Both the position numbers and the translations under genes were made by a program. A stretch of 64,000 bases of DNA from a virus (taxonomy: Duplodnaviria > Heunggongvirae > Uroviricota > Caudoviricetes), in the IMG/VR virus record IMGVR_UViG_3300044557_000151, positions 59,723 through 123,722 of that record; one strand, written 5' to 3'. Of the stretch, positions 1 to 64,000 are shown piece after piece (within the stretch, counting starts at the first letter, position 1; every line of letters begins with the position of its first letter). The notes beneath the pieces are model-generated. The model was given only the letters and a program-made list of their open reading frames with translations. It made no database searches and was not told where the DNA came from.

Positions 1-220
1 TTTTCCCAGATGGATAGTGAAGATGATGCGCAATGGACACTTGATGACATTGAGCACACTATCAAGGCGATTGAACCGGCATGGAAATTTGAAAAACGTC
101 AAGTGTTCGCATGTTAGCCGATAAAGAATTTTAGTAGGAGAAAGAAATTATGAAATTATATGCCAATGAGGCTTGGGTAACGCTAAAGGTCGTAGATGAA
201 GGTGAGGAGTTTGAACCCTA

Positions 221-577
221 ATGGCTAAATATAATATGTCGCAGAGTGATGCTGCGAAGAAATTTGACGAGCAATTAAACGGCATTGATTTAATTCACAC
301 GGTTGAGAATATTATGGGTGTTAAGGCCAAGGAGGAAGAAGTTATGGGCAAGCTAGATTCTGTTTTTGTATTGACTGAAGTTGACGACGGAGTAATTTCG
401 CCAAACGTTTTCTTAAATAAAGAACAATGTCGTCATGAGTTTGATGAGGTAATTCATGAAATGTTAGAGCCTGAACAGATCGAGGCAAATGTCGAGTATA
501 CCGATGAAGAAAATCACGGTTGTTTCGATACAGGAAATGGTTGGCAGCTTGATTGGAAAGAAGTTTCAATCCAGTAA
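221..577 (+). CDS. hypothetical protein
   Basis: ORF track (118 aa), part of the co-directional plus-strand gene chain. No recognisable motif. Confidence 0.45.
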   Translation: MAKYNMSQSDAAKKFDEQLNGIDLIHTVENIMGVKAKEEEVMGKLDSVFVLTEVDDGVISPNVFLNKEQCRHEFDEVIHEMLEPEQIEANVEYTDEENHGCFDTGNGWQLDWKEVSIQ

Positions 578-659
578 TTGATTGCGTGGTGGCCACGGCT
601 TGATGGTGGCTAGTCTGGAGTTAATTACAATATATTATAGGAAGAAAGAGGTAATAATT

Positions 660-992
660 ATGGTTACGAAGAAATCACAGCGAGTATTTATTGTCTGGGA
701 CGGTGATCTTGGCGAATACTTGCCAGGTGCATGGTTAACACGCTCCATGGCTAGTAAAAATCATGCACGAGAAGATGGATTTGAGGTTGAATCAATTGAA
801 TTTGAAATGCTAGATCATCACGATCAGCAAGAAATTTTAGATCAACGAGAAAAACAGATGATTGATGACGGTGATTATCGTCGCATGAGCGAGAATGTTT
901 TCGGTAGCGATCCATTATGCCACCATATTGCAAGAGCTGATTTTGATGGGAATGGACGCTGCATCAAGTGTGGCGCATGGGAGAGTAACTAA
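660..992 (+). CDS. hypothetical protein with C-terminal CxxC zinc-ribbon-like pair
   Basis: ATG at 660 sits behind the SD AAGAAAGAGG (ORF track began at 582). C-terminus carries CHH...CIKCG cysteines. Confidence 0.45.
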   Translation: MVTKKSQRVFIVWDGDLGEYLPGAWLTRSMASKNHAREDGFEVESIEFEMLDHHDQQEILDQREKQMIDDGDYRRMSENVFGSDPLCHHIARADFDGNGRCIKCGAWESN

Positions 993-1090
993 AAGGCGCA
1001 TTTCATAATACGAGGAAATTTTCACGTATATATGTTGTATAAACGCCCGGTTTAGTTTATACTGTGTTTATACAAAACGGAGGTGCTTTC

Positions 1091-1378
1091 ATGGAAGAAA
1101 TTAAAACAAGCAGCCGTATCCCGTTAGGCTCTGTTACGGCGGGCAAGGTGGGAAATTCAATCAAGGTTACAATCCCGTCGGATGCTGATGTCGAGGTCGG
1201 TACTGAATTCAACGCCTTTATCGAAGAACGAGATGGGCGTGATCGAATTGTGTTTGAGGTCAAGCCCAAGAAGCACGTAAATATCTGGCACACGGATTTT
1301 GTTAAAGAGCATGACTTTCAAAAAGATAAAGAAATTATCGGTGAACTTCAGGGCAATCCGGTAGGTAGGGAGATTTAG
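1091..1378 (+). CDS. MazE/PemI-like antitoxin (AbrB/SpoVT swapped-hairpin fold)
   Basis: ATG 1091 follows the SD AAACGGAGGTG. The motif GKVGNSIKVTIPSD resembles the MazE/AbrB family VGNSxxVxIP signature. Lies directly upstream of a MazF-like ORF. Confidence 0.5.
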   Translation: MEEIKTSSRIPLGSVTAGKVGNSIKVTIPSDADVEVGTEFNAFIEERDGRDRIVFEVKPKKHVNIWHTDFVKEHDFQKDKEIIGELQGNPVGREI

Positions 1379-1382
1379 TCGT

Positions 1383-1751
1383 ATGGGGAATGTCTTTCCA
1401 CGTCAGGGTGATATTGTAAGAATTGATGCAGAGCCACATGCCGGGATCGAGTATGGCGGGCATGATCCGGAAGGCGGAAATATCCAACGTCCAATGATTG
1501 TATTATCAAACGATGATTATAACGAACACGCAAAGATGATTGTCGGTATGGTCATAACATCCACGAAGCGCTACCTAGATCCAGCGTTGCATAAAGAATT
1601 TTTAGACATGGATTCTGGAGTTCACGGTAAGATCGTTATGTGGCAAATTCCGAATTACGATTATGCTGCGCGTCACCTAAAAGTAGTGGGGCACGTTAAA
1701 GAAAAATTACTGAAAGAACTCGTCCAGCGTGCAATTGATATCTTTCAGTAA
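1383..1751 (+). CDS. MazF/PemK/Kid-like toxin (endoribonuclease fold)
   Basis: 122 aa. PRQGDIVRIDAEP...RPMIVLSND...MIVGMVITST matches the MazF/PemK pattern GDI..VDF.P..G.E..G.RP.VVLS. Sits 5 bp after the antitoxin-like ORF. Confidence 0.6.
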   Translation: MGNVFPRQGDIVRIDAEPHAGIEYGGHDPEGGNIQRPMIVLSNDDYNEHAKMIVGMVITSTKRYLDPALHKEFLDMDSGVHGKIVMWQIPNYDYAARHLKVVGHVKEKLLKELVQRAIDIFQ

Positions 1752-1765
1752 GGAAAAGGAGATTT

Positions 1766-2137
1766 ATGTCAAACTTGTTGGAAGGATTTGAAGCTTTTCA
1801 AAGGATTAGTCCAATCACAATGACTGTGGCTTCGGGTGCTGTGAGGTTCTCAAGAGGGGCCGTGAGAATATTAGATCGACCAAAATTCGTTCGTGTGTTG
1901 ATGGGACCCGACGGTGATCGGCTTGCCCTTCAACAAGCTGATGGAGTAACTTCTGACTCGATACATTTTTATGATAATGGTCAGGATTCTGTAAGATGGG
2001 CGTTCAGCTATTTTGCAAAAGAGTTGGCAGAAAATATGGGTTGGAATCTCACAAAGAATAGTTATCGGGTAAAGGGAGAATATTTACCAGATAAACAGGC
2101 CGTGCTGTTTGATCTAGAAATGGCAACTACTTGTTAG
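1766..2137 (+). CDS. hypothetical protein
   Basis: ORF track 123 aa. RBS AGGAAAAGGAGA upstream. Confidence 0.45.
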   Translation: MSNLLEGFEAFQRISPITMTVASGAVRFSRGAVRILDRPKFVRVLMGPDGDRLALQQADGVTSDSIHFYDNGQDSVRWAFSYFAKELAENMGWNLTKNSYRVKGEYLPDKQAVLFDLEMATTC

Positions 2138-2171
2138 GTCAAACTTTTCTTTTAGAAATGGAGGTTTTAGC

Positions 2172-2657
2172 ATGAATGAGTTGAGCTATGACGAATTGAA
2201 AGATTTGAGCTGGAAAGAATTTAATGCGCCATTTCCATGGGAATCACATTTCACCTCTCTTCCACGTCGTAAAGAAGTTATCCTTAAACTAGACTTATGG
2301 CGCGCATTTGCCAATCAGGCAATCAATACCCCGGAAGTCCCGCAAAGTTTAATTGATGCAGTGAACGGGGACGCGCCGTTGTCATCATTAGTTGAAGCCC
2401 CAGAAGAAGATACCCAGATCAAGGGGTTTCGATCAGACTTTGATGATTTGTTAGATTTCTATAATATGGATCACAATTTGGATAAATTCCAAAAACAGTC
2501 AGAAAATCTGTTAATCGAAATCGCCAATGAGTATAGCGAGGGTTTGTCTGTTAGTGGGCATTATGGCATCACAGATAAGTCAGCAAGAAAGTTATACGAC
2601 GAAGTTGTCGCTAAGCGTGATGGGGTTATTGCCCGACATGGACAGACACCGAACTAG
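2172..2657 (+). CDS. hypothetical protein
   Basis: ORF track 161 aa. RBS GGAGG upstream. Confidence 0.45.
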   Translation: MNELSYDELKDLSWKEFNAPFPWESHFTSLPRRKEVILKLDLWRAFANQAINTPEVPQSLIDAVNGDAPLSSLVEAPEEDTQIKGFRSDFDDLLDFYNMDHNLDKFQKQSENLLIEIANEYSEGLSVSGHYGITDKSARKLYDEVVAKRDGVIARHGQTPN

Positions 2658-2669
2658 GACGGTTATCTC

Positions 2670-2933
2670 ATGGAAGATATGAAACAATATGGCAGTGAAT
2701 ATGCGATTCAGTATGATGGCAGCGAAGAAATGAATTGGATGTGGCACATTACCACTGGTCAACGTAGTCTTAAGCCTTTTGTTGATGAGATAATTCAGCA
2801 GAATTATTTTCATGACGCTCCAATAGATCGGGGTGACTGGATTGTTCTGTCACCGAGAACGCAAAAGTTTCGAGTGTTGCCGGATATTGAGTTCCAATAC
2901 AAGTATGGTGAATTGCTAAAATCTAAGTTTTAG
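2670..2933 (+). CDS. hypothetical protein
   Basis: ORF track 87 aa. Confidence 0.4.
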   Translation: MEDMKQYGSEYAIQYDGSEEMNWMWHITTGQRSLKPFVDEIIQQNYFHDAPIDRGDWIVLSPRTQKFRVLPDIEFQYKYGELLKSKF

Positions 2934-2951
2934 AAAGAAGGAATTGAGGTA

Positions 2952-3272
2952 ATGGATCGACAATTATCCGAGATGTCCCGATACGCCCCAGAGGCAATCG
3001 ATTTCACTCTTGAGAAGGAGAGTATTACTGATTTAAGACTTGCGCGAGAAATCTATGAGGCAAGATTGAGTAAATTAAACGAAAGTAATCCCGTGTACCT
3101 ATCGGAGAGCATGTTATTTGGGCTTAATTTTGGTGAAGCAGATATTTCGCCGGCGTCTCACAGAATTAATGAGCTAGGCAAAAGCCAACGCAAACTCATA
3201 AACGAATTGGTTGGGAAAGTCCGCGATTCGATCGACAAGATTGATCGAGAACTTCGCTCGCGTCACAACTAG
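2952..3272 (+). CDS. hypothetical protein
   Basis: ORF track 106 aa. RBS GAAGGAATTGAGG upstream. Confidence 0.4.
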   Translation: MDRQLSEMSRYAPEAIDFTLEKESITDLRLAREIYEARLSKLNESNPVYLSESMLFGLNFGEADISPASHRINELGKSQRKLINELVGKVRDSIDKIDRELRSRHN

Positions 3273-3535
3273 CAGAAAACCATGTGGAACCAAGACGAAA
3301 AATTGAATGCTGTTCAAGATGTAGAATTAGCGTTAGGTGACATTGGACGCATTGCCCGTGATTGGTGATTTGAAGAAGATCCGGCAGTTTCCAAGATTGA
3401 TAAGCAGGGGACAAAGTTGCTTACCGATATGAAGCAAACGTCAGTCGAAGAAGTGGGATAGGATGTTGTGTCATCCATCTTGTCGTGGTATGATTGAGAT
3501 GCTAAAAAATCTCGCAACTCAACAACACCACCACA

Positions 3536-3573
3536 AATCCCCACTTCGGCCAATGAAGTGGGGATTATTTTTT
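3536..3573 (+). terminator. rho-independent terminator
   Basis: Hairpin AATCCCCACTTC-GGCCAAT-GAAGTGGGGATT followed by ATTTTTTGG. Confidence 0.6.
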
Positions 3574-3853
3574 GGCAAAACATAACACACTTAACGATAA
3601 AGCGGAACTTTATTATATCAACACTCAACAAAGCAATGCAGACGTTACGCTGCGACTATTGGATCACGCAAAGAATAAGAATTAGGTATACCATCCTAAA
3701 AGCGCCCGATGGGTACGGACGCTTTATAGGGTGAGCTACCACCCTGAACCTGAACCAACTGGTATAGATTGATGATCTGAAAATTAATTGTGAGGGAGGA
3801 TTAGTTCGATATAATATCTGGGTATAAGAATATATATATGTGGAGGGATCATA

Positions 3854-4651
3854 ATGGGATGGATTATTGTAATTGTTATAATATTCGGACTAGCGTATTG
3901 GTGGAATGATGCACCTGAACGTGCCCGTAAGCGTGCTGAACAAGATGGAAAAGAACTTTTTGAAACACGAAATGCTCAGGTGAGGGATTGGGAGAGCAAG
4001 GCCCGGCCAGATCAAGAGGGTGATTTTTATTGGCGATTGGTTACAGTTCGCTCAAGCGATGTCGCAAAATTAACTGGTGGTTCGTATGGGAAAGACGACA
4101 TGGAATTATATTTCGTTCGCCCAGAAGATTCTGGATACATGCACATTTCACAGAGTACAAGAACCCCTGATCTCAAACTGACCGGAATTCAATATAATGG
4201 GCAATATAGTCACACGACCACCGGGGAATTATCAAGCAACGCGAGCAACGCAATGCTTGGCGGAATGATAGCGGGTTCTGCTGGTGCGCAAATTGGTGCG
4301 GCAGGAAAGAGAACAATCACAACTACGACAATCGATCAGGAAATCAGTTCATGGAATATCCTTGAATTTGAAGTAGTTGAAACTGGTGAACAATTTGCGG
4401 TTGAGGCTGTTTTGGATAAGAACGTCTACCAATCCTTGTACAAGAATTATTTGTTCCGAGGAGAGGGTCCTGCTGATAAGTTGTCAGAGATTGGGGAATT
4501 TACGGACAAGGTAGCTGAATCGTCAGTAACAGAAACGTCTGAATCAATATCGGCTGATCGTACTGCTAAACTCGTGAGCTTATCTAAGGCGCATGAAGAT
4601 GGAATCTTAACTGATGAAGAGTTTAGTCGAAAGGTATCTGAATTAGGATAG
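3854..4651 (+). CDS. membrane-anchored protein with C-terminal SHOCT-like motif
   Basis: N-terminal TM helix (IIVIVIIFGLAYWW). C-terminus KAHEDGILTDEEFSRKVSELG matches the SHOCT short C-terminal domain pattern. Confidence 0.5.
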   Translation: MGWIIVIVIIFGLAYWWNDAPERARKRAEQDGKELFETRNAQVRDWESKARPDQEGDFYWRLVTVRSSDVAKLTGGSYGKDDMELYFVRPEDSGYMHISQSTRTPDLKLTGIQYNGQYSHTTTGELSSNASNAMLGGMIAGSAGAQIGAAGKRTITTTTIDQEISSWNILEFEVVETGEQFAVEAVLDKNVYQSLYKNYLFRGEGPADKLSEIGEFTDKVAESSVTETSESISADRTAKLVSLSKAHEDGILTDEEFSRKVSELG

Positions 4652-4654
4652 TGA

Positions 4655-4680
4655 AGACCGCCTCGGCGGTTCTTCTCATC
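4655..4680 (+). terminator. rho-independent terminator
   Basis: Stem ACCGCC-TCG-GGCGGT followed by a T-rich tract, directly after the stop codon at 4651. Confidence 0.5.
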
Positions 4681-4764
4681 CTTTCAATTAAATTAGAATA
4701 TATAGTTGACAAATAATATCCTCTTGGATTATGATATATACATCAGATAACAGGAGGGGAATAT

Positions 4765-5433
4765 ATGAATGACTACGGCGAGACTAGAGAACAAAAACTC
4801 CAAACAGTCAAGAATGAGATTGAGCGCCTAAATCTTGGCCCTATTCCATCTCAGGATAAGTATAAAAAGCTTCGGGGGAAGCCGTCTATTCCATGGATTC
4901 GCAAACATCTGCAACTGAGTTGGAGAGAACTCTTAATTGAGCTTGGCTATGAAACACGACCAGAAGTTAAGGCGAATACAAAAATATGGGACGCAATGTC
5001 AGATCAGGACCTATCATCTCATATCATGAATTTTATGGCCAACAACAATGTGATTAGCCGTACCGATTTTGTGAAGAAAACTAAAGCGTCAGAAGTCCCA
5101 AGTCAGGAATATATTGTGAAACGTTTCGGTAAAAACGGGGTTTCGATACTCCTGGAACGAACCTACGAACATTACGGAGTGCCGTCAAACGTAAAACGCC
5201 GTATGTGGATGTACCTTACGAAGAATGAATTGCTTGACCATGCACACTATGAAATTGAGGATCAGGGGTTAAATACAGTATTAGCATATATTCAACAATA
5301 TGATCGGAGAATTGCGCCGTCGCTTCAAGTATTACGTAATACGTTCGGCGGGCAAGCTCAATTGTATGATGCGTATCGAGAGCGTTTTGGAAAAGAAATG
5401 TTCATGACTAGCTATGCTAAACGAAATAATTAG
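4765..5433 (+). CDS. hypothetical protein
   Basis: ORF track 222 aa. RBS CAGGAGGGGA upstream. Confidence 0.5.
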   Translation: MNDYGETREQKLQTVKNEIERLNLGPIPSQDKYKKLRGKPSIPWIRKHLQLSWRELLIELGYETRPEVKANTKIWDAMSDQDLSSHIMNFMANNNVISRTDFVKKTKASEVPSQEYIVKRFGKNGVSILLERTYEHYGVPSNVKRRMWMYLTKNELLDHAHYEIEDQGLNTVLAYIQQYDRRIAPSLQVLRNTFGGQAQLYDAYRERFGKEMFMTSYAKRNN

Positions 5434-5447
5434 AGGGGGTAGTCATT

Positions 5448-6509
5448 ATGACTAAATCAATTTCAGAAATCTATCGGGTTTGGCTTGATGGACAATCATC
5501 AGAGGAAACGGCAAAGGTTTACCGCAACTATGTTAACAAGTTCTGCTCCTATGTTTTTGACAAGACTCCAGAACAGTTGTCTGAAGACGATATTTCTTCA
5601 GACAACTTCTATCCGGGTCTTGTCCAAGATAAGTTTATTAATCGTTTACGCGATGAAGATGTGCAAGATTCAAGCATTCGTAATTATATGAACGCCGTGT
5701 CATCTTTCATGGATGCACTGGAATCAAACCGGGTTTCTTCCGAAGCAGACTTCCTATATATCAAGAAAAACGTACTAAACAAAAAGAGCCTGAAAAAAGA
5801 TGGTGGTCATGTCTCAATGATCTCGCGGAATGATCTTGCAGCGTTTGAGGATTTCTTGAGGAATCGGAAGTATCGTAGTAAGGCAGAAAACGTTGGCCTT
5901 AAGTATGCAGGCGTCGTGGACTTCATGTTCACCTTTGCAACTCGTGTTTCAGCTACATTCAATATCAAATGGTCAGATATTAAGGATATCACTGATATCA
6001 AAGGGAACACTGACAAATGTGCATATGTTCATGATAAGGGCAAGGGATCTGGTAGTCGGGCTAATCAAAAGGTAATTGCGCCAGACTACTATGCCAAGAT
6101 GCGTGAATTATACTTCACTGGCGACGAATCAGACACCATATTCCATGAATTAACTCAGGACACATTTACGCGAATGATGAAGGAGTTCTCTGAAAAAACC
6201 GGTCGGGATATGACTCCTCACTCAATTAAAGTTGGGGCGGTTAGCTGGTTGTACGAATTAACCCACGACATTGTCCTTTGCCAGCAATTTGCGGATCATG
6301 AAGATATTGAAACTACCCAACGTTATATCCGTCTAAGTGGTGCCAATCGTAGTAAGGGTACTTATATCATGTCTGAGGGTGTTAACGTATCAGATATTAA
6401 TGATATCTCACTTGAAGAGATTGCAGCAATTGTTAAGAGTGACCCCGTATTGGCATTCAACGTATTGCGAGAATACCGCGAAGCATCACACAAAGACCAA
6501 ATTGCCTAG
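5448..6509 (+). CDS. tyrosine recombinase/integrase-like protein
   Basis: N-terminal SAM-like core-binding region. C-terminal TPHSIKVGAVSWLYELTHDIVLCQQFADHEDIETTQRYIRL fits the integrase box II pattern HxxR...LGH...TxxYxH including the catalytic Tyr. Confidence 0.6.
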   Translation: MTKSISEIYRVWLDGQSSEETAKVYRNYVNKFCSYVFDKTPEQLSEDDISSDNFYPGLVQDKFINRLRDEDVQDSSIRNYMNAVSSFMDALESNRVSSEADFLYIKKNVLNKKSLKKDGGHVSMISRNDLAAFEDFLRNRKYRSKAENVGLKYAGVVDFMFTFATRVSATFNIKWSDIKDITDIKGNTDKCAYVHDKGKGSGSRANQKVIAPDYYAKMRELYFTGDESDTIFHELTQDTFTRMMKEFSEKTGRDMTPHSIKVGAVSWLYELTHDIVLCQQFADHEDIETTQRYIRLSGANRSKGTYIMSEGVNVSDINDISLEEIAAIVKSDPVLAFNVLREYREASHKDQIA

Positions 6510-6545
6510 TAAACAAATACTAACCGTATGTTGAGCAGTTCTGTG

Positions 6546-6574
6546 TTGACAAACACTAATGCGTTTGATAGTAT
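6546..6574 (+). promoter_or_regulatory. sigma70-type promoter with operator palindrome in the spacer
   Basis: TTGACA-N17-TAGTAT. The spacer contains AACACTAATGCGTTT, the variant of the window-wide palindrome. Lies upstream of the 6622 gene. Confidence 0.5.
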
Positions 6575-6621
6575 GAGTAAGTCAAATCAGGAACAACGAA
6601 TAATAAAGGGAGGCGAAGAGC

Positions 6622-7884
6622 ATGGTTGATCTGAAACTATATAAATATAACCAGAAAACTGCTTTTCCCAATGCGGATAGTATTTTTACTGCAAGAAGGT
6701 TATTAAGTGGATTATTTGAAGAATATCGTATTGATAATTTAATAAACGAATTTGAATCTGAGTTCCCAAAACTATCTTTCGAGGAGAAGGCTAAGCTTTG
6801 TCAGAAGTTTTCTGACTTTAATCTTCCATCATTTAACAGGGGTGCTTCGATTAGTTTTGCCCGTGCAGACGAGTTCGTTACGCGGGCAAATGTAAGTACG
6901 TTTTACGCATATGATAATACACTTAAGAAAGCGTTATTGTCTTTCTGCTATATTGATAATGACCAAGGAATCGCTCAGGCATCTCGGGCAAACAATCTTC
7001 TTCGAATTGCAATTCCTTACGAGAAAAAAGTAAACAAAACAATTTTCCAATGGGACAAATCCGAGTTCGAGTCCTATATCAGAGGAGTTCGCGAAGAATA
7101 TACTGACGTTATTACGTTCCAACAGGTCATGGTCACTCTATCACAGTTAATTGATGGGGCTAGGAAAGTTAGCAACGTCATTGTCGCGCCTTATGTGCTA
7201 CACGATATTGCTAAGGAATCCCAGCCGATTGTGAGCGAAATTTATCCAACCTTGAGTGACTTACATGAAGTCGCATATAGAATGGATGACCCACAAGCGT
7301 CTGCAATGGTAATCTTATGCTATTTAGGCGTAAAAATTAGCAGGAATTCAGAGTCTGACGAAATGCTCAGCCTAAAGAAGTCTGATCTTGATGGGAATGT
7401 GTTAACAATTTCTGGTAATGCGCCACGCAAAATCAAACTTGATAATCGAAGTGCAAACATCGTTAGAGCAGCAATTAGAACTAAATTCGAAATATTTGAT
7501 TCCGCTTCCGGGTCTCAACGGAAAATGTACTATGTGAACAGTGATCGAATTTTCCGGCCACTTGATACCAACCGAACAACTGAGCTGACTTGGGCAGGTA
7601 TGTCAAATCGAGTTCGGAAGTTTGCTAATGCGTATAAGGATTCATTCAACACGACCCAACTAATGAATGTTCGACGTTTTGAAACGGCAGGGAAAATGAA
7701 TAGTGTCCACACAATCCTCTCTGAAGAAGGAGTTGGAGATGATGAAATGTTTGAGACCTGGGACAGTCTCAAAGTATTGGACGATGCGTTAATGAAAACA
7801 GCAAATCGTTTTGGGCAAGACGCAATTAAAGCAATTTCTCGTATGCGTGTAAGATATCGGGAATATCTTAAATTAAAAAAATAA
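6622..7884 (+). CDS. divergent tyrosine-recombinase-like protein
   Basis: 420 aa. The segment ILCYLGVKISRNSES...LKKSDLD...ISGNAPRKIKLDN resembles the Arg-I region and strand of the integrase catalytic domain. The remaining catalytic residues are unclear. Confidence 0.35.
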   Translation: MVDLKLYKYNQKTAFPNADSIFTARRLLSGLFEEYRIDNLINEFESEFPKLSFEEKAKLCQKFSDFNLPSFNRGASISFARADEFVTRANVSTFYAYDNTLKKALLSFCYIDNDQGIAQASRANNLLRIAIPYEKKVNKTIFQWDKSEFESYIRGVREEYTDVITFQQVMVTLSQLIDGARKVSNVIVAPYVLHDIAKESQPIVSEIYPTLSDLHEVAYRMDDPQASAMVILCYLGVKISRNSESDEMLSLKKSDLDGNVLTISGNAPRKIKLDNRSANIVRAAIRTKFEIFDSASGSQRKMYYVNSDRIFRPLDTNRTTELTWAGMSNRVRKFANAYKDSFNTTQLMNVRRFETAGKMNSVHTILSEEGVGDDEMFETWDSLKVLDDALMKTANRFGQDAIKAISRMRVRYREYLKLKK

Positions 7885-7963
7885 AATAGGTCACAGGTAA
7901 TCCGAAGTCTAAAGACACGGTGTATAGGGGTCGGATCTACTTGCACGCCGTGGAGGAATATCA

Positions 7964-8413
7964 TTGAAGGACAACGCTTTTACTGGGAAGGTATATAACA
8001 ACTTATTCGATAAGTACATGATTGAAATTAGTGAATATTTACAAAGCATTGGAATGGTTACGGCGAGTGAGTTTATGCGAGACTATGAAACAGCGCTATA
8101 TTTATTTAAGAAGTGCGCCAACATTGATCGGATCGCCACTCTGGCCGATGCTGCGTGCAACGAGGTTGAAAAGAGCGAAACGGACGTCTACCAAAAGGGT
8201 TTTGCAGATCAATACATCTCATCATATGGTGAAAGCTTCGAAGAGGCTTTCCTCATCCTCATTGAAGACCGTATAATTGAAGGTTTTGTGATCGCATGTC
8301 ACGCCATGGAGTCTGCCGGGAAAACTATCAATGATATGGCAAACTTCTTCTACATAACATGTCAAGAGGCCCCACTTGAACAGGTAATTCGATATAATGG
8401 GGAGGTGGACTGA
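7964..8413 (+). CDS. hypothetical protein
   Basis: ORF track 149 aa. Confidence 0.4.
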   Translation: MKDNAFTGKVYNNLFDKYMIEISEYLQSIGMVTASEFMRDYETALYLFKKCANIDRIATLADAACNEVEKSETDVYQKGFADQYISSYGESFEEAFLILIEDRIIEGFVIACHAMESAGKTINDMANFFYITCQEAPLEQVIRYNGEVD

Positions 8414-8625
8414 TGACCACCGATCAACTAGATGAAGAGTTCTCAGAACTTGAAAGTGTTGTCCGATTATTTAAGATTGAATCAGAAATCGCGTTCAATG
8501 CGGAGTCCTTTAGTAAGATGATGCAACATGTTACTGACTTCCTTAAGCATGTGATGAACTCTGATGAACCAGAGGATATCTCAACCACGCGTCTGAGAAT
8601 GGTTAGTGAAATTTTAAAAATTTAG
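8413..8625 (+). CDS. hypothetical protein
   Basis: ORF track 70 aa. The ATGA start/stop overlap with the preceding gene suggests translational coupling. Confidence 0.4.
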   Translation: MTTDQLDEEFSELESVVRLFKIESEIAFNAESFSKMMQHVTDFLKHVMNSDEPEDISTTRLRMVSEILKI

Positions 8626-8645
8626 CCTTCGGGCTATTTTTAAAA
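8615..8645 (+). terminator. rho-independent terminator
   Basis: Hairpin TAGCC-TTCG-GGCTA followed by TTTTTAAAATTT, overlapping the stop codon of the 8413 gene. Confidence 0.5.
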
Positions 8646-8655
8646 TTTATCAGTC

Positions 8656-8671
8656 AAACACTATTGTGTTT
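8656..8671 (+). promoter_or_regulatory. copy of the operator palindrome (AAACACTATTGTGTTT)
   Basis: One mismatch from the recurring AAACACTAATGTGTTT. Sits just upstream of the 3D-domain gene, with no clear -10 element. Confidence 0.35.
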
Positions 8672-9317
8672 ATTGAAAGGTGGTGATACAATTAGTTCAC
8701 AGGCAAGTAAGACTGATCGTAGACCTATTAAGGTGGGTTTTCTAGCATTTGTTTCTGCGTTCGCGTTTGCAATCCTCCCGGCGAAGCACGCTGGTGGCGA
8801 TCAAATCATTCAAACACAGAAAAACGATGACCATTATCGATATTCACGAATTGTAAAAGAAGCAGATCGGCGCGTTGAGCAGAGGCGCGTTCGATACTTT
8901 CGAAGTTTAATGAAGTCTTGGCGTTCAGCTAAGGTTCATTCAGATGAGGTTGCAAGAAAAGAAAAGGCCGCGGCTATGGCTGCGGCTAATAATTCTAGGC
9001 AAACAAACACTAATGTGTTAAAGCCCGTGACAGTTGCAAGATATTCTAACTTCAGGCTTTCATTTTATGATCCAGCAGTATTGGGAGCACTTACCATGCC
9101 GGGCGGTATGTATTCTGGCGTAGCGGCGGATTTGTCGCTATTTCCAAAAGGTACGCACCTACGAATTACCGCTAATAATGGCATGATAATTGATCGGGTC
9201 GTTAATGATACTGGAACGTTTATCTATAGTAATCGATACCAGTTAGATGTTGCTTGGCCGAACAATCAAATACCTAGCGCTGGCGTTCTATACGCTACGG
9301 TTGAGGTTGTTCAATAA
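8664..9317 (+). CDS. 3D-domain protein, putative peptidoglycan-binding/lytic transglycosylase-like
   Basis: The C-terminal ~100 aa (FRLSFYDPAVLGALTMPGG...GTHLRITANNGMIIDRVVNDTGTFI...QLDVAW) fit the 3D (MltA/RlpA-like double-psi beta-barrel) domain. N-terminus is hydrophobic. The start codon is uncertain (TTG in the ORF track). Confidence 0.5.
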   Translation: MCLLKGGDTISSQASKTDRRPIKVGFLAFVSAFAFAILPAKHAGGDQIIQTQKNDDHYRYSRIVKEADRRVEQRRVRYFRSLMKSWRSAKVHSDEVARKEKAAAMAAANNSRQTNTNVLKPVTVARYSNFRLSFYDPAVLGALTMPGGMYSGVAADLSLFPKGTHLRITANNGMIIDRVVNDTGTFIYSNRYQLDVAWPNNQIPSAGVLYATVEVVQ

Positions 9318-9333
9318 GAGAGGGGGTACATGT

Positions 9334-9966
9334 ATCAGAACTATCAAAGTTACGGCAGAGGTTGATCTTGATCCTTTCAAGTCTGATGACGCGAAGGCGG
9401 CAATTCAGATGGTAACAGGAATGGAACAAACAGACTTCGCTACATTATTTTCAAATGATGTTGGTACTCAAATCGCATCATTGTTGAATAAACGTGGTTT
9501 CAAAGATATTCATGTTGATTTTGACGATGCAGACGCTGGTACTGACTGGACTCCGAGTCCTGAAGATACAATTTTAGGTCCAGAGCCTGTCGAACCGGAT
9601 TTTTTAGAAGATGAGTCTGATTCAGTAGACATGTCTGAAGAAGATTCGAATGTGACATTGGCCGGCCAGTTTGATTTGAAGATCGGATTAGAAGATTCAA
9701 TCATTGATTCGGTTGCAGATATCCGTATGGAAATGGATACGCCGACGAATATTGATTTAAATTCCAAACAAATTGATCCGGTGATTTTGGGGGCGATTGA
9801 TGAGGAGTTCATTGAGAATCGCATTGGTAAAAACATCATTTTATCTACCGTAGAAATGCCAGATGAAATTACATATGCAATTACGTCTGAAGGTTTTGAC
9901 GGTAACTTCAACACGCATAAATACGCCTATAATGGCGAAACAACGGAGGAACTGAATGGCAAGTGA
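9334..9966 (+). CDS. acidic hypothetical protein
   Basis: ORF track frame 9247..9966. A strong SD GAGAGGGGGT is followed 6 nt later by an in-frame ATC (9334). The first in-frame ATG is at 9409, preceded by AAGGCGG. Start is ambiguous. Confidence 0.4.
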   Translation: MRTIKVTAEVDLDPFKSDDAKAAIQMVTGMEQTDFATLFSNDVGTQIASLLNKRGFKDIHVDFDDADAGTDWTPSPEDTILGPEPVEPDFLEDESDSVDMSEEDSNVTLAGQFDLKIGLEDSIIDSVADIRMEMDTPTNIDLNSKQIDPVILGAIDEEFIENRIGKNIILSTVEMPDEITYAITSEGFDGNFNTHKYAYNGETTEELNGK

Positions 9967-11080
9967 ACAACTGAAAGCAAAGTATAACAGCTTTCATATT
10001 ATTGGTAAGGTTAAGATTGAATCGGATACTTTTGCAGAAGCGAAGCAAGCCGCGAACAATCCCGAATGGGAATATATCCGCGATCAAATTCCAGTTGAAA
10101 TCAGCGAAGGTCGCATCGTGTATGTTGGCTTAACTGATGGTCACTACACAACCCGTCCACTCACCAAGTATGACTCTGAAGGTGAAAAGCACGAAATCGA
10201 TTGGGAAGACCGTTTCGACGAAGAACAGTTGAAGGATTTGCCTAATTATTCATTCTTCCGTGCAGGATTGGTCATTGGCGAAGATGGTAAACTTGTTCGC
10301 AAGCAATATTTATCCGGCATTGATCTGGCTGAATACCTTAAGGAAAACCTTACTGATGGCACACGAGTATCAATCAGTGGTCAAGTTGAATACAACGAAT
10401 ATAATGGCGATGTTCGTCGTAACTACAACATGAGTTCCATCTACGTTGCCAACGAAGAAGCTACTAACGAAGCTACCATGAGTCAAACTTACCTGATTGA
10501 CGAAAACGCTTTGGAACGCACATGGAAAGATGACGCCAAAGAAAAGCACGAAGTTACCGTTTCTGCTTACGTTCCTTCGTATGTAAGCAAGCGTAACGGT
10601 AAGAAGATTGGTAAGACGTTGCCATTGGCACAATCTTTCGTTGTTCGCCCTCAAGATGAAGAATCAATTGCTCAAATGCCTGAATTTGTAGAAGCATTAT
10701 TCTCCATCAAGCGTGGCAAGGTGCGTGAAATTACCCTGGACCTAGATATTATCGAAGGTTATTCCACCACTACTGTTGCGGCTACTGAAATCGACCCTAA
10801 GCTTGCAGCCATCTTCAAGATGATGTCTCAATCCGATGTTGAAGGTATCAAGTCTCGTGTAGCGGTCACTGGTGATCGTGTGCATGAAGTTGTCTTACGC
10901 GGTCCTCGTGCTACTAATGAAGGTGGCACGTTGAAGCTGATGTTGGATGATGACAAGTACGACACTTCTATTTTTGATGAAGAAGACTACGACGATGATG
11001 AAGACGAACCATCCGGTTCTTCTGAAGCAACCGTTACTAACATCAATAGCGTTTTGGCAGGCTTAAAGGCCGGTATTTAG
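9956..11080 (+). CDS. putative ssDNA-binding protein (acidic C-terminal region)
   Basis: 374 aa. A DE-rich tail (IFDEEDYDDDEDEP) and its position immediately upstream of a Sak4-like ATPase suggest an SSB-like role. No firm motif. Confidence 0.3.
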   Translation: MASEQLKAKYNSFHIIGKVKIESDTFAEAKQAANNPEWEYIRDQIPVEISEGRIVYVGLTDGHYTTRPLTKYDSEGEKHEIDWEDRFDEEQLKDLPNYSFFRAGLVIGEDGKLVRKQYLSGIDLAEYLKENLTDGTRVSISGQVEYNEYNGDVRRNYNMSSIYVANEEATNEATMSQTYLIDENALERTWKDDAKEKHEVTVSAYVPSYVSKRNGKKIGKTLPLAQSFVVRPQDEESIAQMPEFVEALFSIKRGKVREITLDLDIIEGYSTTTVAATEIDPKLAAIFKMMSQSDVEGIKSRVAVTGDRVHEVVLRGPRATNEGGTLKLMLDDDKYDTSIFDEEDYDDDEDEPSGSSEATVTNINSVLAGLKAGI

Positions 11081-11095
11081 GAAGGACGATAATAA

Positions 11096-12061
11096 ATGGG
11101 TTTATTTAGAAAACCAGCTGCATCTAAAAAAGGCTTAATGCTTTTGGCATATGGTGATTCTGGTGTGGGTAAGACCACATTAGCATTATCTGCGCCAAAA
11201 GTTGCCGCAATCGACTCTGAAAAGGGTATGTCGTGGTACGAAGGTCGAGAAGCCGGTAAGAATCTTGTCGGCGTATTCAATACCCAAGACTTCTTTAAAC
11301 TTGAAGATGCCATGAATGAAGTTAAGGAAGACCACGAAGATGTCGAATCCTTAGTAATCGACTCTGAAACTAAATTCAAGGAAAACATCGAAGAAGTGTA
11401 CATTGAAATCGAAAAGAAACGTGCACGTAAAAATCACAAAGACCCGGATGACGCTAACATTTCAATCCGTTCATGGGGTCAAATCGGTCAAGTGTCTAAC
11501 CATTTGCAAAATAAGAAATTGGACCTTGCAAGTCAAGGCATCAATGTTATTTCTATTGCGCAACAAGCGGATATTAAAGACGAAAAAGGCAAAGTTCTTG
11601 GTCATAAACCAGCTATGAAGAAGAACGCCGATTATGATTATGATGTTGTTCTCTACTTGTTTGTCAAAGAAGCAGAAGGCAAGACTCGTCATTACGCCAA
11701 AGTAATGAAGGATCGGACCGAAACCTTTGCCATTGGTCAAATCGTTGAAAATCCTACCTTTGATATGTGGCAAAAGGTTACTGATGCGGTTAAAGATTCC
11801 AAGGTAATTGAACATTCTTTTGCCGATGATAACGTTGCCGCAAAAGATCAATACGAAGAACAAACCGAAGAACAAGATATTCCAGTCTTGGAACGGTTCA
11901 CTACATTTGTAGAAAACAATCCAGACAAGATGGATGAAATCCAAAAGATGATCTCTTCTGTCAAGCTGTCGAAGGACGGGTTGGCAAACCCTACTGCGGC
12001 TGACATGAAGAAACTGGAAACTATTCTGGCACAATTTAAGACGACTGAAAAGGTCGCCTAG
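11096..12061 (+). CDS. AAA_24/Sak4-like RecA-fold ATPase
   Basis: N-terminal Walker A LLAYGDSGVGKTTLA and overall layout are typical of phage Sak4/AAA_24 recombination ATPases. Confidence 0.6.
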   Translation: MGLFRKPAASKKGLMLLAYGDSGVGKTTLALSAPKVAAIDSEKGMSWYEGREAGKNLVGVFNTQDFFKLEDAMNEVKEDHEDVESLVIDSETKFKENIEEVYIEIEKKRARKNHKDPDDANISIRSWGQIGQVSNHLQNKKLDLASQGINVISIAQQADIKDEKGKVLGHKPAMKKNADYDYDVVLYLFVKEAEGKTRHYAKVMKDRTETFAIGQIVENPTFDMWQKVTDAVKDSKVIEHSFADDNVAAKDQYEEQTEEQDIPVLERFTTFVENNPDKMDEIQKMISSVKLSKDGLANPTAADMKKLETILAQFKTTEKVA

Positions 12062-12098
12062 GGTCTAAGGGGTAGACTGAGGTATTCGGAGTGTAAGA

Positions 12099-13340
12099 AT
12101 GCCCAGTTATACAAACAGAAAAAACAGTAAAGTCGCAGTATCTCAAGAGCACTTGGATACTGCGATTGAAATCAAGAGAGAACTTGAGAAGCGAAGTCCT
12201 ACTCATAAGGTCTCTTGGGCGGAACACAAGCGTTTGATGGAGGCGGCTGGGTTTTCGGACTCCGAAAATTCTGGTAACTATAGACTGATGATTAGAGCCG
12301 AACTCAATCGACGGGGAAACCCAACAAGAGTTGATAGCTTAGATCAGTATGTGAATCCTGAAAAGACGTCATCGTTGCGTGAAGCTGTGGGGGACTTAAA
12401 GTTCCGACAGTTGGAAATGCAGGCTGAGGGCAGAGACCTGAATAAGCTGAAGAAGCAAACTTCAGAAGCTCTGTTGTGGCAAGATAGACTCTTAGAAGGA
12501 CTAGCCGAACATCAATTTAGCCCGATCAAAGAGAATCCAATTGTCCATAGCGAATCAGATGAACACGAGATGATCGCAGTCCTCTCAGATATTCATTTTG
12601 GCGCAGTTGTGGATTTAGAAGAGAATCAATATAATACCGAAATCGCGGCTCAGCGTTTGAATGACTATGCGGATAAGCTTATCGAAATGGGTAAGCAAAA
12701 CCATGTTGAGAATATCCATGTTGTGAATATCGGGGATATTATCGAGAACCCTTATATGCGGCACAGCGCAGCATATAATTCTCAACGCACATTAGTTGAC
12801 CAAACGATTGAAGTAACAGATTTGATTATTGGTTTCTTGGGCAGATTAGCTCAAGAATTCCATGTTGATTATGCAGCAATTGCTGGTAATCATGACCGAA
12901 TCGTCGGGAAGAACCATGGCGATGATAACCTGTTTGCCGATGATGTTATCACCATTAGTAATAAGATTATCGAATACGCAATCAAGACCATCTCAGATCG
13001 AATTAAGTACATCCAAGCTCCAAAGTACCATTACGAGCTTTTCTGTAAGTGGAATTGGTTCGAGTTCGTCCATGGTGATCGGGATAAGTTGAACAAGCCT
13101 ACGATCTTGGCAGAATTAAGCAACCTATACGGCAAGCAGTTCTCATTAGTCGTAGGTGGGCATATCCATCATAACGTTCAAAACGAAGTTGGTGACGACC
13201 AGTATGTTACTACTGTTGGGTCATTGAAGGGTACAGACGATTTCTCTCTCCGAATTGGAGCAAGAGCATCAGTATCCCAAGGTGTAATCCTTGTCGATTC
13301 CAACTCAGGTGAATTTGAAACAAAAATCGTAAAGTTGTGA
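12099..13340 (+). CDS. calcineurin-like metallophosphoesterase (SbcD/Mre11-like nuclease)
   Basis: Phosphoesterase motifs are present in order: DIHFG, GDIIEN, GNHD and GGHIHH. Confidence 0.65.
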   Translation: MPSYTNRKNSKVAVSQEHLDTAIEIKRELEKRSPTHKVSWAEHKRLMEAAGFSDSENSGNYRLMIRAELNRRGNPTRVDSLDQYVNPEKTSSLREAVGDLKFRQLEMQAEGRDLNKLKKQTSEALLWQDRLLEGLAEHQFSPIKENPIVHSESDEHEMIAVLSDIHFGAVVDLEENQYNTEIAAQRLNDYADKLIEMGKQNHVENIHVVNIGDIIENPYMRHSAAYNSQRTLVDQTIEVTDLIIGFLGRLAQEFHVDYAAIAGNHDRIVGKNHGDDNLFADDVITISNKIIEYAIKTISDRIKYIQAPKYHYELFCKWNWFEFVHGDRDKLNKPTILAELSNLYGKQFSLVVGGHIHHNVQNEVGDDQYVTTVGSLKGTDDFSLRIGARASVSQGVILVDSNSGEFETKIVKL

Positions 13341-13350
13341 GGGAATTGAA

Positions 13351-13956
13351 TTGATTTGTTATTACTGTGGGAAAGAACTGAGTGAAGAGGACATGGTCAT
13401 CAAAAAGTACCCGATGGTATGTAAGAATGGCAAGGTCAGAAATTACTCGCGTAAGTTACATTACGACTGTGTTCCCAAGTATAACGCTGGTCGAAATGAT
13501 TTTGCGGGACGATCCGAGGAAGCAAGCTCGTGGGATAGAGCATACAAAACATTTAGGACCGATATTCTCGGTTTAGATGACGACAAGGCTTTATCGGAAC
13601 ACGCAGTGAAGCGACTATTAGGGTTGCGCGTAGGTAGATATTATCCGAATGGAAACAATACTCGCATTTTGAAGCGCGGGTATGACTTTGATACCATCTA
13701 CTACACGATTGTTGTGTGCACCCAACAAATCCAACGCGCGTTTGACACACAAAAGTTTAAAGACCAAGATCATAAAATCAATTTCGCGATGAAGATTATC
13801 ACCAACAACATCGATTTTGTACAAAAAAGTGTTGACCAGTCCGAGAAGCAAGCAGAACGTGTTGACAAGATCGACGTTGAAATTGTTGAGCAGCCACAGG
13901 TAGCTGAATACAAACGACGTGGAACAGGGAAAGCGCGTTTTGCAGATATTGAATAG
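13351..13956 (+). CDS. hypothetical protein with N-terminal CxxC...C...C zinc-finger-like segment
   Basis: TTG start in the ORF track. N-terminus reads ICYYCGK...VCKNGK...HYDC. Confidence 0.4.
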   Translation: MICYYCGKELSEEDMVIKKYPMVCKNGKVRNYSRKLHYDCVPKYNAGRNDFAGRSEEASSWDRAYKTFRTDILGLDDDKALSEHAVKRLLGLRVGRYYPNGNNTRILKRGYDFDTIYYTIVVCTQQIQRAFDTQKFKDQDHKINFAMKIITNNIDFVQKSVDQSEKQAERVDKIDVEIVEQPQVAEYKRRGTGKARFADIE

Positions 13957-13964
13957 GAGTTTTT

Positions 13965-14279
13965 ATGTCTCAAAAATTTGGATATGAATTGGCGCTTGAA
14001 TTGATTGTAAGCAATCCTAATTATGAATTGCTCGTTAGTCAATGGGGTGCAACTAGCCTAAAGAAGTCGCATTTGATGATGAAAGAATACTCCGATATGA
14101 TTGAAAAAATCTGTATTGAAGGTTCTACGTTGGATGAAGCAATCTATGAATTCTTTGATGCGTTGACGACGGTTTATATCGATGATCACCCTTTGAAGAA
14201 TGTGTATTCCGAAGCGGAACTTGAAGCGTTTGCTTTGGAAGAACGAGGCTATTACAAAGCGCAACTTGTCTTTGCGTAA
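13965..14279 (+). CDS. hypothetical protein
   Basis: ORF track 104 aa. Confidence 0.4.
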   Translation: MSQKFGYELALELIVSNPNYELLVSQWGATSLKKSHLMMKEYSDMIEKICIEGSTLDEAIYEFFDALTTVYIDDHPLKNVYSEAELEAFALEERGYYKAQLVFA

Positions 14280-14282
14280 CGA

Positions 14283-15746
14283 ATGGAGTTTTTGAGTGTG
14301 GGGGAGACCTTCAGAGAGTCATTAATTAAGGATAAGGCGTTAGCAGAAGGGCAATTCGTCCTTTCGATGGCAAGCGATCCCGATTTGTATTACGACTACC
14401 CGTTGAAGACGGCAGACTTCCACACCCCTGGTTGGGCACTATACTTTGGTATTCTTGCAACACTTATCAGAGACAAGGGCGTGACCAAGGTTGATAGTAT
14501 TGCCTTTGAAACACAGGTAAAGAGCTTGCCTAAAACAGGGCAGGATGTAGTGGATGATTTTGGTGGGTGGACAACCATCCAAAAAGGTATGCGTGTTGTT
14601 GAAGCGGAAAATGCAGAGACATACTACTCAGAAATTAATCGCTATAAAGTACTTATCAAACTTCTCGACGATGGGTTCCCTATCGAAAAGAAGTGGGGCG
14701 TACTTAAAAACCTCAGTCTTGAAGAGATTAGCGATTATCTCGAAGGAAAACTGAGTGCAGCATTCATTGATACAGAGTCAACAGGTGAAGTTGTCCACGA
14801 TATTAACGATGGATTGGACGAGAACCTGAAGGCGGCTGATGAGGGTATTCACGCTGGATTACCTTTCTCAAGTGTACTGATTAATTCGGTGCAGAATGGT
14901 ATGAGCACAGGGAACATTACGATGTTCGCCGCTCAGTCCGGGTTGGGGAAGTCGTTTATGGCTTTAACCCAGATGTTACCAGTCGCAGTGAGATTCCAAG
15001 AACCAATGATGCTGTTAATCAACGAAGAAGATCGAAAAAAGTGGCAATACGAAATCATTACATGGGCTATCAACAACCTGTTCGATGGTGATTTTAATAA
15101 GTCACGATTCTATCAAGGCCATTTCTCGCCAGAGGAATGGGAGTTGATTAATAAAGGGAGCGATTGGATGAAGACGAATATTGAATCAGGATTGATTCGA
15201 TTTGTTGAATTCCAGTCATTCTCTATGGGTAAGGCAATCAAGTATATCAAGAAGTACAGTAAGCTGTATGAGGTGAAATACTTCCTGATTGATACGCTGA
15301 AACTAGATAACGACACCTCTGATCCGTCTGTAAGCGACAAGTCGTGGTTACAGCTTCAACAGAACATGGTAAAGCTGTATAACGCGATCAAAAAGTCTGC
15401 TGCGGATTGTCACGTTGTCGTCACCTATCAGATGAACAAATCACAGCGCGAACGCTACCTGACTCAAAATGATTTAGGTATGTCCAAGAACGTTGCTGAT
15501 GTGGTCACGTCCCTTATTTTGTTCCGCCTAGCTGGTGCAAACGAAAAGGGTGACGGAAAGACCGCACTTACCGTAAAGACTCAAGATGGGAAGCGTAAGA
15601 AGCTAAATCCCGATAAAGACTACTTTATCCTATTCTGGGACAAGAACCGGCAAGGACAAACCTCTCGACAGGTTGTTGTAGAGGTCGATCGTGGGCGTAA
15701 TATTGTTAAAGATATCGGGCTAACACAAATTTCTCCAGAATATTGA
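14283..15746 (+). CDS. DnaB-like replicative DNA helicase
   Basis: C-terminal RecA-like domain with Walker A FAAQSGLGKSF and Walker B-like LIDTLKLD. The N-terminal domain is helical. Confidence 0.6.
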   Translation: MEFLSVGETFRESLIKDKALAEGQFVLSMASDPDLYYDYPLKTADFHTPGWALYFGILATLIRDKGVTKVDSIAFETQVKSLPKTGQDVVDDFGGWTTIQKGMRVVEAENAETYYSEINRYKVLIKLLDDGFPIEKKWGVLKNLSLEEISDYLEGKLSAAFIDTESTGEVVHDINDGLDENLKAADEGIHAGLPFSSVLINSVQNGMSTGNITMFAAQSGLGKSFMALTQMLPVAVRFQEPMMLLINEEDRKKWQYEIITWAINNLFDGDFNKSRFYQGHFSPEEWELINKGSDWMKTNIESGLIRFVEFQSFSMGKAIKYIKKYSKLYEVKYFLIDTLKLDNDTSDPSVSDKSWLQLQQNMVKLYNAIKKSAADCHVVVTYQMNKSQRERYLTQNDLGMSKNVADVVTSLILFRLAGANEKGDGKTALTVKTQDGKRKKLNPDKDYFILFWDKNRQGQTSRQVVVEVDRGRNIVKDIGLTQISPEY

Positions 15747-15755
15747 AATAAGTAG

Positions 15756-15818
15756 TAGACAAACACTAATGTGTTTGGTAATATAATAGACGTAGGTTAA
15801 ACAAACACTAACGTGTTT
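15756..15818 (+). promoter_or_regulatory. promoter-operator unit driving the tRNA array
   Basis: TAGACA-N17-TAATAT at 15756..15784. The palindrome AAACACTAATGTGTTT lies in the spacer and a second copy, AAACACTAACGTGTTT, at 15803..15818. Confidence 0.6.
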
Positions 15819-15836
15819 ATGAACCGCTTCTATTGT

Positions 15837-15910
15837 GTCTCCGTAGCTCAGATGGATAGAGCATAGATCTTCTAAATCTACGGTCATCGGTTCAAATCCG
15901 ATCGGAGACA
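15837..15910 (+). tRNA. tRNA-Arg(TCT)
   Basis: Manual cloverleaf: acceptor GTCTCCG/CGGAGAC, anticodon loop CTTCTAA, T-arm ATCGG-TTCAAAT-CCGAT. 74 nt. Confidence 0.8.
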
Positions 15911-15994
15911 TTGAGCTGAATTAATTATTCACCTGGTTTGACAACCCTCCAATTTAACTCAAACGTGTGCAGGACTGATCAACCTGTTACATAT

Positions 15995-16065
15995 GCGGAT
16001 ATAGTTCAATGGTAGAATTCTAGTTTTCCAAACTAGCGACGCGAGGCCGGTACTCGTTATCCGCT
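15995..16065 (+). tRNA. tRNA-Trp(CCA)-like with atypical T-loop
   Basis: Acceptor GCGGATA/TATCCGC. Anticodon stem CTAGT/ACTAG with loop TTCCAAA. The T-loop GCCGGTA lacks the conserved TTC. May be a pseudo-tRNA. Confidence 0.4.
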
Positions 16066-16096
16066 TTATATATTTATAAGAAGAGGAGGTTAAAGT

Positions 16097-16780
16097 ATGG
16101 AGATTTGGAAGCCGATGGTTGGATATGAGGGCCTTTACGAAGTGTCTAATGACGGACATGCGCGTTCTGTATCAAGAGAAATTGTGGATAGCGTTGGACG
16201 CAGACGCACCCTAAAAGGCAAGGCAGTCTCGTTCACTATAAATCCCAGAGGATATCTTACCTTTCACGCCACGAAAAACGGTAATAGAAGAACAGCATTC
16301 ATTCATGTTGAAGTGGCGAAGGCGTTTATAGAAAAACCTATTTCTGACGAGCGTTTAGATGTGAATCACAAGGACCATAATAAATTGAATTGCTCAATTG
16401 AGAATCTTGAGTGGTTGACACACGGAGATAATGTGAGAGATCTCAGCATATACCGGGCAAGGACATCAAACACATTAACGAGATTTACAAGGGTCAATGA
16501 TAAGATTGTCAAGCTACCAGATAAGACTTGCGTAGATTGTGGAAAAACCGTTGAGTTCACATCCACTCGTTGTCCTTCATGTGCGGCAAGCGCGTCAATG
16601 ACTTTCACAAACAACGTCGGAGTTATCCCGAAAAATATGCTAGTTTCCGTCCTTCGTGAGAATAATGGGAACTTTGTTAAGGCTGCTGCTGAGTTCGGAA
16701 TTACAGATAACTCCTTGAGAAAGTGGTGTAAGAAATATAATTTGCCATTTCACTCATCGGACTATAAGAAAGCATCATAA
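16097..16780 (+). CDS. HNH homing endonuclease (NUMOD4 + HNH + C-terminal HTH)
   Basis: GYEGLYEVSNDG (NUMOD4 motif), VNHKDHNKLNCSIENLEW (HNH motif) and a C-terminal helix-turn-helix. RBS AAGAGGAGG. Confidence 0.75.
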   Translation: MEIWKPMVGYEGLYEVSNDGHARSVSREIVDSVGRRRTLKGKAVSFTINPRGYLTFHATKNGNRRTAFIHVEVAKAFIEKPISDERLDVNHKDHNKLNCSIENLEWLTHGDNVRDLSIYRARTSNTLTRFTRVNDKIVKLPDKTCVDCGKTVEFTSTRCPSCAASASMTFTNNVGVIPKNMLVSVLRENNGNFVKAAAEFGITDNSLRKWCKKYNLPFHSSDYKKAS

Positions 16781-16798
16781 TGAATTGCATTCGCTTTT

Positions 16799-16882
16799 GC
16801 CGAAGTGGTGGAACTGGAAGACGCGCAGGATTTAGGCTCCTGTGTTGGGAACAACGTGTGGGTTCGAATCCCACCTTCGGCA
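16799..16882 (+). tRNA. tRNA-Leu(TAG)
   Basis: Class II tRNA with long variable arm. Acceptor GCCGAAG/CTTCGGC, anticodon stem CAGGA/TCCTG with loop TTTAGGC, T-arm GTGGG-TTCGAAT-CCCAC. Confidence 0.75.
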
Positions 16883-17120
16883 TCGCCCCTCACTTCACGG
16901 TGGTGAGAGGCGTGAATCAATACTAGTCATGCGGTGTTGGTTCCTCCTTATATATGATATTCGTGCGACCGTCCTGAACGAAGGATTTAAGTCTTATTGC
17001 TTGAATCGGGTTTGAATCCCGACAGCCGCATTCCAGCAAACGTGTATGGCCGCGTGGCGGCGACGAGCGCTGGAATTTAGGTGTGGCACCCTTAACCACA
17101 CCACTCGTTATACTGAAGTG

Positions 17121-17344
17121 GGCAAGAAGACATGTTCTTTAAAGGACGTGATGAATTGCACGTATCTGCGTCAGCAGGTACAACAGCCTTGGTAGCGAAA
17201 ACCAAACTACCAACCTGAACTCAACGTTAAGGCGCGGAACGCGCCGTGGTCAATAACCGTAACCTCTGCATTGTTAGTTTAATGCTAATGGTGTAAGTCA
17301 GCGGTGTTCCCAGAAGCTCGGTCATTTATGACCGAGTAGTTCAC
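17121..17344 (+). mobile_element. ORF-less miniature IS200/IS605 derivative (left end + right end/omega-RNA scaffold)
   Basis: 17121..17160 is nearly identical to the left end of the full IS at 54477. 17245..17344 is nearly identical to the right end at 56190..56287 and ends in the same GAGTAGTTCAC. No ORF between the ends. Confidence 0.6.
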
Positions 17345-17348
17345 GAGT

Positions 17349-17421
17349 GCAACTGTAGCTCAGCGGTGGAGCGGCTGCTCAGAAGAGTAGAGTGTCGCTG
17401 GTTCGATTCCAGCCAGTTGTA
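17349..17421 (+). other. degenerate tRNA-like element (pseudo-tRNA, Phe-like loop CAGAAGA)
   Basis: Good acceptor stem, D-arm and T-arm (GCTGG-TTCGATT-CCAGC) are present. The anticodon stem cannot pair. Begins 4 nt after the mini-IS right end. Confidence 0.35.
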
Positions 17422-17574
17422 GATCCGTGGACTATGTCTAAAATACCTATGTTCTCCTGGTGTCGGTTTGAGGAGACTAACTTTTGGCGGGATGTTCGCA
17501 CATAAGATTGCGAACTTTGTTTCGGATAGTAAAACCGTTAGTCGTGATTGCGAAGTACAAGCTTTCGCGCATAT

Positions 17575-17648
17575 GCTTTCTTAGCTCAGTTGGTTAGAGC
17601 ACCTGACTGTTAATCAGGGTGTCACAGGTTCGAGTCCTGTAGAAAGCG
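17575..17648 (+). tRNA. tRNA-Asn(GTT)
   Basis: Acceptor GCTTTCT/AGAAAGC. Anticodon stem CCTGA/TCAGG with loop CTGTTAA. T-arm ACAGG-TTCGAGT-CCTGT. Confidence 0.85.
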
Positions 17649-17933
17649 TATCTGGATAAATTAAGTTTACGACCAAAAAGCATCCAGAGAAACGCTAACG
17701 TATTGCAGCTGGACTTTAGAGCGATACGAGAGGGCAATCAGCTGTCGGACGGCAGGAAGTTGTCGTAGGTGGATTTGCAACACTTATAGAAAAAGGCTGG
17801 CATGTTCTTGCGCACGAACAAAGCTGGTTAAGATTAAAGTGTGGCGCAGTAGTCGGATAGGTGATTAGTAGTCTGGTGGTCGCAGATGAAAGATCTTACC
17901 GGACTAGGTAGTTCGACTCTACCATCCACCATT

Positions 17934-18006
17934 GGTTGTGTGGTGTTAATGGCTAACACGCCTGATTGTCTATCAGGAGCTTAGGGTTCAATTCCCTACA
18001 CGACCG
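17934..18006 (+). tRNA. tRNA-Asp(GTC)
   Basis: Acceptor GGTTGTG/CACGACC. Anticodon stem CCTGA/TCAGG with loop TTGTCTA. T-arm TAGGG-TTCAATT-CCCTA. Confidence 0.8.
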
Positions 18007-18476
18007 TCAAGCCGAAAGGTTTGAGTTCTTTGCTGTTAATATAACTACCTATCGGATTGGCTAATGACCGCCGATATTTCGGGGATGTAACGGTCTCGAC
18101 AGGATATGCTTAACTGACAAAGCATGTAGAGTGATGACTTAATCATCAACTTGCTAAATGCAAAACAAAACGATTTAGTTGCGGCCTAAGTTTAACTTAG
18201 TATAGCAACACTTACCCCAACGTATGATACCAGATACAAGACGTTGGCTAAACAGGCTGGTGTAGGATGACACTTACTTATTTTCATAAGCTTATCCGAA
18301 ATCTATTGAAAATATGCTCGTCTACTCCGATTGCCCATTTGCGGAAGACGCTAAGACTAATAAGTGAGCTAAGCATGTAGAATTGTCAGATAGAAGCATG
18401 TGTTGGAAACGGGTTCAACTCCCGTCATCTCCATATAGTATGTCGTTACACAATAACATACTAGATATAGTGCAAC

Positions 18477-18564
18477 GGAAAGTTACTCAAGTGGCTGAAG
18501 AGGCGCCCCTGCTAAGGGTGTAGGTCGAGAAATCGGCGCATGGGTTCAAACCCCATACTTTCCA
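18477..18564 (+). tRNA. tRNA-Ser(GCT)
   Basis: Class II tRNA. Acceptor GGAAAGT/ACTTTCC, anticodon loop CTGCTAA, long variable arm, T-arm ATGGG-TTCAAAC-CCCAT. Confidence 0.8.
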
Positions 18565-18628
18565 TACGTCACTATCCTTAAGTGGGTACGATGACGTTTA
18601 ATTTAACAACAATATAAGGGGTGGAATT

Positions 18629-19732
18629 TTGGAAGCACAGGAGCTTAAGGATTATCTGTTGGAAGATACAGAGAGAATCCTAAAACTACTTGAGGATTCA
18701 GGATTTCACTCCTTTTCTGTATCATCAGGTGAGATTAGATGCGCCTTGCCTGACGGTGACAATGGACAATCCGTTTCAGTTCGTCTTGAGGAGATGATTC
18801 CCGCAAGTATATTCAGCCGAGATTCTTACCACAGTGATCTATTCGGAATGCTTCAGCAGGTCCGTGATGAGTCATTTGCCGATGTCATGGCGTATATTCA
18901 TGCAAAATTCGGTATATCTAGAAAATACCATAAACAGAAGTTTGATCTACTTTCTCCACTAATGTCCCTGTACTCTGGAGAGAGCGCTAAAACCATAAAG
19001 ACGAATAAGCTTTATGAAAGTTCAATTTTATCGCGCTATATTCATTTACCGCATATTAATTTAATTCAAGAGGGAATTGATCCATCGGTTATTGACAAGT
19101 TCAGAATCTGCTTTGACCCGCAGCAGTCTCGTATTATCTTTCCTCATTATGACTGGAAAGAGCCGGATAAGATTGCTGGTGTAGTGGGACGCACAACTAT
19201 GGATGCTGAATTGGCGCGTAAGCTTGATGTTCCGAAGTATTGGAATTACATAAGCGGATATCTTAAGCGACTGAATCTGTATGGGTATTTAATAGGTAGA
19301 GACACGATTGCCAAGCAGAGAATGATGGTTATTTTCGAAGGTGAGAAGTCGGTACTGAAACAATACACATATACGCATGGTGAGGGCTATAGCGTGAGCG
19401 TTGGTGGTCACGAAATTTCGGAAGAACAAATTGAATTCATTTCGAAAGAGGTTCCTACCGATGTTGAAATAGTCGTTGCGTTCGACCAGGATGTTATCAC
19501 CAACCCGGTCGTATTCGCCCCGATTGTTCGTCAGCTCATGGATTTGACGCTCACGAAAAAGGTCAGCGTCATTACGGATAAGCTAGGATTATTGAAGTCG
19601 AAACAAGCACCGGTCGATAATTATTTTGAAGTCTGGGATTACCTCCTAGATCAGAGGATTACTGTCAATGAGACATATGCACGTAAATTGGAACGAGAAG
19701 CTGAAAAGCTAAAGGAGAAAAAGCATGACTAA
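18629..19732 (+). CDS. TOPRIM-domain primase-like protein
   Basis: MMVIFEGEKSVLKQ (TOPRIM glutamate motif) and VVAFDQDVIT (DxD motif). TTG start after the SD AAGGGGTGG. Confidence 0.5.
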   Translation: MEAQELKDYLLEDTERILKLLEDSGFHSFSVSSGEIRCALPDGDNGQSVSVRLEEMIPASIFSRDSYHSDLFGMLQQVRDESFADVMAYIHAKFGISRKYHKQKFDLLSPLMSLYSGESAKTIKTNKLYESSILSRYIHLPHINLIQEGIDPSVIDKFRICFDPQQSRIIFPHYDWKEPDKIAGVVGRTTMDAELARKLDVPKYWNYISGYLKRLNLYGYLIGRDTIAKQRMMVIFEGEKSVLKQYTYTHGEGYSVSVGGHEISEEQIEFISKEVPTDVEIVVAFDQDVITNPVVFAPIVRQLMDLTLTKKVSVITDKLGLLKSKQAPVDNYFEVWDYLLDQRITVNETYARKLEREAEKLKEKKHD

Positions 19733-20036
19733 ACATTTCGAATTATATGTACGTCCTAATTGGCCTGATTGCCAAAAGACAATTGATTGGTTGGAAAAAC
19801 ATCATCAGCGATATACGGTTTCTGTCATTAATGTTAATGATGTGGATATGAAGCACCGCGAATGGAGTCTTAAGAAGATCAAAGAATTCAAGCAAAAAGG
19901 CTTGTGGAAATTGCCTGTAGTTAAGGCGAATAATGACAACTATATGGGAGAACGTGGTGTTCAAACATGGTGTGGTCTTGATTACAACAAGTTAAAAGCC
20001 AACGCGAAAACGGAAGGAGAACATCAGGTAGCGTGA
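19725..20036 (+). CDS. small thioredoxin-fold (glutaredoxin/NrdH-like) protein
   Basis: 103 aa. LYVRPNWPDCQKTIDWL resembles the N-terminal redox-motif region of NrdH/glutaredoxins. Weak call. Confidence 0.3.
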   Translation: MTKHFELYVRPNWPDCQKTIDWLEKHHQRYTVSVINVNDVDMKHREWSLKKIKEFKQKGLWKLPVVKANNDNYMGERGVQTWCGLDYNKLKANAKTEGEHQVA

Positions 20037-21247
20037 GATACAGTAGAGCGGTCCAAAAGGAACTCGCAAAGGCTTTTGGCGTTGATCGAATTTGGTCATA
20101 CAGCCGAATCAGCACTTTTGTGAATTGCCCTTGGGAATACAAAGTTAAATATATTGACCATGTAAGAGATGCTGGAAATGTCTATTCATTCTATGGGACT
20201 CAATGCCACAATATCATTCAAGGATTCTATGATGGGGTATATACCTACGATCAAATGTCCACTGAATATACCGATTTCGTTCGTCAATGGATGGATGACC
20301 AAGATCATTTCAATTTTCCGAAATCGAAAGATGGATCTGATAAGACCGAAAAGAGTTATATTAAGAATCTGACTCATTATTTCAAGAACACTCAAGTTGT
20401 TGATACTTCGAATGGAATTGAAATTCACAACGAAGAGCCAGTACTTGTTCAGATTCCTAAAGATGACAACCCGGCGGCGTTCGTTCTAGTGGGTTATATT
20501 GACTCGCTATATAAGGATGGCGACGATATCTACCTGTTAGACTACAAAACATCCTCGAAGAGTGGATTCACTGGAAAGAAGCTTATTGAACACTCGCAAC
20601 AATTGCGTCTATATTCAATCGGCATTCATCAACAGAAGGGCATTCCATACGACAAAATTAATCCTCGTTTTGACATGATGAAGTATGTGAAAATCCGGTT
20701 TAAGCAAGAAAATGGTAAGTGGAAGGAGACAATCCAGGAACGGGCATCTTGGGTATCGGGAATTGCCACCAAGCTAAAGACGAAGCTCAAGAAGGCAGGA
20801 CTTGGACCGCTTGAAATTCAACAAGCGATTGATCTTGCAGATGCCCATGGAAATCTGGATAACTTACCGGAATCCGTTCAGAAACAATTCGAAGTTGGCA
20901 ATTGCTATATTGACGTTGAAATCAACGAAGAGATCGCGGCAGAGACTCTCAAGAATCATGCCGACACCATTACTGAAATTATGCGTCGTGAAGCGTGTGA
21001 TCCAGCGACTTATCCAGAAGTGTTTGAACGCGATTTGGCACCATTCCAAAACTCGTTAATGTTTGGGCACATGGCTGAAGCACTCTCTAAGGAAACCATC
21101 GATTACACAGATGATGCTGGAAAGAAACAAGTGTCTAACGTTGTTGATTTAGTATCGTTATTCAAGCCACAGGGGGCAGACAATGGTAAAGAAAAACCAG
21201 AAGAGCCGGGGAACAGTCTTGAACGCCTCGGTTTACATGTATCATAA
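20033..21247 (+). CDS. PD-(D/E)XK family nuclease (RecB/Cas4-like fold)
   Basis: Core motif GYIDSLYKDGDDIYLLDYKTS carries the D...D/ExK catalytic triad of PD-(D/E)XK nucleases. Confidence 0.55.
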   Translation: MRYSRAVQKELAKAFGVDRIWSYSRISTFVNCPWEYKVKYIDHVRDAGNVYSFYGTQCHNIIQGFYDGVYTYDQMSTEYTDFVRQWMDDQDHFNFPKSKDGSDKTEKSYIKNLTHYFKNTQVVDTSNGIEIHNEEPVLVQIPKDDNPAAFVLVGYIDSLYKDGDDIYLLDYKTSSKSGFTGKKLIEHSQQLRLYSIGIHQQKGIPYDKINPRFDMMKYVKIRFKQENGKWKETIQERASWVSGIATKLKTKLKKAGLGPLEIQQAIDLADAHGNLDNLPESVQKQFEVGNCYIDVEINEEIAAETLKNHADTITEIMRREACDPATYPEVFERDLAPFQNSLMFGHMAEALSKETIDYTDDAGKKQVSNVVDLVSLFKPQGADNGKEKPEEPGNSLERLGLHVS

Positions 21248-21431
21248 AAATGAGAAAGAACCACAATTTATTGCTGCGTTGAATAAGAGCGAATTACACA
21301 GTCCAGACTTCAATCAATATGTCGCGGCAGTTACTGAAAAGTTTGGGAAGCAAATTTATGTTAAGATCGATAAAATTGAGTATGCGGTAACACCTCAAGC
21401 GAACGGTTGGTTGCTATATGACAAACACTAA
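21239..21431 (+). CDS. hypothetical small protein
   Basis: Frame of ORF 21183..21431. ATG at 21239. Overlaps the dnaE start. Confidence 0.3.
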
Positions 21432-24400
21432 TGTGTTTATTAACCTACACCAGCATACCGATTATTCTAACGGGTCTATGTTCGAAGTAGTTTCAACAAC
21501 GCAAGATTACATTGATTATGCTAAAGAGCATCAACTTCCGGCTGTGTGCATTACCAATCATGGGAATGTAGTTGGGTGGCTGAAGTCAAAACGTGCAATT
21601 GAAAAGGCCGGGCTGAAATACATTCATGGCATTGAAGCCTACGTTACGATGACCTTAGACGAAAAGATTAAAGATAGCTATCACACAATCTTAATTGCTA
21701 AGAATTATGAAGGTGTCAAAGAGATTAATCGCCTTTCATCTGGAGCATTCAATCGAGACGACAATCATTACTATTTCAAGCCACGCATCCTATTCGATGA
21801 TTTGGTAAAGACTAGCGATAATGTGATTGTAACTACAGCCTGCTTAGGCGGTGCAATTTGGCAGAGTATTAGCCATAACCAACCAGACGTCCTTACAAAA
21901 TGGCTTGAATTTGCTCAAGCAAACCCGGATCGTGTTTATCTTGAGGTCCAACCTCATATGGATGACGACCAAAAGGCGCTTAACAAAGCTCTGTTAGAAA
22001 TCGCAAAGACGTCTAGTTTAAAGCTGATTGCAAGTAACGATGTCCACGCCGCAACTCAAGAACACAATACCATTCGTCAAATCATTAAGAAGGGCAAAGG
22101 CATTGAGTATGAAGGTGATGACGCATTTGAATTATGGTCTAAAGACTACGATGAGATGTACGCCGGATTCAAAGCTCAAGGTGTTCTAAGCGACGAACAA
22201 ATCAATGACGCGTTAACTCAAACTGCCAAGATTGTACAACAGGTCGAAGAGTTTGAAGTTGACCGTACAGCCAAGTATCCTCACGTTTCTGATAATCCAG
22301 ATCAAGAGTTGCTAGACTCGATTCAGAAGGGCTATCACGAGCATGGTTTAGATCAGTTACCAATTGATGACCAGCAGGTTTACCTGCAACGCATTCAGCA
22401 CGAGGTTGAAACGTTCCGTCATAACGGAGCGGTCGAATACATGGTTTTGGACAACATGGTTGCCCAAGAGGCTCATCGTCAAGGTCGTCAGTTTGGATAC
22501 GGTCGTGGTTCCGCCGCCGGTTCGTTAGTTATGTTCCTAACTGGAGAAACTGCGGTTGATCCAATCAAATGGGGATTAAGCTTTGAGCGCTTCATGAACC
22601 CCGAACGAGTATCCCTAGCCGATGTGGACAGAGACTTCGAGAGTGTCGATCAACAGGCGATGCAGAGGTGGTTGGTTCACAACCCAAGCTTCCATTCAGC
22701 CGCAATCATGACTATTAATACTTTCGGACTCAAAAGCGCTATTCCAGCCTTGGCAAATGGTATGCCTGAATACGCCGGAAAGAAGTCTATGATCGAGTCC
22801 ATTAAGAGTTCGATTGCCGATGATGGTAGTTATGCACCCAAGCTTCGCGCCCAGAACGAAAAACTATTCCAATATGCTGAGGCGATTATGGGCGTGACCT
22901 CATCATTTGGTCGTCACGCAGCGGGCATTCTCGTTAGCTCAGATCAAATTGATGAGACTGTTGGCACAATGACGCTGAAGACTAGCACTAGTCCAGACGT
23001 GTATCTAACAACTCAACTCGATATGGGCGACATCGAATACATGAAGTATGTAAAGATGGACATCCTTGGTCTGGATAATGTCGGATTGATTAAGAAGGCG
23101 TGTGATTACGCAGGCTTACCATATTTGACACCAGAAAGTACGGACATCATCGATCCAGAAGATGAAGCCGTTTGGAATTCATTAACCGAAAGCACAATCG
23201 GGATCTTCCAATTTGAAGGCGAACGTGCTGAAAACTTCCTTCAGAAACTTTTCTCCAAGGAGACGATGGCAAAAATTAAGGCTGGAGACCCAGATATCAA
23301 GATGATGGATATGTTGTCTTTGGCAAACGCCGCAATGCGTCCAGCTGGGGCAAGTTATATCGAATCGTTAACTCGTGGTGAATTCTATGACAACGGTCAT
23401 CCAGCACTGAACAAGTTCCTTGGGAAAACAATGGGACGTTTAGTTTATCAAGAGAGTTTGATTGAGTTTTTGGAAAAGTTCTGCGGTTACACAGCAGGGA
23501 AGGCGGACATTATCAGAAGAGGTATAGGCCACAAGATTCCCGCTGTTATGAATGAAGAGGTCCCAAAAATCAAACCCGCGTTTGTAAAGACTATGGTTAA
23601 TAAATATGGTGATACGAAAGAGCACGCCGAATCGATTGCTGATGCTTTTATTCAAGTGTTCATGGACGCTGCCAACTATGGGTTCTCCGTCAACCATTCA
23701 ACACCATATTCGTGGATTGGTTACATCTCCGCTTGGTTGCGTTACTACTATCCAATTGAATTCATCACTGCTGGTCTTGAAATCTGGAAAGATAAGCCAG
23801 AAAAGACTAACAAGCTGATCCAGTACGCACAATCAAAGGGTATTACGATTCAGACTCCTAAGTTTCGTAAGTCTAAGGGGGCATACTTCTTTGACAAAGA
23901 AACTAACGTGATTTATCAAGGAACCGCCCCAATCAAGGAAAACAACGCACAAACCGGTGATACGCTGTACGAACTGAAAGACGACAAATTTAACACGTTC
24001 ACCGACTTTTTGTTAAAGATTACCGATAACGGGGTCGTCACCGATCACGGAGTTGGCTATGAATCATTTGAGTCAACGTTTAATCGCTATCAAGATAATG
24101 AAGACGCAATCAAAGACCTAGACAAGATGATTAGGGCTCAGGATATGTTTGTTGAATCAAATCCAATGTCGATTAATAAGAGTCAGATGGAAGGATTGAT
24201 TTCCATTGATTATTTCGCTGAGTTCGGTAAACGGGACAAGCTGATGAAGATTTATACGTATTTCCGAGACAATTATAAGAAGACTGCCAAGACGATGAAG
24301 ACAAAGTTTAAGAAGTATTGGATGATTCGTGACTTCGAATCGTCCTGTGCAGATGAGGACTTTTCATATAATCGGACTGTTCAGGCTGAGTTGTATTACT

Positions 24401-24711
24401 TCGGTGCCCCCGTATCAGTCGATAAGACTGTCCCTACGAACTATGCGTTTATTGTGGGCGTTGAAGCTAAGTCATATCGTGTAAAAGCAGCGTTGTATAT
24501 CCCATCAACTGGAGACACGGTTAACGTGCTAATGCGTGCCCGACTATATCGTGACGTTCCATTTGGTGTAGGCGATTTAATCAACATCAAGAGTCTAGCA
24601 TCTAAACCACGCAACGTAAATGTGGATGGAGAATGGGTGGCAAGTAAAACCGAAAGCGATGTTTGGCTTGAACACCTTGAAATCATCAAGAAAAAAGAAG
24701 GTAAAAAATGA
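21418..24711 (+). CDS. dnaE: DNA polymerase III alpha subunit (DnaE-type, PHP domain N-terminus)
   Basis: 1097 aa. N-terminal PHP motif INLHQHTDYS. GYGRGSAAGSLV polymerase core motif. HhH and OB regions follow. Confidence 0.9.
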   Translation: MTNTNVFINLHQHTDYSNGSMFEVVSTTQDYIDYAKEHQLPAVCITNHGNVVGWLKSKRAIEKAGLKYIHGIEAYVTMTLDEKIKDSYHTILIAKNYEGVKEINRLSSGAFNRDDNHYYFKPRILFDDLVKTSDNVIVTTACLGGAIWQSISHNQPDVLTKWLEFAQANPDRVYLEVQPHMDDDQKALNKALLEIAKTSSLKLIASNDVHAATQEHNTIRQIIKKGKGIEYEGDDAFELWSKDYDEMYAGFKAQGVLSDEQINDALTQTAKIVQQVEEFEVDRTAKYPHVSDNPDQELLDSIQKGYHEHGLDQLPIDDQQVYLQRIQHEVETFRHNGAVEYMVLDNMVAQEAHRQGRQFGYGRGSAAGSLVMFLTGETAVDPIKWGLSFERFMNPERVSLADVDRDFESVDQQAMQRWLVHNPSFHSAAIMTINTFGLKSAIPALANGMPEYAGKKSMIESIKSSIADDGSYAPKLRAQNEKLFQYAEAIMGVTSSFGRHAAGILVSSDQIDETVGTMTLKTSTSPDVYLTTQLDMGDIEYMKYVKMDILGLDNVGLIKKACDYAGLPYLTPESTDIIDPEDEAVWNSLTESTIGIFQFEGERAENFLQKLFSKETMAKIKAGDPDIKMMDMLSLANAAMRPAGASYIESLTRGEFYDNGHPALNKFLGKTMGRLVYQESLIEFLEKFCGYTAGKADIIRRGIGHKIPAVMNEEVPKIKPAFVKTMVNKYGDTKEHAESIADAFIQVFMDAANYGFSVNHSTPYSWIGYISAWLRYYYPIEFITAGLEIWKDKPEKTNKLIQYAQSKGITIQTPKFRKSKGAYFFDKETNVIYQGTAPIKENNAQTGDTLYELKDDKFNTFTDFLLKITDNGVVTDHGVGYESFESTFNRYQDNEDAIKDLDKMIRAQDMFVESNPMSINKSQMEGLISIDYFAEFGKRDKLMKIYTYFRDNYKKTAKTMKTKFKKYWMIRDFESSCADEDFSYNRTVQAELYYFGAPVSVDKTVPTNYAFIVGVEAKSYRVKAALYIPSTGDTVNVLMRARLYRDVPFGVGDLINIKSLASKPRNVNVDGEWVASKTESDVWLEHLEIIKKKEGKK

Positions 24712-25040
24712 ACTATACCGCAAAGGTAACACGCGTGTTATATCGCCAAGACGATGAGCTAACACGAAAGCTAATTAACGCATATGCAAATGTGCGTTGG
24801 TTGGAATCAGAAAAGCGCGATCAAAAACACGAAGTCCGTATGACGTTTGATGCGATGGTAAGACGTGTGTTGGATACCAACCAAGTCGTTATTGTCCAAG
24901 TATTGAAGGATGAAGATGATAATCAACTGTTGCGCTTCATCGAATTTGACATCGTCAACGAAGGTCACGTTTATGAGATTGCGTCTTTAGACGTTCAGGA
25001 TGGATTACCAAATGTTGGTGTGTTAGAGGTGGAGGATTAA
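24708..25040 (+). CDS. hypothetical protein
   Basis: ORF track 110 aa. ATGA overlap with dnaE. Confidence 0.45.
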   Translation: MNYTAKVTRVLYRQDDELTRKLINAYANVRWLESEKRDQKHEVRMTFDAMVRRVLDTNQVVIVQVLKDEDDNQLLRFIEFDIVNEGHVYEIASLDVQDGLPNVGVLEVED

Positions 25041-25819
25041 TGGCAATGAAAATGATGACAACGAAGACATTTCAAAAGAAAATCGATGATAAATACAATC
25101 ACAAGTTTTTACTCATTGATGATGAATCTGAGACAATTCCTGTAAAAGCAGTCAGAAAACTGTACTGTAGATCGTGCGGGTTAGTCCAGGAATTTCAAGT
25201 TAGGAGATTACTTGTAAAAGAGTATGAGTGCCCGAAGTGTAGACGTAATGAGGCTTTGAGCGGGTGGAACAATCAGAATGATTATTGGCGCACCGTAAAA
25301 GATTATGAAGGGGTGTATGAAGTTTCTCGAAGGGGTGAGGTGCGAACACTTCCTCGGTTACTTAGAAGTAGAAATGGAACACTTTCGTTTGAATCGTCAA
25401 AAATGCTCGTACCAAATCCTGGGAGACGAGGATATCTAAGATATGTTTTATCGATGAGCGGAAAAACCACGCTTCGTTCGGCACACAGAATGGTCGCGGA
25501 TGCGTTTATTCCAAACCCACATAACCTTCCGCAAGTTAACCATATCGACGAGAATAAGACCAACAATTGTGTTGAGAATCTGGAATGGTGTTCAGCCAAA
25601 TATAATTGCAACTTCGGCACAAGAATTGCAAGAATTTCTAAAAACCGTAGAATGTATCGTAATATCATTGCGGTAGATACAGATGGGAATAAAACGAGTT
25701 TTGAAAACGTAAAGGATTTTTGCAAAAAGACAGGAGCAAACAGTTCTTGGGCTCGCGAATGTTTATTGAAGAAGACCGGTACGTGCCGGGGTTATAAACT
25801 TATGATTGGAGTTAATTAA
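25040..25819 (+). CDS. HNH homing endonuclease with N-terminal zinc finger
   Basis: YEGVYEVSRRGEV (NUMOD4 motif) and VNHIDENKTNNCVENLEW (HNH motif). N-terminal CRSCG...CPKC. Confidence 0.7.
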   Translation: MAMKMMTTKTFQKKIDDKYNHKFLLIDDESETIPVKAVRKLYCRSCGLVQEFQVRRLLVKEYECPKCRRNEALSGWNNQNDYWRTVKDYEGVYEVSRRGEVRTLPRLLRSRNGTLSFESSKMLVPNPGRRGYLRYVLSMSGKTTLRSAHRMVADAFIPNPHNLPQVNHIDENKTNNCVENLEWCSAKYNCNFGTRIARISKNRRMYRNIIAVDTDGNKTSFENVKDFCKKTGANSSWARECLLKKTGTCRGYKLMIGVN

Positions 25820-26400
25820 TGGCGAAATTTATATATCGTTATGCCGCGATGTCGGCTGGCAAGTCCTTAGATCTATTGAAAGTTGCGCATAATTACAAGG
25901 ATCAAGGACGAGAAGTCCTGCTAATGACTCCGGCAATTGACACGCGCAATGGTGAAGGGGTTATCAGCAGCCGCGTTGGATTACAATCAAAAGCAATCGC
26001 GTTATCTGTAGAGGATTCACCAGTAAAGATGTTGAATGCTCTAAATAATCCATTACCGGATTGCATCCTTGTTGATGAGGCACAATTCCTGACGAGCGCA
26101 CAAGTAGATGACTTCGCCTGGATTGTTGATTTTTTGAACATTCCGGTGATTTGCTACGGACTTAGAACTGATTTTCAAGGCAATCTTTTTGAGGGCAGTC
26201 AAGCGCTAATGTGTTTAGCTGACAGCATTGAAGAAATCAAAACAATCTGCGCTAAATGCAATCATAAGGCAATTATGAACCTTCGAACCGTAAATGGGAA
26301 ACCAGTTACTGAAGGAGATCAAATTGTCATTGGCGATACCGAATATATCAGCCTTTGTCGCAAACATTGGAAAGAAGCTACAAATTCTTTGCCATTTTAG
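25819..26400 (+). CDS. tdk: thymidine kinase
   Basis: P-loop AAMSAGKS. C-terminal zinc ribbon CAKCNHKAIMNLR...LCRKHW. Typical 193-aa Tdk. Confidence 0.9.
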   Translation: MAKFIYRYAAMSAGKSLDLLKVAHNYKDQGREVLLMTPAIDTRNGEGVISSRVGLQSKAIALSVEDSPVKMLNALNNPLPDCILVDEAQFLTSAQVDDFAWIVDFLNIPVICYGLRTDFQGNLFEGSQALMCLADSIEEIKTICAKCNHKAIMNLRTVNGKPVTEGDQIVIGDTEYISLCRKHWKEATNSLPF

Positions 26401-26401
26401 G

Positions 26402-26464
26402 TAGACAAACACTAATGCGTTTAGTATACTAATACTCGTAAGTTAAACAAACACTAATGTGTTT
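26402..26464 (+). promoter_or_regulatory. promoter-operator unit
   Basis: TAGACA-N17-TATACT at 26402..26430. Second palindrome copy AAACACTAATGTGTTT at 26449..26464. Confidence 0.6.
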
Positions 26465-26579
26465 ATTGGAGGGTGCTAGTCGAGAAAACTCGTTACTTTA
26501 GTGACGAGATGAATCAACGTATTGGGCAATCACCGGTGTAGTGTTCTAATAGCGTACCATAGGGTACACGGGAAAGGAG

Positions 26580-27731
26580 ATGATAAATATTGTTTTAAAA
26601 GGCATTAAACTAAGAATATACCCTAGCAAAGAGCAACAGCTAAGTATAAAGCTTAACTTTGGATATAACCGATTTGTTTGGAATCAGATGCTGGGTATGT
26701 TACAAGAAAGATATGCTAATAACCCTAAGCTATCTTTTCCTAGCGCCTTTACTTTAAATAACTTGTTACCAACAATGAAGATAGAATATTCTTGGCTTAA
26801 CGATGCTGAAAGTCGTAGCTTACAAATAACCTGTAAAAACTTAGTTGATGCTTACAAGAAGTTCTTTAAGACCCATAAGGGGTTTCCTAAGTTTAAATCA
26901 AAGAAGTATCCTAAGCAAAGCTACCAAACAAATTCTACAATAAAGCTAAAGGCCAACGAAGTTAAGTTTCCGAAATTAGGCTATATGAAGTTTAAAGGTA
27001 GTAGCAAAAAACTAAATGAGATTACTAAGATTAAGCTAGGAACTATTAAACTTACACCTACTGGTAAATACTATCTTGTACTGATTGCAGAGTGTGAAAA
27101 CCAAGCACTCCCTAAATCAGGAAATCAAGTAGGTATTGATATGGGGTTAGCTGATTTGATGATTACTAGTGACGGTGTAAAGTATCCTACTTTAAGATTT
27201 GACAAGATACTAGCTAAGAAAAAACGTTACTGGGAAAAGCGTTTAGCTCGTAGACGACTTCAAGCTCAAAAAGAGATTGCTTGGGATAAGCATAATAAGG
27301 TATTAAATCCTAGGGAACTTTCCAACTTTAAAAACTATCAGAAAGCAAAGCTAATGGTTGCTAAGTATTCAGAAAAAATAGCTAACCAGCGTAAAAACTA
27401 CCTTCATATGCTTTCAAAACAGCTTGTATCACAATATGATGTGATTAAGATAGAAGATTTGAAAACCAAGAATCTTCTTAAGAATCATAAGTTATCTAGA
27501 GCAATAGCTAATGCAAGTTGGAAAGAACTTAGAAGACAACTAGAGTACAAGTGCTTATGGTATGGGAAACAGTTAGTCACTGTGAACCCTAGAAAAACCT
27601 CACAAATATGTTCTAGTTGTGGCTATGATGACGGTAAGCATACCTTAGATATTAGAGAGTGGACATGTCCCAAGTGTGGTGTTCACCACGACAGGGACAT
27701 TAACGCGGCTATCAATATCTTAAATGCTTAA
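26580..27731 (+). CDS. tnpB: TnpB RNA-guided endonuclease
   Basis: N-terminal KLRIYPSKEQ...FGYNRFVWNQ. RuvC-I GIDMG and RuvC-II IEDLKTK. C-terminal CSSCG...CPKCG zinc finger followed by RuvC-III DRDINAAINIL. Confidence 0.9.
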   Translation: MINIVLKGIKLRIYPSKEQQLSIKLNFGYNRFVWNQMLGMLQERYANNPKLSFPSAFTLNNLLPTMKIEYSWLNDAESRSLQITCKNLVDAYKKFFKTHKGFPKFKSKKYPKQSYQTNSTIKLKANEVKFPKLGYMKFKGSSKKLNEITKIKLGTIKLTPTGKYYLVLIAECENQALPKSGNQVGIDMGLADLMITSDGVKYPTLRFDKILAKKKRYWEKRLARRRLQAQKEIAWDKHNKVLNPRELSNFKNYQKAKLMVAKYSEKIANQRKNYLHMLSKQLVSQYDVIKIEDLKTKNLLKNHKLSRAIANASWKELRRQLEYKCLWYGKQLVTVNPRKTSQICSSCGYDDGKHTLDIREWTCPKCGVHHDRDINAAINILNA

Positions 27732-27854
27732 ATGACTAGTGTGGGCTGGAACAGCCCTTAGTAAATAGTCGTAACCGCTACACCTCATTCAACGAATGAA
27801 GTGCAAGTCAGCGATGTTCCTAGAAGCTCGGTCATTCATGGCCGAGTAGTTCAC
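27732..27854 (+). ncRNA. putative omega-RNA scaffold / IS right end
   Basis: Structured segment 3' of tnpB with hairpins. Conserved with the other two right-end copies (GTTCC-AGAAGCTCGGTCATTCATGGCCGAGTAGTTCAC). Confidence 0.45.
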
Positions 27855-28015
27855 TCAGCAGTCCATCATTCATTCAAAATCTTACCTTTGACCTTATGAA
27901 TGATGGCTACTATGTTCACTACTTTGGAATTCAAGGTGAAGTTGGGATTCCATTCTCTGTCGGCGGTAAGCGGGGCGTTAAATTTAGCGTCTCAAGTATG
28001 GTTTAGGAGGCTATC

Positions 28016-28204
28016 ATGAGGATTCGAGATTTCTTGGATTATGTGATTGGTAAGAACGTGAGTGAAGATGCTGAATTAAATGTCATCAATAAATCTGGTG
28101 AGATGGAAAAGGCTAAATTCATTATTGACGGGGAGAATGGCGAAAAGATTGCATTCTATCCTTGCTCCTTTGCTACATATGAACAACAAAAAGGGGAACT
28201 ATGA
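28016..28204 (+). CDS. hypothetical protein
   Basis: ORF track 62 aa. RBS GGAGG upstream. Confidence 0.35.
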   Translation: MRIRDFLDYVIGKNVSEDAELNVINKSGEMEKAKFIIDGENGEKIAFYPCSFATYEQQKGEL

Positions 28205-28359
28205 AACCTAAACGTAAGCACTACGGTCATGGTACGAAACGATACGACAAACAAAAATTAGCCAAGCTTGTTGATCGTGTGTCAAAAGAAGATAAGAAAG
28301 AGATTGCCCCAATCAAACGCTGGCGTTTGTGGTGGCGCATGGTTGAGGGGAAATATTAA
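28201..28359 (+). CDS. hypothetical small basic protein
   Basis: 52-aa ORF not in the track (below 60 aa). ATGA overlap upstream and TAATG overlap downstream, so it fits the gene chain. Confidence 0.3.
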   Translation: MKPKRKHYGHGTKRYDKQKLAKLVDRVSKEDKKEIAPIKRWRLWWRMVEGKY

Positions 28360-28634
28360 TGATTAGCAAACAGAAACTTCAAGAGCAGGCCGATCGTATT
28401 CGAAATAACCGAATCAAAAGTATGCAACAACGAATTGAAACCCGAATGGTGAATGCTTTGGCGGAAGATCGAAAATCAATCGTTATCTACCGAAAAGAAG
28501 ACTCCGATTTATATACCGCGCTCAGCTTAGGGCTCATCTCATCAGACCCATATCGTATGGAACCATGCCTCAAGAATGGTAACGATGGACTCGTAATTTA
28601 TTTCGACTTGGATGGTGAAGACGATGGAAACTAG
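28359..28634 (+). CDS. hypothetical protein
   Basis: ORF track 91 aa. Confidence 0.4.
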   Translation: MISKQKLQEQADRIRNNRIKSMQQRIETRMVNALAEDRKSIVIYRKEDSDLYTALSLGLISSDPYRMEPCLKNGNDGLVIYFDLDGEDDGN

Positions 28635-28941
28635 CGCGACTCTATTAGAAAAAACGATTAGCGGAATTGAATCTGATTATCGCGAAGGGATTAAAGAGTT
28701 GATGATCATCTTAAGCGATGCTGCACGAGTGCACGCGACTCGGGAGACGATTATCTTTGCAGAGGAATCGGTATCTGACTTTCCACATGCGATTGACTTC
28801 CTGAAAAGTCGGTGTGCAGAACAATATCTAGGATATTACGGATACAGGTTCTATCAAGAAAACGATTGGGTAAAGAAGCACTTCTGGAACATTGCACAGC
28901 CAATCCATGTTGGGTGCACCATTAGTTGGCCGGTTGAGTAG
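28621..28941 (+). CDS. hypothetical protein
   Basis: Frame of ORF 28612. ATG at 28621. Confidence 0.4.
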   Translation, partial: TMETSATLLEKTISGIESDYREGIKELMIILSDAARVHATRETIIFAEESVSDFPHAIDFLKSRCAEQYLGYYGYRFYQENDWVKKHFWNIAQPIHVGCTISWPVE

Positions 28942-28973
28942 TTTATAATATTGAGATTTTAGGAGGCGCCACG

Positions 28974-29282
28974 GTGAGTACATCAAGTATGCCAAGCACA
29001 CAAACTGGGATTATGGAATTAGCTGATGCGTATTTGCGCGAACGCTATCGTTTAAAGAGTCTGCACAAAAAGCCAAGTGATTTGAACATGTTCCAGTGGA
29101 CGCGCAAATGCCTATGCGTTACTCAAAAACAAATGGCGGACATATTGAATGTCTCTGTGGCCTCTCTCAAGGCTTATGAGTATGGGAGCCGAAATCCAGG
29201 GGAAGACGCATGGAAACGTCTCTCGGACGTCACCCACATGTCAGTTGCGGATTTATTAGAACTGGAAAACAAGAATCGGTAA
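28974..29282 (+). CDS. XRE-family helix-turn-helix protein
   Basis: VTQKQMADILNVSVASLKAYEYGSRNP is a canonical HTH_XRE segment. Lies 30 bp upstream of the second tnpB. Confidence 0.6.
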   Translation: MSTSSMPSTQTGIMELADAYLRERYRLKSLHKKPSDLNMFQWTRKCLCVTQKQMADILNVSVASLKAYEYGSRNPGEDAWKRLSDVTHMSVADLLELENKNR

Positions 29283-29311
29283 AAGTTTGATTTTGTAAAG
29301 GAGGTGAGGCC

Positions 29312-30448
29312 GTGGATACCTATCAAGCATACAAAGTCCGTATCTATCCCACTCAATTACAAGCTGATATGATTATGCAATTTATCGGAAATAGTCGATT
29401 CGTGTATAACCAAATGCTTGCCATGCAGGCTGATCGTTACAAGAACGGCGGAAGGTACGTTGGATACATGGCAATGTCCAACCTAGTCAAACCACTCAAA
29501 CAAGAGTACGCATTCCTCAAGCTGTCACCATCTCAATCGCTACAACAGGCGTGTGCGGATTTGAACGCCGCTTTCCAGAACTTCTTTGCTAAGCGCGCAG
29601 ACTATCCACGGTTCCACTCCCGAAAAGGTGCGAAGCAATCTATGCGGGTCATGCAGGCTTGTTCCATCATCGCTTCGGGAGTCAAGCTGCCAAAGCTCGG
29701 TATCATGCGTTTCCGTTATGGATATAGTCTCGACCCGTCACTTAAAATTCGGCAAGTGACCGTCTCGTACACCTCATCTCACAAGTTTTACGCCAGCATC
29801 TTAGTTAAATGCGAAAAACAAGCATTGTCTAAAACTGGTGAACAAGTGGGATTGGATATGGGCGTGGCTGACTTAGCTATCCAGAGCAATGGCAAGAAAA
29901 TTCCAACTCAGAAGCATGACGAGCTGGAACACTCTCTTCACATTTGGCAACGTAAGTTGGCTCGCCGTAGGGAGTTAGCCAAGGCGGAAATCGCTAAATC
30001 CAAGCACTATGACCACACTGAATTGACGCTTGATGACTTCTCCAATTACAACAAGGCGAAAATAATGGTTGCTAAGTTGCATGAGAAGATTGCTAACAGG
30101 CGGAAGGATTACCTACACAAGACGACAACCAAATTGGTGCGGGAATATGACCTTATCGCTATGGAAGATTTGAGGACCAAGAATATGGTCAAGAATCACC
30201 ATTTGGCGAAGTCAATTACCAATCAAGGCTGGAACATGTTTAAAACCATGCTTCAGTACAAGTGCGAGTGGTATGGGAAGACAATAGTGGTGGTAAACCC
30301 GCGGAATACCAGTCGCGTATGTTCTGATTGTGGTGTGGATAGCGGCAAGAAACCACTAGATGTGCGGGAATGGACGTGTCCAGGATGTGGTACATGGCAT
30401 GATCGTGATGTGAATGCAGCACAAAACATTTTGAAATTAGCAGTGTAA
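29312..30448 (+). CDS. tnpB: TnpB RNA-guided endonuclease
   Basis: KVRIYPTQLQ...GNSRFVYNQ. RuvC-I GLDMG, RuvC-II MEDLRTK. Zinc finger CSDCG...CPGCG. RuvC-III DRDVNAAQNIL. Confidence 0.9.
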   Translation: MDTYQAYKVRIYPTQLQADMIMQFIGNSRFVYNQMLAMQADRYKNGGRYVGYMAMSNLVKPLKQEYAFLKLSPSQSLQQACADLNAAFQNFFAKRADYPRFHSRKGAKQSMRVMQACSIIASGVKLPKLGIMRFRYGYSLDPSLKIRQVTVSYTSSHKFYASILVKCEKQALSKTGEQVGLDMGVADLAIQSNGKKIPTQKHDELEHSLHIWQRKLARRRELAKAEIAKSKHYDHTELTLDDFSNYNKAKIMVAKLHEKIANRRKDYLHKTTTKLVREYDLIAMEDLRTKNMVKNHHLAKSITNQGWNMFKTMLQYKCEWYGKTIVVVNPRNTSRVCSDCGVDSGKKPLDVREWTCPGCGTWHDRDVNAAQNILKLAV

Positions 30449-30568
30449 CTGATAAACAAGGGCAGGGACTGTCCGTGGTAATAGAGTCGAACCTCTTGAG
30501 GTGCTCATGTGTAACACACAAAGTTCGATGCTCCCAGAAGCCTGTCATTTTAATGACGGGTGGTTCAC
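30449..30568 (+). ncRNA. putative omega-RNA scaffold / IS right end of the second tnpB element
   Basis: Hairpin-rich segment ending in GGTGGTTCAC. Architecture parallels the other right ends (CCCAGAAGC + hairpin + GTTCAC). Confidence 0.45.
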
Positions 30569-30616
30569 TTCCGCTACGTTGGGTATGACGTCAAAGATCA
30601 TTATAACGCTTTGGGC

Positions 30617-30808
30617 GAAGTAGACGGTTACGTCATCTCATGGAATAACGAAAAGGGACGGTAGATAATGAAATTTGAACCATATCAACATGTACAACGT
30701 ATGGGCGTTGACGAAGTAGACGGTTACGTCATCTCATGGAATAACGAAAAGGGACGGTAGATAATGAAATTTGAACCATATCAACATGTACAACGTATGG
30801 GCGTTGAC
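30617..30808 (+). repeat. perfect 96-bp tandem duplication spanning RBS and start of the RNA ligase gene
   Basis: 30617..30712 equals 30713..30808 exactly. A 12-bp junction GAAGTAGACGGT recurs at 30809. Copy 1 creates a decoy 30-codon ORF (30668..30760). Confidence 0.9.
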
Positions 30809-31696
30809 GAAGTAGACGGTATCCTGGATGGTAATGTTGTCATTCAACCGAAGATTGATGGAACAAACGCATCAATCTGGTTAGACCAAAATGGAACCTT
30901 GGGATTTGGAAGTCGTCGGCGAAAGCTGACTTTAGAAAAGGACAACGCGGGGTTCATGACCTTCTTCACCTCTGAAATGGCTCAAGGCGACGCCGCCAAA
31001 TTACAAGAGTATCTCGAAGATAACCCAGATTACACCATTTACGGCGAATGGTTAGTCCAACATGTCGTTCATTACAAAGATAACGTTTACCATCAACTGT
31101 TCATTTTCGACGTCTACGACAATGCGAATGAACGATATCTCAACATCGAAGAATATCAAGATGACCTTCAAGAGTTGGGCATGTCGTATGTGGTTGTGAT
31201 CCCGGCGATTTACAAAGGTAAAGCAACAAACGAGATGATTGTAAAGCTCGCTAAGGATAACCACTATCTTCTGGAAAAAGACCAGGTCGGTGAAGGCGTT
31301 GTAGTTAAACGATATGACTTCGTGAATCGATATGGGCGTACCACTTGGGGTAAATACGTGCTTGCAGATTTCAAGAAGCGCAAACATGATGGACGTAATT
31401 ACTCTCAGGATGTTGATGGTATTGGGAACAGTTATGCAGAACCTATTGCTAAATTCATTACACCAGCGTTTGTCGAAAAAGAGTTCATTAAGTTTAAAGA
31501 GCGATTGGATCACCCGTTTAGTGGAAAAGATATTCCGGCATTGCTAGGGACCGTGTATCACGAATTTGTTTCAGAAGAGACGTGGCATTTCTTGAAAGAA
31601 CTTGGGAAGAGTCCGGTTGTCAACTTTGGAACTGTACAGCGCGAATCGTACAAACAAATTAAGCGGTGTTTGCCTGTCTTATTCGGCCAAGCATAG
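30764..31696 (+). CDS. ATP-dependent RNA ligase-like nucleotidyltransferase
   Basis: Motif I KIDGTNA (ligase/capping-enzyme lysine adenylyltransferase). 310 aa. RtcB lies nearby. Confidence 0.5.
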   Translation: MKFEPYQHVQRMGVDEVDGILDGNVVIQPKIDGTNASIWLDQNGTLGFGSRRRKLTLEKDNAGFMTFFTSEMAQGDAAKLQEYLEDNPDYTIYGEWLVQHVVHYKDNVYHQLFIFDVYDNANERYLNIEEYQDDLQELGMSYVVVIPAIYKGKATNEMIVKLAKDNHYLLEKDQVGEGVVVKRYDFVNRYGRTTWGKYVLADFKKRKHDGRNYSQDVDGIGNSYAEPIAKFITPAFVEKEFIKFKERLDHPFSGKDIPALLGTVYHEFVSEETWHFLKELGKSPVVNFGTVQRESYKQIKRCLPVLFGQA

Positions 31697-31703
31697 GAGA
31701 TTT

Positions 31704-32066
31704 ATGAAAATTAAATTAATTGATGTAACAACCGAAGAGGAATACATGGAACTTGGCACATGCGAACTCTGCTTCAGCTATGGCGAAGAAGAGATCCCAA
31801 CCTTTCATTTCGAGAAAGACGACGGAACCAAGTTTGATGTTGAGGCTTTCTATATTGAATGGGGTTGCCCGTATTCTCTCTATGTTGACAACGCAATTAC
31901 CTTTGCTGGGTATCTTGCAAGTTTAGACTTCGACCCTGACTTCGACAAACAAATCAATGCTAAAGGTTATAACGAGTGGGACGATTACGCGTGGCTTAGT
32001 AATTTGCTCCGCGATTATGCCGAGTCCACATTCTGCAAAGATCCAGAATACGATCCATCGTGGTAA
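31704..32066 (+). CDS. hypothetical protein
   Basis: ATG 31704 follows AGGAGA (ORF track frame began at 31602). Confidence 0.45.
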   Translation: MKIKLIDVTTEEEYMELGTCELCFSYGEEEIPTFHFEKDDGTKFDVEAFYIEWGCPYSLYVDNAITFAGYLASLDFDPDFDKQINAKGYNEWDDYAWLSNLLRDYAESTFCKDPEYDPSW

Positions 32067-32089
32067 AAGTACGATTTTAGGAGGTTAAC

Positions 32090-32395
32090 ATGATTACACC
32101 AAGAGGGTTAATGGACAAGGTTAAGGTTCGAAAATTAGAACTTGATAACCAATTTGAGCAAACGTATCTGGATCAAAAAGATGCAATGGAATTATTGCTA
32201 GAAGAACTGTTAGTTGATGCCATTGCTCGTAATGGTAGAGGTGTATGGATTGATGAATACGGTAATAGTTCATTGTATAACTTCCTTGTAAAATACTCCG
32301 ATCGCATTGATGGATATTCGTTTGAAATCGACGACGTAACATGTGATATGTATGTAACGCCAATCTTGGACGACGATTCGTGGAATGAATATTAA
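32090..32395 (+). CDS. hypothetical protein
   Basis: ORF track 101 aa. RBS AGGAGG upstream. Confidence 0.45.
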   Translation: MITPRGLMDKVKVRKLELDNQFEQTYLDQKDAMELLLEELLVDAIARNGRGVWIDEYGNSSLYNFLVKYSDRIDGYSFEIDDVTCDMYVTPILDDDSWNEY

Positions 32396-32412
32396 CTGAA
32401 AGCTGGTACGTC

Positions 32413-33603
32413 TTGGAAATCAAAGGTAAATACGGCGTTGCAAAAGTAATGACCGAGAATATTGAGCAAACCGCTCAAGAACAGTTGAAAACGTTACTGG
32501 ATCAGCCATACATGAAGGGCAACGATGTTCGAATCATGCCGGATGTTCACGCTGGTAAAGGCGCAACAATTGGCACTAGCATCAAGTTAAACAACGACTT
32601 CATTTGCCCAAATACGGTTTCGGTCGACCTGGGCTGTGGAATGCACGTATTCAAGCTTGACATCGATCATGTAGACTTTGAAAAGTTGGATCAGTTAATC
32701 AATAACGAAGTACCATCTGGTTTCAACGTTTACGAAAATCCGATTCGTAAATTCAGACAAATCAATTATACTCGCATTACTCATCTGAAAAACTACGATC
32801 ACATCTTGAACAGTATTGGAACTCTTGGTGGTGGGAACCATTTCATTGAAATCGATCAGGATACCGATGGTGTTTACTACCTGGTAATTCATTCAGGCTC
32901 ACGCAACTTGGGCGTTCAAGTTGCCAACTATTATCAACGCTTAGCAATTTCGAATCAGTCAAAGAATGTTGAGTTACGCGACGCTGTGATTGCAGCATGT
33001 AAAGAGGTTGGACAAGAGCGTCAGATTGAGGGTTTGTTGAATACGTTGAAACAAACGAATCCAATCATTCCAGACGAGTTGGCTCCTGTCAGCGGCCAAG
33101 ATGCTGAAGACTACTTATACGACGTATCGATTGCACAAGAGTTTGCAGCGTTGAATCGTTTGACGATGGCCGAAACAATTATCTACGGCATGAATTGGCA
33201 AGTTGATTCAGACTTTGATTCAATTCACAACTACATTGATATCGATAATCGAATTATTCGCAAAGGTGCTACCGATGCCTCGTTGGGGAAACAATTGGTT
33301 ATCCCATTGAATATGCGTGATGGCTCGATTATTGCAACTGGCATGGGTAACTCTGACTGGAACTACTCAGCTCCACATGGTGCAGGTCGCGTAATGTCTC
33401 GCAAGAAGGCGTTTGAAACAGTTGCCATGAACGACTTTACCAAATCGATGGAAGGTATCTACTCGACTTCTGTTGTCAAAGAAACGATTGATGAATCACC
33501 GTTCGCATACAAGCCTGCACAAGAGATTATTGATGCAATCAGTGAGAAGACTGTCCACATCGATAAGGTGATTAAACCGGTTTACAACTACAAGGCACAT
33601 TAA
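32413..33603 (+). CDS. rtcB: RtcB-family RNA 3'-phosphate ligase
   Basis: MPDVHAGKGATIG, GGGNHFIEID and APHGAGR motifs. Start uncertain: TTG at 32413 or ATG at 32449. Confidence 0.85.
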   Translation: MEIKGKYGVAKVMTENIEQTAQEQLKTLLDQPYMKGNDVRIMPDVHAGKGATIGTSIKLNNDFICPNTVSVDLGCGMHVFKLDIDHVDFEKLDQLINNEVPSGFNVYENPIRKFRQINYTRITHLKNYDHILNSIGTLGGGNHFIEIDQDTDGVYYLVIHSGSRNLGVQVANYYQRLAISNQSKNVELRDAVIAACKEVGQERQIEGLLNTLKQTNPIIPDELAPVSGQDAEDYLYDVSIAQEFAALNRLTMAETIIYGMNWQVDSDFDSIHNYIDIDNRIIRKGATDASLGKQLVIPLNMRDGSIIATGMGNSDWNYSAPHGAGRVMSRKKAFETVAMNDFTKSMEGIYSTSVVKETIDESPFAYKPAQEIIDAISEKTVHIDKVIKPVYNYKAH

Positions 33604-33604
33604 G

Positions 33605-33931
33605 ATGATGAATATTATTTGTGTAGGAGTTGTAGTTGTCATGCTGGGTTTATCCTGTGCCAAGATTGTTGATATGAAGTGTCACCACCAATGTCCATAT
33701 CACCATAGACAATCAAACGGAAAGTGTGAACCATTCCCAAGCGATTATGACTACGGTGAAGGCTACATGTCGCTGTATCAGATCATCGAAACTGGAAGTG
33801 GTTATGTACTAGACGTTCATAGCCAATCGTATCTAGGAGACGATCATATCGATATTGACGAAAACCAAGTTCCGATTACTCACTGTCCACTATGTGGCGG
33901 ATATCTATGGAGGTCACGAAGTAAGTGTTAG
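33605..33931 (+). CDS. Cys-rich small protein
   Basis: CHHQCPYHH...CPLCGG. N-terminal hydrophobic segment. Confidence 0.4.
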   Translation: MMNIICVGVVVVMLGLSCAKIVDMKCHHQCPYHHRQSNGKCEPFPSDYDYGEGYMSLYQIIETGSGYVLDVHSQSYLGDDHIDIDENQVPITHCPLCGGYLWRSRSKC

Positions 33932-34248
33932 AAACAAAACGAGAGATTTTCGACTTCTTAGTCGATCATACTATCCAGATTGCTCAACAAGTCGAAGTAG
34001 GCGAAACCAGCAAGCGTTCTGAAGAGTTTCGGCGCGATATGAACGCACTGTGGGACAGCGCTGACGATCAACGAAAAGGGTGCCCACATTGCTTAAAAGG
34101 TATGCCGTTAATCGACGATGCTTGGAATTATATCGGCATTGAACGTGAGACTAAGCGGATGTTCTTCAACAGCAATAAGGCTGTTGGACATGACGAAGTG
34201 GGTATTGTTCATATCAAGTATTGTCCTGAATGCGGGGCGAAGCTGTGA
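33925..34248 (+). CDS. small zinc-ribbon protein (paralog family)
   Basis: CPHCLKG ... YCPECGAKL. Confidence 0.45.
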   Translation: MLETKREIFDFLVDHTIQIAQQVEVGETSKRSEEFRRDMNALWDSADDQRKGCPHCLKGMPLIDDAWNYIGIERETKRMFFNSNKAVGHDEVGIVHIKYCPECGAKL

Positions 34249-34436
34249 GCGAAACAAAAGAAGACGTGTTCGAAGCCGCAATCGATTTAGTCAAAACTTG
34301 GTGGCCGTATCCCGGTAATGCCATTGACCAGGCCGACGATCTGATTCGCCGATGGAAGAATGCCCCCTACCATAAGCCATTGATTTCATATTGTTACGAC
34401 CAAGACGGGGAGCCGACTCAGGTGGAGATTTCATGA
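34230..34436 (+). CDS. small protein of the ETK-DVF paralog family
   Basis: N-terminus SETKEDVFEAAIDLV matches the N-termini of the 34433, 38070 and 39490 proteins. Confidence 0.4.
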   Translation: MRGEAVSETKEDVFEAAIDLVKTWWPYPGNAIDQADDLIRRWKNAPYHKPLISYCYDQDGEPTQVEIS

Positions 34437-34789
34437 AAGAGACCAAAGAAGATGTATTCCAAAAGCTACTAGATGAATACTGTAAAGACGAGGCGCGAAT
34501 CGACACCTTAGTGTATGAACCAGATCAGCACATTCCAGATCTCGATCGCGAGTATTTTATGAAGCGATATGAGGAGGCAAAACAGGGCGATTCCAAATGC
34601 CCATACTGCCATAGTGACGGGCACACTCGTTGGGATAATAGATCGGTGTGGGGGTCAAAAGAGATTCTTGACTGTTATGGAGAATCCAACAATCTGTTTA
34701 TCAACCTCAGTAGCAAAACTCTGTTGGAAGGTTACGCGATGAGTGAATTTGAGATTTACTACTGTCCGATGTGCGGACGCAAATTATAA
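34433..34789 (+). CDS. small zinc-ribbon protein (paralog family)
   Basis: MKETKEDVFQKLL... CPYCHSDGH ... YYCPMCGRKL. ATGA overlap with the upstream gene. Confidence 0.45.
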   Translation: MKETKEDVFQKLLDEYCKDEARIDTLVYEPDQHIPDLDREYFMKRYEEAKQGDSKCPYCHSDGHTRWDNRSVWGSKEILDCYGESNNLFINLSSKTLLEGYAMSEFEIYYCPMCGRKL

Positions 34790-35032
34790 AACTGAACTTT
34801 TAGAAGGTAGAAAAACTTGAGAAAGCTGTTTTGGATTCCGGCATTACCATTCATTGTCATCGGAGTTCCACTATATACAATTGGGACGCTCGTTATCGCT
34901 TGTGCCTACTGGATTAGTTCGTGGGCAGTCAAGGGTTGGGAACACGAATGGGTGTTTAAGGACTTGTTCGGGCTATGGAACTGGTAGCAACAAAAACAAA
35001 TAAAACTAAAATTTTAGAAAGTAGGAAAGGCA

Positions 35033-35287
35033 ATGGCAGACAAAATTACAATTTATGATCGAGACAATTTTTTTGATCTGATTGAAAACGCGATTCAAGA
35101 TGACATCACTGAGGCTAGTGATTATGAAAACTATCACACTGCGATTGTTGAATATGAAGGACAGACATACGAAGTCGGCTACTCCACAAATATCACGTGG
35201 GGCGTCAACGACGAAAGTGGCTGGGTGCTGACCCCTGTATATCCTTACGAAGTGACGACTACGCGATATTCTTACACACCGCGATAA
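35033..35287 (+). CDS. hypothetical protein
   Basis: ORF track 84 aa. RBS AGGAAAGG upstream. Confidence 0.4.
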   Translation: MADKITIYDRDNFFDLIENAIQDDITEASDYENYHTAIVEYEGQTYEVGYSTNITWGVNDESGWVLTPVYPYEVTTTRYSYTPR

Positions 35288-35315
35288 AAGATGAGTTTTG
35301 CAAAGGAGATCCCGA

Positions 35316-35681
35316 ATGAGTTTTAAGGATATTTTCGAACGAGCAGCGGTCAAGGCTCTGTTTAACATCGATGACTACGACCACATCAGCTTCAATCGGA
35401 CTAATGAAACTGAAGAAAAGTACGGATTGACGCGATTCAACTATAATTTTGACGTTTATATCAAAAAGTCAATCATGTATGTAATCCCCATGGAGGGGAC
35501 CCAAGATGAATACGGAAACTACCGTTATGCCTATCTTGATGATGATGATGTTTGGGCGGTATCCGGTTCCCATCTTTCCGGCATGGAAAGTCCTGCACTT
35601 CGATGGCAGGTTTCATCGACCGAATTTGAAAATGCTCCGAGTTGGATTAGAGACCAGACACCAATTGAGGTGCCAAAATGA
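35316..35681 (+). CDS. hypothetical protein
   Basis: ATG 35316 after AAAGGAGA (track frame began at 35298). Confidence 0.45.
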   Translation: MSFKDIFERAAVKALFNIDDYDHISFNRTNETEEKYGLTRFNYNFDVYIKKSIMYVIPMEGTQDEYGNYRYAYLDDDDVWAVSGSHLSGMESPALRWQVSSTEFENAPSWIRDQTPIEVPK

Positions 35682-35902
35682 GCAATACGGTTATCTTAGC
35701 AATCATCTGGGCGATTATTGTGTTAGTCACAACTGGTGAGACTGTTTATCAGAACATTTGGCAATCAAAGATTATCAATCAGCAACGCGAACTGATCGAA
35801 AAGCAGCTTGATGTTCAAAATAAGGCATTCAAGTCATCTGAAACGCTAATCCGTATCATGTCGGATGTTGATAAGGTGATCGGAGCGAAGAATGATGACT
35901 AA
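35678..35902 (+). CDS. small membrane protein
   Basis: N-terminal TM helix (VILAIIWAIIVLVTT). Confidence 0.4.
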   Translation: MSNTVILAIIWAIIVLVTTGETVYQNIWQSKIINQQRELIEKQLDVQNKAFKSSETLIRIMSDVDKVIGAKNDD

Positions 35903-36203
35903 GACCAAGATTACTCGCGAAATCGAGCGAACTCTTTGGCAGAAGTTTGTAGCTGACAGTATGAATGTCTTTGGTGCATTTGAGGTAACGGTTGGCTATA
36001 CGGGGTATAAAGTCGCCTGTGTTCGGATTCCATATGGACTTAGTTTGACGGATTCCTCACGCAAAGTTTATTACGAGGATTCAATCACTGTGCGATTTGA
36101 TATTCCGAAAGTCGAACCGATAGCAAATAATCCAAAAACCAATATCTCGGATGAGGTTATTGCGTCGATGAAGCGTATGGGTAGCCCGTGGCATCATTGG
36201 TAG
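35892..36203 (+). CDS. hypothetical protein
   Basis: ORF track 103 aa. Confidence 0.4.
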   Translation: MMTKTKITREIERTLWQKFVADSMNVFGAFEVTVGYTGYKVACVRIPYGLSLTDSSRKVYYEDSITVRFDIPKVEPIANNPKTNISDEVIASMKRMGSPWHHW

Positions 36204-36283
36204 AAAAAAGAATCCCTTATATTAAAGGGCTTACGACGCACAAATATATGGTAAAAGTCATATTTTAGAAAGCGGGATATTAC

Positions 36284-36670
36284 ATGATGAGTAGTTTAGA
36301 TATGTCTGGAGACAATATGGTCTCTGTTAAAATGAAACATCCAGTCGAGGCATTTCAACTCACAAACGCGTGGTCAGATGATTATATTGCCGAGTATAAG
36401 AAGGCTGATTCGATCAAAGGCCATGCGGGTACGGAGGCGATCTGGAATTTGTTCTCTAAACATCATGGCGTGATGTACTCAGAATTCTTATACAGAGACG
36501 AGGGATACTTCTCAGTGAAAAACCATTACGGGAACGAAACTACGGTTCATATTGGCGACTGGATCGTCCCTATTGGTCAAGACAAGTATGGACATGATCT
36601 CTGTTTTGCAATGACTAATGAACAATTCGAACAATATTTCACTGAAGATGGGGTGGCTGTGCTTGACTAA
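36284..36670 (+). CDS. hypothetical protein
   Basis: ORF track 128 aa. Confidence 0.45.
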   Translation: MMSSLDMSGDNMVSVKMKHPVEAFQLTNAWSDDYIAEYKKADSIKGHAGTEAIWNLFSKHHGVMYSEFLYRDEGYFSVKNHYGNETTVHIGDWIVPIGQDKYGHDLCFAMTNEQFEQYFTEDGVAVLD

Positions 36671-37097
36671 ATACAATTATGATGATTACCAAGAATACGA
36701 TCCGGATTACCCTGGCGGGCCATATCAAAAAGACTACGACAAATTGCGAGAACGCTTGCTTTATCATCGTATCGTGAAGTGGGATAAACACTCACTGACC
36801 TTGGACGATGGTACTAAAATCGAGATTGTATGTAGCGAACAGGATTGTTGTGCATGGGCAGGTGGCGTTTGGAATGATGTCGAGCTCGATGCAGTAATCA
36901 CTGATGTTTCGAACCCGAAGAGTTGGGACGTACCAGATGACGACACTCATGTTGTAGCGGGAGTTGTTACTATCTTTCATAACCAAAATCCAATCGCGGT
37001 CGCTGATTGTGAAGGCAACGCTGGTAATGGTGGGTATTATGGAAGTGTCTGCTCGTTGCGAATTGGTGATATTGATTATCCAGTATTGGAGGCCTAA
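36618..37097 (+). CDS. hypothetical protein
   Basis: ORF track 159 aa. Start uncertain (candidate ATG at 36648). Confidence 0.35.
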   Translation: MNNSNNISLKMGWLCLTKYNYDDYQEYDPDYPGGPYQKDYDKLRERLLYHRIVKWDKHSLTLDDGTKIEIVCSEQDCCAWAGGVWNDVELDAVITDVSNPKSWDVPDDDTHVVAGVVTIFHNQNPIAVADCEGNAGNGGYYGSVCSLRIGDIDYPVLEA

Positions 37098-37322
37098 ATG
37101 CGAAAAGACATGGAACAGACAGATATGCTCTATGCACTTGTCTACGAATATCCAGATGGACATCAGGAGTTTAAGTCACGTTATCCAAATCGTGGTGTTT
37201 CGGTATATCGATCGAAGAAAATGGCATTATCCAAAGCTAAACAAGCTCCAGTAATTTACACGCAAGATGGGGAAGTAGTTCCACGAGTCGTCTCTTTCAA
37301 ACGATCAGAGGTAGTTGAATGA
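37098..37322 (+). CDS. hypothetical protein
   Basis: ORF track 74 aa. Confidence 0.4.
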   Translation: MRKDMEQTDMLYALVYEYPDGHQEFKSRYPNRGVSVYRSKKMALSKAKQAPVIYTQDGEVVPRVVSFKRSEVVE

Positions 37323-37507
37323 GTAAATGGGAAGCTTTTCTAAAAGGAATGGAATTTCTTTTCTTCTTCTTTATTGCTACTGCGGCGGTTGCGGACGGCG
37401 TTGTTAAGTTTGGCGCATTTGACTTGCTTACTGGTCTAGGTAGATGGGTAACTCTTGTGATCAGTATCGCGATCATGGGGCTAATCATCTGGGAAATGAC
37501 GAGGTGA
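37319..37507 (+). CDS. small membrane protein
   Basis: Two hydrophobic segments (FLFFFFIATAAVA and VTLVISIAIMGLII). Confidence 0.35.
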   Translation: MSKWEAFLKGMEFLFFFFIATAAVADGVVKFGAFDLLTGLGRWVTLVISIAIMGLIIWEMTR

Positions 37508-37511
37508 TTTA

Positions 37512-37694
37512 GTGCGAAACAGCTATTACATTCGTCCAGGCAGTGTTTTAATTAAAATGGCATATGGATACTGGGAAAGCCTACATACAGATCAACCTTT
37601 CGAAGATTGGTTCAAACAGCTTAGATGGGTTGATCCAGAAAAGGAATATATGTTTGATAAAACGTTTACGATTGTGGAGGAACGTGAGCATTGA
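37512..37694 (+). CDS. hypothetical protein
   Basis: ORF track 60 aa. Confidence 0.35.
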   Translation: MRNSYYIRPGSVLIKMAYGYWESLHTDQPFEDWFKQLRWVDPEKEYMFDKTFTIVEEREH

Positions 37695-37891
37695 AACCAG
37701 ATAGAATTACACAAGAAGTTGTTGAGCATTACGGCGAACGCATTTACGAGGCGATGTGCAATAAGCTGGACGATGGAAAACTCATTAATACAATTCGAGC
37801 ATGTTTGTTAGATGCGATCAAAGATGACTGGCATTATCATCATCCACCATTGATTACAGACTATATGGATGCGGGCTGTGGCTGGCAGTGA
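37691..37891 (+). CDS. hypothetical protein
   Basis: ORF track 66 aa. Confidence 0.35.
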   Translation: MKPDRITQEVVEHYGERIYEAMCNKLDDGKLINTIRACLLDAIKDDWHYHHPPLITDYMDAGCGWQ

Positions 37892-38069
37892 TCATTCATT
37901 CGGTTTTCGGGGGAGGTACGAGATGAGCTTATATGATTATCTTGGATTCAAGTTCTGGTTCGAGGTCGTTGCTACAATCATTGGCTTCACCGCGGTTGCT
38001 ATCTTGCTAATTTACAATTGGTGGCACGATCGTTGATTACAACAATGACTATCGTGGAGGTGACTGACG

Positions 38070-38465
38070 ATGAGCAATGAGACGAAGCGGGACGTGTTCG
38101 AAGACGCGTTGGCATATGCGCCAGTCGGCAGGGAATATGACCCAGTGAACGACGATGAGGCTGGCGACCTACGTAGCCGCCTGTCTGCTCGCTATGCTGC
38201 CGCCCTACCAGATGATCTGCCAGTTATTCCGAAAGCGGTGGGCGAATATATTCAAGAGCACAAAGCCGCACATGAAAGCCTTGCATTCGCACTAACTGCA
38301 CGTTGGGTACCAAAGGAAGTTATTGATTGGATGTGTATGGTTGCTGGTGATTCTGATACTGAATTGAGTCAGATTGAGTATGTGAAACAGCAAGACATAT
38401 TCGCCCGTGCATGGGGGCTAGGTGTCTGGCGCGTCGAAGAAACAGGAGAGGTGGTCAAACTATGA
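38070..38465 (+). CDS. hypothetical protein (ETK-DVF N-terminal family)
   Basis: N-terminus MSNETKRDVFEDAL. Confidence 0.45.
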   Translation: MSNETKRDVFEDALAYAPVGREYDPVNDDEAGDLRSRLSARYAAALPDDLPVIPKAVGEYIQEHKAAHESLAFALTARWVPKEVIDWMCMVAGDSDTELSQIEYVKQQDIFARAWGLGVWRVEETGEVVKL

Positions 38466-38743
38466 AAGCAAAGAAATATCGGAAAACGGCAACCATTGAG
38501 GCGGAGCAATTTAACGAAGCTGAGTGGCAAGAAAAATATCGTGCATGTCACAACCCTGATCAGTGGGAAACATTGGCTCGTCCGTACGGAATTGACCGTT
38601 ATCATGGTCACTTTATTATTATGACTCTTGAAGGCGACCTTATCCTGCATGATGGGGACTGGATCGCAACTGGTATCAACGGCGAGCACTGGCCAATTGC
38701 TGATGACATTTTTCGGAAGACATATGTGGAGGCGAAGGACTGA
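38462..38743 (+). CDS. hypothetical protein
   Basis: ATG 38462 overlaps the upstream stop (ATGA). Track frame 38411. Confidence 0.45.
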   Translation: MKAKKYRKTATIEAEQFNEAEWQEKYRACHNPDQWETLARPYGIDRYHGHFIIMTLEGDLILHDGDWIATGINGEHWPIADDIFRKTYVEAKD

Positions 38744-38898
38744 TGGCAGTGAATGATAATCGAGTATGGGCCGAATGCAACGACGGCCACACTAAGCTTG
38801 CAGGGCTGAACGCTGACAAGTTCACGATTGACGAGCTACGCAAATGGTCTGGCGTTATCCTGACGGCGTTCATAAAGGATGCGGAGGCGTCGAAATGA
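38743..38898 (+). CDS. hypothetical small protein
   Basis: 51-aa ORF not in the track. ATG 38743 overlaps the upstream stop. Ends ...EASK like the next gene. Confidence 0.3.
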   Translation: MAVNDNRVWAECNDGHTKLAGLNADKFTIDELRKWSGVILTAFIKDAEASK

Positions 38899-39092
38899 CT
38901 GAAAATTGGAAGACACGGTATTCACGTGCTATTACGTCACTTGACGAGTTGAGTGCTTTTCCGGCCGTAATGCCAAAAAATGAATATCGCGACGATTGTC
39001 TGAACTATTTGGAAAAGGCTAAAGATGCGCTAGAAATGGCTGGACTTGCGTACGGAGCGACGTTTGAATCCGAAAGAGAGGCGTCGAAATGA
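38895..39092 (+). CDS. hypothetical protein
   Basis: ATG 38895 preceded by GGAGGCG. Track frame 38844. Confidence 0.4.
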   Translation: MTENWKTRYSRAITSLDELSAFPAVMPKNEYRDDCLNYLEKAKDALEMAGLAYGATFESEREASK

Positions 39093-39493
39093 AACGAGAG
39101 ATTAAGTTCAGAGTTTGGAACAACCGGGATAAGAAGATGCTTAACGTTGCTGGAGCTGAATTTATCAGTGGCCGAGAAATTATGTCAGCAGGCACTCTCC
39201 TACCCGATGAAGTGGTTTATGGGAAGAATAATGGCGAATATTTTTCGCCTATGATGCAATACACCGGGCTATTCGATAAGAACGGACGGGAAATCTACGA
39301 GGGCGACATTTTAGATATTGGACTCCGAGATCAGGACGGCAAGCCGGTAGTGGCCCCGGTAAGCTACGAAGCATATCTCGCTGGGTATGTGCTTGACAAT
39401 AGAGGATACGGCATCTGGCAACGGCTAGGTGGTGATTGCGAGGTCGTCGGCAATATCTTTGAAAATCCGGAGTTGCTGGAGGATGAGGAATGA
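39089..39493 (+). CDS. YopX-family phage protein
   Basis: N-terminus MKREIKFRVWNNRDKKM and the central MQYTGLFDKNGREIYEGDILD match the YopX signature. Confidence 0.65.
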   Translation: MKREIKFRVWNNRDKKMLNVAGAEFISGREIMSAGTLLPDEVVYGKNNGEYFSPMMQYTGLFDKNGREIYEGDILDIGLRDQDGKPVVAPVSYEAYLAGYVLDNRGYGIWQRLGGDCEVVGNIFENPELLEDEE

Positions 39494-39804
39494 GCGAAAC
39501 CAAATATGATGTATTTGTTCGTCTAATGAGTAATTACCTTGTAGAGAAGATTCAGCTTGATAGTATAACGCGAGACCCCCACCACATCGATATTCAACGT
39601 GAAGCAGATTCGTGGTTGGAAGAATACAACCATGCGGTTGATAACGCGGAACGTCAGGTTGGATGCAAGGAATGTCGCCGAGGTGGAAGCTTAGACGTGG
39701 CAATCAAAATGGTTGAAAAGCTTACTTCGCAACTAATGTCTGCAATCAAATTCTGTCCATATTGCGGACGAAGAATCAACATAAAACTTTCTGACTTATA
39801 CTAG
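39490..39804 (+). CDS. small zinc-ribbon protein (paralog family)
   Basis: MSETKYDVF... CKECRRGG ... FCPYCGRRIN. Stop codon overlaps the -35 element of the next promoter. Confidence 0.45.
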   Translation: MSETKYDVFVRLMSNYLVEKIQLDSITRDPHHIDIQREADSWLEEYNHAVDNAERQVGCKECRRGGSLDVAIKMVEKLTSQLMSAIKFCPYCGRRINIKLSDLY

Positions 39805-39887
39805 ACAAACACTAATGTGTTTGGTAATATAATAAGAGTAGTCAAACACTAATGTGTTTTTAAGGCCGACTGCATCGGCCTTTTCTT
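39802..39887 (+). promoter_or_regulatory. promoter-operator unit with leader hairpin and intrinsic terminator
   Basis: TAGACA-N17-TAATAT at 39802..39830. RNA-level palindrome AAACACTAATGTGTTT at 39844..39859. Terminator hairpin AAGGCCGA-CTGCA-TCGGCCTT + TTTTCTT at 39862..39887. Confidence 0.55.
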
Positions 39888-39934
39888 GTGGATTACATAC
39901 AATTCAAAATAGCATCAGGGGGACAGGCACTAGC

Positions 39935-40462
39935 ATGAAGTCTTACATCGTTTTGGATACAGAGTTTAACAATAAAACAAACCGAATCACGCAGTTAGCA
40001 GCAATCAAAATTTCAAACGGCGTATTCATCAAGAGTCAATTTAATAGATACATTCCATCTATGGATAAGGAAGATCAATTCAAAATCTGGGCGGGTGGGA
40101 ACATGCGTTATTCAGATTATGGCAAGTTGCCACGACCAACACAAACAGTTCGAGATTTCATCGAATGGGTCGGGACAACTCCCGGGACACCGCTTGTAGG
40201 CTGGGGAGTTCATGGCGATTCAGAACGAGTAAAAGGGCTATTCAAAATGTGCTCGCATACAATCCTGAAAGGTTGGCACTTCTTGGATGCGGCAAAACCT
40301 ATTTGTACCGCTTGCGAATTAGATTACACGATTCCGCTACAATCAGCCGCTAATTTTGCTGGTGTTCCGAAGAACCATGCGCATAACGCATTGGATGATT
40401 GCCTACGTACATTTGGGTTAATTAAGACATTAGAACAACGCATGGGAAAACCCGTAATCTAG
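39935..40462 (+). CDS. DnaQ-like 3'-5' exonuclease (DEDDh)
   Basis: Exo I motif YIVLDTEFN and Exo III motif HNALDDCLRT. ATG 39935 after AGGGGGACAGG (track began 39854). Confidence 0.7.
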   Translation: MKSYIVLDTEFNNKTNRITQLAAIKISNGVFIKSQFNRYIPSMDKEDQFKIWAGGNMRYSDYGKLPRPTQTVRDFIEWVGTTPGTPLVGWGVHGDSERVKGLFKMCSHTILKGWHFLDAAKPICTACELDYTIPLQSAANFAGVPKNHAHNALDDCLRTFGLIKTLEQRMGKPVI

Positions 40463-40561
40463 GAGGGGATTGAGTCATGAGTTCACATGCTGTACAAAAT
40501 AAGAACGGAGAATACCTGTACTTTGATAGTCGCAGTTTGGGAATCAAACGAGGAGAAAATC

Positions 40562-41026
40562 ATGAATAAAAAAATTACATTAACGGCAACGGTATTAGCA
40601 GGCCTTATGTTCGGAGCAGGTGCGACCACGGTGGCCGACAATGTGTGGCAAGGACATCAGAACATCGTAGAAACCAAGAACAACATCGACAAGCTGGCGG
40701 CAAAAATCAATGCCTCGCAATCCAGCTTGTCCGACCTGAAACATCAATTAGCCGATGCGCAGGCACAATATTCGGTACTCAAACAGCAATACGATGGCGA
40801 CATGGCAAGCAAAGATGCACAGATTCAACAGAAGATAGCCGAGGGGCAACGGGCGGTGGCTCAGAAGCAAGCGGAAGTGGACCATAAACAACAAACCATC
40901 AATAACCTCAATGCGCAACTGGAGGCGGCTAAGCAAGACAACAATAACCTATCTCAAGCGATTCTCGATGCGCAAAGTGTCCGGGAATATTCCGATCAGG
41001 CCGTTAAAAATACAGGCGCGCAATAA
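40562..41026 (+). CDS. secreted/anchored coiled-coil protein
   Basis: ATG 40562 after AGGAGA. Signal-peptide-like N-terminus KKITLTATVLAGLMFGAGA followed by a Q/A-rich coiled coil. Confidence 0.5.
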   Translation: MNKKITLTATVLAGLMFGAGATTVADNVWQGHQNIVETKNNIDKLAAKINASQSSLSDLKHQLADAQAQYSVLKQQYDGDMASKDAQIQQKIAEGQRAVAQKQAEVDHKQQTINNLNAQLEAAKQDNNNLSQAILDAQSVREYSDQAVKNTGAQ

Positions 41027-41041
41027 GAGGAGGTAAGAGCA

Positions 41042-41620
41042 ATGAGCTTTTATATTATTGAAGACGAAGACGGCAACACCATGGATTATAACGGATATTT
41101 TAATTTCCCAATTAGCCAAACGGAGTTGTTCGATGAACCAAATGAGCCAGCTAAATTTGCAGAGGAATTAGGCGGCCACGTAGTCGAGCTAGTCGAGGAG
41201 CAAAAAGTCAAGTTACCGCAAGATGTATGCGAAGAGCTCGACGACTGGATGGCTGATAACCAAGATAGGTTGGTTGGCCGCATTGGTGAATTGATCTTCG
41301 ACATGATGACCCACGAACCTAAATTAACTAATGTATTTTGTTTTGTTGGTGATAGTGAAGAAAACTATTTCAAGATTATTGATGCTTACCGGTATGGTTG
41401 GGAAGCAGAACCGGAAGCTAAGTGGTATGTAAAAACGCCGGAAGCTTGGGAAAGCGAAGACGGTGATTTTGGCTGGCTATATAAGTCGATCTACGGAGGG
41501 ATAGACACCACTAGCCACTTCGATGGTGAAGAAAACGAGCAGTTCACCCGTGCTGAGATCAAGCAGTATCACCTAGATAGCGACATCTTTACACTGGTGC
41601 CAGTGGAGGAAGAAAAATGA
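41042..41620 (+). CDS. acidic hypothetical protein
   Basis: ORF track 192 aa. RBS AGAGGAGG upstream. Confidence 0.45.
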   Translation: MSFYIIEDEDGNTMDYNGYFNFPISQTELFDEPNEPAKFAEELGGHVVELVEEQKVKLPQDVCEELDDWMADNQDRLVGRIGELIFDMMTHEPKLTNVFCFVGDSEENYFKIIDAYRYGWEAEPEAKWYVKTPEAWESEDGDFGWLYKSIYGGIDTTSHFDGEENEQFTRAEIKQYHLDSDIFTLVPVEEEK

Positions 41621-41768
41621 ATGATGCCAAACGATTTCAAGTTTGCGACGAAGAAGAAGTAATGGCTGACTTCGCCACCAAGGAAGGAGCCTTTGTATAT
41701 ATCGAGTCTTATGACCGTTTTAATACCATGTACGTTTACGACACCGAAAAGGATGAGGTGATTTTTAA

Positions 41769-42329
41769 ATGAGCTTATGGGCAGTTAAAGATGCAGACGG
41801 CTGGTTCTGGGACTTCACCGATGAGGGTTTTTACGAAGAAAATGATACTCGAACGGCTGGCATTCCGAACCGAGATTATGCTAACCAAATCGCAAAGGAA
41901 CACAATGGGACACTTACTGAGTATGTGCAGAAGTCCGCACCGATCGTGGTGAGCCAAGAGGAAGCGGAGATGCTGGAGCGGGCGAAGAGTGGACATTTAT
42001 GGGCCACCAATGTGATACAAAATTACATCGATATGCACATGGATGGCATGTCAAATGATGAAAAACAACAATTTGAAGACCGCCTCATGCGCGCCTACGT
42101 CATCGGCTACACCGTGGCAAAGGAGACGCTGTACAACGTCAAGGTGCCACATTCAACTGATGGCTATTACTGGCGTGGAATTAGTGGACAGGTACACACA
42201 TACACTGAGCCTGACCAGCATGCTCATGTTTTGAAAACCGAAGCGTATGTTTGGGCACAAGAACAAATTAATGATGCTGGCTTGCAGGGCTGCGAGAAAG
42301 TGGAGGTGACTGACGATGAAAATGATTAA
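41769..42329 (+). CDS. hypothetical protein (paralog A of a two-member family)
   Basis: Shares VSQEEAEMLERAKSG and EDRLMRAYVIGYTVAKE with the 42694 protein. Confidence 0.5.
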   Translation: MSLWAVKDADGWFWDFTDEGFYEENDTRTAGIPNRDYANQIAKEHNGTLTEYVQKSAPIVVSQEEAEMLERAKSGHLWATNVIQNYIDMHMDGMSNDEKQQFEDRLMRAYVIGYTVAKETLYNVKVPHSTDGYYWRGISGQVHTYTEPDQHAHVLKTEAYVWAQEQINDAGLQGCEKVEVTDDEND

Positions 42330-42534
42330 GCTAGAAAACGGTAATTTGATAAATCTATCGGCAGTGTCATATATCTCAAAAACTGAAATGGTGGCTTATT
42401 TCAAAAAGCCGGTTATCAAAAGTGAAGGTGACTTTCAAACATATAAATGCTATGGCGTTGGTGTAACAGAAGCCGACATTGAACGAATCGCAGCGAGTAC
42501 GGTGAACAAAGAGGTAAAACGAGATGAAAATTGA
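42316..42534 (+). CDS. hypothetical protein
   Basis: ORF track 72 aa. Confidence 0.35.
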   Translation: MKMIKLENGNLINLSAVSYISKTEMVAYFKKPVIKSEGDFQTYKCYGVGVTEADIERIAASTVNKEVKRDEN

Positions 42535-42693
42535 TCTCATTGAACAATGGATTCATAGCCAGGCAAAATCTGTATATGACATCAAAAGTCGTCAAGCGTG
42601 GGTCAAGGCTATGCGGATCGCCGGACTTGATGAACAGACTATCATGCGTGTGTATGAAATTCGGTTCGAGAAGCAGTTTGTGGAGGTAAAACA

Positions 42694-43230
42694 ATGAGCT
42701 TATACATTATTGAAGATAGATATGGAGCATTACTAGATTCATCTGTAAATTACAATTATGCCAAGTCATTACAACATAGAAATTACCCCGACGGACACGT
42801 GGTTGAGATGGTGCCAGCAAAGCCTAAGGTTAAAGTCAGTCAGGAAGAAGCGGAGATGCTGGAAAAAGCTAAGCACAATCCTACGTTACGGCCGTCATTT
42901 TTGATTACGGAATATTCAAATAGCCACAAAGGCTACATATTAGGCAACGACCTTGAAGATCGACTCATGTGTGCCTACGTAATTGGCTGGACCGTGGGGG
43001 AGAAGCCTAAGCGCTACGTCCTACCGATGCCTGGCACTGAATATCGCAGCAAGCTGATGCACGGAAACGCTCAATATTACGCAATCAAAGGAACTGGAAA
43101 CTGGCGGCCTGACGCAATTGCTTTAGGCACTGACGATGCCGTCAAACACGGATACACCGTCACCAAGTCAGAAATCGACACCGCGCCTGATTGGGTTAAG
43201 GGTATTACGCCAATCGAGGTGACGGAATGA
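42694..43230 (+). CDS. hypothetical protein (paralog B)
   Basis: VSQEEAEMLEKAKHN and EDRLMCAYVIGWTVGEKP. Confidence 0.5.
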   Translation: MSLYIIEDRYGALLDSSVNYNYAKSLQHRNYPDGHVVEMVPAKPKVKVSQEEAEMLEKAKHNPTLRPSFLITEYSNSHKGYILGNDLEDRLMCAYVIGWTVGEKPKRYVLPMPGTEYRSKLMHGNAQYYAIKGTGNWRPDAIALGTDDAVKHGYTVTKSEIDTAPDWVKGITPIEVTE

Positions 43231-43399
43231 ATTTGGTTGTGATTGGTTTATCCGCATCAATTTGCTTGGTTGCATTTCGTTCATGGCAGAAGGGTTTGAG
43301 GTAGCAACGTGGCAAGAGAAACAAAGCGAAGCGTATTCAATGAAGCGATGGAGTTAATTCTTTAGTATTGGTAAAACTAACATTTTAGAAAAGAGTGAA

Positions 43400-43906
43400 A
43401 TGATGGAATTAAAAGAAGCTTTGAAAGTGATGTATGAAAACGACTATTTGTATGACGATCAATTAGATGGATGGAAAGCCCCGGGATATACAAACCTTTC
43501 AAACGAATTAATGGGTGAATTAGTTTCTAATGGATTGGCCGATTATGCTGTGGGAACAGACGAATACGGTTGTTTAACTCTCGCAGCCTACTTAAACGAC
43601 AAAGGCATTGAACTATTCGAAGACATGCAGCTCAAAGCCGCACCTAAGAATAAGCTCGAACAATCCGACATCGATGCAATTATGGATGCGTCTGAATGGG
43701 AATATGATACCCTTTACGGAAAAGTGACTGTAGTATCGGCTAAGTTGCCCAATGGATTCGTGTTGACGGAAACCTCTGGCGCAATTGATTCTAAGAATTA
43801 CAACTTCGAAACGGGCAAGAAGATTGCTCGTGAGCAGATCGAACATCGTATCTGGGAGTTAGAAGGTTATGCTTTGGCGAAACAATTACACGAGGTAGAT
43901 GCCTAA
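43400..43906 (+). CDS. hypothetical protein
   Basis: ORF track 168 aa. Confidence 0.45.
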   Translation: MMELKEALKVMYENDYLYDDQLDGWKAPGYTNLSNELMGELVSNGLADYAVGTDEYGCLTLAAYLNDKGIELFEDMQLKAAPKNKLEQSDIDAIMDASEWEYDTLYGKVTVVSAKLPNGFVLTETSGAIDSKNYNFETGKKIAREQIEHRIWELEGYALAKQLHEVDA

Positions 43907-44262
43907 TGTATGTAATCGAACTACCAAACGGTATGCTGGTTGATTTGAATGAGATTGTCGCGATGGTCCCCGTTCCTAGCGAACCTAATTTGCAATCCGA
44001 GAACTCCGTAATTGCGTTTAAGAGTGGTGATCGATGGGCGAAGAAGGACGTCCCTGACGACGTTCATAAGGTAATCTACGACGAATATCGCAAATTCGCT
44101 CGCAACACCAATAAGAAGTTGCCAGAGCCATATGCTTGGGAGACAAAAGAGGGAGATATCTTGTTCAGCTATGACGATAAAGTTTCCTATGAACACTTGT
44201 ATAACTCTAGCGCAAACCCATTATGGGACGAAGATACTCTCTCAAATGCGGGTATTATCTAA
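43906..44262 (+). CDS. hypothetical protein
   Basis: ORF track 118 aa. ATGA overlap upstream. Confidence 0.45.
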   Translation: MYVIELPNGMLVDLNEIVAMVPVPSEPNLQSENSVIAFKSGDRWAKKDVPDDVHKVIYDEYRKFARNTNKKLPEPYAWETKEGDILFSYDDKVSYEHLYNSSANPLWDEDTLSNAGII

Positions 44263-44450
44263 TGTCTGCTCGATCAGAATTAGACGCCGTTCTTGATGGA
44301 CTGTACAAGAACATGGATTCGTTAACGATGAAGTATTATGCAGATGAATTGCACGTTGATGAATATCCTGATATTGAACCACAGATTCTTGCATTGTGGG
44401 ACTTGCTCGAAGACTTACGAAATATAACCTTGGATGGTGAAGATGATTAA
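44262..44450 (+). CDS. hypothetical protein
   Basis: ATG 44262 overlapping the upstream stop (track frame 44223). Confidence 0.4.
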   Translation: MSARSELDAVLDGLYKNMDSLTMKYYADELHVDEYPDIEPQILALWDLLEDLRNITLDGEDD

Positions 44451-44661
44451 CTCAAGCAACACACGATATTACCTGCATCGGTTGGTCCATGGGTATGACG
44501 AATACCTCTATCGTGATGAAGCAACTGGAGAGTACAACGAACTTCCAGTTCATCAAACAACTACTTTTACTGCTGAAGAAGCAGATTTAATCGATCCAGA
44601 AAATCAATACACAAGAACGGAGGCGCGATTCGTTGTCAGAAACAACCGAAGAGACATTTGA
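44434..44661 (+). CDS. hypothetical protein
   Basis: ORF track 75 aa. Confidence 0.4.
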   Translation: MVKMINSSNTRYYLHRLVHGYDEYLYRDEATGEYNELPVHQTTTFTAEEADLIDPENQYTRTEARFVVRNNRRDI

Positions 44662-44917
44662 AGAGGCATGTCGTAGACAAACACTATACGTCATGCAGAT
44701 CGCGCGAACATATAAGTTTAACGATCCATCTAAAATAAAACAATCAGGATACAGCCCATACAACGAAGCGCTTAAGGCATTTGCAGCATACGAAAAGATC
44801 ATCGATGATTTGATGGCAGAAGTTGAACGGCTGAATGAGGTTATTGATGGAATGGTCGAGCAAATGGAGCGCGAGAACGAGTTACAAATTGAAGAAATGG
44901 AAGGAGAGGATTACTAA
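44633..44917 (+). CDS. hypothetical protein
   Basis: ORF track 94 aa. Confidence 0.4.
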   Translation: MSETTEETFEEACRRQTLYVMQIARTYKFNDPSKIKQSGYSPYNEALKAFAAYEKIIDDLMAEVERLNEVIDGMVEQMERENELQIEEMEGEDY

Positions 44918-44920
44918 CAA

Positions 44921-46054
44921 ATGGTAAAAATTACCTCGTCTGACGTCGTCTCAAGGCTTAATACTTCCCACCCCGGACAGTATGAGCTGCTGGAATATAG
45001 GAACGGGCGAGCCACTGTACTTTGTAAAAAGTGTTCACATCAATGGTCCAACGTATTGCTCGGGAATATTCTAAAAGTCACTAGAAATTGTCCAAACTGC
45101 AATAAGATCGATCGAGCAATTTCTAGAATGGAAAAGTGGAATCATCAACTCAAACAATCGGGGGAGTCATCGCTGGTTGTCGTATCGTTTAACCCAACAG
45201 AAAAAGGTGCTATGCGGGTATTATGCGAGAATTGTAATTCATACTTCAACTCTAGAACGGACTGCTTACCAACCCACTGCATCAATTGCTCTAAATACCA
45301 GAGACCTAATGTCTTTCAATTCTATCAGATGACTCGGTCCGTTGGGAACCATTACCACATTCATAACCCGGAACTGTTTACCTCAGCTAATCAGAAGGTG
45401 ACAGTGACATGCCAAGACTGTGGGTATGAGTTTACTGCAATTGGTAGATCATTGACGATAGGTAGATGTCTACGATGTTCCGGGTCGGCAAAAACAACTG
45501 AAATAGTGTCAAGAGAACTGTATGAAAAGACCGGTGGAAACATTGAGCTTCGTTCAAAGTATATCAATGCACAAACAAAGGTTCAGTTCTACTGCAATGT
45601 ATGTCATCACAGTTTTAAAAATAAGCCCTTTAATATTCTAGTTGGTGGTTCTGGATGTCCGGTATGTCATGAATCGAAAGGTGAGCGCGCAATTCGAAAT
45701 TACCTTGAGGAAAATAATATTGAATTTGAATCCCAAAAAGTATTTCCCTCATGTCGGTTAAAGCTCCCCCTTCCATTTGACTTCTTCATCAATAAATCAT
45801 TGCTTGTAGAATTTGACGGGCCTCAACACTATTCGCCGAATATGTTGATGAATAAACGCGAAGGGTTTCAGGTTCAGAAGGCACGCGACGATGCGAAAAC
45901 GTGGTGGGCACTTAAACATGACTATACGTTGGTGAGAATTAGATATGATCAGATGGAGTTAATACCACGTATTTTGAAGAATGAAATAAATAGGAGTGAA
46001 GTAAAACTTGGTAGCAAACAAAAAGTTCAAGTATCCAGATCGAGTTGCGCATGA
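44921..46054 (+). CDS. multi-zinc-ribbon protein with C-terminal Vsr/DUF559-like PD-(D/E)XK endonuclease domain
   Basis: Five or more CxxC pairs. C-terminus GERAIRNYLEENNIEFESQK...LPFDFFINKSLLVEFDGPQH...LVRIRY fits the Vsr/DUF559 pattern (FDF...iE.DG..H...vlR). Confidence 0.5.
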   Translation: MVKITSSDVVSRLNTSHPGQYELLEYRNGRATVLCKKCSHQWSNVLLGNILKVTRNCPNCNKIDRAISRMEKWNHQLKQSGESSLVVVSFNPTEKGAMRVLCENCNSYFNSRTDCLPTHCINCSKYQRPNVFQFYQMTRSVGNHYHIHNPELFTSANQKVTVTCQDCGYEFTAIGRSLTIGRCLRCSGSAKTTEIVSRELYEKTGGNIELRSKYINAQTKVQFYCNVCHHSFKNKPFNILVGGSGCPVCHESKGERAIRNYLEENNIEFESQKVFPSCRLKLPLPFDFFINKSLLVEFDGPQHYSPNMLMNKREGFQVQKARDDAKTWWALKHDYTLVRIRYDQMELIPRILKNEINRSEVKLGSKQKVQVSRSSCA

Positions 46055-46508
46055 CTTTGTAGTCAAGCGACTTGATGAAAAGGGAGTGTCTTTAGAGGCC
46101 ATCGCCGAAGAGGCTCGCCTTCAACAACTTAGCCACAATGATAAGTTAACATTTGAAGACTGCTTTGATGCTGTTCAAAAAGTCTTGTGGAAGCGAGAAA
46201 TCCTTAACAATATTATGGTCGCCTTAGAGCTAGACCGAATGGCAACGGAAGGACTGTTGGCAGAGCCGCTTCAATCAATCATTGCCAACGACAGTTCCGT
46301 GATGTCAGTAGACGAAGGGTTGGCCCTGTCTATTTCAATGCTATATGGCGAGATTGCACAAACCAACTTTTCGTACCTAGACGTTGTGAAACATGGTCTT
46401 TCGAAGAAGCTTGATAACAGTCACGAAGAAGTAAACACATTCGTCGATGACATCGTAAGCGCGCTGATTGCTTGTACTGAAGCTAAAGTCGCACACAAGT
46501 ATGAATAA
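46008..46508 (+). CDS. hypothetical protein
   Basis: ORF track 166 aa. Start uncertain. Confidence 0.4.
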   Translation: MVANKKFKYPDRVAHDFVVKRLDEKGVSLEAIAEEARLQQLSHNDKLTFEDCFDAVQKVLWKREILNNIMVALELDRMATEGLLAEPLQSIIANDSSVMSVDEGLALSISMLYGEIAQTNFSYLDVVKHGLSKKLDNSHEEVNTFVDDIVSALIACTEAKVAHKYE

Positions 46509-46520
46509 AGGTAAGCTCGT

Positions 46521-46787
46521 ATGTATATGTATTTAGTTATTGGGCGAATGGAAAAGCCTAAAAAGACATTGTATTATCTTTATCGCACTTTTAAATCAGC
46601 ATTAGAGCTCGCTAAGATGCAACTATTGATGCAAGCCGATTACGATGATTGGTTTGAATTCGATCATGAAAACAGTAGGATTGGGACCGATTCTGCATAT
46701 CTTACAACCAAAGATCCAGTGAACGAATGGACTTATGAAGTTAAAAAGCTTGAGGTTCAATATGACTGGATTTACGACAAAGAATAA
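46521..46787 (+). CDS. hypothetical protein
   Basis: ORF track 88 aa. Confidence 0.4.
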   Translation: MYMYLVIGRMEKPKKTLYYLYRTFKSALELAKMQLLMQADYDDWFEFDHENSRIGTDSAYLTTKDPVNEWTYEVKKLEVQYDWIYDKE

Positions 46788-47208
46788 GGTGGAAACTGTA
46801 TTGAAAAACAAACTCACTAAGATTTTAGTAGCGTTATCGTTGTCTGTTGTATTGGGTGGAAGCCTTGCAGCATGTGAGAATGAAACATCTGCTCCCACAA
46901 AGACTGCTCAAGGCAAAAAATTTAAACTGAAGCCTGGCACATACAAATTAGCCTATTTCGATCAGAACACAAACTACAATTCAGACAGCAATCAAAAAGC
47001 GGCGTTTGGACTTGTAATTGACGGAAAAACAAAAGAGTTAACGGTTAACCTCCGCCGCGTCAAAGAACATGTCGGATTAAAGTATGCGGACTCTCCATAT
47101 GTGGTCGTTAAAGAGAGCGATCTTGGCGAAATGCGTCTCAACATTTATCGCGGCCCGTATCAGCAGTATATTCAGACAGACGTTTCTGGCACTGTGACGG
47201 ATAAGTAG
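46762..47208 (+). CDS. lipoprotein
   Basis: Signal peptide with lipobox: LVALSLSVVLGGSLAAC. Start is ATG 46762 or 46735. Confidence 0.55.
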   Translation: MTGFTTKNKVETVLKNKLTKILVALSLSVVLGGSLAACENETSAPTKTAQGKKFKLKPGTYKLAYFDQNTNYNSDSNQKAAFGLVIDGKTKELTVNLRRVKEHVGLKYADSPYVVVKESDLGEMRLNIYRGPYQQYIQTDVSGTVTDK

Positions 47209-47218
47209 AGGCCGGCCT

Positions 47219-48037
47219 ATGCGTAAATTCAAAGGTTTATTATATGGACTGATCGCATTACTGGTCGTATCTGGCGTTGGTGTCGGGGTCGAAACGACTA
47301 TTTCGCCGGCAACGCCCGTTGTAGCATATGGAGGGCATTCGTCTGGAGGACACAGTTCTGGCGGGCACGCGTCCACGTCACATGCCTCAACTGCACACAC
47401 GAGTACGTCTCACGCATCAATTTCTCACTCGTCTGGGACAATGGCACGATCGACAAGCCCAGCAAGTCGATTTGGCGGTTCGACAAGCAGTCATGGTGGA
47501 TTCAGTAGTTCTCCAGCTACGCGGTTTGGCGGCTCGAGTTCAACGACCAAGAGTGCAATTAGCAAGTCGCCAGCAACACGATTTAACAGTACTCCATCTC
47601 GGACATACTCAAGCTCATTCACCAAGAATCCAGCAACACGGGCCAAGGTGTACAACAGTTCGGCAAATAAGAGTTTGGGAACTACGCGAAGCGCTTTAGG
47701 ATTGAATAGCTCGACTCGAACTTACACTAGTTATTTCCATAATCCATATAGTCATTCGTATTATCGACACGGGAGTTTCTATAATACCTACTACCCATAT
47801 TGGATTTGGAATTCAAACCTGACGCGTTCGCAACACGACATTTTGGTAACTCAGGGCATCGATCACGATCAACTTATGAAGTCCAAAACAAAGATTAAAC
47901 ACATCATGATTCGCGACTCGAAAGGGAATAAGAAGAGTGTGATCGTAACACCGCAACAGTATAAGGCAATCAAGGCTGGAGACAAGATTAAGATTCAGGC
48001 TGGATTGCTATATGTGAATGGCGAGGTAGTCAAATGA
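47219..48037 (+). CDS. secreted Ser/Thr/His-rich repeat protein
   Basis: Signal peptide. GGHSSGGHSSGGHASTSHASTAHTSTSHAS tract. Four SPATRF(G/N) repeats. Structured C-terminal domain. Confidence 0.5.
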   Translation: MRKFKGLLYGLIALLVVSGVGVGVETTISPATPVVAYGGHSSGGHSSGGHASTSHASTAHTSTSHASISHSSGTMARSTSPASRFGGSTSSHGGFSSSPATRFGGSSSTTKSAISKSPATRFNSTPSRTYSSSFTKNPATRAKVYNSSANKSLGTTRSALGLNSSTRTYTSYFHNPYSHSYYRHGSFYNTYYPYWIWNSNLTRSQHDILVTQGIDHDQLMKSKTKIKHIMIRDSKGNKKSVIVTPQQYKAIKAGDKIKIQAGLLYVNGEVVK

Positions 48038-48603
48038 TCTTTTACTTCATTGGAGTCGGAATCTTCTTCGTCGGAATGATGACGCTTATCTGGTATCCAA
48101 CTTGGAAACTCAAGCATTCTGAAGTTGACGTGTATGAGGTTGAGCTATCTGAACTTCGGAAGAGACTCAAGCAATACGATACGTTGTTCTTAGACCCACT
48201 AAATCAACCCGTCGGGAAGTTTGGAATGAGCCATTCAATCGACCCTAGCTTGTATCGAGAAGGACTCGCGACAAAGGCATCTCCAACCGATATCATCGCG
48301 TATTCTCAGCAACATTTGTATAGCAAATGGTCATATGGACTCAGAATGCAATGGGATCAATTCCTATTTGCCCAACTTGAAGTGTTATTGCCGGTTGTTA
48401 AAGGTGAGGTTCAAGATTATGTGTTGGGTAATGGGTCTATGACCAATACGGAGATTACCAAAGCGAATGAGACTTTGAGCAATCCGTTACTTGAGTTCAC
48501 AGAACACAACCTCTACAGTCTGGCGGATTTGACTAATACCTATACATTGGTCTCCGCAACAGCCAATATGGAAGCTTATAAACAAAAGGTGGGTAATTAT
48601 TAG
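48034..48603 (+). CDS. membrane protein
   Basis: N-terminal TM helix IFYFIGVGIFFVGMMTLIW. ATGA overlap with the upstream gene. Confidence 0.45.
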   Translation: MIFYFIGVGIFFVGMMTLIWYPTWKLKHSEVDVYEVELSELRKRLKQYDTLFLDPLNQPVGKFGMSHSIDPSLYREGLATKASPTDIIAYSQQHLYSKWSYGLRMQWDQFLFAQLEVLLPVVKGEVQDYVLGNGSMTNTEITKANETLSNPLLEFTEHNLYSLADLTNTYTLVSATANMEAYKQKVGNY

Positions 48604-48818
48604 TGGGTAAGAAGAATAGAGAAACGATTGGTCTGCTTTATCAGTTATCTAACAAGGTGAATAGTGATCGCCGTAACTTCTCTATCGCGGCAAATAGTTG
48701 TAGCGATAGAGGGGACGCAAAATATGACGCTTTTGCAGACCTTACGGTATATGCGCATGATGTCGTTGGGGAGATTGAGAAGATGATTACCCTGGCTGAG
48801 CAAAATGAGTATCTATAA
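48603..48818 (+). CDS. hypothetical protein
   Basis: ORF track 71 aa. Confidence 0.4.
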   Translation: MGKKNRETIGLLYQLSNKVNSDRRNFSIAANSCSDRGDAKYDAFADLTVYAHDVVGEIEKMITLAEQNEYL

Positions 48819-48947
48819 AAGGGAGATTTTATGAAGGATCAGATTTTTGACGCAACAAGCATTAAGGTCAATCCACTAGACGGATACGTAGTAACTGTTA
48901 AGGGAGAGCCACTACACATTTTAGGAGACGTGAAAATTATGAAACAA

Positions 48948-49415
48948 AACACGGTATATATGGCGGAATCTTGGTTTAATGATGAACAAAACGCATTACG
49001 TGAGGCCGGTATGGAGGCGATGAAGCAAAACCAAACAATTGACTGGGAAAACAGCTTCCGCCCAATTGAACATCAATACAAGGGTTGGAAGATTACAGAT
49101 CATCCCGACATGCTCAATAATTCCGAATGGCAGTTAGCGACATTTCGTTCAGACTGTCATTCTGTTGAGGCAATGGACATCACGATTGCGTTGTACGATC
49201 CGAAGATTGAGAACTCAGATCCTGGCGTTTTGTGGGAACTCGGCTATGCTTATGGCTTAAACAAACCAACATTTTTGGTGTTGCCAGATGATTGTGATAC
49301 TCCATTAAACCTAATGCCCGCGTTAGGTGCAACTCGCGTATTACATCTTGCAGACTTGGAGACTTTTGATTTTAACAACAAAGCATTTACAGTATTTACC
49401 GGGGAGGTCTACTAA
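48948..49415 (+). CDS. nucleoside 2-deoxyribosyltransferase
   Basis: YMAESWF...ENSFRPIEHQYKGWKITDHP...WELGYAYGLNKPTFLVLPDD...NLMPALG...FDFNNKAFTVFTGEVY aligns end to end with Lactobacillus NDT. ATG 48948 after GGAGACG. The alternative start at 48831 adds 39 aa. Confidence 0.8.
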   Translation, partial: NTVYMAESWFNDEQNALREAGMEAMKQNQTIDWENSFRPIEHQYKGWKITDHPDMLNNSEWQLATFRSDCHSVEAMDITIALYDPKIENSDPGVLWELGYAYGLNKPTFLVLPDDCDTPLNLMPALGATRVLHLADLETFDFNNKAFTVFTGEVY

Positions 49416-49417
49416 TT

Positions 49418-49900
49418 ATGCAACAACGAAATGTAATGTTATCAGCATCATGGTTCTCACCAGAGGAAGCCGAATTCCTCGAAAAGGTGAAAGCCTCACT
49501 TCATGCCAACGAAACGATTTCAGATTTCAGTTGGTGTTTGGATAAAGATGGACAGTGGGGAGAGACGGATGTTACTCTGCATCCTGAAGTCGCGAGTGAT
49601 TTGTTGTGGCGCTCTCGTACCTTCCTCAATGATGTAACATCTGTAAAAAACGCAGAAGTAATTGTGCTTATGATGGTTCCTGGTCACGAAGATACCGGAG
49701 CAGTTTCCGAGGCAAGTATGGCTTACGCTTGGGGTAAACCCGTAGTCATGGTCCTGCCAGACGCTGATTATGATAACAAGACCACCCCAATTAACTTAAT
49801 GCCATCCATGTTGGCTGACGTCGTAATCCCATATCGTGAACTCGCCACATATAACTTCGGTCACTTACGCAATCGTCCTTACGACGGTCCTTGCTTCTAG
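49418..49900 (+). CDS. nucleoside 2-deoxyribosyltransferase paralog
   Basis: SASWFSPEE...VSEASMAYAWGKPVVMVLPDADYDNKTTPINLMPSM preserves the NDT catalytic Glu region and the PINLM motif. Confidence 0.7.
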   Translation: MQQRNVMLSASWFSPEEAEFLEKVKASLHANETISDFSWCLDKDGQWGETDVTLHPEVASDLLWRSRTFLNDVTSVKNAEVIVLMMVPGHEDTGAVSEASMAYAWGKPVVMVLPDADYDNKTTPINLMPSMLADVVIPYRELATYNFGHLRNRPYDGPCF

Positions 49901-49911
49901 GAGGTACTAAC

Positions 49912-50283
49912 ATGGATAACAACGATTCTAACAAGCAACTAGACGAAGACATCGATCAAGCTAAGATCGAATTGCAAGAGAAGGCCAATGAGGTTCTCCC
50001 AAAGTTTGCTATTATGATTGTATCCTTGATCATCTCGCTCGTCATCAATCCAATCATCTGGCGTTGGGGTTTCAACAGCTTCCTTGCTGACGTTTTTAAC
50101 CTTTCTCATATTACGTTCTGGCAAGCATTTGGACTTTCATTGTTCGTAGATTATGCTATTTGGACGCCACTCAAGGAGAACCTAGACCTTGATACTCCAA
50201 CTCAATATAAAATGCTGATTTCATCCATTGGAACAATCATCATTACGGTATTCGGATTTCTACTCGCAGGCTTATTCGTCTAG
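49912..50283 (+). CDS. membrane protein
   Basis: ATG 49912 after AGGAGG. Three hydrophobic helices. Confidence 0.45.
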   Translation: MDNNDSNKQLDEDIDQAKIELQEKANEVLPKFAIMIVSLIISLVINPIIWRWGFNSFLADVFNLSHITFWQAFGLSLFVDYAIWTPLKENLDLDTPTQYKMLISSIGTIIITVFGFLLAGLFV

Positions 50284-50292
50284 GAGGTTGAC

Positions 50293-50460
50293 ATGTACAA
50301 ACTAGTTTTATATAACGATATTGGTATTGAGGATATCTATTTTCAAGATTACCAAACGTTCTTTGCGGCTCAGATTCAGGTATTCAAAATCTATTTTGCT
50401 CAACACGTCTGGTATCGGGTGGTCAAGGTGAACCCAAATGCAATTGCCTTTAACTTTTAG
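50293..50460 (+). CDS. hypothetical small protein
   Basis: 55-aa ORF below the track cutoff. ATG after TAGGAGGTTGAC. Confidence 0.3.
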   Translation: MYKLVLYNDIGIEDIYFQDYQTFFAAQIQVFKIYFAQHVWYRVVKVNPNAIAFNF

Positions 50461-50461
50461 G

Positions 50462-50558
50462 TAGACAAACACTAATGTGTTTAGTATACTAATCAGTGTG
50501 ATATAGACAAACACTAATGTGTTTTGGCTGACGTGAAATCACGCCAGTCTTTTTGTTT
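50462..50558 (+). promoter_or_regulatory. promoter-operator unit with leader hairpin and intrinsic terminator
   Basis: TAGACA-N17-TATACT at 50462..50490. Second TAGACAAACACTAATGTGTTTT at 50503..50524. Terminator GGCTGACGTG-AAAT-CACGCCAGTC + TTTTTGTTT at 50526..50558. Confidence 0.55.
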
Positions 50559-50597
50559 AAATCAATACATAATGCAGAGGTGAACAACATAGAACAG

Positions 50598-50987
50598 ATG
50601 AAAGACAAGGTGTTACGTATGCTTGACGAAGCACCTGAACGAACTGTAGAAAGATTGAAAAAGGCGGCTTTTGATTGGAGTGAATACGACCTGACAATCA
50701 TTTCCAATGAGATAGGAAATGAGTTATCTACTGTACGAGGGGCCATTCGACAATACTTGGACGATCCGTTGGTCAAATCAATGAATCCAAAGCGATCTGA
50801 ATCATCGTTGGATAATAAAACAATCAACAATTTAGTCGAAGCAACTCAATCTCAGAAAATTGATATTGAGGCATTATCCGATGTGATGTTTGGTCTGGCA
50901 GCGGAATTCGCCGCAGGGCAAAAAACTGCAAGTATGACACAACTTCAAATGCGAAAGTTCTTACTTAACCTATTCAAACAGGGGTAA
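50598..50987 (+). CDS. hypothetical protein
   Basis: Frame of ORF 50553 (TTG). First ATG at 50598. Start uncertain. Confidence 0.4.
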   Translation: MKDKVLRMLDEAPERTVERLKKAAFDWSEYDLTIISNEIGNELSTVRGAIRQYLDDPLVKSMNPKRSESSLDNKTINNLVEATQSQKIDIEALSDVMFGLAAEFAAGQKTASMTQLQMRKFLLNLFKQG

Positions 50988-50994
50988 ACATTTA

Positions 50995-51192
50995 ATGGAA
51001 AACTTACGACTTAAAGCTATTTCATGGTTAGTTGTATTTGCATCAGGGCTACTCATCATCGGGCTCTGCCTGATGTGGTTTGGTCCGTGGGTCACTCTAG
51101 CATTTCTGACATTTACATTCGTGATTGATTCATTATTATTACTTAATTCTGTAGCTTGGGAAGAGGGGGACATGCAACATGTCGAAGATTAA
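50995..51192 (+). CDS. small membrane protein
   Basis: Two TM helices. Confidence 0.35.
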   Translation: MENLRLKAISWLVVFASGLLIIGLCLMWFGPWVTLAFLTFTFVIDSLLLLNSVAWEEGDMQHVED

Positions 51193-51412
51193 AGATGCAA
51201 TTGCTGACCTGATGTGCCGTTTGCTCGATGGATGGGGTTACACAGCTCTTATCCATACTGACATTGATGGTAAAATCAAATTTCGATCACGCAACGCTTA
51301 TATGTATCACGTAAAAATGTCTGAAGATCCAATTCAAGAAAACGGAGTTCCGTTCCGAGTCCCCACTGGCAAGTTTAAGGTAACTACTGATGACAGCGAG
51401 GTTCAAGAATGA
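51179..51412 (+). CDS. hypothetical protein
   Basis: ORF track 77 aa. Confidence 0.4.
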   Translation: MSKIKDAIADLMCRLLDGWGYTALIHTDIDGKIKFRSRNAYMYHVKMSEDPIQENGVPFRVPTGKFKVTTDDSEVQE

Positions 51413-51708
51413 GTAGACCAGACGCAAAGCGAAAAATCGAGAACGCTAATCTCCTGCTGGCAATTCGCGAGCAGCTAGAAAATGATGGGTTCACTCCAAC
51501 AACTTGGAACATGTACAAGCGGTTAGACAACAATATCTTCGTTATTCAACCGGGCGATGGTATTAATCAGTTCATGGTTGTAGCGGATTTTAACGAAGAT
51601 GGTTCAGTTGCTTTCTGGTCTCCAGCATACATGGATATCTCAAGTTCGTTCCGGACTGTTCACACGATCGCTAAGGCAATAGAAGGGCAAGGTATCCCAA
51701 TTGAATAA
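51409..51708 (+). CDS. hypothetical protein
   Basis: ORF track 99 aa. Confidence 0.4.
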   Translation: MSRPDAKRKIENANLLLAIREQLENDGFTPTTWNMYKRLDNNIFVIQPGDGINQFMVVADFNEDGSVAFWSPAYMDISSSFRTVHTIAKAIEGQGIPIE

Positions 51709-51892
51709 ACGTCAAATTAAAAAACAAGATGATATGTGGTTACATGGTGATCGTCGTATTCTACTCCCAGGCGAAATGAACATGAACGATTTTCTTCATG
51801 AAGCTCATTTAGCGAATGGACGTTGGCGATTGCGTCATCGAGTTTTCATCAAACAATTACGGAAGATGTTCAAGGCGACTATTAATGAATAA
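51701..51892 (+). CDS. hypothetical protein (MNKRQ-KK family)
   Basis: TTG start. N-terminus MNKRQIKK parallels the next ORF. Confidence 0.35.
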   Translation: MNKRQIKKQDDMWLHGDRRILLPGEMNMNDFLHEAHLANGRWRLRHRVFIKQLRKMFKATINE

Positions 51893-52055
51893 ACGTCAAC
51901 ATAAGAAGTGGTACAAACTTTGGTTAGTCTCATTTAATCCAAAGTGCTATAAAGCATCTATCCGTATTCAAAAGAAGCGTTGGTGTTCTGGCACAAATCG
52001 CTGGCGTTTATGGTGGCGCGTGAGCACATCAAGCAAACAAACACTATATAAATAG
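51891..52055 (+). CDS. hypothetical protein (MNKRQ-KK family)
   Basis: ATG 51891. N-terminus MNKRQHKKWYKLW. Within track frame 51816. Confidence 0.3.
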   Translation, partial: KRQHKKWYKLWLVSFNPKCYKASIRIQKKRWCSGTNRWRLWWRVSTSSKQTLYK

Positions 52056-52066
52056 GAGATTACATT

Positions 52067-52903
52067 TTGGAAATTTCAACATTAATTAAAACAGGCGTTA
52101 CCGGTGTCGTTGTCTTGGTCGTAGGGACTGTAGCAGGTTTCAAGTTCTTTGAAAAGGTTGATAACGGCAATGTCGGGATCGAATACAGCATGAACGGTGG
52201 CGTCAAGAAGGAAGCCCTGGGTCAAGGTGTTCATTTCGTTGGCCTGGATCACGTTACTGCCTACCCGATCAAGACTCAAACAATCTCACAAACGATCCCG
52301 TTAGCAACTCGCGATGGTAAGAAGACGGACGTTAAGGTTAGTTTGTCATATCACATCGATGCAACCAAGGCTACGTCCGTTTACCAGAAGTTTGGGAACG
52401 TCGAAGTTGAATCTATCGAAAAAGGTTGGTTAAATCAACAATTGACCGCTGCGGGTCGTAATGCCTTATCTAAGTTTACATTGCTCGATGTCGTGGGTGA
52501 AGATTCAACCAAGGCACAAGCTGAAATGTTAAAGGAAGTACAAGATCGCACAGCTTCTCAAGGTTTCGTTATTGAAGACTTGTCAATGGGAACTCCATCC
52601 TTAGACCCTCAGACTCAACAATCCATCGATAACATCATCAAGGCCAACCAAGATCAAAAGCGAATCGCTCTAGAAGCTAAGAGTCAACAGACTAAAGCTG
52701 AAGGTGATGCGAAAGCCAAAACGATTGCTGCCGAAGCAGATGCCAAGGCAACAATTGCAAAAGCTGATGCTACAGCCAAAGCGAATGAAAAAATTAACAA
52801 CTCCATCACGGATAAGACTATTCAATATATGACTGCCCAGGCGCGTCAATCCCATGGTTGGGTGGAAGTACAAGGTGCTGGTTCAACCATCGTAGATAAG
52901 TAG
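52067..52903 (+). CDS. SPFH/band-7 (stomatin-prohibitin-HflK/C) family protein
   Basis: N-terminal TM helix. SPFH core (GVHFVGLDHV...KTDVKVSLSYHID). Ala/Lys-rich coiled-coil tail. TTG start after AGGAGA. Confidence 0.6.
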   Translation: MEISTLIKTGVTGVVVLVVGTVAGFKFFEKVDNGNVGIEYSMNGGVKKEALGQGVHFVGLDHVTAYPIKTQTISQTIPLATRDGKKTDVKVSLSYHIDATKATSVYQKFGNVEVESIEKGWLNQQLTAAGRNALSKFTLLDVVGEDSTKAQAEMLKEVQDRTASQGFVIEDLSMGTPSLDPQTQQSIDNIIKANQDQKRIALEAKSQQTKAEGDAKAKTIAAEADAKATIAKADATAKANEKINNSITDKTIQYMTAQARQSHGWVEVQGAGSTIVDK

Positions 52904-52911
52904 GTGTCTAC

Positions 52912-53091
52912 ATGGCATTCTTCTTATCCAAATTAGTGATTGGTGTAATCGTTATTATCATCGTTGTTGGATTGTTTTCCATGTGGAGTAAACCACTAAC
53001 TCCAAAATCAAAGGCAGTCCACACAACACCAGAACGACCAATTGCACCGAAGCCGGAACCTAATCATAAAGATGAATGGAGTGACTTCTAA
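52912..53091 (+). CDS. small membrane protein (possible NfeD-like partner)
   Basis: 59-aa ORF below the track cutoff. One TM helix (LVIGVIVIIIVVGLF). Immediately after the SPFH gene. Confidence 0.3.
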   Translation: MAFFLSKLVIGVIVIIIVVGLFSMWSKPLTPKSKAVHTTPERPIAPKPEPNHKDEWSDF

Positions 53092-53270
53092 TCGATACAT
53101 TAACTTATCTTAGCGAGATGTTCGTAATCTTATTTACTGGATATGGAATGGTTTATTCGAACGCCGGTATCGAGCTTATTGGGCTACTCATGCTGATCGT
53201 GATGCACACACTTGATTGGGTGCTTTCTTCCAAAGTGAAGAAGGGTAAGCACGCAAAATAGGAGATATAC

Positions 53271-53522
53271 ATGAAAGAATATAAGGTTTATGGAACTGAT
53301 TCAAACGGTAAACGGTTTATTTACTCATTAGAAAACGGACATCTGTGGAAAAATAATGGAGAGTTCGTGAAATGGCATCCAGAGGTTCTGGCGAAATCTC
53401 ACTTCACCTGGGCTCAAATCATTGAATTAAATAACAGTTTTGAAGGCTGTGAGGTTGTTGAAGTTGGAACATATGCCTTCAAACAGTCAGAAATCATGTT
53501 TGAGGACCGGGCTAATGCCTAG
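53271..53522 (+). CDS. hypothetical protein
   Basis: ORF track 83 aa. RBS AGGAGA upstream. Confidence 0.4.
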   Translation: MKEYKVYGTDSNGKRFIYSLENGHLWKNNGEFVKWHPEVLAKSHFTWAQIIELNNSFEGCEVVEVGTYAFKQSEIMFEDRANA

Positions 53523-53535
53523 AAAGGGTGATCGA

Positions 53536-53841
53536 ATGACAACAGGTAAAATGACAGTTTCATCAAGAGAAGGAACCAATTGGGTAATCTCAGAACAGGA
53601 TGCAATTAATTATTACGTTAAGACCGTGATTGACGATCACAACCAGCAAATTAAGGATTTAAACAAAAGGCACGATGCGATGGTTAATCAGCTCAGTGAA
53701 GCGAATGCTAAACTTTCGTCAACAAATGCTCAACTTGAAGATGATGTATCTGAACTGACTTGGAAAATAAAAGCTCTTCAGTGGTGGCTTGTTGGATTAC
53801 TAATCGTGATGGCTGTCGCAACTATCGGATTACTACTATAA
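53536..53841 (+). CDS. tail-anchored coiled-coil membrane protein
   Basis: ATG 53536 after AGAAAGGGTG. C-terminal TM helix LVGLLIVMAVATIGLLL. Confidence 0.4.
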   Translation: MTTGKMTVSSREGTNWVISEQDAINYYVKTVIDDHNQQIKDLNKRHDAMVNQLSEANAKLSSTNAQLEDDVSELTWKIKALQWWLVGLLIVMAVATIGLLL

Positions 53842-54068
53842 TGGAGGAAACCAGTTTGAACGAATTAGAAGATTACATCAACTATCGGAACGAACAACTA
53901 ACCGAAAGCGTAAAGGTTGGAATTGATCTCTATCAGCGAGGTAAGTTAAATCTAAACGGTTTCATCAGCACGGTTGCTGTACTAAAACCAAAGCTTGATA
54001 TATTGCATGGATATGAACGCGCACTTGCTACATTAAAAGGCGAGGGTGGTACTCCATGGCAAGAATAA
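53841..54068 (+). CDS. hypothetical protein
   Basis: ATG 53841 within track frame 53760. TAATG overlap. Confidence 0.4.
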   Translation: MEETSLNELEDYINYRNEQLTESVKVGIDLYQRGKLNLNGFISTVAVLKPKLDILHGYERALATLKGEGGTPWQE

Positions 54069-54228
54069 ACGCAGGTAAGCTTCATATGGAAGGCGTTTTC
54101 CAAGTAGAAGAATCAAAGCTTTTTACCTTCTTACAACAACACAACGAAATTAATCCACGTCAGTTGGTTCAATATCGACCACTTAGAGATGGTATTTACG
54201 AGGTTACATTGTGGAAGAAGGCTGCGTA

Positions 54229-54462
54229 ATGTATCGAGTTAATTCAATTCCGACACCTGGTTGGTTTGATTCCTACTTCGAAGTTGGACAGATCGTATCC
54301 CTGAATGATATCAAGGAAGAGGCGACCAGGTACGCAAACGCTTTCTGGGAACATGCCACTAAACCATCTGCCGATGTTGATTTTAATGTTCCAGAAAATT
54401 ATGCGGATTTCGCCTGTAATTACTGGATCAACTCGGAAGGCGACTTCGAGAAGATTGAATAA
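54229..54462 (+). CDS. hypothetical protein
   Basis: ATG 54229 within track frame 54211. Confidence 0.4.
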   Translation: MYRVNSIPTPGWFDSYFEVGQIVSLNDIKEEATRYANAFWEHATKPSADVDFNVPENYADFACNYWINSEGDFEKIE

Positions 54463-54575
54463 TTTTATCATGTGCAGGAAAGAAGACACGTTCTTTAAAG
54501 GACGTGATGAATTGCCTTCTTTTTAGCGCCAAAGGCGCTACACATGGTACGAAATCGTGTGGTATAATAAGCTAT

Positions 54576-55019
54576 ATGAAAGACACTAATAGACTTACGT
54601 ATGGTAGAACTTCTGTCTACAATCTAAATTACCACATCATCTGGGGAACTAAATACCGTAACCGGGTTCTGAAAGGAAATGTTGAGGTTACGCTCAAGCA
54701 AATTATGTATGAAATCGCAGAGCAATATGGTTTTAGCATCGACCACATGGAAATTGGTCAGGATGACCATATTCACTTGCTGGTGAGTGCACCGCCAAAA
54801 CTATCAGTTACCAATATTGTGCGATGGCTAAAAGGCATTTCAGCGCGCCAGCTATTCGTCGCGTGTCCGGAGCTACAGCGAAGTTACTGGAAACATGCAG
54901 GACGCCACTTATGGTCGCCCAGTTATTACGTAGAAAGTATTGGCACAACTAATCAGAATGCAGTCGCTAAGTACATTGATGACCAAAGGTTGAAGGAGGT
55001 GAAGATTAATGACAATTAA
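54576..55019 (+). CDS. tnpA: IS200-like Y1 (HUH) transposase TnpA
   Basis: YHIIWGTKYR and HIHLLVSAPP (HuH) motifs plus a downstream Tyr. ATG 54576 (track frame from 54504). Confidence 0.85.
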   Translation: MKDTNRLTYGRTSVYNLNYHIIWGTKYRNRVLKGNVEVTLKQIMYEIAEQYGFSIDHMEIGQDDHIHLLVSAPPKLSVTNIVRWLKGISARQLFVACPELQRSYWKHAGRHLWSPSYYVESIGTTNQNAVAKYIDDQRLKEVKINDN

Positions 55020-56148
55020 AGCTTATAAACTTAGGATCTACCCAAATGAGGCTCAAAAGCTTCAAATGGAAAAGAACTTTGGTATGTGTCGATTTGTATG
55101 GAACCAGCTTCTCGCTATGCAGAATGCGCGCTACAAGAACGGTGGTGACTACGTCAACGAGTTTGGCATGAATTACCTATTTAAGCCCCTGAAAAAAGAA
55201 TACCAATGGCTTAAAGAAGCAGACTCAACCAGCTTAATAGCTGTGAGCCACAATCTGCACTTAGCATTTAAAAACTTTTTCAAAAAGCATGAAGGGTATC
55301 CGAAGTTTAAGACTAAGCGGTTCACCCGCCCTGCATATCGTTCTAACGCAGTTAACCACAATATCGTTCTTATGGACGAGCAACATATTCGGCTGCCAAA
55401 ACTTGGATCAATAGCATTTCGATCTGGACAGTTACCAAGGGGTAAAGTTAAAACTGCAACAGTTACTAGAAGTCCCGCTGGTAAATACTATGTACTTGTG
55501 ACTACGGAAGTCGAAATAGAGAAATGGAACCCAACAGGCGCTAGTGTCGGCTTGGATATGGGAGTCGCTGACCTTGTAATCACTAGTGATGGTATGAAGT
55601 TTGCGACCAAACGGTTTGATAAAGCTCTTGCCAAAAAGAAACACTACTGGGAGAAACGATTGGCCCGTAGGCGCGCCTTAGCTCAAAAAGAAATTGCCTG
55701 GGATAAACACCTCAAGGTAGAATCGCCACGTCAGTTATCTGACTTCAAGAATTACATGAAGGCTAAAGAAATGGTGGCGAAATACAGTGAAAAAGTGTCT
55801 AATCAACGTCACGATTACCTTCAAAAGATCAGTACTGAGCTCGTTTCAGAATATGATGTGATTAAATTAGAAGACCTGAAAACCAAGGGCCTGATGAAGA
55901 ATCACAAACTGTCACGAGCAATTGCAAATCAGTCGTGGCGTGAATTACGTCTGATGTTGGAATACAAAGCAGCTTGGTATGGTAAGAGTATCATTGCCGT
56001 GTCTCCGTATAAGACCTCACAACGTTGTTCAGTATGTGGCTACGATGATGGCAAACATGAGCTAGATATCCGCGAATGGACTTGCCCACAATGCCATACT
56101 CATCACGATCGTGACATAAATGCCGCAAAGAACATTCTAGTCGCATAA
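55009..56148 (+). CDS. tnpB: TnpB RNA-guided endonuclease
   Basis: KLRIYPNEAQ...FGMCRFVWNQ. RuvC-I GLDMG, RuvC-II LEDLKTK. Zinc finger CSVCG...CPQCH. RuvC-III DRDINAAKNIL. Confidence 0.9.
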   Translation: MTIKAYKLRIYPNEAQKLQMEKNFGMCRFVWNQLLAMQNARYKNGGDYVNEFGMNYLFKPLKKEYQWLKEADSTSLIAVSHNLHLAFKNFFKKHEGYPKFKTKRFTRPAYRSNAVNHNIVLMDEQHIRLPKLGSIAFRSGQLPRGKVKTATVTRSPAGKYYVLVTTEVEIEKWNPTGASVGLDMGVADLVITSDGMKFATKRFDKALAKKKHYWEKRLARRRALAQKEIAWDKHLKVESPRQLSDFKNYMKAKEMVAKYSEKVSNQRHDYLQKISTELVSEYDVIKLEDLKTKGLMKNHKLSRAIANQSWRELRLMLEYKAAWYGKSIIAVSPYKTSQRCSVCGYDDGKHELDIREWTCPQCHTHHDRDINAAKNILVA

Positions 56149-56287
56149 AAAGCAAAGACCCAAATGGTCTATCGGCACGGGACGTGCCTTGGCTAATAAC
56201 CGTAACCTCTGCATTGTTAGTTTAATGCTAATGGTGTAAGTCGGCGGCGTTCCCAGAAGCTCGGTCATTCATGGCCGAGTAGTTCAC
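56149..56287 (+). ncRNA. putative omega-RNA scaffold / IS right end
   Basis: Nearly identical to 17245..17344. Hairpins GGCACGGGACGTGCC and CTCGGTCATTCATGGCCGAG. Confidence 0.45.
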
Positions 56288-56298
56288 GAATTCAATAG

Positions 56299-56356
56299 TA
56301 GACAAACACTAATGTGTTTGGTATACTATTAGACGTAGACAAATACTAATGTGTTT
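56299..56356 (+). promoter_or_regulatory. promoter-operator unit
   Basis: TAGACA-N17-TATACT at 56299..56327. Second palindrome copy AAATACTAATGTGTTT at 56341..56356. Confidence 0.6.
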
Positions 56357-56388
56357 TTGTTTAACAAGATGTTAAAGGGGAGATTAGT

Positions 56389-56880
56389 ATCACAGAAACG
56401 ATTCGACCTGATTATTACAAACAGGGCGCAAGTGAGACTTGGGACGACATCAAAGCATGGGGACGTACACCATACTTAGGTTTTATCCTTGGGAACACAC
56501 GAAAGTACATTGATCGATATTGGGGAAAGAATGGAGTTAAGGATTTACGTGAACTTCAAACATATCTAGCTCACGTCATTCAGGACCCTGATACTGTTAA
56601 ACCAGCAAAAGTTGCCGACATCCGCGCTAACGTGCAAAAAATTGTTAGCGATGCGGTTGAAGCGTTTGTAGATTCGGCTTGTGAAGATTCATCACAACTG
56701 ACCACCATTCAATTAGTGGTTACTGGATTGATCTCATACGAAGAAGACCTGATTAAGAAGGCTGACGAGACCAACGATGCTGGCGTTACTTTAAAGGAAG
56801 CAGCAGAAGCTGCTACCATGTTGGATGACACCGTCAAGGAGGCTACAACTGTTGAGCAAACGATTAACACTGAAGCGTGA
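56389..56880 (+). CDS. DUF3310-like phage protein, probable non-ATG (ATC) start
   Basis: The open frame from 56365 encodes ...RPDYYKQG..ETWDDIKAWG..GNTRKYIDRYWGK... upstream of the first canonical start (GTG 56632). SD AAAGGGGAG sits 6 nt before ATC 56389. Confidence 0.45.
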   Translation: MTETIRPDYYKQGASETWDDIKAWGRTPYLGFILGNTRKYIDRYWGKNGVKDLRELQTYLAHVIQDPDTVKPAKVADIRANVQKIVSDAVEAFVDSACEDSSQLTTIQLVVTGLISYEEDLIKKADETNDAGVTLKEAAEAATMLDDTVKEATTVEQTINTEA

Positions 56881-57130
56881 TTTCAACTTAACTCGGCTGT
56901 TCCTTAAGATGCGCCCTGATGCTGAACTATACGCTGCTAACGAAGATTCTACAACATTTACTCTTCGTAAGACCGGTTCGGGAATCTTGGGCGGAACTCT
57001 TGATCGTGAAGATGCCGAAAAGATGATGAAGACGAAAAAGGTCGTTGTGATTTATGAAGACCTTAACGAAATTGAGTATTACAACTTCACCAACGATTCT
57101 GAAATCTTTGGCTGGGTAATGAACAACTAG
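56852..57130 (+). CDS. hypothetical protein
   Basis: TTG 56852 after AAGGAGG. Track frame 56825. Confidence 0.35.
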   Translation: MSKRLTLKRDFNLTRLFLKMRPDAELYAANEDSTTFTLRKTGSGILGGTLDREDAEKMMKTKKVVVIYEDLNEIEYYNFTNDSEIFGWVMNN

Positions 57131-57139
57131 GAGGGAACA

Positions 57140-59419
57140 TTGGGACATTCAAACTCAATCAGCGTAACTGCAAAGCTTAAAACGTTACGCTATTCGTCTC
57201 CTGATCCGGAAAATCATTTCTTCATTGGAATATTTGAGGTCATTGACGCAAAAGGGTATGACCTTTCGTATTCCGAGCCATTCGATAAGCTGATTACCGT
57301 TAAGGGAAATGGAGAACCGATCACAGGGGTTACATATAAAGTCTCTGGGACCCTTGAACACAATAATCGATTCGGAGATCAATATCAGGTCTATCAACTG
57401 CCGATTGCGTTTGATTTAACTACTGCAACAAAAGAGCAGGTTCGGACATTCCTGGGATCATTTATCTCGAAAAGTCTTACAAACGCGATTGTAGATGGTC
57501 TACCTAATCCGGGCGAAGTACTTGTATCTGGAACAGTTGAAGAACTGTCACAGATAAAAGGTATCGGGGCGACAAAGGGCGAGAGTATCCTAAACAAAGT
57601 TCGATCACAACTCGATTACAGTGCCGCAATCGTAGCTTTGAAAGACTTTGGCTTTAACTTCTCTCCAAAAGTTGTTCAGAAAGTGGTTCAGGCGTTCAAA
57701 TCACCTGAAGGTGTAGCGTCCGCGCTTAACACCAATCCATATCTCATGACTCGTGTACCTGGTATTGGATTCCTAACTGTCGATAAAGTTGCTATCAAAC
57801 ATGGTATTCAACCAAATGATTCCAACCGGGTTCGCAGTTACATTCAATATTATCTACAAGAAGAACGTGAGAATGGCAATTCTTATGTTGAGGCAAAGGA
57901 CTTTGTCGTGAACCTTAACGATAAGATTTACGGAGTTGATATTCCGGGGGCGATTGAATACATTAATAAGTCGCCATTGTATTCGGTATACCAGGTTGAA
58001 GACGAAATGCGTATTTCATTGTCGTCTGTGAACCAGCGAGAACAGGCCGTAGCCAAAGAATTGAAACGGCTCGTATCATTCAACGGGAAGATGGGTTTCA
58101 AATCGGATCTCGTTGAAAGGGCTGTTGCTCATACTGAAGACAAGCAGGGATTTAAGTATTCAAAAATCCAACGAGCCGCAATTGACGAAATGGTAGACAA
58201 TAACGTCTATCTGTTACAAGGATTATCCGGGAGTGGCAAATCGTCATCGATTGCAGGGTTTGTCAATGCCTTGCGAGAACACCACTTTTCATTCACTCAG
58301 GTAGCTTTATCGGGGAAGGCTGCGAACAACCTCGAACAGATTACCGGTGAAGAAGGATCGACAATTCATCGTCGATTGAAGATTATGCCCGATCAAAAAG
58401 GGAAATACTTCTATGGTCCAGATCAACGCTTAGAAGAAGACGTCATCATTTTAGATGAGTTATCCATGGTCGATCTCGATATTTTCTACGCGTTAATCTC
58501 CGCCATTAAAGACGGTGGCAAGCTGATTATGATCGGTGATATTGCTCAGTTAGAGAGTATTGGGATTAGCGTTATGCGCGACTTTCTCACGTCCAATGTC
58601 GTTCCAACTCGCACACTTGATGAGATTCATCGTCAGGCGCAAAAGTCGGCAATTATCACACATTCAATTCAGATTCGTGGTGGCATCGTACCGGATGGCT
58701 TGGCAAAGTCGCCAGGTACAGTTCGTACCTACGGTGAACTGCAAGATTTAACCTACTCATTCGTTCGTAAGGATGGGGAGCAGGACAGCATCTTACATGA
58801 GTCAATTCGTATCTATAAGGAGTTGCTCAAAGAGCATAAGGTTGACGACATTCAAATCCTTATTCCAACGAAGAAGGGGCTTTGCTCAACCTTCACTCTG
58901 AATAAGGCGGGACAAGCGTTAGTAACACCACACCCAGACGACAAATCGAAACTTACTATCAATCAAGGTAAGGAAAACGAATTTGAGCTTCATGTAGGTG
59001 ATCGTGTTATCAACGTCAAGAATAATACAAAAACTCCAATTGATGACAACGGCAATCCAGCTCCTATCTTCAATGGGAACACAGGTGTCGTACTCAACTT
59101 ATCGAAAGGTGCGATCAAGATTTACTTCGATGGGATTGGAATTGTAAATGTCCTGCCAGATCACTTCAAGTATATCGAATTAGGATATGCAATTACGATT
59201 CATAAATCACAAGGTTCAACTATTCCCTATGTGATTGTTGCCTATCCATTCAACTACATGCTTAACAGTCGGGAATCACTTTATACAGCGATCACCCGCG
59301 CATCAAAACATTGCTGGGTCGTATCTTCTCCTTCGACGTTCGTTGAATCCGTTAAGAAGACAGCATCCACACAACACAACACTAGCTTAGACTATTATAT
59401 CAAAAGGGAGTTTCGTTAA
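57140..59419 (+). CDS. RecD-like SF1 DNA helicase
   Basis: N-terminal HhH (LSQIKGIGATKGESIL). Walker A QGLSGSGKSS. Motif V/VI region: ITIHKSQGST...LYTAITRASK. TTG start after AGGAGGG. Confidence 0.75.
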   Translation: MGHSNSISVTAKLKTLRYSSPDPENHFFIGIFEVIDAKGYDLSYSEPFDKLITVKGNGEPITGVTYKVSGTLEHNNRFGDQYQVYQLPIAFDLTTATKEQVRTFLGSFISKSLTNAIVDGLPNPGEVLVSGTVEELSQIKGIGATKGESILNKVRSQLDYSAAIVALKDFGFNFSPKVVQKVVQAFKSPEGVASALNTNPYLMTRVPGIGFLTVDKVAIKHGIQPNDSNRVRSYIQYYLQEERENGNSYVEAKDFVVNLNDKIYGVDIPGAIEYINKSPLYSVYQVEDEMRISLSSVNQREQAVAKELKRLVSFNGKMGFKSDLVERAVAHTEDKQGFKYSKIQRAAIDEMVDNNVYLLQGLSGSGKSSSIAGFVNALREHHFSFTQVALSGKAANNLEQITGEEGSTIHRRLKIMPDQKGKYFYGPDQRLEEDVIILDELSMVDLDIFYALISAIKDGGKLIMIGDIAQLESIGISVMRDFLTSNVVPTRTLDEIHRQAQKSAIITHSIQIRGGIVPDGLAKSPGTVRTYGELQDLTYSFVRKDGEQDSILHESIRIYKELLKEHKVDDIQILIPTKKGLCSTFTLNKAGQALVTPHPDDKSKLTINQGKENEFELHVGDRVINVKNNTKTPIDDNGNPAPIFNGNTGVVLNLSKGAIKIYFDGIGIVNVLPDHFKYIELGYAITIHKSQGSTIPYVIVAYPFNYMLNSRESLYTAITRASKHCWVVSSPSTFVESVKKTASTQHNTSLDYYIKREFR

Positions 59420-60126
59420 TGTCATACCAAACTATTACTAACTTCGAAGTCTTATACAAAGGTCAACGCGCATTCGTGCGTCGCACTTTTTTTGTCGGCG
59501 AAAAGGAATTCGCTGAAATCATCGTCTTCCCACATCGTGCAGAAAACGACTCTATCAATGTACCACGCGAAGAATTGCGCAGTATGCCTACTGAAAGTAG
59601 CTTAGAATTGGCTCAATTTGGTGCAATTGACGGCCTAGCTGACGGTGGCGCTGGTAAGGATGCTCGTGATATTTCAGACCAACCATTAGATTACCAAGAA
59701 TCCTACATGGAAAACTATCACTTTGCGATCAACAAGTACAACGCCGAACACGCTGAAGATGAAAAGAAGGAACAACAAACTGCCAAAGATACTACTGACG
59801 GTACAACCGCTGGTAAAGCAGATGGTGAAAAGGGTTCTGATCCAGCAGATTTAACTGGTAAGAGTGCTGCATACGTAACTGCTTATAACAAGGCTTACAC
59901 GACTGGCAAGGGTGTATATGACAAGGCTCAAGCTGACACCAAAGCCGGTACTGAAGCTGGTACTACAGATGGATCAAATGGTTCTGCTAAAGCTGATTTA
60001 ACTGGTAAATCAGATGCTTACACCACCGCTTACAACACGGCCTACACTACCGGTAAGGCAGCTTATGGTGCAGCTCATCCAGCAGAAGGTAGCGGTTCTG
60101 AAACTGGTACAACTCCAGAACCTTAA
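59419..60126 (+). CDS. hypothetical protein with C-terminal imperfect repeats
   Basis: Repeats of DLTGKSxAYxTAYNxAYTTGK. G/T/A-rich C-terminal tail. Confidence 0.45.
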   Translation: MSYQTITNFEVLYKGQRAFVRRTFFVGEKEFAEIIVFPHRAENDSINVPREELRSMPTESSLELAQFGAIDGLADGGAGKDARDISDQPLDYQESYMENYHFAINKYNAEHAEDEKKEQQTAKDTTDGTTAGKADGEKGSDPADLTGKSAAYVTAYNKAYTTGKGVYDKAQADTKAGTEAGTTDGSNGSAKADLTGKSDAYTTAYNTAYTTGKAAYGAAHPAEGSGSETGTTPEP

Positions 60127-60218
60127 TTTTAATAAAAGTATGGTAATGTAATCGCTTTCATGTTATAATATAGTTAATCCAAAAGGTGTTCTGGAAGATA
60201 TCTTAAAGGATTAATTAT

Positions 60219-60368
60219 ATGGAACACATTCAAACAAGTGATTACATTGCTCAGCTAAACTACCTCAACGACATCGGTCCCGGCGAATGGTGCACCTATC
60301 TATGGGACGAAGCGTTTAGTGAATTAGCTGACTTCTCGCCATTAATGGCATCATTATATATGGACTGA
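60219..60368 (+). CDS. hypothetical small protein
   Basis: 49-aa ORF below the track cutoff. Extended -10 element TGTTATAAT at 60160..60169 upstream. Confidence 0.25.
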   Translation: MEHIQTSDYIAQLNYLNDIGPGEWCTYLWDEAFSELADFSPLMASLYMD

Positions 60369-60375
60369 AAGAACT

Positions 60376-60402
60376 GGCGGTGATCGCACCGCTATTTCTT
60401 TT
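60376..60402 (+). terminator. rho-independent terminator
   Basis: Stem GGCGGTG-ATCG-CACCGCT followed by ATTTCTTTT. Confidence 0.5.
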
Positions 60403-60566
60403 GCCAAAAATAGCTTAAATAGTCTGAATTAGGTAAGGGAGACGCCAAATGAAGAGTCACGGACCACCAGGATAAAACCCGTATTTTATAACTACGATCC
60501 GCTCACAGAAGCGGGGATAAGGGACCCTACAACGTAGGGACGAAACCTACTAAACGAAAAGAGGAA
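60403..60566 (+). promoter_or_regulatory. structured 5' leader of the pnuC-like gene (candidate riboswitch/attenuator)
   Basis: 164-nt leader. SD-led mini-ORF MKSHGPPG (60447..60473). Hairpins CCGCTCACAGAAGCGG and GACCCTACAACGTAGGGAC lie ahead of the pnuC RBS. Confidence 0.3.
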
Positions 60567-61331
60567 ATGAACAACTTGGAAAACACTAACACAACTAAAT
60601 TTACTGGTACTTATTTTCAATGGATCAAGCATCAATTAACCGGATGGGACACTTTCCCATGGGCATTGTGGGGATTCGGTATCGGATTTGAATTAGCCCT
60701 GCTGCTCACCAATAAGATTACACCATTAGCTATCATTTCATTCATCGGCGTATTCTTCGGTATGTGGTGTACAGTCGCAATGTCGTCAGGCGGTACTGAC
60801 GCTAACGGTAATCGAGTAATCTCTCACTCGATTAATGGATTGTTGGGCGCAATCAGTGTAATCGCCTATGTCTATGTTAACTGGACCGCAGGGCACTGGT
60901 TCAGTGTCCTGGATCAATTTGCCTACTTCTTCTTAATCGATTTTGGTTTGATGATTAACTGGCGCACATGGGGACATGGCGAAAACGGCGGCAAGATGAA
61001 TGAACTCTCCAAAAAAGGCTGGGCAATCGTTACTGCTATTATCCTGATTGGTTGGTTTGCCTTCTACCATCTTGGCGTAGTATTAAACGACAGTAATCCA
61101 ATTTGGGATTCCCTCACGTTCGCTATTGGCGCTACGGCAAGCTGGTTGTGCTTCAAGCGTTACACATCGACATACACATTATGGATTTGTTCAAATATTG
61201 TAAATTTGGTTCTTTGGTTTACTGCCCTGCAAGCAGGGTATAGTCAATCAGCACTCGTTATGCTTGTTATGAACGTATTCTATATGGCTACTGCGATCTA
61301 CGGTAAGTTTGTGTGGAAGGTGGAAAAGTAG
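60567..61331 (+). CDS. pnuC: PnuC-family nucleoside/NMN transporter
   Basis: 254 aa, about 7 TM helices, Trp-rich. NWTAGHWFSVLDQF and the loop layout are typical of PnuC. Confidence 0.6.
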   Translation: MNNLENTNTTKFTGTYFQWIKHQLTGWDTFPWALWGFGIGFELALLLTNKITPLAIISFIGVFFGMWCTVAMSSGGTDANGNRVISHSINGLLGAISVIAYVYVNWTAGHWFSVLDQFAYFFLIDFGLMINWRTWGHGENGGKMNELSKKGWAIVTAIILIGWFAFYHLGVVLNDSNPIWDSLTFAIGATASWLCFKRYTSTYTLWICSNIVNLVLWFTALQAGYSQSALVMLVMNVFYMATAIYGKFVWKVEK

Positions 61332-61334
61332 TCC

Positions 61335-62780
61335 TTGCCAGTATCATTAACATTATCTCAAGTGCAACAACGTATCGACGAAAAGTTTAAGGAAAACATT
61401 GAGGTACATGATGACTTCGTAGGGTGGACACACCCTTGTACAATGAGTTGTCGAAAGTGCGGAACAAGCTGGTTTATGAATCCTAGAAATCTGTGTGACA
61501 TGCGACACGGATGTGGGTGCGACTCGTGTAACAAGAAGACCTTTCAACCTCACAATCTGAAAGCTGCCGAACAGGTACGGGACGAGATTCTTGATGCAAC
61601 CGACGGAACAACGCAATTGCAGGTAAACGCCTACACCCGTTCTCAAGAGAAGTGCGACTTTGTTTGCTTAATCTGTGGCAATACCTGGTGCGCCGTTCCG
61701 TCGGTGCTTTTATGGGAGTCTAAAAACAGAAGAACAACTGGTTGCTCAAAGTGTTCACGTAGGTTGCAGGCGCAAAGACAGCAGCGAACAATCGAAGATG
61801 TAAGAGTGTATGTCGCGGATTGTGCACCGGAAATCACCGTTCTTGCGTATGACCCAATTAAGCACCGTGTCGATATGAAGTGCGATAAGTGCGCGTATGA
61901 GTTTACTACAGGATTCGACTCTGATAAAGAAAAGGGGAAGACGCGCTTCCGCTGTCCTAGATGTACTCCTTGCGAATCATCTGGAGAACGGTTCGTTCGA
62001 CGTGTTCTTGACTACAATCAAATCGAGTATCAACAAGAATACTCGTACTTCAACACGATTGAGAAGACCTGGCAGCGATTTGATTTCTTGCTTCCAGTTC
62101 AAAAGCTAGTAATTGAAATCAATGGTGATCAACACACCAACGAATCGAATTCCTTCTACAAGACTCGCATGGTATACCTCGATAAAGTCAAACGTCAATG
62201 GGCGCTAGATCAAGGGTTGCATGTACTGGATATAGATTATCCAACGGAGTCCATGATTTCACAATTAGTTGGTGAGCTCGGTTTACTCGCTGTGCCTCCG
62301 TTCGATTACAAAGACTCGCGAGAGTCTGAATATCAGGACGTTATTGCGTATCTAACGTCGGGGCATAATCTTATCGAAACACAGGCCAAATTCAACATGG
62401 GTCCCAAGGTAGTGAATAGATACATTAAGATGCGCGGATACGCAAATTATTGGGATTTATACCACACTGAACGGATGAAAAGATTGGGACTAACAAATGA
62501 TCTCATCATCGATTGGCTTAAGCATAACCACTTCTCGCATATTGAAGAAGAGATCGGGATTACTAAGAAGTATGTAATTAACCATATACTTAATAATCCA
62601 GACTACCCATACACCAACCTAACCGACATCAAAGATGAAGCAATTCGGTCAGATGAATTTACAAAGTATCGCAAGACTCACTCCAAGCGAGCAACTAGTA
62701 AATACTTTATGACTGATGCAGCCCACATTATTAAATTAATTGGGGCTGAAAAATGGGATAGAAAAGTTGAGGTGTCGTAA
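61335..62780 (+). CDS. multi-zinc-ribbon protein with Vsr/DUF559-like PD-(D/E)XK endonuclease domain (paralog of 44921)
   Basis: Many CxxC pairs. GERFVRRVLDYNQIEY...FDFLLPVQKLVIEINGDQH...LHVLDIDY matches the nuclease domain of the 44921 protein. C-terminal HTH-like tail. Confidence 0.5.
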   Translation: MPVSLTLSQVQQRIDEKFKENIEVHDDFVGWTHPCTMSCRKCGTSWFMNPRNLCDMRHGCGCDSCNKKTFQPHNLKAAEQVRDEILDATDGTTQLQVNAYTRSQEKCDFVCLICGNTWCAVPSVLLWESKNRRTTGCSKCSRRLQAQRQQRTIEDVRVYVADCAPEITVLAYDPIKHRVDMKCDKCAYEFTTGFDSDKEKGKTRFRCPRCTPCESSGERFVRRVLDYNQIEYQQEYSYFNTIEKTWQRFDFLLPVQKLVIEINGDQHTNESNSFYKTRMVYLDKVKRQWALDQGLHVLDIDYPTESMISQLVGELGLLAVPPFDYKDSRESEYQDVIAYLTSGHNLIETQAKFNMGPKVVNRYIKMRGYANYWDLYHTERMKRLGLTNDLIIDWLKHNHFSHIEEEIGITKKYVINHILNNPDYPYTNLTDIKDEAIRSDEFTKYRKTHSKRATSKYFMTDAAHIIKLIGAEKWDRKVEVS

Positions 62781-62857
62781 GACCCTTATCGACAATGAGA
62801 CCTCGCGTCCGAGTGGGTGGAATGCCCATACATAATCAATGAAAGTGACGGTACAAT

Positions 62858-63589
62858 ATCATTCTGTACATTTTAGGATCAATTGGCGCTGGCAAGACAA
62901 GCCTAACCGATTTATTAGCAAAAGACCTACAAACTACCGCATACTATGAAGACATTAGTGGAAATGGCATGATTGGGAGTATGCTTGAAAAATTCTACGA
63001 ATCAGGGATTGACTCAAGAAAGCGCACGGGTGCGATGCTCCAGATCGCCTTCTTAACATTCCGTTACCAGCAATTAAAACGAGCAATTGTTGAACGTAAC
63101 GCTATTCTGGATTCTAGCCTCGAATCCGATTTTGTAATGGCAAAACAGTTGCATGACAACGGCGAAATTGATGATGTGGACTATAACATCTATACTACCT
63201 TATCACAAGAAATGCAGGCTAACGTGAATGGTATGCCATGGAGCGGATATCCAGATCTCGCCATCTACTTAAAGATTGATCCGGAGAAGGAAATCGAGGA
63301 GATTCAAGGACGTGGCCGCGAAATGGAAGATATCCGCAAAGACCCTGAATTGGTTGATTACTATCATCGCGTCAACAAAGCTTATCGCGAATGGTCTAAA
63401 GGTTATACTCGTGGAATTATGCTGACGATTGATCGTGATAAATACGATTTCGTTAATAATCTCGACGATCGCAACACTGTCCTAAATCAAATCGAACATA
63501 AACTTGTTGATCTCGGCAAGTTGTCCCCCGAAGAGTTTGACGCGATTCGTGCTCGCCGTGAACCATTAACTCGCGGTTTGCCGTTCTAA
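62858..63589 (+). CDS. deoxynucleoside kinase (dAK/dGK family), probable ATC/ATT start
   Basis: P-loop ILGSIGAGKTSL at 62870..62905 lies in frame upstream of the first ATG (62969), with no ATG/GTG/TTG after the in-frame stop at 62846. The C-terminus IQGRGREMEDIRKDPELVDYY...DRDKYDFVNNLDDRN aligns with Lactobacillus dAK/dGK. Confidence 0.75.
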   Translation: MILYILGSIGAGKTSLTDLLAKDLQTTAYYEDISGNGMIGSMLEKFYESGIDSRKRTGAMLQIAFLTFRYQQLKRAIVERNAILDSSLESDFVMAKQLHDNGEIDDVDYNIYTTLSQEMQANVNGMPWSGYPDLAIYLKIDPEKEIEEIQGRGREMEDIRKDPELVDYYHRVNKAYREWSKGYTRGIMLTIDRDKYDFVNNLDDRNTVLNQIEHKLVDLGKLSPEEFDAIRARREPLTRGLPF

Positions 63590-63756
63590 CAATCACAATC
63601 GTTCCATGGGCGGCGCTGATAGCCAAGTTCTACACATGAGTAGATCTAAAGTCCAAATAGTCACGTCATCTTAGAGGGTGACACAGCACTACATTATTAC
63701 AATTTCGATACAATATCGAGCGTCAATTGGAGACGATAACAGGTCAGCAGTTACAC

Positions 63757-63785
63757 AAAAAGCGCCCCTGAATAGGGACGCTTTT
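63757..63785. terminator. bidirectional rho-independent terminator
   Basis: AAAAGCGCCCC-TGAATA-GGGACGCTTTT, with an A-tract on one side and a T-tract on the other. Lies between the plus-strand dNK gene and the minus-strand rplS. Confidence 0.6.
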
Positions 63786-63809
63786 AATAAACATATAAAT
63801 ACCCGTGGA

Positions 63810-64000
63810 TTAACGGCGCTTTTCTTTGATACGCGCAGCCTTACCACGTAATGCCCGCAAGTAGTACAACTTGGCACGGCGTACTTGACCATGACGGGTA
63901 ACTTCGATCTTTTCAACACGTGGGGTGTGTAATGGGAAAGTCCGTTCAACACCAACGCCGCTGGAGATCTTACGAACGGTGTAAGTCGCAGAAACACCAG
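63810..64000 (-). CDS. rplS: 50S ribosomal protein L19, C-terminal part (gene runs off the window)
   Basis: Minus-strand translation ...[56 protein letters not shown] matches the L19 C-terminus. Stop codon complement at 63810..63812. Confidence 0.85.

What the first reader, a model, noticed from the sequence alone, without database searches (positions are those of the whole stretch)
44921..46054. Two paralogous multi-zinc-ribbon + Vsr/DUF559-like endonucleases (44921 and 61335): candidate unclassified homing endonuclease family
Both proteins have an N-terminal half packed with CxxC pairs and a C-terminal GER...(F/Y)DF...(V/I)E(F/I)(D/N)G(P/D)QH...(L/V)(R/D)I(R/D)Y domain matching the Vsr/DUF559 PD-(D/E)XK endonuclease fold. 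The second copy sits between pnuC and the dNK gene. Together with two HNH endonucleases (16097, 25040) this gives the region four free-standing endonuclease genes, typical of intron-less homing. The zinc-ribbon + DUF559 architecture is not one of the named homing families.
Basis: partly seen in the sequence, partly recalled or inferred. Interest (0 to 1): 0.5.

Follow-up and report, generated by a model that had tools for sequence, protein, structure and literature searches.

The report
Zinc-ribbon Vsr-type phage homing endonucleases
Two genes in this Lactobacillus-type phage encode selfish DNA-cutting enzymes (strings of zinc-ribbon DNA-binding modules fused to a Vsr-like nuclease) of a very large, poorly annotated branch of the known EDxHD homing-endonuclease family, so they are real and probably active but not a new kind of enzyme.

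Summary
ORF A (44921-46054, 377 aa) has four CxxC...CxxC zinc-ribbon units and ORF B (61335-62780, 481 aa) has three. Each is followed by a ~110-aa nuclease domain, and the two nuclease domains are paralogous (BLASTP E=1e-8).

An AlphaFold model of A's nuclease domain (pLDDT 91) matches, in order, I-Bth0305I (3r3p, the EDxHD prototype), Vsr (1cw0) and a DUF559-like protein (3hrl). All EDxHD residues are intact:
- A: E255, D287, D299, H303, D323
- B: E218, D250, N263, H267, D283

The claim that this is an unnamed family is not supported. Vsr-like homing endonucleases are the named EDxHD family. The exact architecture (3-5 CapR/DUF723/DUF4379-like domains plus an EDxHD/Vsr-like nuclease) was described in 2025 as a large unrecognised outgroup of it. 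GenBank already labels a staphylococcal phage member "group I intron-associated VSR homing endonuclease". A profile of the domain finds about 50,000 cluster representatives.

Two points are new here. B carries an extra C-terminal tandem helix-turn-helix array. All four members of its subfamily sit directly 3' of pnuC, in two pnuC clades only about 24% identical, while related pnuC loci carry an HNH or GIY-YIG endonuclease, or none.

Both genes look free-standing. Cleavage and homing are inferred, not shown.

The parts
44921..46054 (+). ORF A: free-standing homing-endonuclease gene, four zinc-ribbon modules plus an EDxHD/Vsr-like nuclease (377 aa)
   Evidence: ORF found. A Shine-Dalgarno-like AAGGAG lies ~11 nt upstream, inside the preceding ORF. 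PHROG 559 at 7.6e-60. Nuclease profile 9.8e-45.
44921..45670 (+). A, residues 1-250: four tandem ~62-aa CxxC...CxxC zinc-ribbon (CapR/DUF723/DUF4379-type) modules, the predicted DNA-binding array
   Evidence: Cysteine positions. Pfam DUF4379 at 3.2e-9 with 3 stretches. Repeat alignment. Role as modular homing-endonuclease DNA-binding domains from PMC10448857 and PMC12350094.
45653..46003 (+). A, residues ~245-361: Vsr-like nuclease domain with E255, D287, E297, D299, H303, D323, K326
   Evidence: Alignment A1 invariant columns. AF2 model pLDDT 91. Foldseek hits 3r3p, 1cw0, 3hrl. hhalign.
61335..62780 (+). ORF B: free-standing homing-endonuclease gene, three zinc-ribbon modules plus an EDxHD/Vsr-like nuclease plus a C-terminal helix-turn-helix array (481 aa, TTG start 3 nt after the pnuC stop)
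   Evidence: ORF found. Full-length homologue P0023 supports the start. AAGGTGG Shine-Dalgarno-like sequence lies inside the pnuC 3' end. Nuclease profile 1.3e-33.
61335..61976 (+). B, residues 1-214: three zinc-ribbon modules
   Evidence: Cysteine positions. DUF723 at 5.7e-4. Repeat alignment.
61953..62279 (+). B, residues ~207-315: Vsr-like nuclease domain with E218, D250, E261, N263, H267, D283, K286
   Evidence: Alignment A1. Profile match to residues 207-315.
62280..62777 (+). B, residues ~316-481: conserved all-helical C-terminal region, predicted tandem helix-turn-helix DNA-binding array
   Evidence: 53-56% identical among the four subfamily members. AF2 pLDDT 86, 12 short helices. Best folds are AraC/LuxR-type double-HTH domains, probability 0.94-0.97 but E~0.1. 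P0023 carries a precomputed HTH_28 hit.
60567..61331 (+). pnuC (NMN transporter): the gene to whose 3' end the B subfamily is always attached. It is a candidate target or co-converted gene.
   Evidence: Pfam NMN_transporter at 2e-24. The same neighbour is seen in L003/L004, L005 and L022/L023.
62852..63589 (+). dNK (deoxynucleoside kinase), the 3' neighbour of B. It is complete including the P-loop but has no canonical start codon.
   Evidence: Pfam dNK profile positions 3-202 of 203 at 1.4e-28 when read from 62852. Reading frames.
46008..46508 (+). PgpA-like gene, the 3' neighbour of A. Its start overlaps the last 47 nt of A.
   Evidence: Pfam PgpA at 6.5e-15. Homologues align from residue 4.

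Best explanation
A and B are two diverged, free-standing homing-endonuclease genes. They belong to the zinc-ribbon (CapR/DUF723/DUF4379-like) branch of the EDxHD/Vsr-like family.

Inferred mechanism, by analogy with I-Bth0305I and Vsr: the tandem zinc-ribbon modules (plus, in B, a C-terminal tandem helix-turn-helix array) bind a long DNA site in a related phage genome that lacks the gene. The Vsr-like domain then cuts. The Asp of the FDF motif holds Mg2+, helped by the Glu/Asp(Asn) of the (V/I)E(F/I)(D/N)G motif and by the Asp of the downstream D-x-x-K element (RDDAK in A). The His of the QH motif acts as general base. Cutting probably occurs as a dimer and gives a staggered double-strand break.

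During mixed infection, recombinational repair from the endonuclease-carrying genome would copy the gene and its flanks into the cut genome. For B, the site is in or next to the 3' end of pnuC. For A, it is near the junction between p94 (the 94-aa ORF at 44633-44917) and the PgpA-like gene.

Shown here: the domain architecture, the fold, the intact catalytic set, homology to EDxHD enzymes, patchy distribution at the pnuC flank, and presence/absence of a family member between near-identical phages. Inferred: DNA cleavage, the target sites, dimerisation and actual homing.
For: - Fold: the AF2 model of A residues 245-377 has pLDDT 91. Its top Foldseek PDB hits are the I-Bth0305I catalytic domain 3r3p (probability 1.0, TM 0.73 on the target), Vsr-DNA 1cw0 (TM 0.65 on the query) and the DUF559-like 3hrl.
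- Catalytic set: E, D, (D/N), H and D are conserved or invariant in 21 family members, and all are present in A and B.
- Homology to EDxHD: hhalign of the family profile gives 90% (E=1.6e-6) against I-Bth0305I and 96% (E=2.4e-9) against the Hef-like F-LimIII. hmmsearch of the profile hits F-LimIII at 1.3e-7. F-LimIII hits 3r3p at 4.9e-4.
- Same architecture inside a mobile intron: the Terranova terL ORF has three zinc repeats plus this nuclease (profile 1.3e-36) and is annotated 'group I intron-associated VSR homing endonuclease'. The ~1.08-kb segment holding that ORF is missing from phage Twillingate, whose flanks are ~90% (5' side) and 99.5% (3' side) identical.
- Literature: the same architecture is called an outgroup of EDxHD/Vsr homing endonucleases (PMC12350094). 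CapR/DUF723-type zinc fingers are modular DNA-binding domains of phage homing endonucleases (PMC10448857).
- B locus: all four subfamily members lie 1-92 nt downstream of pnuC, with four different downstream genes.
- B locus, incongruent divergence: window versus clade-2 endonucleases are 38-44% identical while their PnuC proteins are ~24% identical. L003 versus L023 endonucleases are 45% identical while their PnuC proteins are 80% identical.
- B locus, alternative occupants: pnuC alleles in both clades lack the gene (ATCCB, L012-L015, L027, L032). Others carry an HNH plus zinc-ribbon endonuclease 2 nt after pnuC (L009-L011) or a GIY-YIG ORF ~230 nt downstream, after a small ORF (ENFP1).
- Tight packing with Shine-Dalgarno-like sequences inside the upstream gene is typical of free-standing phage endonuclease genes.
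- Neither protein matches any PADLOC defence model.
Against: - No cleavage or homing assay exists for any member of the zinc-ribbon branch.
- No close relative of this phage was found: there is no megablast hit, and the exact proteins occur only on one Logan contig and one JGI contig. An empty site at nucleotide resolution therefore cannot be shown for either locus.
- For A, the only comparative evidence is one distant phage contig (L027, PgpA 55% identical) with pnuC directly followed by PgpA.
- The strict B-pnuC linkage could also reflect a domesticated function tied to pnuC.
- Foldseek E-values are modest (2.5e-3), and the HMMER profile did not reach 3r3p by sequence.
- The His aligns one gap away from I-Bth0305I H213 in hhalign.
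Confidence: 0.8

Rival explanations
1. Domesticated nuclease or DNA-binding protein. B, and perhaps A, descends from a homing endonuclease but now serves the phage, for example as a regulator or partner of the pnuC/NAD-salvage module, or as an exclusion nuclease against co-infecting phages or satellites. It would no longer home.
For: B-subfamily genes sit next to pnuC in four of four contexts, in two pnuC clades. The C-terminal helix-turn-helix region is the best-conserved part of the protein, at 53-56% identity. There are published precedents of homing-endonuclease domains co-opted in phage-satellite conflicts (CapR, Odn; PMC10448857).
Against: The full catalytic set is retained in all four members. 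The gene is absent from many pnuC loci, including a clade-2 allele (L032) and clade-1 alleles. At the same spot other phages carry unrelated endonuclease types (HNH, GIY-YIG), which fits a selfish-element hot spot rather than a required partner. Zinc-ribbon number varies from 1 to 3 within the subfamily. No PADLOC hit.
Confidence: 0.12
2. Intron-encoded rather than free-standing. A and/or B lie inside an undetected group I or group II intron that interrupts a host gene.
For: Other family members are intron-encoded (Terranova terL; group II introns in PMC12350094). Rfam also failed to detect the annotated Terranova introns, so the negative Rfam result for the window has little power.
Against: The flanking genes are different, complete genes. 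PnuC aligns to the C-terminus of its homologues and stops 3 nt before B. dNK is complete from the P-loop. PgpA aligns from residue 4. There is no split reading frame and almost no non-coding sequence 5' of either ORF.
Confidence: 0.04
3. A DNA-repair or restriction-type Vsr/DUF559 enzyme with a housekeeping role, such as mismatch nicking or host-DNA degradation, and not a mobile element.
For: The fold and catalytic residues are shared with Vsr. Some sources name relatives 'very-short-patch-repair endonuclease' or 'restriction enzyme'.
Against: Vsr is a single-domain enzyme. Here the nuclease is fused to 3-4 zinc-ribbon modules, which are typical of phage homing endonucleases. The closest structure is the homing enzyme, not Vsr. 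Neither protein reaches the Pfam Vsr or DUF559 thresholds. There are two diverged copies in one genome, with patchy distribution.
Confidence: 0.04

Closest known systems
[quoted passage not shown]
   Same: Identical architecture: 3-5 modules of ~60 aa of zinc-ribbon type followed by a ~100-aa Vsr-like nuclease. They are widespread and mostly unannotated. A fits this exactly (four modules), and B fits in its first 315 residues.
   Different: Those examples are intron-encoded, whereas A and B are free-standing. B has an additional ~165-aa C-terminal tandem helix-turn-helix region that is not mentioned there. No direct sequence comparison with that paper's proteins was possible here.
I-Bth0305I (Bacillus phage 0305phi8-36 recA intron; PDB 3R3P), prototype of the EDxHD family
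   Same: Best structural match of the nuclease domain. Shares the E-D-x-H-D catalytic set, with x = N in B exactly as N208 in I-Bth0305I. hhalign probability 90%. It is a two-part enzyme, with a DNA-binding region plus a C-terminal nuclease.
   Different: Its DNA-binding region consists of two NUMOD2/helix-turn-helix motifs, not zinc ribbons. It is intron-encoded. Sequence identity is only ~20%. The spacing between the His and the last Asp is longer in A and B.
Hef and Hef-like free-standing endonucleases of T4-related and ViI-like phages (for example F-LimIII of Dickeya phage LIMEstone1)
   Same: They are free-standing, lie between conserved phage genes, and have the same Vsr-like core (hhalign 96%). 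Taylor et al. placed Hef in the EDxHD family. According to the Edgell et al. 2010 review, Hef of phage U5 cleaves nrdB (PMC2988022).
   Different: The N-terminal region consists of YGV-type repeats, not CxxC ribbons. Pairwise BLASTP with A or B is not significant. One metagenomic protein, P0020, combines both repeat types.
Staphylococcus phage Terranova gp079, annotated 'group I intron-associated VSR homing endonuclease'
   Same: Three zinc-ribbon repeats plus the same nuclease. It matches B residues 1-302 (E=2e-11) and the nuclease profile at 1.3e-36. It is absent from the near-identical phage Twillingate.
   Different: It lies inside a terL intron, has no C-terminal helix-turn-helix array, and is ~25% identical.
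T5orf172/GIY-YIG homing endonucleases with CapR/DUF723 zinc-finger arrays (Vibrio phage ICP1 and others; PMC10448857)
   Same: The same repeated zinc-finger DNA-binding modules, the same modular gain and loss of repeats, and the same location at boundaries between conserved phage genes.
   Different: A different catalytic domain (GIY-YIG superfamily rather than Vsr-like).
E. coli Vsr and DUF559 proteins
   Same: The fold and the metal-binding and general-base residues.
   Different: They are single-domain proteins with a repair or unknown role and have no zinc-ribbon array. Vsr's intradomain zinc site is not evident in A or B. Pfam models for them are not matched at threshold.

Membership tests
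EDxHD (Vsr-like) homing endonucleases | Nuclease domain with the Vsr-type alpha/beta fold | tested here: met
   AF2 model pLDDT 91. Foldseek top hits are 3r3p, 1cw0 and 3hrl.
EDxHD (Vsr-like) homing endonucleases | Composite catalytic motif E...D...x...H...D (I-Bth0305I E170, D196, N208, H213, D222) | tested here: met
   A has E255, D287, D299, H303, D323. B has E218, D250, N263, H267, D283. These columns are invariant or at least 90% conserved in 21 relatives. Register confirmed against I-Bth0305I and F-LimIII.
EDxHD (Vsr-like) homing endonucleases | Detectable sequence homology to established members | tested here: met
   hhalign 90% (E=1.6e-6) to I-Bth0305I and 96% (E=2.4e-9) to the Hef-like F-LimIII. 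hmmsearch 1.3e-7 to F-LimIII. Plain phmmer/hmmsearch against PDB did not reach 3r3p, so this is a distant branch.
EDxHD (Vsr-like) homing endonucleases | Selfish-element context: in an intron or intein, or free-standing with presence/absence polymorphism | tested here: met
   B locus: pnuC flanks with and without the gene, or with other endonuclease types. Family level: Terranova versus Twillingate. For A's own locus the result is inconclusive, with only the distant L027 comparison.
EDxHD (Vsr-like) homing endonucleases | Site-specific double-strand cleavage and homing | not testable with these tools
   Needs enzyme assays and phage crosses.
CapR-like-repeat + EDxHD/Vsr outgroup (PMC12350094) | Three to five ~60-aa CapR/DUF4379/DUF723-like domains N-terminal to the nuclease | tested here: met
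   A has four units and B has three. Homologues carry PF14311, PF05265 and PF21817 hits.
CapR-like-repeat + EDxHD/Vsr outgroup (PMC12350094) | Nuclease domain at the C-terminus | tested here: met
   Met for A. B departs from this by having a further ~165-aa helical domain after the nuclease.
HNH endonucleases (the label used by PHROG 559 and many RefSeq records) | H-N-H beta-beta-alpha-metal motif | tested here: not met
   No HNH Pfam hit in A or B at E<=1. The fold is Vsr-like. The label is an annotation error.
Vsr mismatch-repair endonuclease (PF03852) / DUF559 (PF04480) | Match to the curated family model | tested here: not met
   Neither model is hit by A or B. Among 21 nuclease domains, 10 give only sub-threshold DUF559 hits, the best at 0.0033.
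Anti-phage defence nucleases (PADLOC) | Match to a defence-system component model | tested here: not met
   No hits for A or B.

The most novel reading that the evidence does not exclude
The B subfamily (zinc ribbons, Vsr-like nuclease, tandem helix-turn-helix array) may be a pnuC-dedicated lineage that has jumped between two pnuC clades only ~24% identical. If so, it would mobilise pnuC, an NAD-salvage transporter gene, as cargo among Lactobacillaceae phages: a two-gene 'endonuclease plus auxiliary metabolic gene' cassette. Alternatively, its highly conserved helix-turn-helix array recognises a pnuC-linked DNA element, and the protein doubles as a regulator.
Probability: 0.15. Interest if true: 0.55.

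Novelty: new member of a known kind. Interest (0 to 1): 0.33.

Why it matters
These genes are further examples of a huge family: about 50,000 cluster representatives at E<=1e-3. No Pfam or NCBIfam model covers its nuclease domain, and PHROGs and RefSeq routinely mislabel it 'HNH endonuclease'. Recognising the family correctly improves phage annotation and marks likely recombination boundaries.

No member of the zinc-ribbon branch has been characterised biochemically. Its modular zinc-ribbon arrays could be of interest for programmable DNA recognition.

The pnuC 3' flank in Lactobacillaceae phages is occupied by Vsr-type, HNH-type or GIY-YIG-type endonuclease genes, or by none. This is a compact natural system for studying competition and turnover of homing endonucleases at one site.

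Tried and rejected
- Megablast of the A region against 50,697 phage records found nothing.
- Scans with the phage's own PgpA and PnuC peptides found no close relative of the window phage in IMG/VR, and a scan with the PgpA peptides found none in JGI metagenome contigs. A nucleotide-level empty site therefore could not be defined.
- Exact-sequence look-up of A found only one 11-kb Logan contig of the same phage. P0022, which is B with a later start, is not on record.
- phmmer of A and B, and hmmsearch of the nuclease profile, against PDB sequences did not reach 3r3p or Vsr. The best hit was the DUF559-like 3hrl at E=0.036. Structure and profile-profile comparison were needed.
- BLASTP of A and B against the Hef-like F-LimIII was not significant.
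- The L003 ORF upstream of PgpA is not a homologue of the window's p94, so L003 is not an empty A site.
- PgpA homologues P0178 and P0188 turned out to be bacterial chromosomal genes and are uninformative for the A locus.
- Rfam found no intron in the window. It also missed the annotated Terranova introns, so this negative result is weak.
- NCBIfam and PADLOC gave nothing relevant.
- The Sandegren 2005 Hef paper is not held in the library.
- A full-text search for 'VSR homing endonuclease' found no paper.
Full report
**What is there**

The window carries two intact + strand ORFs at the stated places. ORF A is 44921-46054 (377 aa, ATG) and ORF B is 61335-62780 (481 aa, TTG).

A has four CxxC...CxxC pairs spaced about 60 residues apart, and B has three. 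The seven units align in register as one ~62-75-aa module. Pfam recognises them as DUF4379 treble-clef zinc fingers in A (3.2e-9, three stretches), with weaker CapR and HypA-like hits. In B it finds DUF723, just under the cut-off.

After the last ribbon, both proteins have the motif (S/K)GE(R)...FDF...(V/I)E(F/I)(D/N)G.QH...D..K...(R/D)I.Y. Over this region A and B are 26% identical across 145 aa (E=1e-8). Both hit the same PHROG families: phrog_559, 9084, 7140, 4538 and 681. A profile of the nuclease domain finds exactly these two copies in the window.

**Fold and catalytic residues**

A database search returned 21 relatives of A, none closer than 36% identical. All are built from a variable number of the same zinc-ribbon units plus the same C-terminal domain.

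In an alignment of 21 C-terminal domains, the invariant columns (A numbering) are S252, F288, E297, G300, H303, D323 and K326. E251, K253, G254, E255 and D287 are at least 90% conserved. B keeps all of them: E218, D250, E261, N263, H267, D283, K286.

AlphaFold2 on this alignment gave a confident model (pLDDT 91, pTM 0.81). Foldseek against the PDB ranked these hits first:
- the catalytic domain of the homing endonuclease I-Bth0305I (3r3p; probability 1.0, TM 0.73 on the target)
- Vsr bound to DNA (1cw0; TM 0.65 on the query)
- the DUF559-like protein 3hrl

Sequence profiles alone gave only weak hits to the same superfamily (3hrl at 0.036; DUF2726, DUF5889, DUF559, RAP).

**Which family**

Vsr-like homing endonucleases are a named family, EDxHD. 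It is defined by I-Bth0305I residues E170, D196, N208, H213 and D222. Taylor et al. extended it to the free-standing Hef-type endonucleases of T4-related phages (PMC3239194). LIMEstone phages carry several Hef-like genes (PMC3296691).

The family profile built here aligns with the following:
- the I-Bth0305I nuclease domain at hhalign probability 90% (E=1.6e-6). This sequence was reconstructed from the 3r3p alignment, with the two crystallisation mutations reverted.
- the Hef-like F-LimIII at 96% (E=2.4e-9)
- F-LimIII again by hmmsearch, at 1.3e-7. F-LimIII in turn hits 3r3p at 4.9e-4.

One metagenomic protein, P0020, combines Hef-type YGV repeats, zinc-ribbon repeats and this nuclease.

The exact architecture has been described. 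[quoted passage not shown] Barth et al. showed that CapR/DUF723-type zinc fingers are repeated, shuffled DNA-binding modules of phage homing endonucleases with another nuclease domain (PMC10448857).

In GenBank, Staphylococcus phage Terranova gp079 lies inside a terL intron and is annotated 'group I intron-associated VSR homing endonuclease'. It has three such repeats plus this nuclease and scores 1.3e-36 against the profile.

The claim that the architecture is not one of the named homing families is therefore not supported.
- Pfam and NCBIfam have no model for the nuclease domain.
- PHROG 559 and many RefSeq records call the family 'HNH endonuclease', although there is no HNH motif.
- The family is very large: 50,688 cluster representatives at E<=1e-3, and 26,131 at E<=1e-10, among 1.84 billion.

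**Free-standing or intron-borne**

Both ORFs are packed between complete, unrelated genes.
- A starts 3 nt after the stop of a 94-aa ORF (p94, 44633-44917), with an AAGGAG inside that ORF. Its last 47 nt overlap the start of a PgpA-like gene, which aligns to homologues from residue 4.
- B starts 3 nt after the pnuC stop, with an AAGGTGG inside pnuC. PnuC aligns to the C-terminus of its homologues. The downstream dNK is complete from its P-loop.

Rfam finds no intron in the window. That negative result is weak, because Rfam also misses the annotated Terranova introns. The gene arrangement is the stronger argument for free-standing genes.

Family level:
- Terranova and Twillingate are 97-99% identical across most of terL and its flanks.
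- The ~1.08-kb segment holding the endonuclease ORF (L008 positions 2856-3936) is replaced by 54 nt in Twillingate; the stretch just 5' of it is ~90% identical and the 3' flank 99.5% identical.

B locus:
- B has three relatives sharing its nuclease and its C-terminal region: P0023 (38% identity, full length), P0024 (44%) and P0025 (41%).
- All three lie directly downstream of a pnuC gene, 1-92 nt after it. Their downstream neighbours all differ: glutaredoxin, an AntA/Bro protein, and an unknown 375-aa protein, against dNK in the window.
- Their PnuC proteins form a clade 80-89% identical to each other but only ~24% identical to the window's PnuC.
- The window's PnuC belongs to another clade, 47-67% identical to it: Levilactobacillus phages ATCCB and ENFP1, IMG/VR loci L009-L015, and L027.
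- In that clade, no Vsr-type endonuclease is present within the sequenced flanks (up to about 4-5 kb, less where a contig ends).
- Endonuclease and PnuC divergence are incongruent. Window versus L003 endonucleases are 44% identical with PnuC at 24%. L003 versus L023 endonucleases are 45% identical with PnuC at 80%.
- A clade-2 pnuC allele without any endonuclease also exists (L032, PnuC 70% identical to that of L003).
- At the same spot, L009-L011 carry a different endonuclease 2 nt after pnuC. It combines NUMOD4, HNH, NUMOD1 and two DUF723 zinc ribbons, and the ribbons are 29% identical to B's.
- ENFP1 carries a GIY-YIG ORF about 230 nt downstream of pnuC, after a small hypothetical ORF.
- L012 has dNK and pnuC abutted, then a TnpB gene. 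L027 has dNK...Ndt-pnuC-PgpA with only a terminator/promoter spacer between pnuC and PgpA.

The pnuC 3' flank is thus a hot spot for homing-endonuclease genes with patchy occupancy. According to its title, Sandegren et al. (2005; not held in the library) described a comparable situation, with Hef and SegH genes replacing mobE and mobC at the same positions in T4-related phages.

A locus:
- No close relative of this phage was found.
- The only evidence is the distant L027 neighbourhood, which lacks an endonuclease 5' of PgpA. Polymorphism at A's own site remains untested.

**B's extra domain**

Residues ~316-481 of B are the best-conserved part of its subfamily, at 53-56% identity. They fold into twelve short helices (pLDDT 86). 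The best structural matches are double helix-turn-helix DNA-binding domains of the AraC and LuxR/NarL types. Probabilities are 0.94-0.97, but E is ~0.1 and TM ~0.45, so the assignment is moderate. P0023 has a precomputed HTH_28 hit.

B therefore has DNA-binding modules on both sides of the nuclease. Within the subfamily the number of zinc ribbons varies from one to three.

**Mechanism**

By analogy with I-Bth0305I, the enzyme would act as follows. I-Bth0305I is a homodimer with a ~60-bp footprint. It cuts with Mg2+ and leaves two-base 5' overhangs next to the insertion site (PMC3239194).

The zinc-ribbon array, plus the helix-turn-helix array in B, would anchor the enzyme on a long site in an endonuclease-less genome. 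The Vsr-like domain would cut using D287/E297/D299/D323 for metal binding and H303 as base (D250/E261/N263/D283 and H267 in B). Recombinational repair during co-infection would then copy the gene and its flanks. These steps are inferred; no member of the zinc-ribbon branch has been assayed.

The main rival is domestication, suggested by the strict pnuC linkage and the conserved helix-turn-helix array. It is disfavoured by the intact catalytic set, by the many pnuC loci without the gene, and by unrelated endonuclease types at the same spot. There are no PADLOC defence hits.

**Context**

The window is from a large phage with a PolIII-alpha (DnaE) replicase. Its best phage match for that protein is only ~37% identical (Clostridioides and Bacillus phages). 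Its PnuC and PgpA are closest to Lactobacillaceae phage and host genes, which suggests a Lactobacillaceae host.

The window also holds two NUMOD4+HNH endonuclease genes, two TnpB genes, a tRNA cluster and a tmRNA.

**Verdict**

This is a real feature. A is a new member of a known and recently described kind. B is a modest architectural variant with an interesting, previously unreported pnuC linkage.

Noticed in passing
window 18081-18436 (+), with tRNAs at 15836-18564: The phage carries a full-length tmRNA gene (Rfam 112.9 bits; ARAGORN tag peptide AKQNDLVAA) inside a cluster of about six or seven tRNA genes. One of them has an odd two-base anticodon call at 17348-17422. The NUMOD4+HNH ORF at 16097-16780 sits between two of the tRNAs.
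   Followed up: partly
window 62839-62969: The dNK P-loop (ILYILGSIGAGKTS) lies in frame upstream of the first ATG/GTG/TTG codon (62969). There is no canonical start codon after the preceding stop. Either a rare ATC/ATT/CTG start (~62858-62866) is used, or a +1 shift from the ATG at 62839 (MKVT|YNIIL...) is needed. The L012 homologue starts at a TTG right before the P-loop. This could be a sequencing error, a pseudogene, or recoding next to the endonuclease gene.
   Followed up: partly
window 29312-30448 and 55009-56148 (+): There are two TnpB (IS605 OrfB / Cas12f-like TNB) genes, 48% identical to each other, with no TnpA seen. TnpB genes also flank pnuC in IMG/VR loci L012 (4890-6278) and L032 (2607-3800).
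   Followed up: partly
L009:4759-5922 (also L010, L011); L007:6026-6883: In other Lactobacillaceae phage contigs, different endonucleases lie 3' of pnuC. In L009-L011 a protein combining NUMOD4, HNH, NUMOD1 and two DUF723 zinc ribbons starts 2 nt after the pnuC stop. In phage ENFP1 a GIY-YIG protein with a repeated C-terminal motif starts about 230 nt after pnuC, beyond a small hypothetical ORF. Together with the Vsr-type genes, this makes three nuclease families at or near one flank.
   Followed up: yes
L003:5926-6013 and L005:1864-1955: In the two single-ribbon B homologues, an ~90-nt spacer after pnuC holds a terminator-like hairpin followed by a T run, and a strong Shine-Dalgarno sequence. 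This suggests that these endonuclease genes have their own expression signals. B and P0023 instead start 1-3 nt after pnuC.
   Followed up: no
PHROG 559; RefSeq records such as NC_029058, NC_049856, NC_048087: The family is widely annotated as 'HNH endonuclease', and occasionally as 'restriction enzyme' or 'very-short-patch-repair endonuclease'. Yet it has no HNH motif, and no Pfam or NCBIfam model covers its nuclease domain.
   Followed up: yes
L018/L019:5001-6101 (contigs of 597 and 737 kb): P0003, the full-length relative with the highest query coverage of A (four repeats, 28% identical), lies on very large contigs next to two LAGLIDADG ORFs, a 1330-aa glycosyltransferase and a collagen-like gene. 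These contigs may belong to a giant virus or a megaphage, so the family reaches well beyond Firmicute phages.
   Followed up: no
window 46008-46508, 48831-49900, 60567-61331, 62852-63589, 32413-33603: The phage carries a scattered set of salvage and repair genes: a PgpA-like gene (50-55% identical to Lactobacillaceae chromosomal PgpA), two nucleoside 2-deoxyribosyltransferases, PnuC, dNK and RtcB. In contig L027 the same dNK/Ndt/PnuC/PgpA genes form one compact cluster free of endonuclease genes.
   Followed up: partly
L027:6181-6912: A Cas6-like ORF (Pfam Cas_Cas6_C, precomputed) lies in a 70-kb phage-like contig, just downstream of the pnuC-PgpA cluster.
   Followed up: no

What the first reader, a model, noticed from the sequence alone, without database searches (positions are those of the whole stretch)
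48831..49900. Two tandem nucleoside 2-deoxyribosyltransferase genes in a phage-like genome
Both ORFs align along their whole length with Lactobacillus NDT (catalytic Glu region xELGYA/MAYAWGKP and the PINLM motif). Tandem PTD/NTD pairs are a lactobacillus hallmark. Carrying both, alongside tdk (25819), a deoxynucleoside kinase (62858) and a PnuC-type importer (60567), gives the element a complete base and deoxynucleoside salvage route feeding dNTP pools. NDTs also accept modified bases, so they could supply non-canonical deoxynucleosides for DNA modification.
Basis: partly seen in the sequence, partly recalled or inferred. Interest (0 to 1): 0.65.

Follow-up and report, generated by a model that had tools for sequence, protein, structure and literature searches.

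The report
Phage deoxyribosyltransferase pair, one atypical
A large, undescribed phage of lactic acid bacteria carries two back-to-back genes for nucleoside deoxyribosyltransferase, a base-swapping salvage enzyme; the first is ordinary, and the second belongs to a rare phage-only branch whose active site naturally has the two changes that enzyme engineers introduce to alter sugar preference.

Summary
ORF1 (48831..49415, 194 aa) and ORF2 (49418..49900, 160 aa) are adjacent, translationally coupled genes. Both pass Pfam PF05014 and align end to end with L. leichmannii NDT.

- They are not a class I/class II (PTD/NTD) pair: both resemble class II.
- No tandem pair was found in the 15 nearest bacterial loci or in 50,697 deposited phage genomes.
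- tdk, a deoxynucleoside kinase and PnuC are in the window but 11–23 kb away. Related phages place NDT directly beside them, and phage Lb338-1 already shows kinase–NDT–PnuC, so the salvage idea is sound but known.
- No base-modification gene was found among the ~50 ORFs scanned.

ORF1 is a canonical NDT, 51–61% identical to Lacticaseibacillus enzymes. ORF2 is 31% identical to ORF1 and under purifying selection. It belongs to a small phage/metagenome-only subfamily (12 sequences from this window and 11 contigs). This subfamily keeps the nucleophile Glu98 and Gln46, Asp72, Asp92 and Asn123, but replaces the triad Tyr7 with Met/Phe and always has Ser9. The engineered CtNDT Y7F-A9S carries the same two changes.

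Most likely the pair has complementary specificities feeding the phage kinases. This is a new variant of a known kind, of moderate interest.

The parts
48820..48825 (+). Shine-Dalgarno AGGGAG, 5 nt upstream of the ORF1 ATG
   Evidence: Read directly from the sequence.
48831..49415 (+). ORF1: canonical class-II-type nucleoside 2'-deoxyribosyltransferase, 194 aa. Residues 1-36 are a lineage-specific N-terminal extension, and the NDT core starts at Met37 (48939). Key residues are Tyr43, Ala45, Phe49, Gln82, Asp108, Asp130, Glu136 (codon 49236..49238), Asn160 and the C-terminal Tyr194.
   Evidence: PF05014 at 65.1 bits. 1f8x E=1.2e-33 over residues 38-194. Residue mapping. 51-61% identical to Lacticaseibacillus NDTs. 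dN/dS 0.07 against L001. The 194-aa form is also called in P0006 and L001.
49401..49407 (+). Shine-Dalgarno GGGGAGG for ORF2, lying inside the last codons of ORF1. The ORF1 stop TAA is at 49413..49415 and the ORF2 ATG at 49418, an arrangement typical of translational coupling.
   Evidence: Read directly from the sequence.
49418..49900 (+). ORF2: divergent NDT paralog of the [Met/Phe]7-Ser9 subfamily, 160 aa. Residues are Met7 (49436..49438) in place of the triad Tyr, Ser9 (49442..49444), Phe13, Gln46, Asp72, Asp92, nucleophile Glu98 (49709..49711), Asn126 and the C-terminal Phe160.
   Evidence: PF05014 at 47.9 bits. 1f8x E=2.4e-19 over the full length. AF2 model pLDDT 89.7, with TM 0.92-0.94 and rmsd 1.3 A to LlNDT. 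31% identical to ORF1. dN/dS 0.078-0.099. Subfamily residue pattern.
49899..50283 (+). Next gene in the same tightly packed run. The SD AGGAGG (49899..49904) overlaps the ORF2 stop, and the ATG is at 49912. It encodes a 123-aa predicted membrane protein. It is followed by a 55-aa ORF at 50293..50460.
   Evidence: phrog_2169 'membrane protein', E=3.7e-12. The sequence is shown. The same 121-123-aa and 55-aa genes follow the ORF2 ortholog in L002, L003 and L007.
50462..50490 (+). Repeated promoter-like element (TAGACA-17-TATACT) carrying the palindrome AAACACTAATGTGTTT. It marks the end of the gene run that contains the NDT pair and the start of the next unit.
   Evidence: Best promoter match in the region, 10 of 12. 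Five copies in the window align well.
25819..26400 (+). Thymidine kinase (tdk). Predicted consumer of the thymidine and deoxyuridine made by the NDT reaction.
   Evidence: PF00265 E=4.8e-43. NCBIfam NF003300 at 238.6 bits against a cutoff of 195.
60567..61331 (+). PnuC-family transporter. The substrate is either nicotinamide riboside or, as predicted for Lactobacillus PnuN, deoxynucleosides.
   Evidence: PF04973 E=2e-24. TIGR01528 at 106.9 bits against 42.45. PnuN prediction quoted in PMC7749635.
62858..63589 (+). Deoxynucleoside kinase. The P-loop GSIGAGKTS is encoded from 62876, upstream of the first canonical start (ATG 62969). The probable start is non-canonical: ATC 62858 or ATT 62861.
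   Evidence: PF01712 E=4.7e-21. Frame analysis. The L030 ortholog (84% aa identity) has the same feature.

Best explanation
ORF1 and ORF2 are a co-transcribed, translationally coupled pair of class-II-type nucleoside 2'-deoxyribosyltransferases in a large, undescribed phage. The host is probably a member of the Lactobacillaceae, possibly Lacticaseibacillus.

Shown:
- Both proteins have the NDT fold or sequence, the nucleophile Glu, and the residues that hold the 3'/5'-hydroxyls and the base (Gln46, Asp72, Asp92, Asn123, and a C-terminal residue at the position whose carboxylate completes the neighbouring subunit's site).
- Both keep Phe13, Asp92 and Asn123. These are three of the five positions changed in 4hx9, the engineered LlNDT whose PDB title is 'Designed Phosphodeoxyribosyltransferase'.
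- Both are under strong purifying selection.

Inferred mechanism: each enzyme forms a covalent deoxyribosyl-Glu intermediate and swaps the base (dN + N' <-> dN' + N). This rebalances deoxynucleosides, whether released from host DNA or imported through the PnuC-family transporter, into the species that the phage thymidine kinase and deoxynucleoside kinase phosphorylate for dNTP supply.

ORF1 is the standard enzyme, with a complete Tyr-Asp-Glu triad and host-like ancestry. ORF2 belongs to a deep, phage/metagenome-restricted subfamily in which the triad Tyr7 is Met or Phe and position 9 is always Ser.

Inferred by analogy with the engineered CtNDT Y7F-A9S: Ser9 takes over the positioning of the catalytic Glu, so ORF2 remains active but has a reshaped sugar pocket. 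Its donor preference, and possibly its base preference, would then differ from ORF1's. The pair would therefore cover a wider substrate range than either enzyme alone.
For: Family membership and catalytic residues.

Structure: the ORF2 model has pLDDT 89.7 and TM 0.92-0.94 to LlNDT.

Nucleoside rather than nucleotide substrates: PDB 4hx9 differs from LlNDT at F13R, E91Q, D92G, V93T and N123S. Both ORFs keep F13, D92 and N123.

Purifying selection: dN/dS is 0.070 for the ORF1 core (dS 0.85) and 0.078 for ORF2 (dS 1.48) against L001, and 0.099 for ORF2 against L002.

Coupling: a 2-nt gap, with the SD inside the end of ORF1.

The pair is conserved in L001 and in L007. In L007, ORF1 is 83% identical and ORF2 is 47% identical at the amino acid level.

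Links to salvage genes:
- An ORF2-type gene overlaps the 3' end of a dNK in L030, and that dNK is 84% identical to the window's dNK. An ORF2-type gene also directly follows a dNK in L004.
- It is followed by PnuC in L008/L032.
- It is followed in L031 by a gene that looks RNR-like by eye.
- It lies two genes from a NUDIX gene in L006.
- In Lb338-1 a canonical NDT (Tyr7, Ala9) occupies the same dGK-coupled slot and is followed by PnuC.
- Single ORF1-type genes sit beside TK, dNK or PnuC in L025 and L028.

Tyr7/Ser9 pattern: in the 100-sequence family alignment all 9 ORF2-type sequences have [M/F]7 + S9, and the 3 found later (L030-L032) have it too. None of the 88 Tyr7 sequences in that alignment has Ser9.

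Literature: CtNDT Y7F has higher efficiency with ribonucleosides. In Y7F-A9S, Ser9 lies 2.5 A from the catalytic Glu, and kcat/KM for inosine rises 8-fold. BpNDT Y5F gains ribonucleoside use (PMC12645435).
Against: No enzyme assay exists for any ORF2-type protein.

Removing the Tyr is not always benign. DmtZ Y6A lost both of its activities (PMC12884076), and LlNDT Y7F/D72N was worse than wild type (PMC11647913). Met at position 7, as in the window's ORF2, has not been studied in any NDT.

The equivalence of position 9 in ORF2 and in CtNDT rests on gap-free alignment of the beta-1 motif to LlNDT and LhPDT. It was not measured in coordinates.

In this window, tdk, dNK and PnuC are 11-23 kb from the pair, so the link to them is by pathway logic and by the gene order in relatives.

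The PnuC passes NCBI's equivalog model for the nicotinamide riboside transporter. It may therefore import NR rather than deoxynucleosides.

The host is unknown.
Confidence: 0.6

Rival explanations
1. Obligate hetero-oligomer. NDT active sites are completed by the neighbouring subunit. Under this reading ORF1 and ORF2 co-assemble into a mixed hexamer, and ORF2 (lacking the triad Tyr) is mainly a structural or specificity-modulating partner that lends its C-terminus and loops to ORF1's sites.
For: The genes are translationally coupled and adjacent in the window, L001 and L007. ORF2 lacks Tyr7. In CtNDT, some active-site residues come from a neighbouring subunit (PMC12645435). Variable mosaic segments cover the C-terminal halves of both genes.
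Against: ORF2-type genes occur without an adjacent ORF1-type gene in L004, L006, L030, L031 and L008/L032. In L004 and L030 they take the slot that a single canonical NDT holds in Lb338-1. ORF2 keeps its own nucleophile and every sugar and base ligand under purifying selection, which a purely structural subunit would not need. ORF1-type genes are usually single.
Confidence: 0.15
2. ORF2 is a hydrolase or a ribo- or 3'-deoxy-directed enzyme rather than a deoxynucleoside base-swapper. Loss of the Tyr7 hydroxyl together with Ser9 would redirect it to ribonucleosides, nicotinamide riboside or sugar-modified nucleosides. Its purpose could be to destroy or convert a specific nucleoside, for example a host-made antiviral analogue, or NR brought in by PnuC.
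For: The natural [M/F]7-S9 pattern matches the engineered CtNDT Y7F-A9S, which gains ribonucleoside and 3'-deoxynucleoside activity and shows up to 23% hydrolysis of 3'-deoxyadenosine (PMC12645435). PnuC follows the ORF2-type gene in L008/L032. A NUDIX gene lies near it in L006.
Against: The closest genomic partner of ORF2-type genes is a deoxynucleoside kinase, in L004 and L030. PnuC also sits next to a canonical Tyr7 NDT in Lb338-1, so PnuC linkage is not specific to the ORF2 type. No antiviral-nucleoside context was found, and there were no PADLOC hits. The equivalent double change did not improve LlNDT.
Confidence: 0.15
3. The pair supplies non-canonical deoxynucleosides for phage DNA modification. 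This would parallel the NDT-family enzymes of Z-genome phages.
For: There is precedent. [quoted passage not shown] NDT-M2 from dZ-phage contigs is a dA-preferring purine NDT (bioRxiv 10.1101/2025.10.22.683976). NDTs in general accept many base analogues.
Against: No PurZ, DatZ, MazZ, DpdA, hydroxymethylase or other modification gene was found among the ~50 ORFs scanned in this window. The polymerase is an ordinary PolIII-alpha type. Both ORFs have the nucleoside-type pocket, not the nucleotide-type pocket. Only 64 kb of the genome is visible.
Confidence: 0.05
4. ORF2 is a decaying or catalytically dead duplicate with no function of its own.
For: The triad Tyr is missing. A Tyr-to-Ala change kills DmtZ.
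Against: dN/dS is 0.08-0.10. In the alignment of the first 9 ORF2-type sequences (A7), 33 columns are invariant, including Glu98, Asp72, Asp92, Asn126, Gln46 and Ser9, despite divergence down to 37% identity. The ORF is intact in all 12 sequences. The gene is not a recent duplicate of ORF1, being only 31% identical to it.
Confidence: 0.05

Closest known systems
Class II nucleoside 2'-deoxyribosyltransferase of Lactobacillus leichmannii (LlNDT-2; PDB 1f8x, 9ezk)
   Same: Both ORFs align over the full 157 residues, at 39% (ORF1) and 30% (ORF2) identity. They share the fold (ORF2 model TM 0.92-0.94) and the residues Glu98, Asp72, Asp92, Asn123, Gln46 and Phe13. Both end exactly at the position of the C-terminal residue of LlNDT.
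   Different: ORF1 has a 36-residue N-terminal extension and a 2-residue insertion before Asp92. ORF2 has Met7 instead of Tyr7, Ser9 instead of Gly9, EASMAYA instead of ELGYAL after the nucleophile, an invariant His90, and a 3-residue insertion before Asn123.
Engineered CtNDT Y7F-A9S (PDB 9emx) and BpNDT Y5F (PMC12645435)
   Same: They carry the same pair of changes relative to the family norm: the triad Tyr replaced by a residue without a hydroxyl, and a Ser two positions later. In the engineered enzyme, Ser9 contacts the catalytic Glu. The natural ORF2-type subfamily has [M/F]7 + S9 in 12 of 12 sequences.
   Different: Those are laboratory mutants of distant homologues, about 20% identical to ORF2 with TM about 0.65. 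The window's ORF2 has Met rather than Phe. No activity data exist for the natural subfamily.
dGK - NDT - endonuclease - PnuC module of Lactobacillus phage Lb338-1 (Herelleviridae; FJ822135, gp73-gp70)
   Same: It is a Lactobacillaceae phage carrying an NDT with a deoxynucleoside kinase and a PnuC-family transporter, interrupted by a nuclease gene. The same gene set is present in this window. ORF2-type genes occupy the kinase-coupled slot in L004 and L030.
   Different: Lb338-1 has one canonical NDT (Tyr7, Ala9) and the genes are contiguous. Here there are two NDTs, and the kinases and transporter are 11-23 kb away. The window's phage is unrelated at the DNA level, and its polymerase is at most 37% identical to any deposited phage's.
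L. helveticus Ptd (class I, PDB 1s2d) plus Ntd (class II)
   Same: One genome carries two NDT-family paralogs that presumably differ in specificity (PMC2764106).
   Different: Neither window ORF is class I-like. No evidence was found that the L. helveticus genes are tandem. The nearest bacterial loci have a single NDT.
Phage NDT-superfamily enzymes of Z-genome phages (DmtZ; NDT-M2)
   Same: They are phage-encoded NDT-family proteins that reshape purine (deoxy)nucleoside or nucleotide pools.
   Different: DmtZ acts on dAMP and resembles DNPH1. It keeps the triad Tyr and sits beside PurZ and DutZ genes. No Z-pathway gene was found here, and both ORFs have the nucleoside-type pocket.

Membership tests
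Nucleoside 2'-deoxyribosyltransferase family (Pfam PF05014) | Score above the Pfam gathering threshold across the whole domain | tested here: met
   ORF1 scores 65.1 bits and ORF2 47.9 bits against a gathering score of 28.8. Profile coverage is 1-114 and 3-117 of 117 positions.
Nucleoside 2'-deoxyribosyltransferase family (Pfam PF05014) | Catalytic nucleophile Glu (Glu98 in LlNDT) | tested here: met
   ORF1 has Glu136 and ORF2 has Glu98. The column is invariant in all alignments.
Nucleoside 2'-deoxyribosyltransferase family (Pfam PF05014) | Triad Tyr (Tyr7 in LlNDT) that positions the Glu | tested here: not met
   The feature is met for ORF1 (Tyr43). It is not met for ORF2, which has Met7. All 12 ORF2-type sequences have Met or Phe at this position. 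ORF2 is therefore filed as an atypical member, not a canonical one.
Nucleoside 2'-deoxyribosyltransferase family (Pfam PF05014) | Triad Asp (Asp72), and Asp92 and Asn123, which bind the sugar hydroxyls | tested here: met
   ORF1 has Asp108, Asp130 and Asn160. ORF2 has Asp72, Asp92 and Asn126. All three columns are invariant across both clades.
Nucleoside 2'-deoxyribosyltransferase family (Pfam PF05014) | Flavodoxin-like NDT fold | tested here: met
   The ORF2 AlphaFold2 model has pLDDT 89.7 and pTM 0.85. The top PDB matches are LlNDT structures, at TM 0.92-0.94 and rmsd 1.3 A. ORF1 was not modelled, but it aligns to 1f8x end to end at E=1e-33.
Nucleoside 2'-deoxyribosyltransferase family (Pfam PF05014) | Measured transglycosylation activity through a covalent deoxyribosyl-enzyme intermediate | not testable with these tools
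   This needs purified protein and an HPLC or LC-MS assay.
Class II NDT (purine and pyrimidine; LlNDT-like) as opposed to class I PDT | Closer in sequence and structure to class II than to class I, and Gln46 present | tested here: met
   ORF1 scores 119.5 bits against 1f8x and 24.9 bits against 1s2d. ORF2 scores 72.9 and 40.6 bits. The ORF2 model gives TM 0.92 against class II and 0.78 against class I. Gln82 and Gln46 are present. The ORF2 loop 41-50 is the least confident part of the model, with pLDDT 57. Actual base range was not tested.
Class I purine deoxyribosyltransferase (PTD/PDT) | Best match to LhPDT-type sequences and structures | tested here: not met
   See the row above. Neither ORF is PDT-like, so this is not a PTD/NTD pair.
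dNMP/NMP N-glycosidases and phosphodeoxyribosyltransferases of the NDT superfamily (DNPH1/Rcl, DmtZ, designed 4hx9) | A pocket remodelled for a 5'-phosphate. In 4hx9 the changes are F13R, D92G and N123S; in the natural hydrolases the equivalent residues are small or uncharged. | tested here: not met
   The 4hx9 substitutions were read. Both ORFs keep Phe13, Asp92 and Asn123. DNPH1 structures match the ORF2 model only weakly, at TM 0.5-0.56.
Phage deoxynucleoside salvage module (NDT + dNK and/or TK + PnuC-family transporter, as in Lb338-1) | All components encoded by the same phage | tested here: met
   tdk, dNK and PnuC were confirmed in the window. The dNK P-loop is in frame, but only if translation starts at a non-canonical codon.
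Phage deoxynucleoside salvage module (NDT + dNK and/or TK + PnuC-family transporter, as in Lb338-1) | Physical clustering of the components | tested here: not met
   In the window, tdk is 23 kb upstream, and PnuC and dNK are 10.7 and 13 kb downstream. Clustering is seen in relatives: L004, L030, L008/L032, L025, L028 and Lb338-1.
Non-canonical DNA base pathways (Z-genome, 7-deazaguanine, hydroxymethyl-pyrimidine) | Presence of a base-synthesis, modified-dNTP or DNA transglycosylase gene | tested here: inconclusive
   None was found among the ~50 ORFs scanned. Many small ORFs were not scanned, and the rest of the genome is not in the window.

The most novel reading that the evidence does not exclude
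The [Met/Phe]7-Ser9 NDTs (ORF2 type) are a natural, phage-evolved class of nucleoside transglycosylase whose sugar specificity is shifted away from plain 2'-deoxyribose, towards ribo-, 3'-deoxy- or otherwise sugar-modified nucleosides. Nature would then have reached the same two-residue solution that protein engineers found in 2025. The phage pairs this enzyme with a canonical NDT either to draw on nucleoside pools the host enzyme cannot use, or to dispose of a sugar-modified antiviral nucleoside.
Probability: 0.2. Interest if true: 0.65.

Novelty: new variant of a known kind. Interest (0 to 1): 0.4.

Why it matters
NDT genes in phages of lactic acid bacteria, and their association with nucleoside kinases and a PnuC transporter, are already on record. 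The salvage story by itself is therefore ordinary.

The new element is a second, deeply diverged NDT lineage. It was found only in phage-like metagenomic contigs: none turned up in 50,697 deposited phage genomes, in IMG/VR, or among the nearest bacterial loci. This lineage replaces a catalytic-triad residue that the literature describes as conserved in NDT enzymes, and it always pairs that loss with a Ser two positions away.

This coupled change is the one enzyme engineers use to widen NDT sugar scope for nucleoside-drug synthesis. The subfamily is therefore a ready-made set of natural variants to test, for biocatalysis and for the question of how the catalytic Glu is positioned without the Tyr.

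For phage biology it gives a concrete, cheap experiment: compare the substrate range of the two enzymes to learn why a phage keeps two NDTs. The locus is also a clear example of mosaic exchange with breakpoints inside enzyme genes, next to homing endonucleases.

Tried and rejected
- Near-DNA search of the 5-kb locus against deposited phages gave no match, so no annotated close relative could be used.
- Single-protein scans of IMG/VR with ORF1 and ORF2 found nothing useful. The only hit was a 17-residue chance-level match, L005. The profile scan with A7 also found nothing.
- The first genome contigs attempt, with the mixed alignment A1, failed for lack of a conserved stretch. It was rerun with the ORF1-type alignment A4. 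That scan reaches only ORF1-type relatives, so it does not exclude ORF2-type genes in bacterial genomes. The exhaustive representative search returned only P0001 and P0027-P0029 as ORF2-type clusters, and every contig recovered for an ORF2-type protein looks phage-like.
- PTD/NTD reading: rejected on sequence and structure scores.
- Recent duplication of ORF1: rejected. The two are 31% identical, and ORF2 forms its own deep clade in an NJ tree of 99 sequences.
- Pseudogene reading of ORF2: rejected on dN/dS and on the invariant catalytic residues.
- dNMP-glycosidase (DNPH1/DmtZ-like) reading: rejected on the pocket residues.
- Defence or anti-defence link: no PADLOC hits for the pair or its neighbours.
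- Broken dNK (frameshift) reading: considered because ATG 62839 is out of frame with the P-loop. It is less likely, because the L030 ortholog (75% nt identity) also lacks a canonical start but keeps the P-loop in frame.
- Promoter and terminator scan around the pair: nothing above shuffle expectation except the repeated element at 50462.
- Papers on LlNDT G9S and on the designed phosphodeoxyribosyltransferase were not in the library. The 4hx9 substitutions were read from the PDB sequence instead. My recollection that LlNDT G9S permits dideoxynucleoside use is unverified and is not used as evidence.
Full report
OBSERVATION

The window carries two adjacent + strand ORFs exactly at the stated coordinates: ORF1 at 48831..49415 (194 aa) and ORF2 at 49418..49900 (160 aa). 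ORF1's ATG is preceded by AGGGAG. ORF2's ATG lies 2 nt after ORF1's TAA, with GGGGAGG inside the last codons of ORF1. The next gene's AGGAGG overlaps ORF2's stop codon. This layout is typical of translationally coupled genes.

Both proteins exceed the Pfam gathering score for PF05014, at 65.1 and 47.9 bits against 28.8. Both match PHROG 7995, at E=3e-49 and 2.5e-28. Both align end to end with the solved L. leichmannii enzyme 1f8x, at E=1.2e-33 and 2.4e-19.

GENOMIC SETTING

Nearly all sizeable ORFs are on the + strand. The window encodes the following:
- two tyrosine-recombinase-like proteins, a Sak4-like protein, exonucleases, a DnaB-type helicase, a primase, a PolIII-alpha-type polymerase and a RecD2-type helicase;
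- an RNA ligase and RtcB;
- at least four HNH homing endonucleases, and three TnpB copies, one of them with a TnpA;
- a cluster of 7-8 tRNAs with a full-length tmRNA.

There is no near-DNA match to any of 50,697 deposited phage genomes. The polymerase is at most 37% identical to any deposited phage's. This is therefore a large phage of an undescribed lineage.

They lie 23 kb upstream and 10.7-13 kb downstream of the pair, so they do not form a cluster with it.

No base-modification pathway gene was found among the ~50 ORFs scanned.

THE TWO GENES ARE NOT EQUIVALENT

ORF1 has every residue known to matter in LlNDT: Tyr7, Phe13, Gln46, Asp72, Asp92, Glu98, Asn123 and a C-terminal Tyr. It also has a 36-residue N-terminal extension found only in its closest relatives, P0006 and L001. 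Its nearest cellular relatives are all Lacticaseibacillus NDTs, at 51-61% identity. In an NJ tree ORF1 sits in a clade with them.

ORF2 is only 31% identical to ORF1 and 28-34% identical to those bacterial enzymes. It keeps Phe13, Gln46, Asp72, Asp92, Glu98, Asn123 and a C-terminus that ends at the same alignment position. It has Met where the triad Tyr should be.

An AlphaFold2 model of ORF2 (pLDDT 89.7) superposes on LlNDT at TM 0.92-0.94 and 1.3 A. It fits the class I PDT less well, at TM about 0.78. Sequence scores agree for both ORFs. This is therefore not a PTD/NTD pair.

A SMALL, PHAGE-RESTRICTED SUBFAMILY

A word-indexed search of 5.8 billion proteins found only five relatives of ORF2. 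A profile search of all 1.84 billion cluster representatives added only three more clusters that score clearly above the general NDT background. A metagenome scan added three loci.

All 12 sequences have Met or Phe at position 7 and Ser at position 9. In a 100-sequence family alignment, none of the 88 Tyr7 proteins has Ser9. The same column equivalence holds against the class I structure.

No deposited phage genome contains an ORF2-type gene. The best match is 31.6% identity, to the same single-copy genes that ORF1 hits. IMG/VR scans found none either.

ORF2 is not decaying. dN/dS is 0.078 against L001 (dS 1.48) and 0.099 against L002. In the alignment of the first 9 ORF2-type sequences (A7), 33 columns are invariant despite divergence down to 37% identity.

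WHAT THE TYR/SER PATTERN IMPLIES

The literature treats Tyr-Asp/Asn-Glu as the catalytic triad of the NDT superfamily. The Tyr hydroxyl positions the Glu, and Tyr-to-Ala abolished both activities of the phage enzyme DmtZ (PMC12884076).

CtNDT Y7F is more efficient than wild type with ribonucleosides. BpNDT Y5F gains ribonucleoside use. [quoted passage not shown] That variant also handles 3'-deoxynucleosides (PMC12645435). By contrast, LlNDT Y7F/D72N was worse than wild type (PMC11647913).

The natural ORF2-type subfamily thus carries the same coupled change as the engineered double mutant. I infer that Ser9 substitutes for Tyr7 in holding Glu98, and that the enzyme is active with a reshaped sugar pocket. 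This is an inference by analogy, not a measurement.

Both ORFs keep Phe13, Asp92 and Asn123. These positions are changed in 4hx9, the engineered LlNDT titled 'Designed Phosphodeoxyribosyltransferase', which carries F13R, E91Q, D92G, V93T and N123S. Nucleosides, not nucleotides, are therefore the expected substrates.

LINK TO SALVAGE

The pair itself recurs in L001 and L007. In other contigs the ORF2-type gene stands in other contexts:
- It directly follows a deoxynucleoside kinase in L004. In L030 it overlaps the 3' end of a dNK that is 84% identical to the window's dNK.
- It is followed by PnuC in L008/L032.
- It is followed in L031 by a gene that looks RNR-like by eye.
- It lies two genes from a NUDIX gene in L006.

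In the isolated phage Lb338-1 the order is deoxyguanosine kinase, NDT, endonuclease, PnuC, and that NDT is canonical, with Tyr7 and Ala9. Single ORF1-type genes sit beside TK, dNK or PnuC in other phage contigs.

The ORF2 type therefore occupies the same kinase-coupled slot as a canonical NDT. This supports a working deoxynucleoside enzyme and argues against an obligate ORF1-ORF2 heteromer.

A Lactobacillus PnuC-family member, PnuN, has been predicted to carry deoxynucleosides (PMC7749635). The window's transporter, however, also passes NCBI's equivalog model for the nicotinamide riboside transporter. Its substrate is therefore open.

MOSAICISM

Against L001, the window is 98-100% identical from 47405 to 49104. 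Identity drops to 76-81% over the 3' half of ORF1, returns to 97% across the ORF1/ORF2 junction, and falls to 47-86% through the rest of ORF2.

Against L007, the NDT region is 53-76% identical, while the flank from 49951 is 91-100% identical.

L002 and L003 are 96% identical to the window from the first base of ORF2 onward, but they carry an HNH homing endonuclease gene immediately upstream.

The NDT genes are therefore a recombination hot spot with breakpoints inside the coding sequences. Homing-endonuclease-driven co-conversion is a plausible cause, but it is unproven.

Whole-length homology, the catalytic motifs and the presence of tdk, dNK and PnuC are all correct.

'Tandem PTD/NTD pairs are a lactobacillus hallmark' is not supported. 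None of the 15 nearest bacterial loci has a second NDT within 6 kb. The paper consulted states only that L. helveticus has both classes.

The modified-base idea has real precedent in other phages, but nothing in this window supports it.

VERDICT

This is a genuine pair of NDT genes in a phage. The salvage role is the best explanation and is already known for phages of this host group.

The new element is the second paralog: a rare, phage-restricted NDT lineage with a natural [Met/Phe]7-Ser9 active site, here joined to a canonical NDT. I rate this a new variant of a known kind, with interest 0.4. My confidence in the main explanation is 0.6. The main uncertainty is what ORF2 does differently, which only biochemistry can settle.

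Noticed in passing
window 18081..18436 (+), inside the tRNA cluster 15837..18564: The phage carries a full-length tmRNA (Rfam RF00023, 112.9 bits against a gathering score of 47; ARAGORN tag peptide AKQNDLVAA). It sits among 7-8 tRNA genes, one of which ARAGORN reports with an odd anticodon loop (17348..17422).
   Followed up: partly
window ~15755-15818, 26395-26464, 39802-39860, 50462-50540, 56298-56357 (+): A promoter-like element occurs at least five times. It reads TAGACA, a 17-nt spacer, then TATACT or TATAAT. The perfect palindrome AAACACTAATGTGTTT lies within the spacer, and a second copy lies about 20 nt downstream. This looks like a set of promoters controlled by one DNA-binding protein. 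The same element is present in related contigs L002, L003 and L007.
   Followed up: partly
window 62839..62975: The deoxynucleoside kinase has its P-loop (GSIGAGKTS, from 62876) upstream of the first ATG/GTG/TTG in frame (62969). The nearby ATG at 62839 is in another frame. The ortholog in L030 (84% aa identity) shows the same feature, with ATA/ATT codons. This suggests initiation at AUC/AUU/AUA rather than a broken gene.
   Followed up: partly
window 49105..49900 compared with L001, L007, L002 and L003: Mosaic breakpoints fall inside both NDT genes, while the flanks are 97-100% identical. In L002 and L003 an HNH homing endonuclease gene ends 6 nt before the ORF2 ortholog's start codon.
   Followed up: yes
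window 26580..27731, 29312..30448, 54504..56148: There are three TnpB (IS605 OrfB/Cas12f-like) genes in 30 kb of phage DNA, and one of them has an IS200-type TnpA. There are also at least four HNH homing endonuclease genes (16097, 25040, 44921, 61335). The mobile-element load is unusually heavy.
   Followed up: no
window 5448..6509 and 6622..7884: Two adjacent integrase-like (tyrosine recombinase) genes sit in what otherwise looks like a large lytic-type replication module.
   Followed up: no
window 30764..31696 and 32413..33603: An RNA ligase and an RtcB-type tRNA splicing ligase lie close together. This suggests a tRNA repair function, perhaps against host anticodon nucleases.
   Followed up: no
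window 41042..43230: Three paralogous DUF1642 genes (41042, 41769, 42694) lie in a row.
   Followed up: no
window 47219..48037: The product is a 272-aa protein with a signal-like N-terminus and a long Ser/Thr/His-rich repetitive region (repeats such as SPATRFGGS). It has no family match and is conserved in L001. It lies three genes upstream of the NDT pair.
   Followed up: no
L031 151..435, L032 76..351, L008 1..183: A ~92-aa protein directly precedes ORF2-type NDT genes in three contigs. It contains the pattern SYLYYxLDxxI..D..FD....DLV..MKKYPEEF, which by eye resembles the NMN-binding Ia domain of NAD-dependent DNA ligase. This was not tested.
   Followed up: no
L028 2361..3095: A protein with a Cas6 C-terminal domain hit (PF01881) is encoded in a phage-like contig between the PgpA and TK-NDT genes.
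   Followed up: no
L006 1523..2642: Two paralogous genes of unknown function (185 and 186 aa) lie immediately upstream of, and overlap, an ORF2-type NDT. Neither has any family match.
   Followed up: no
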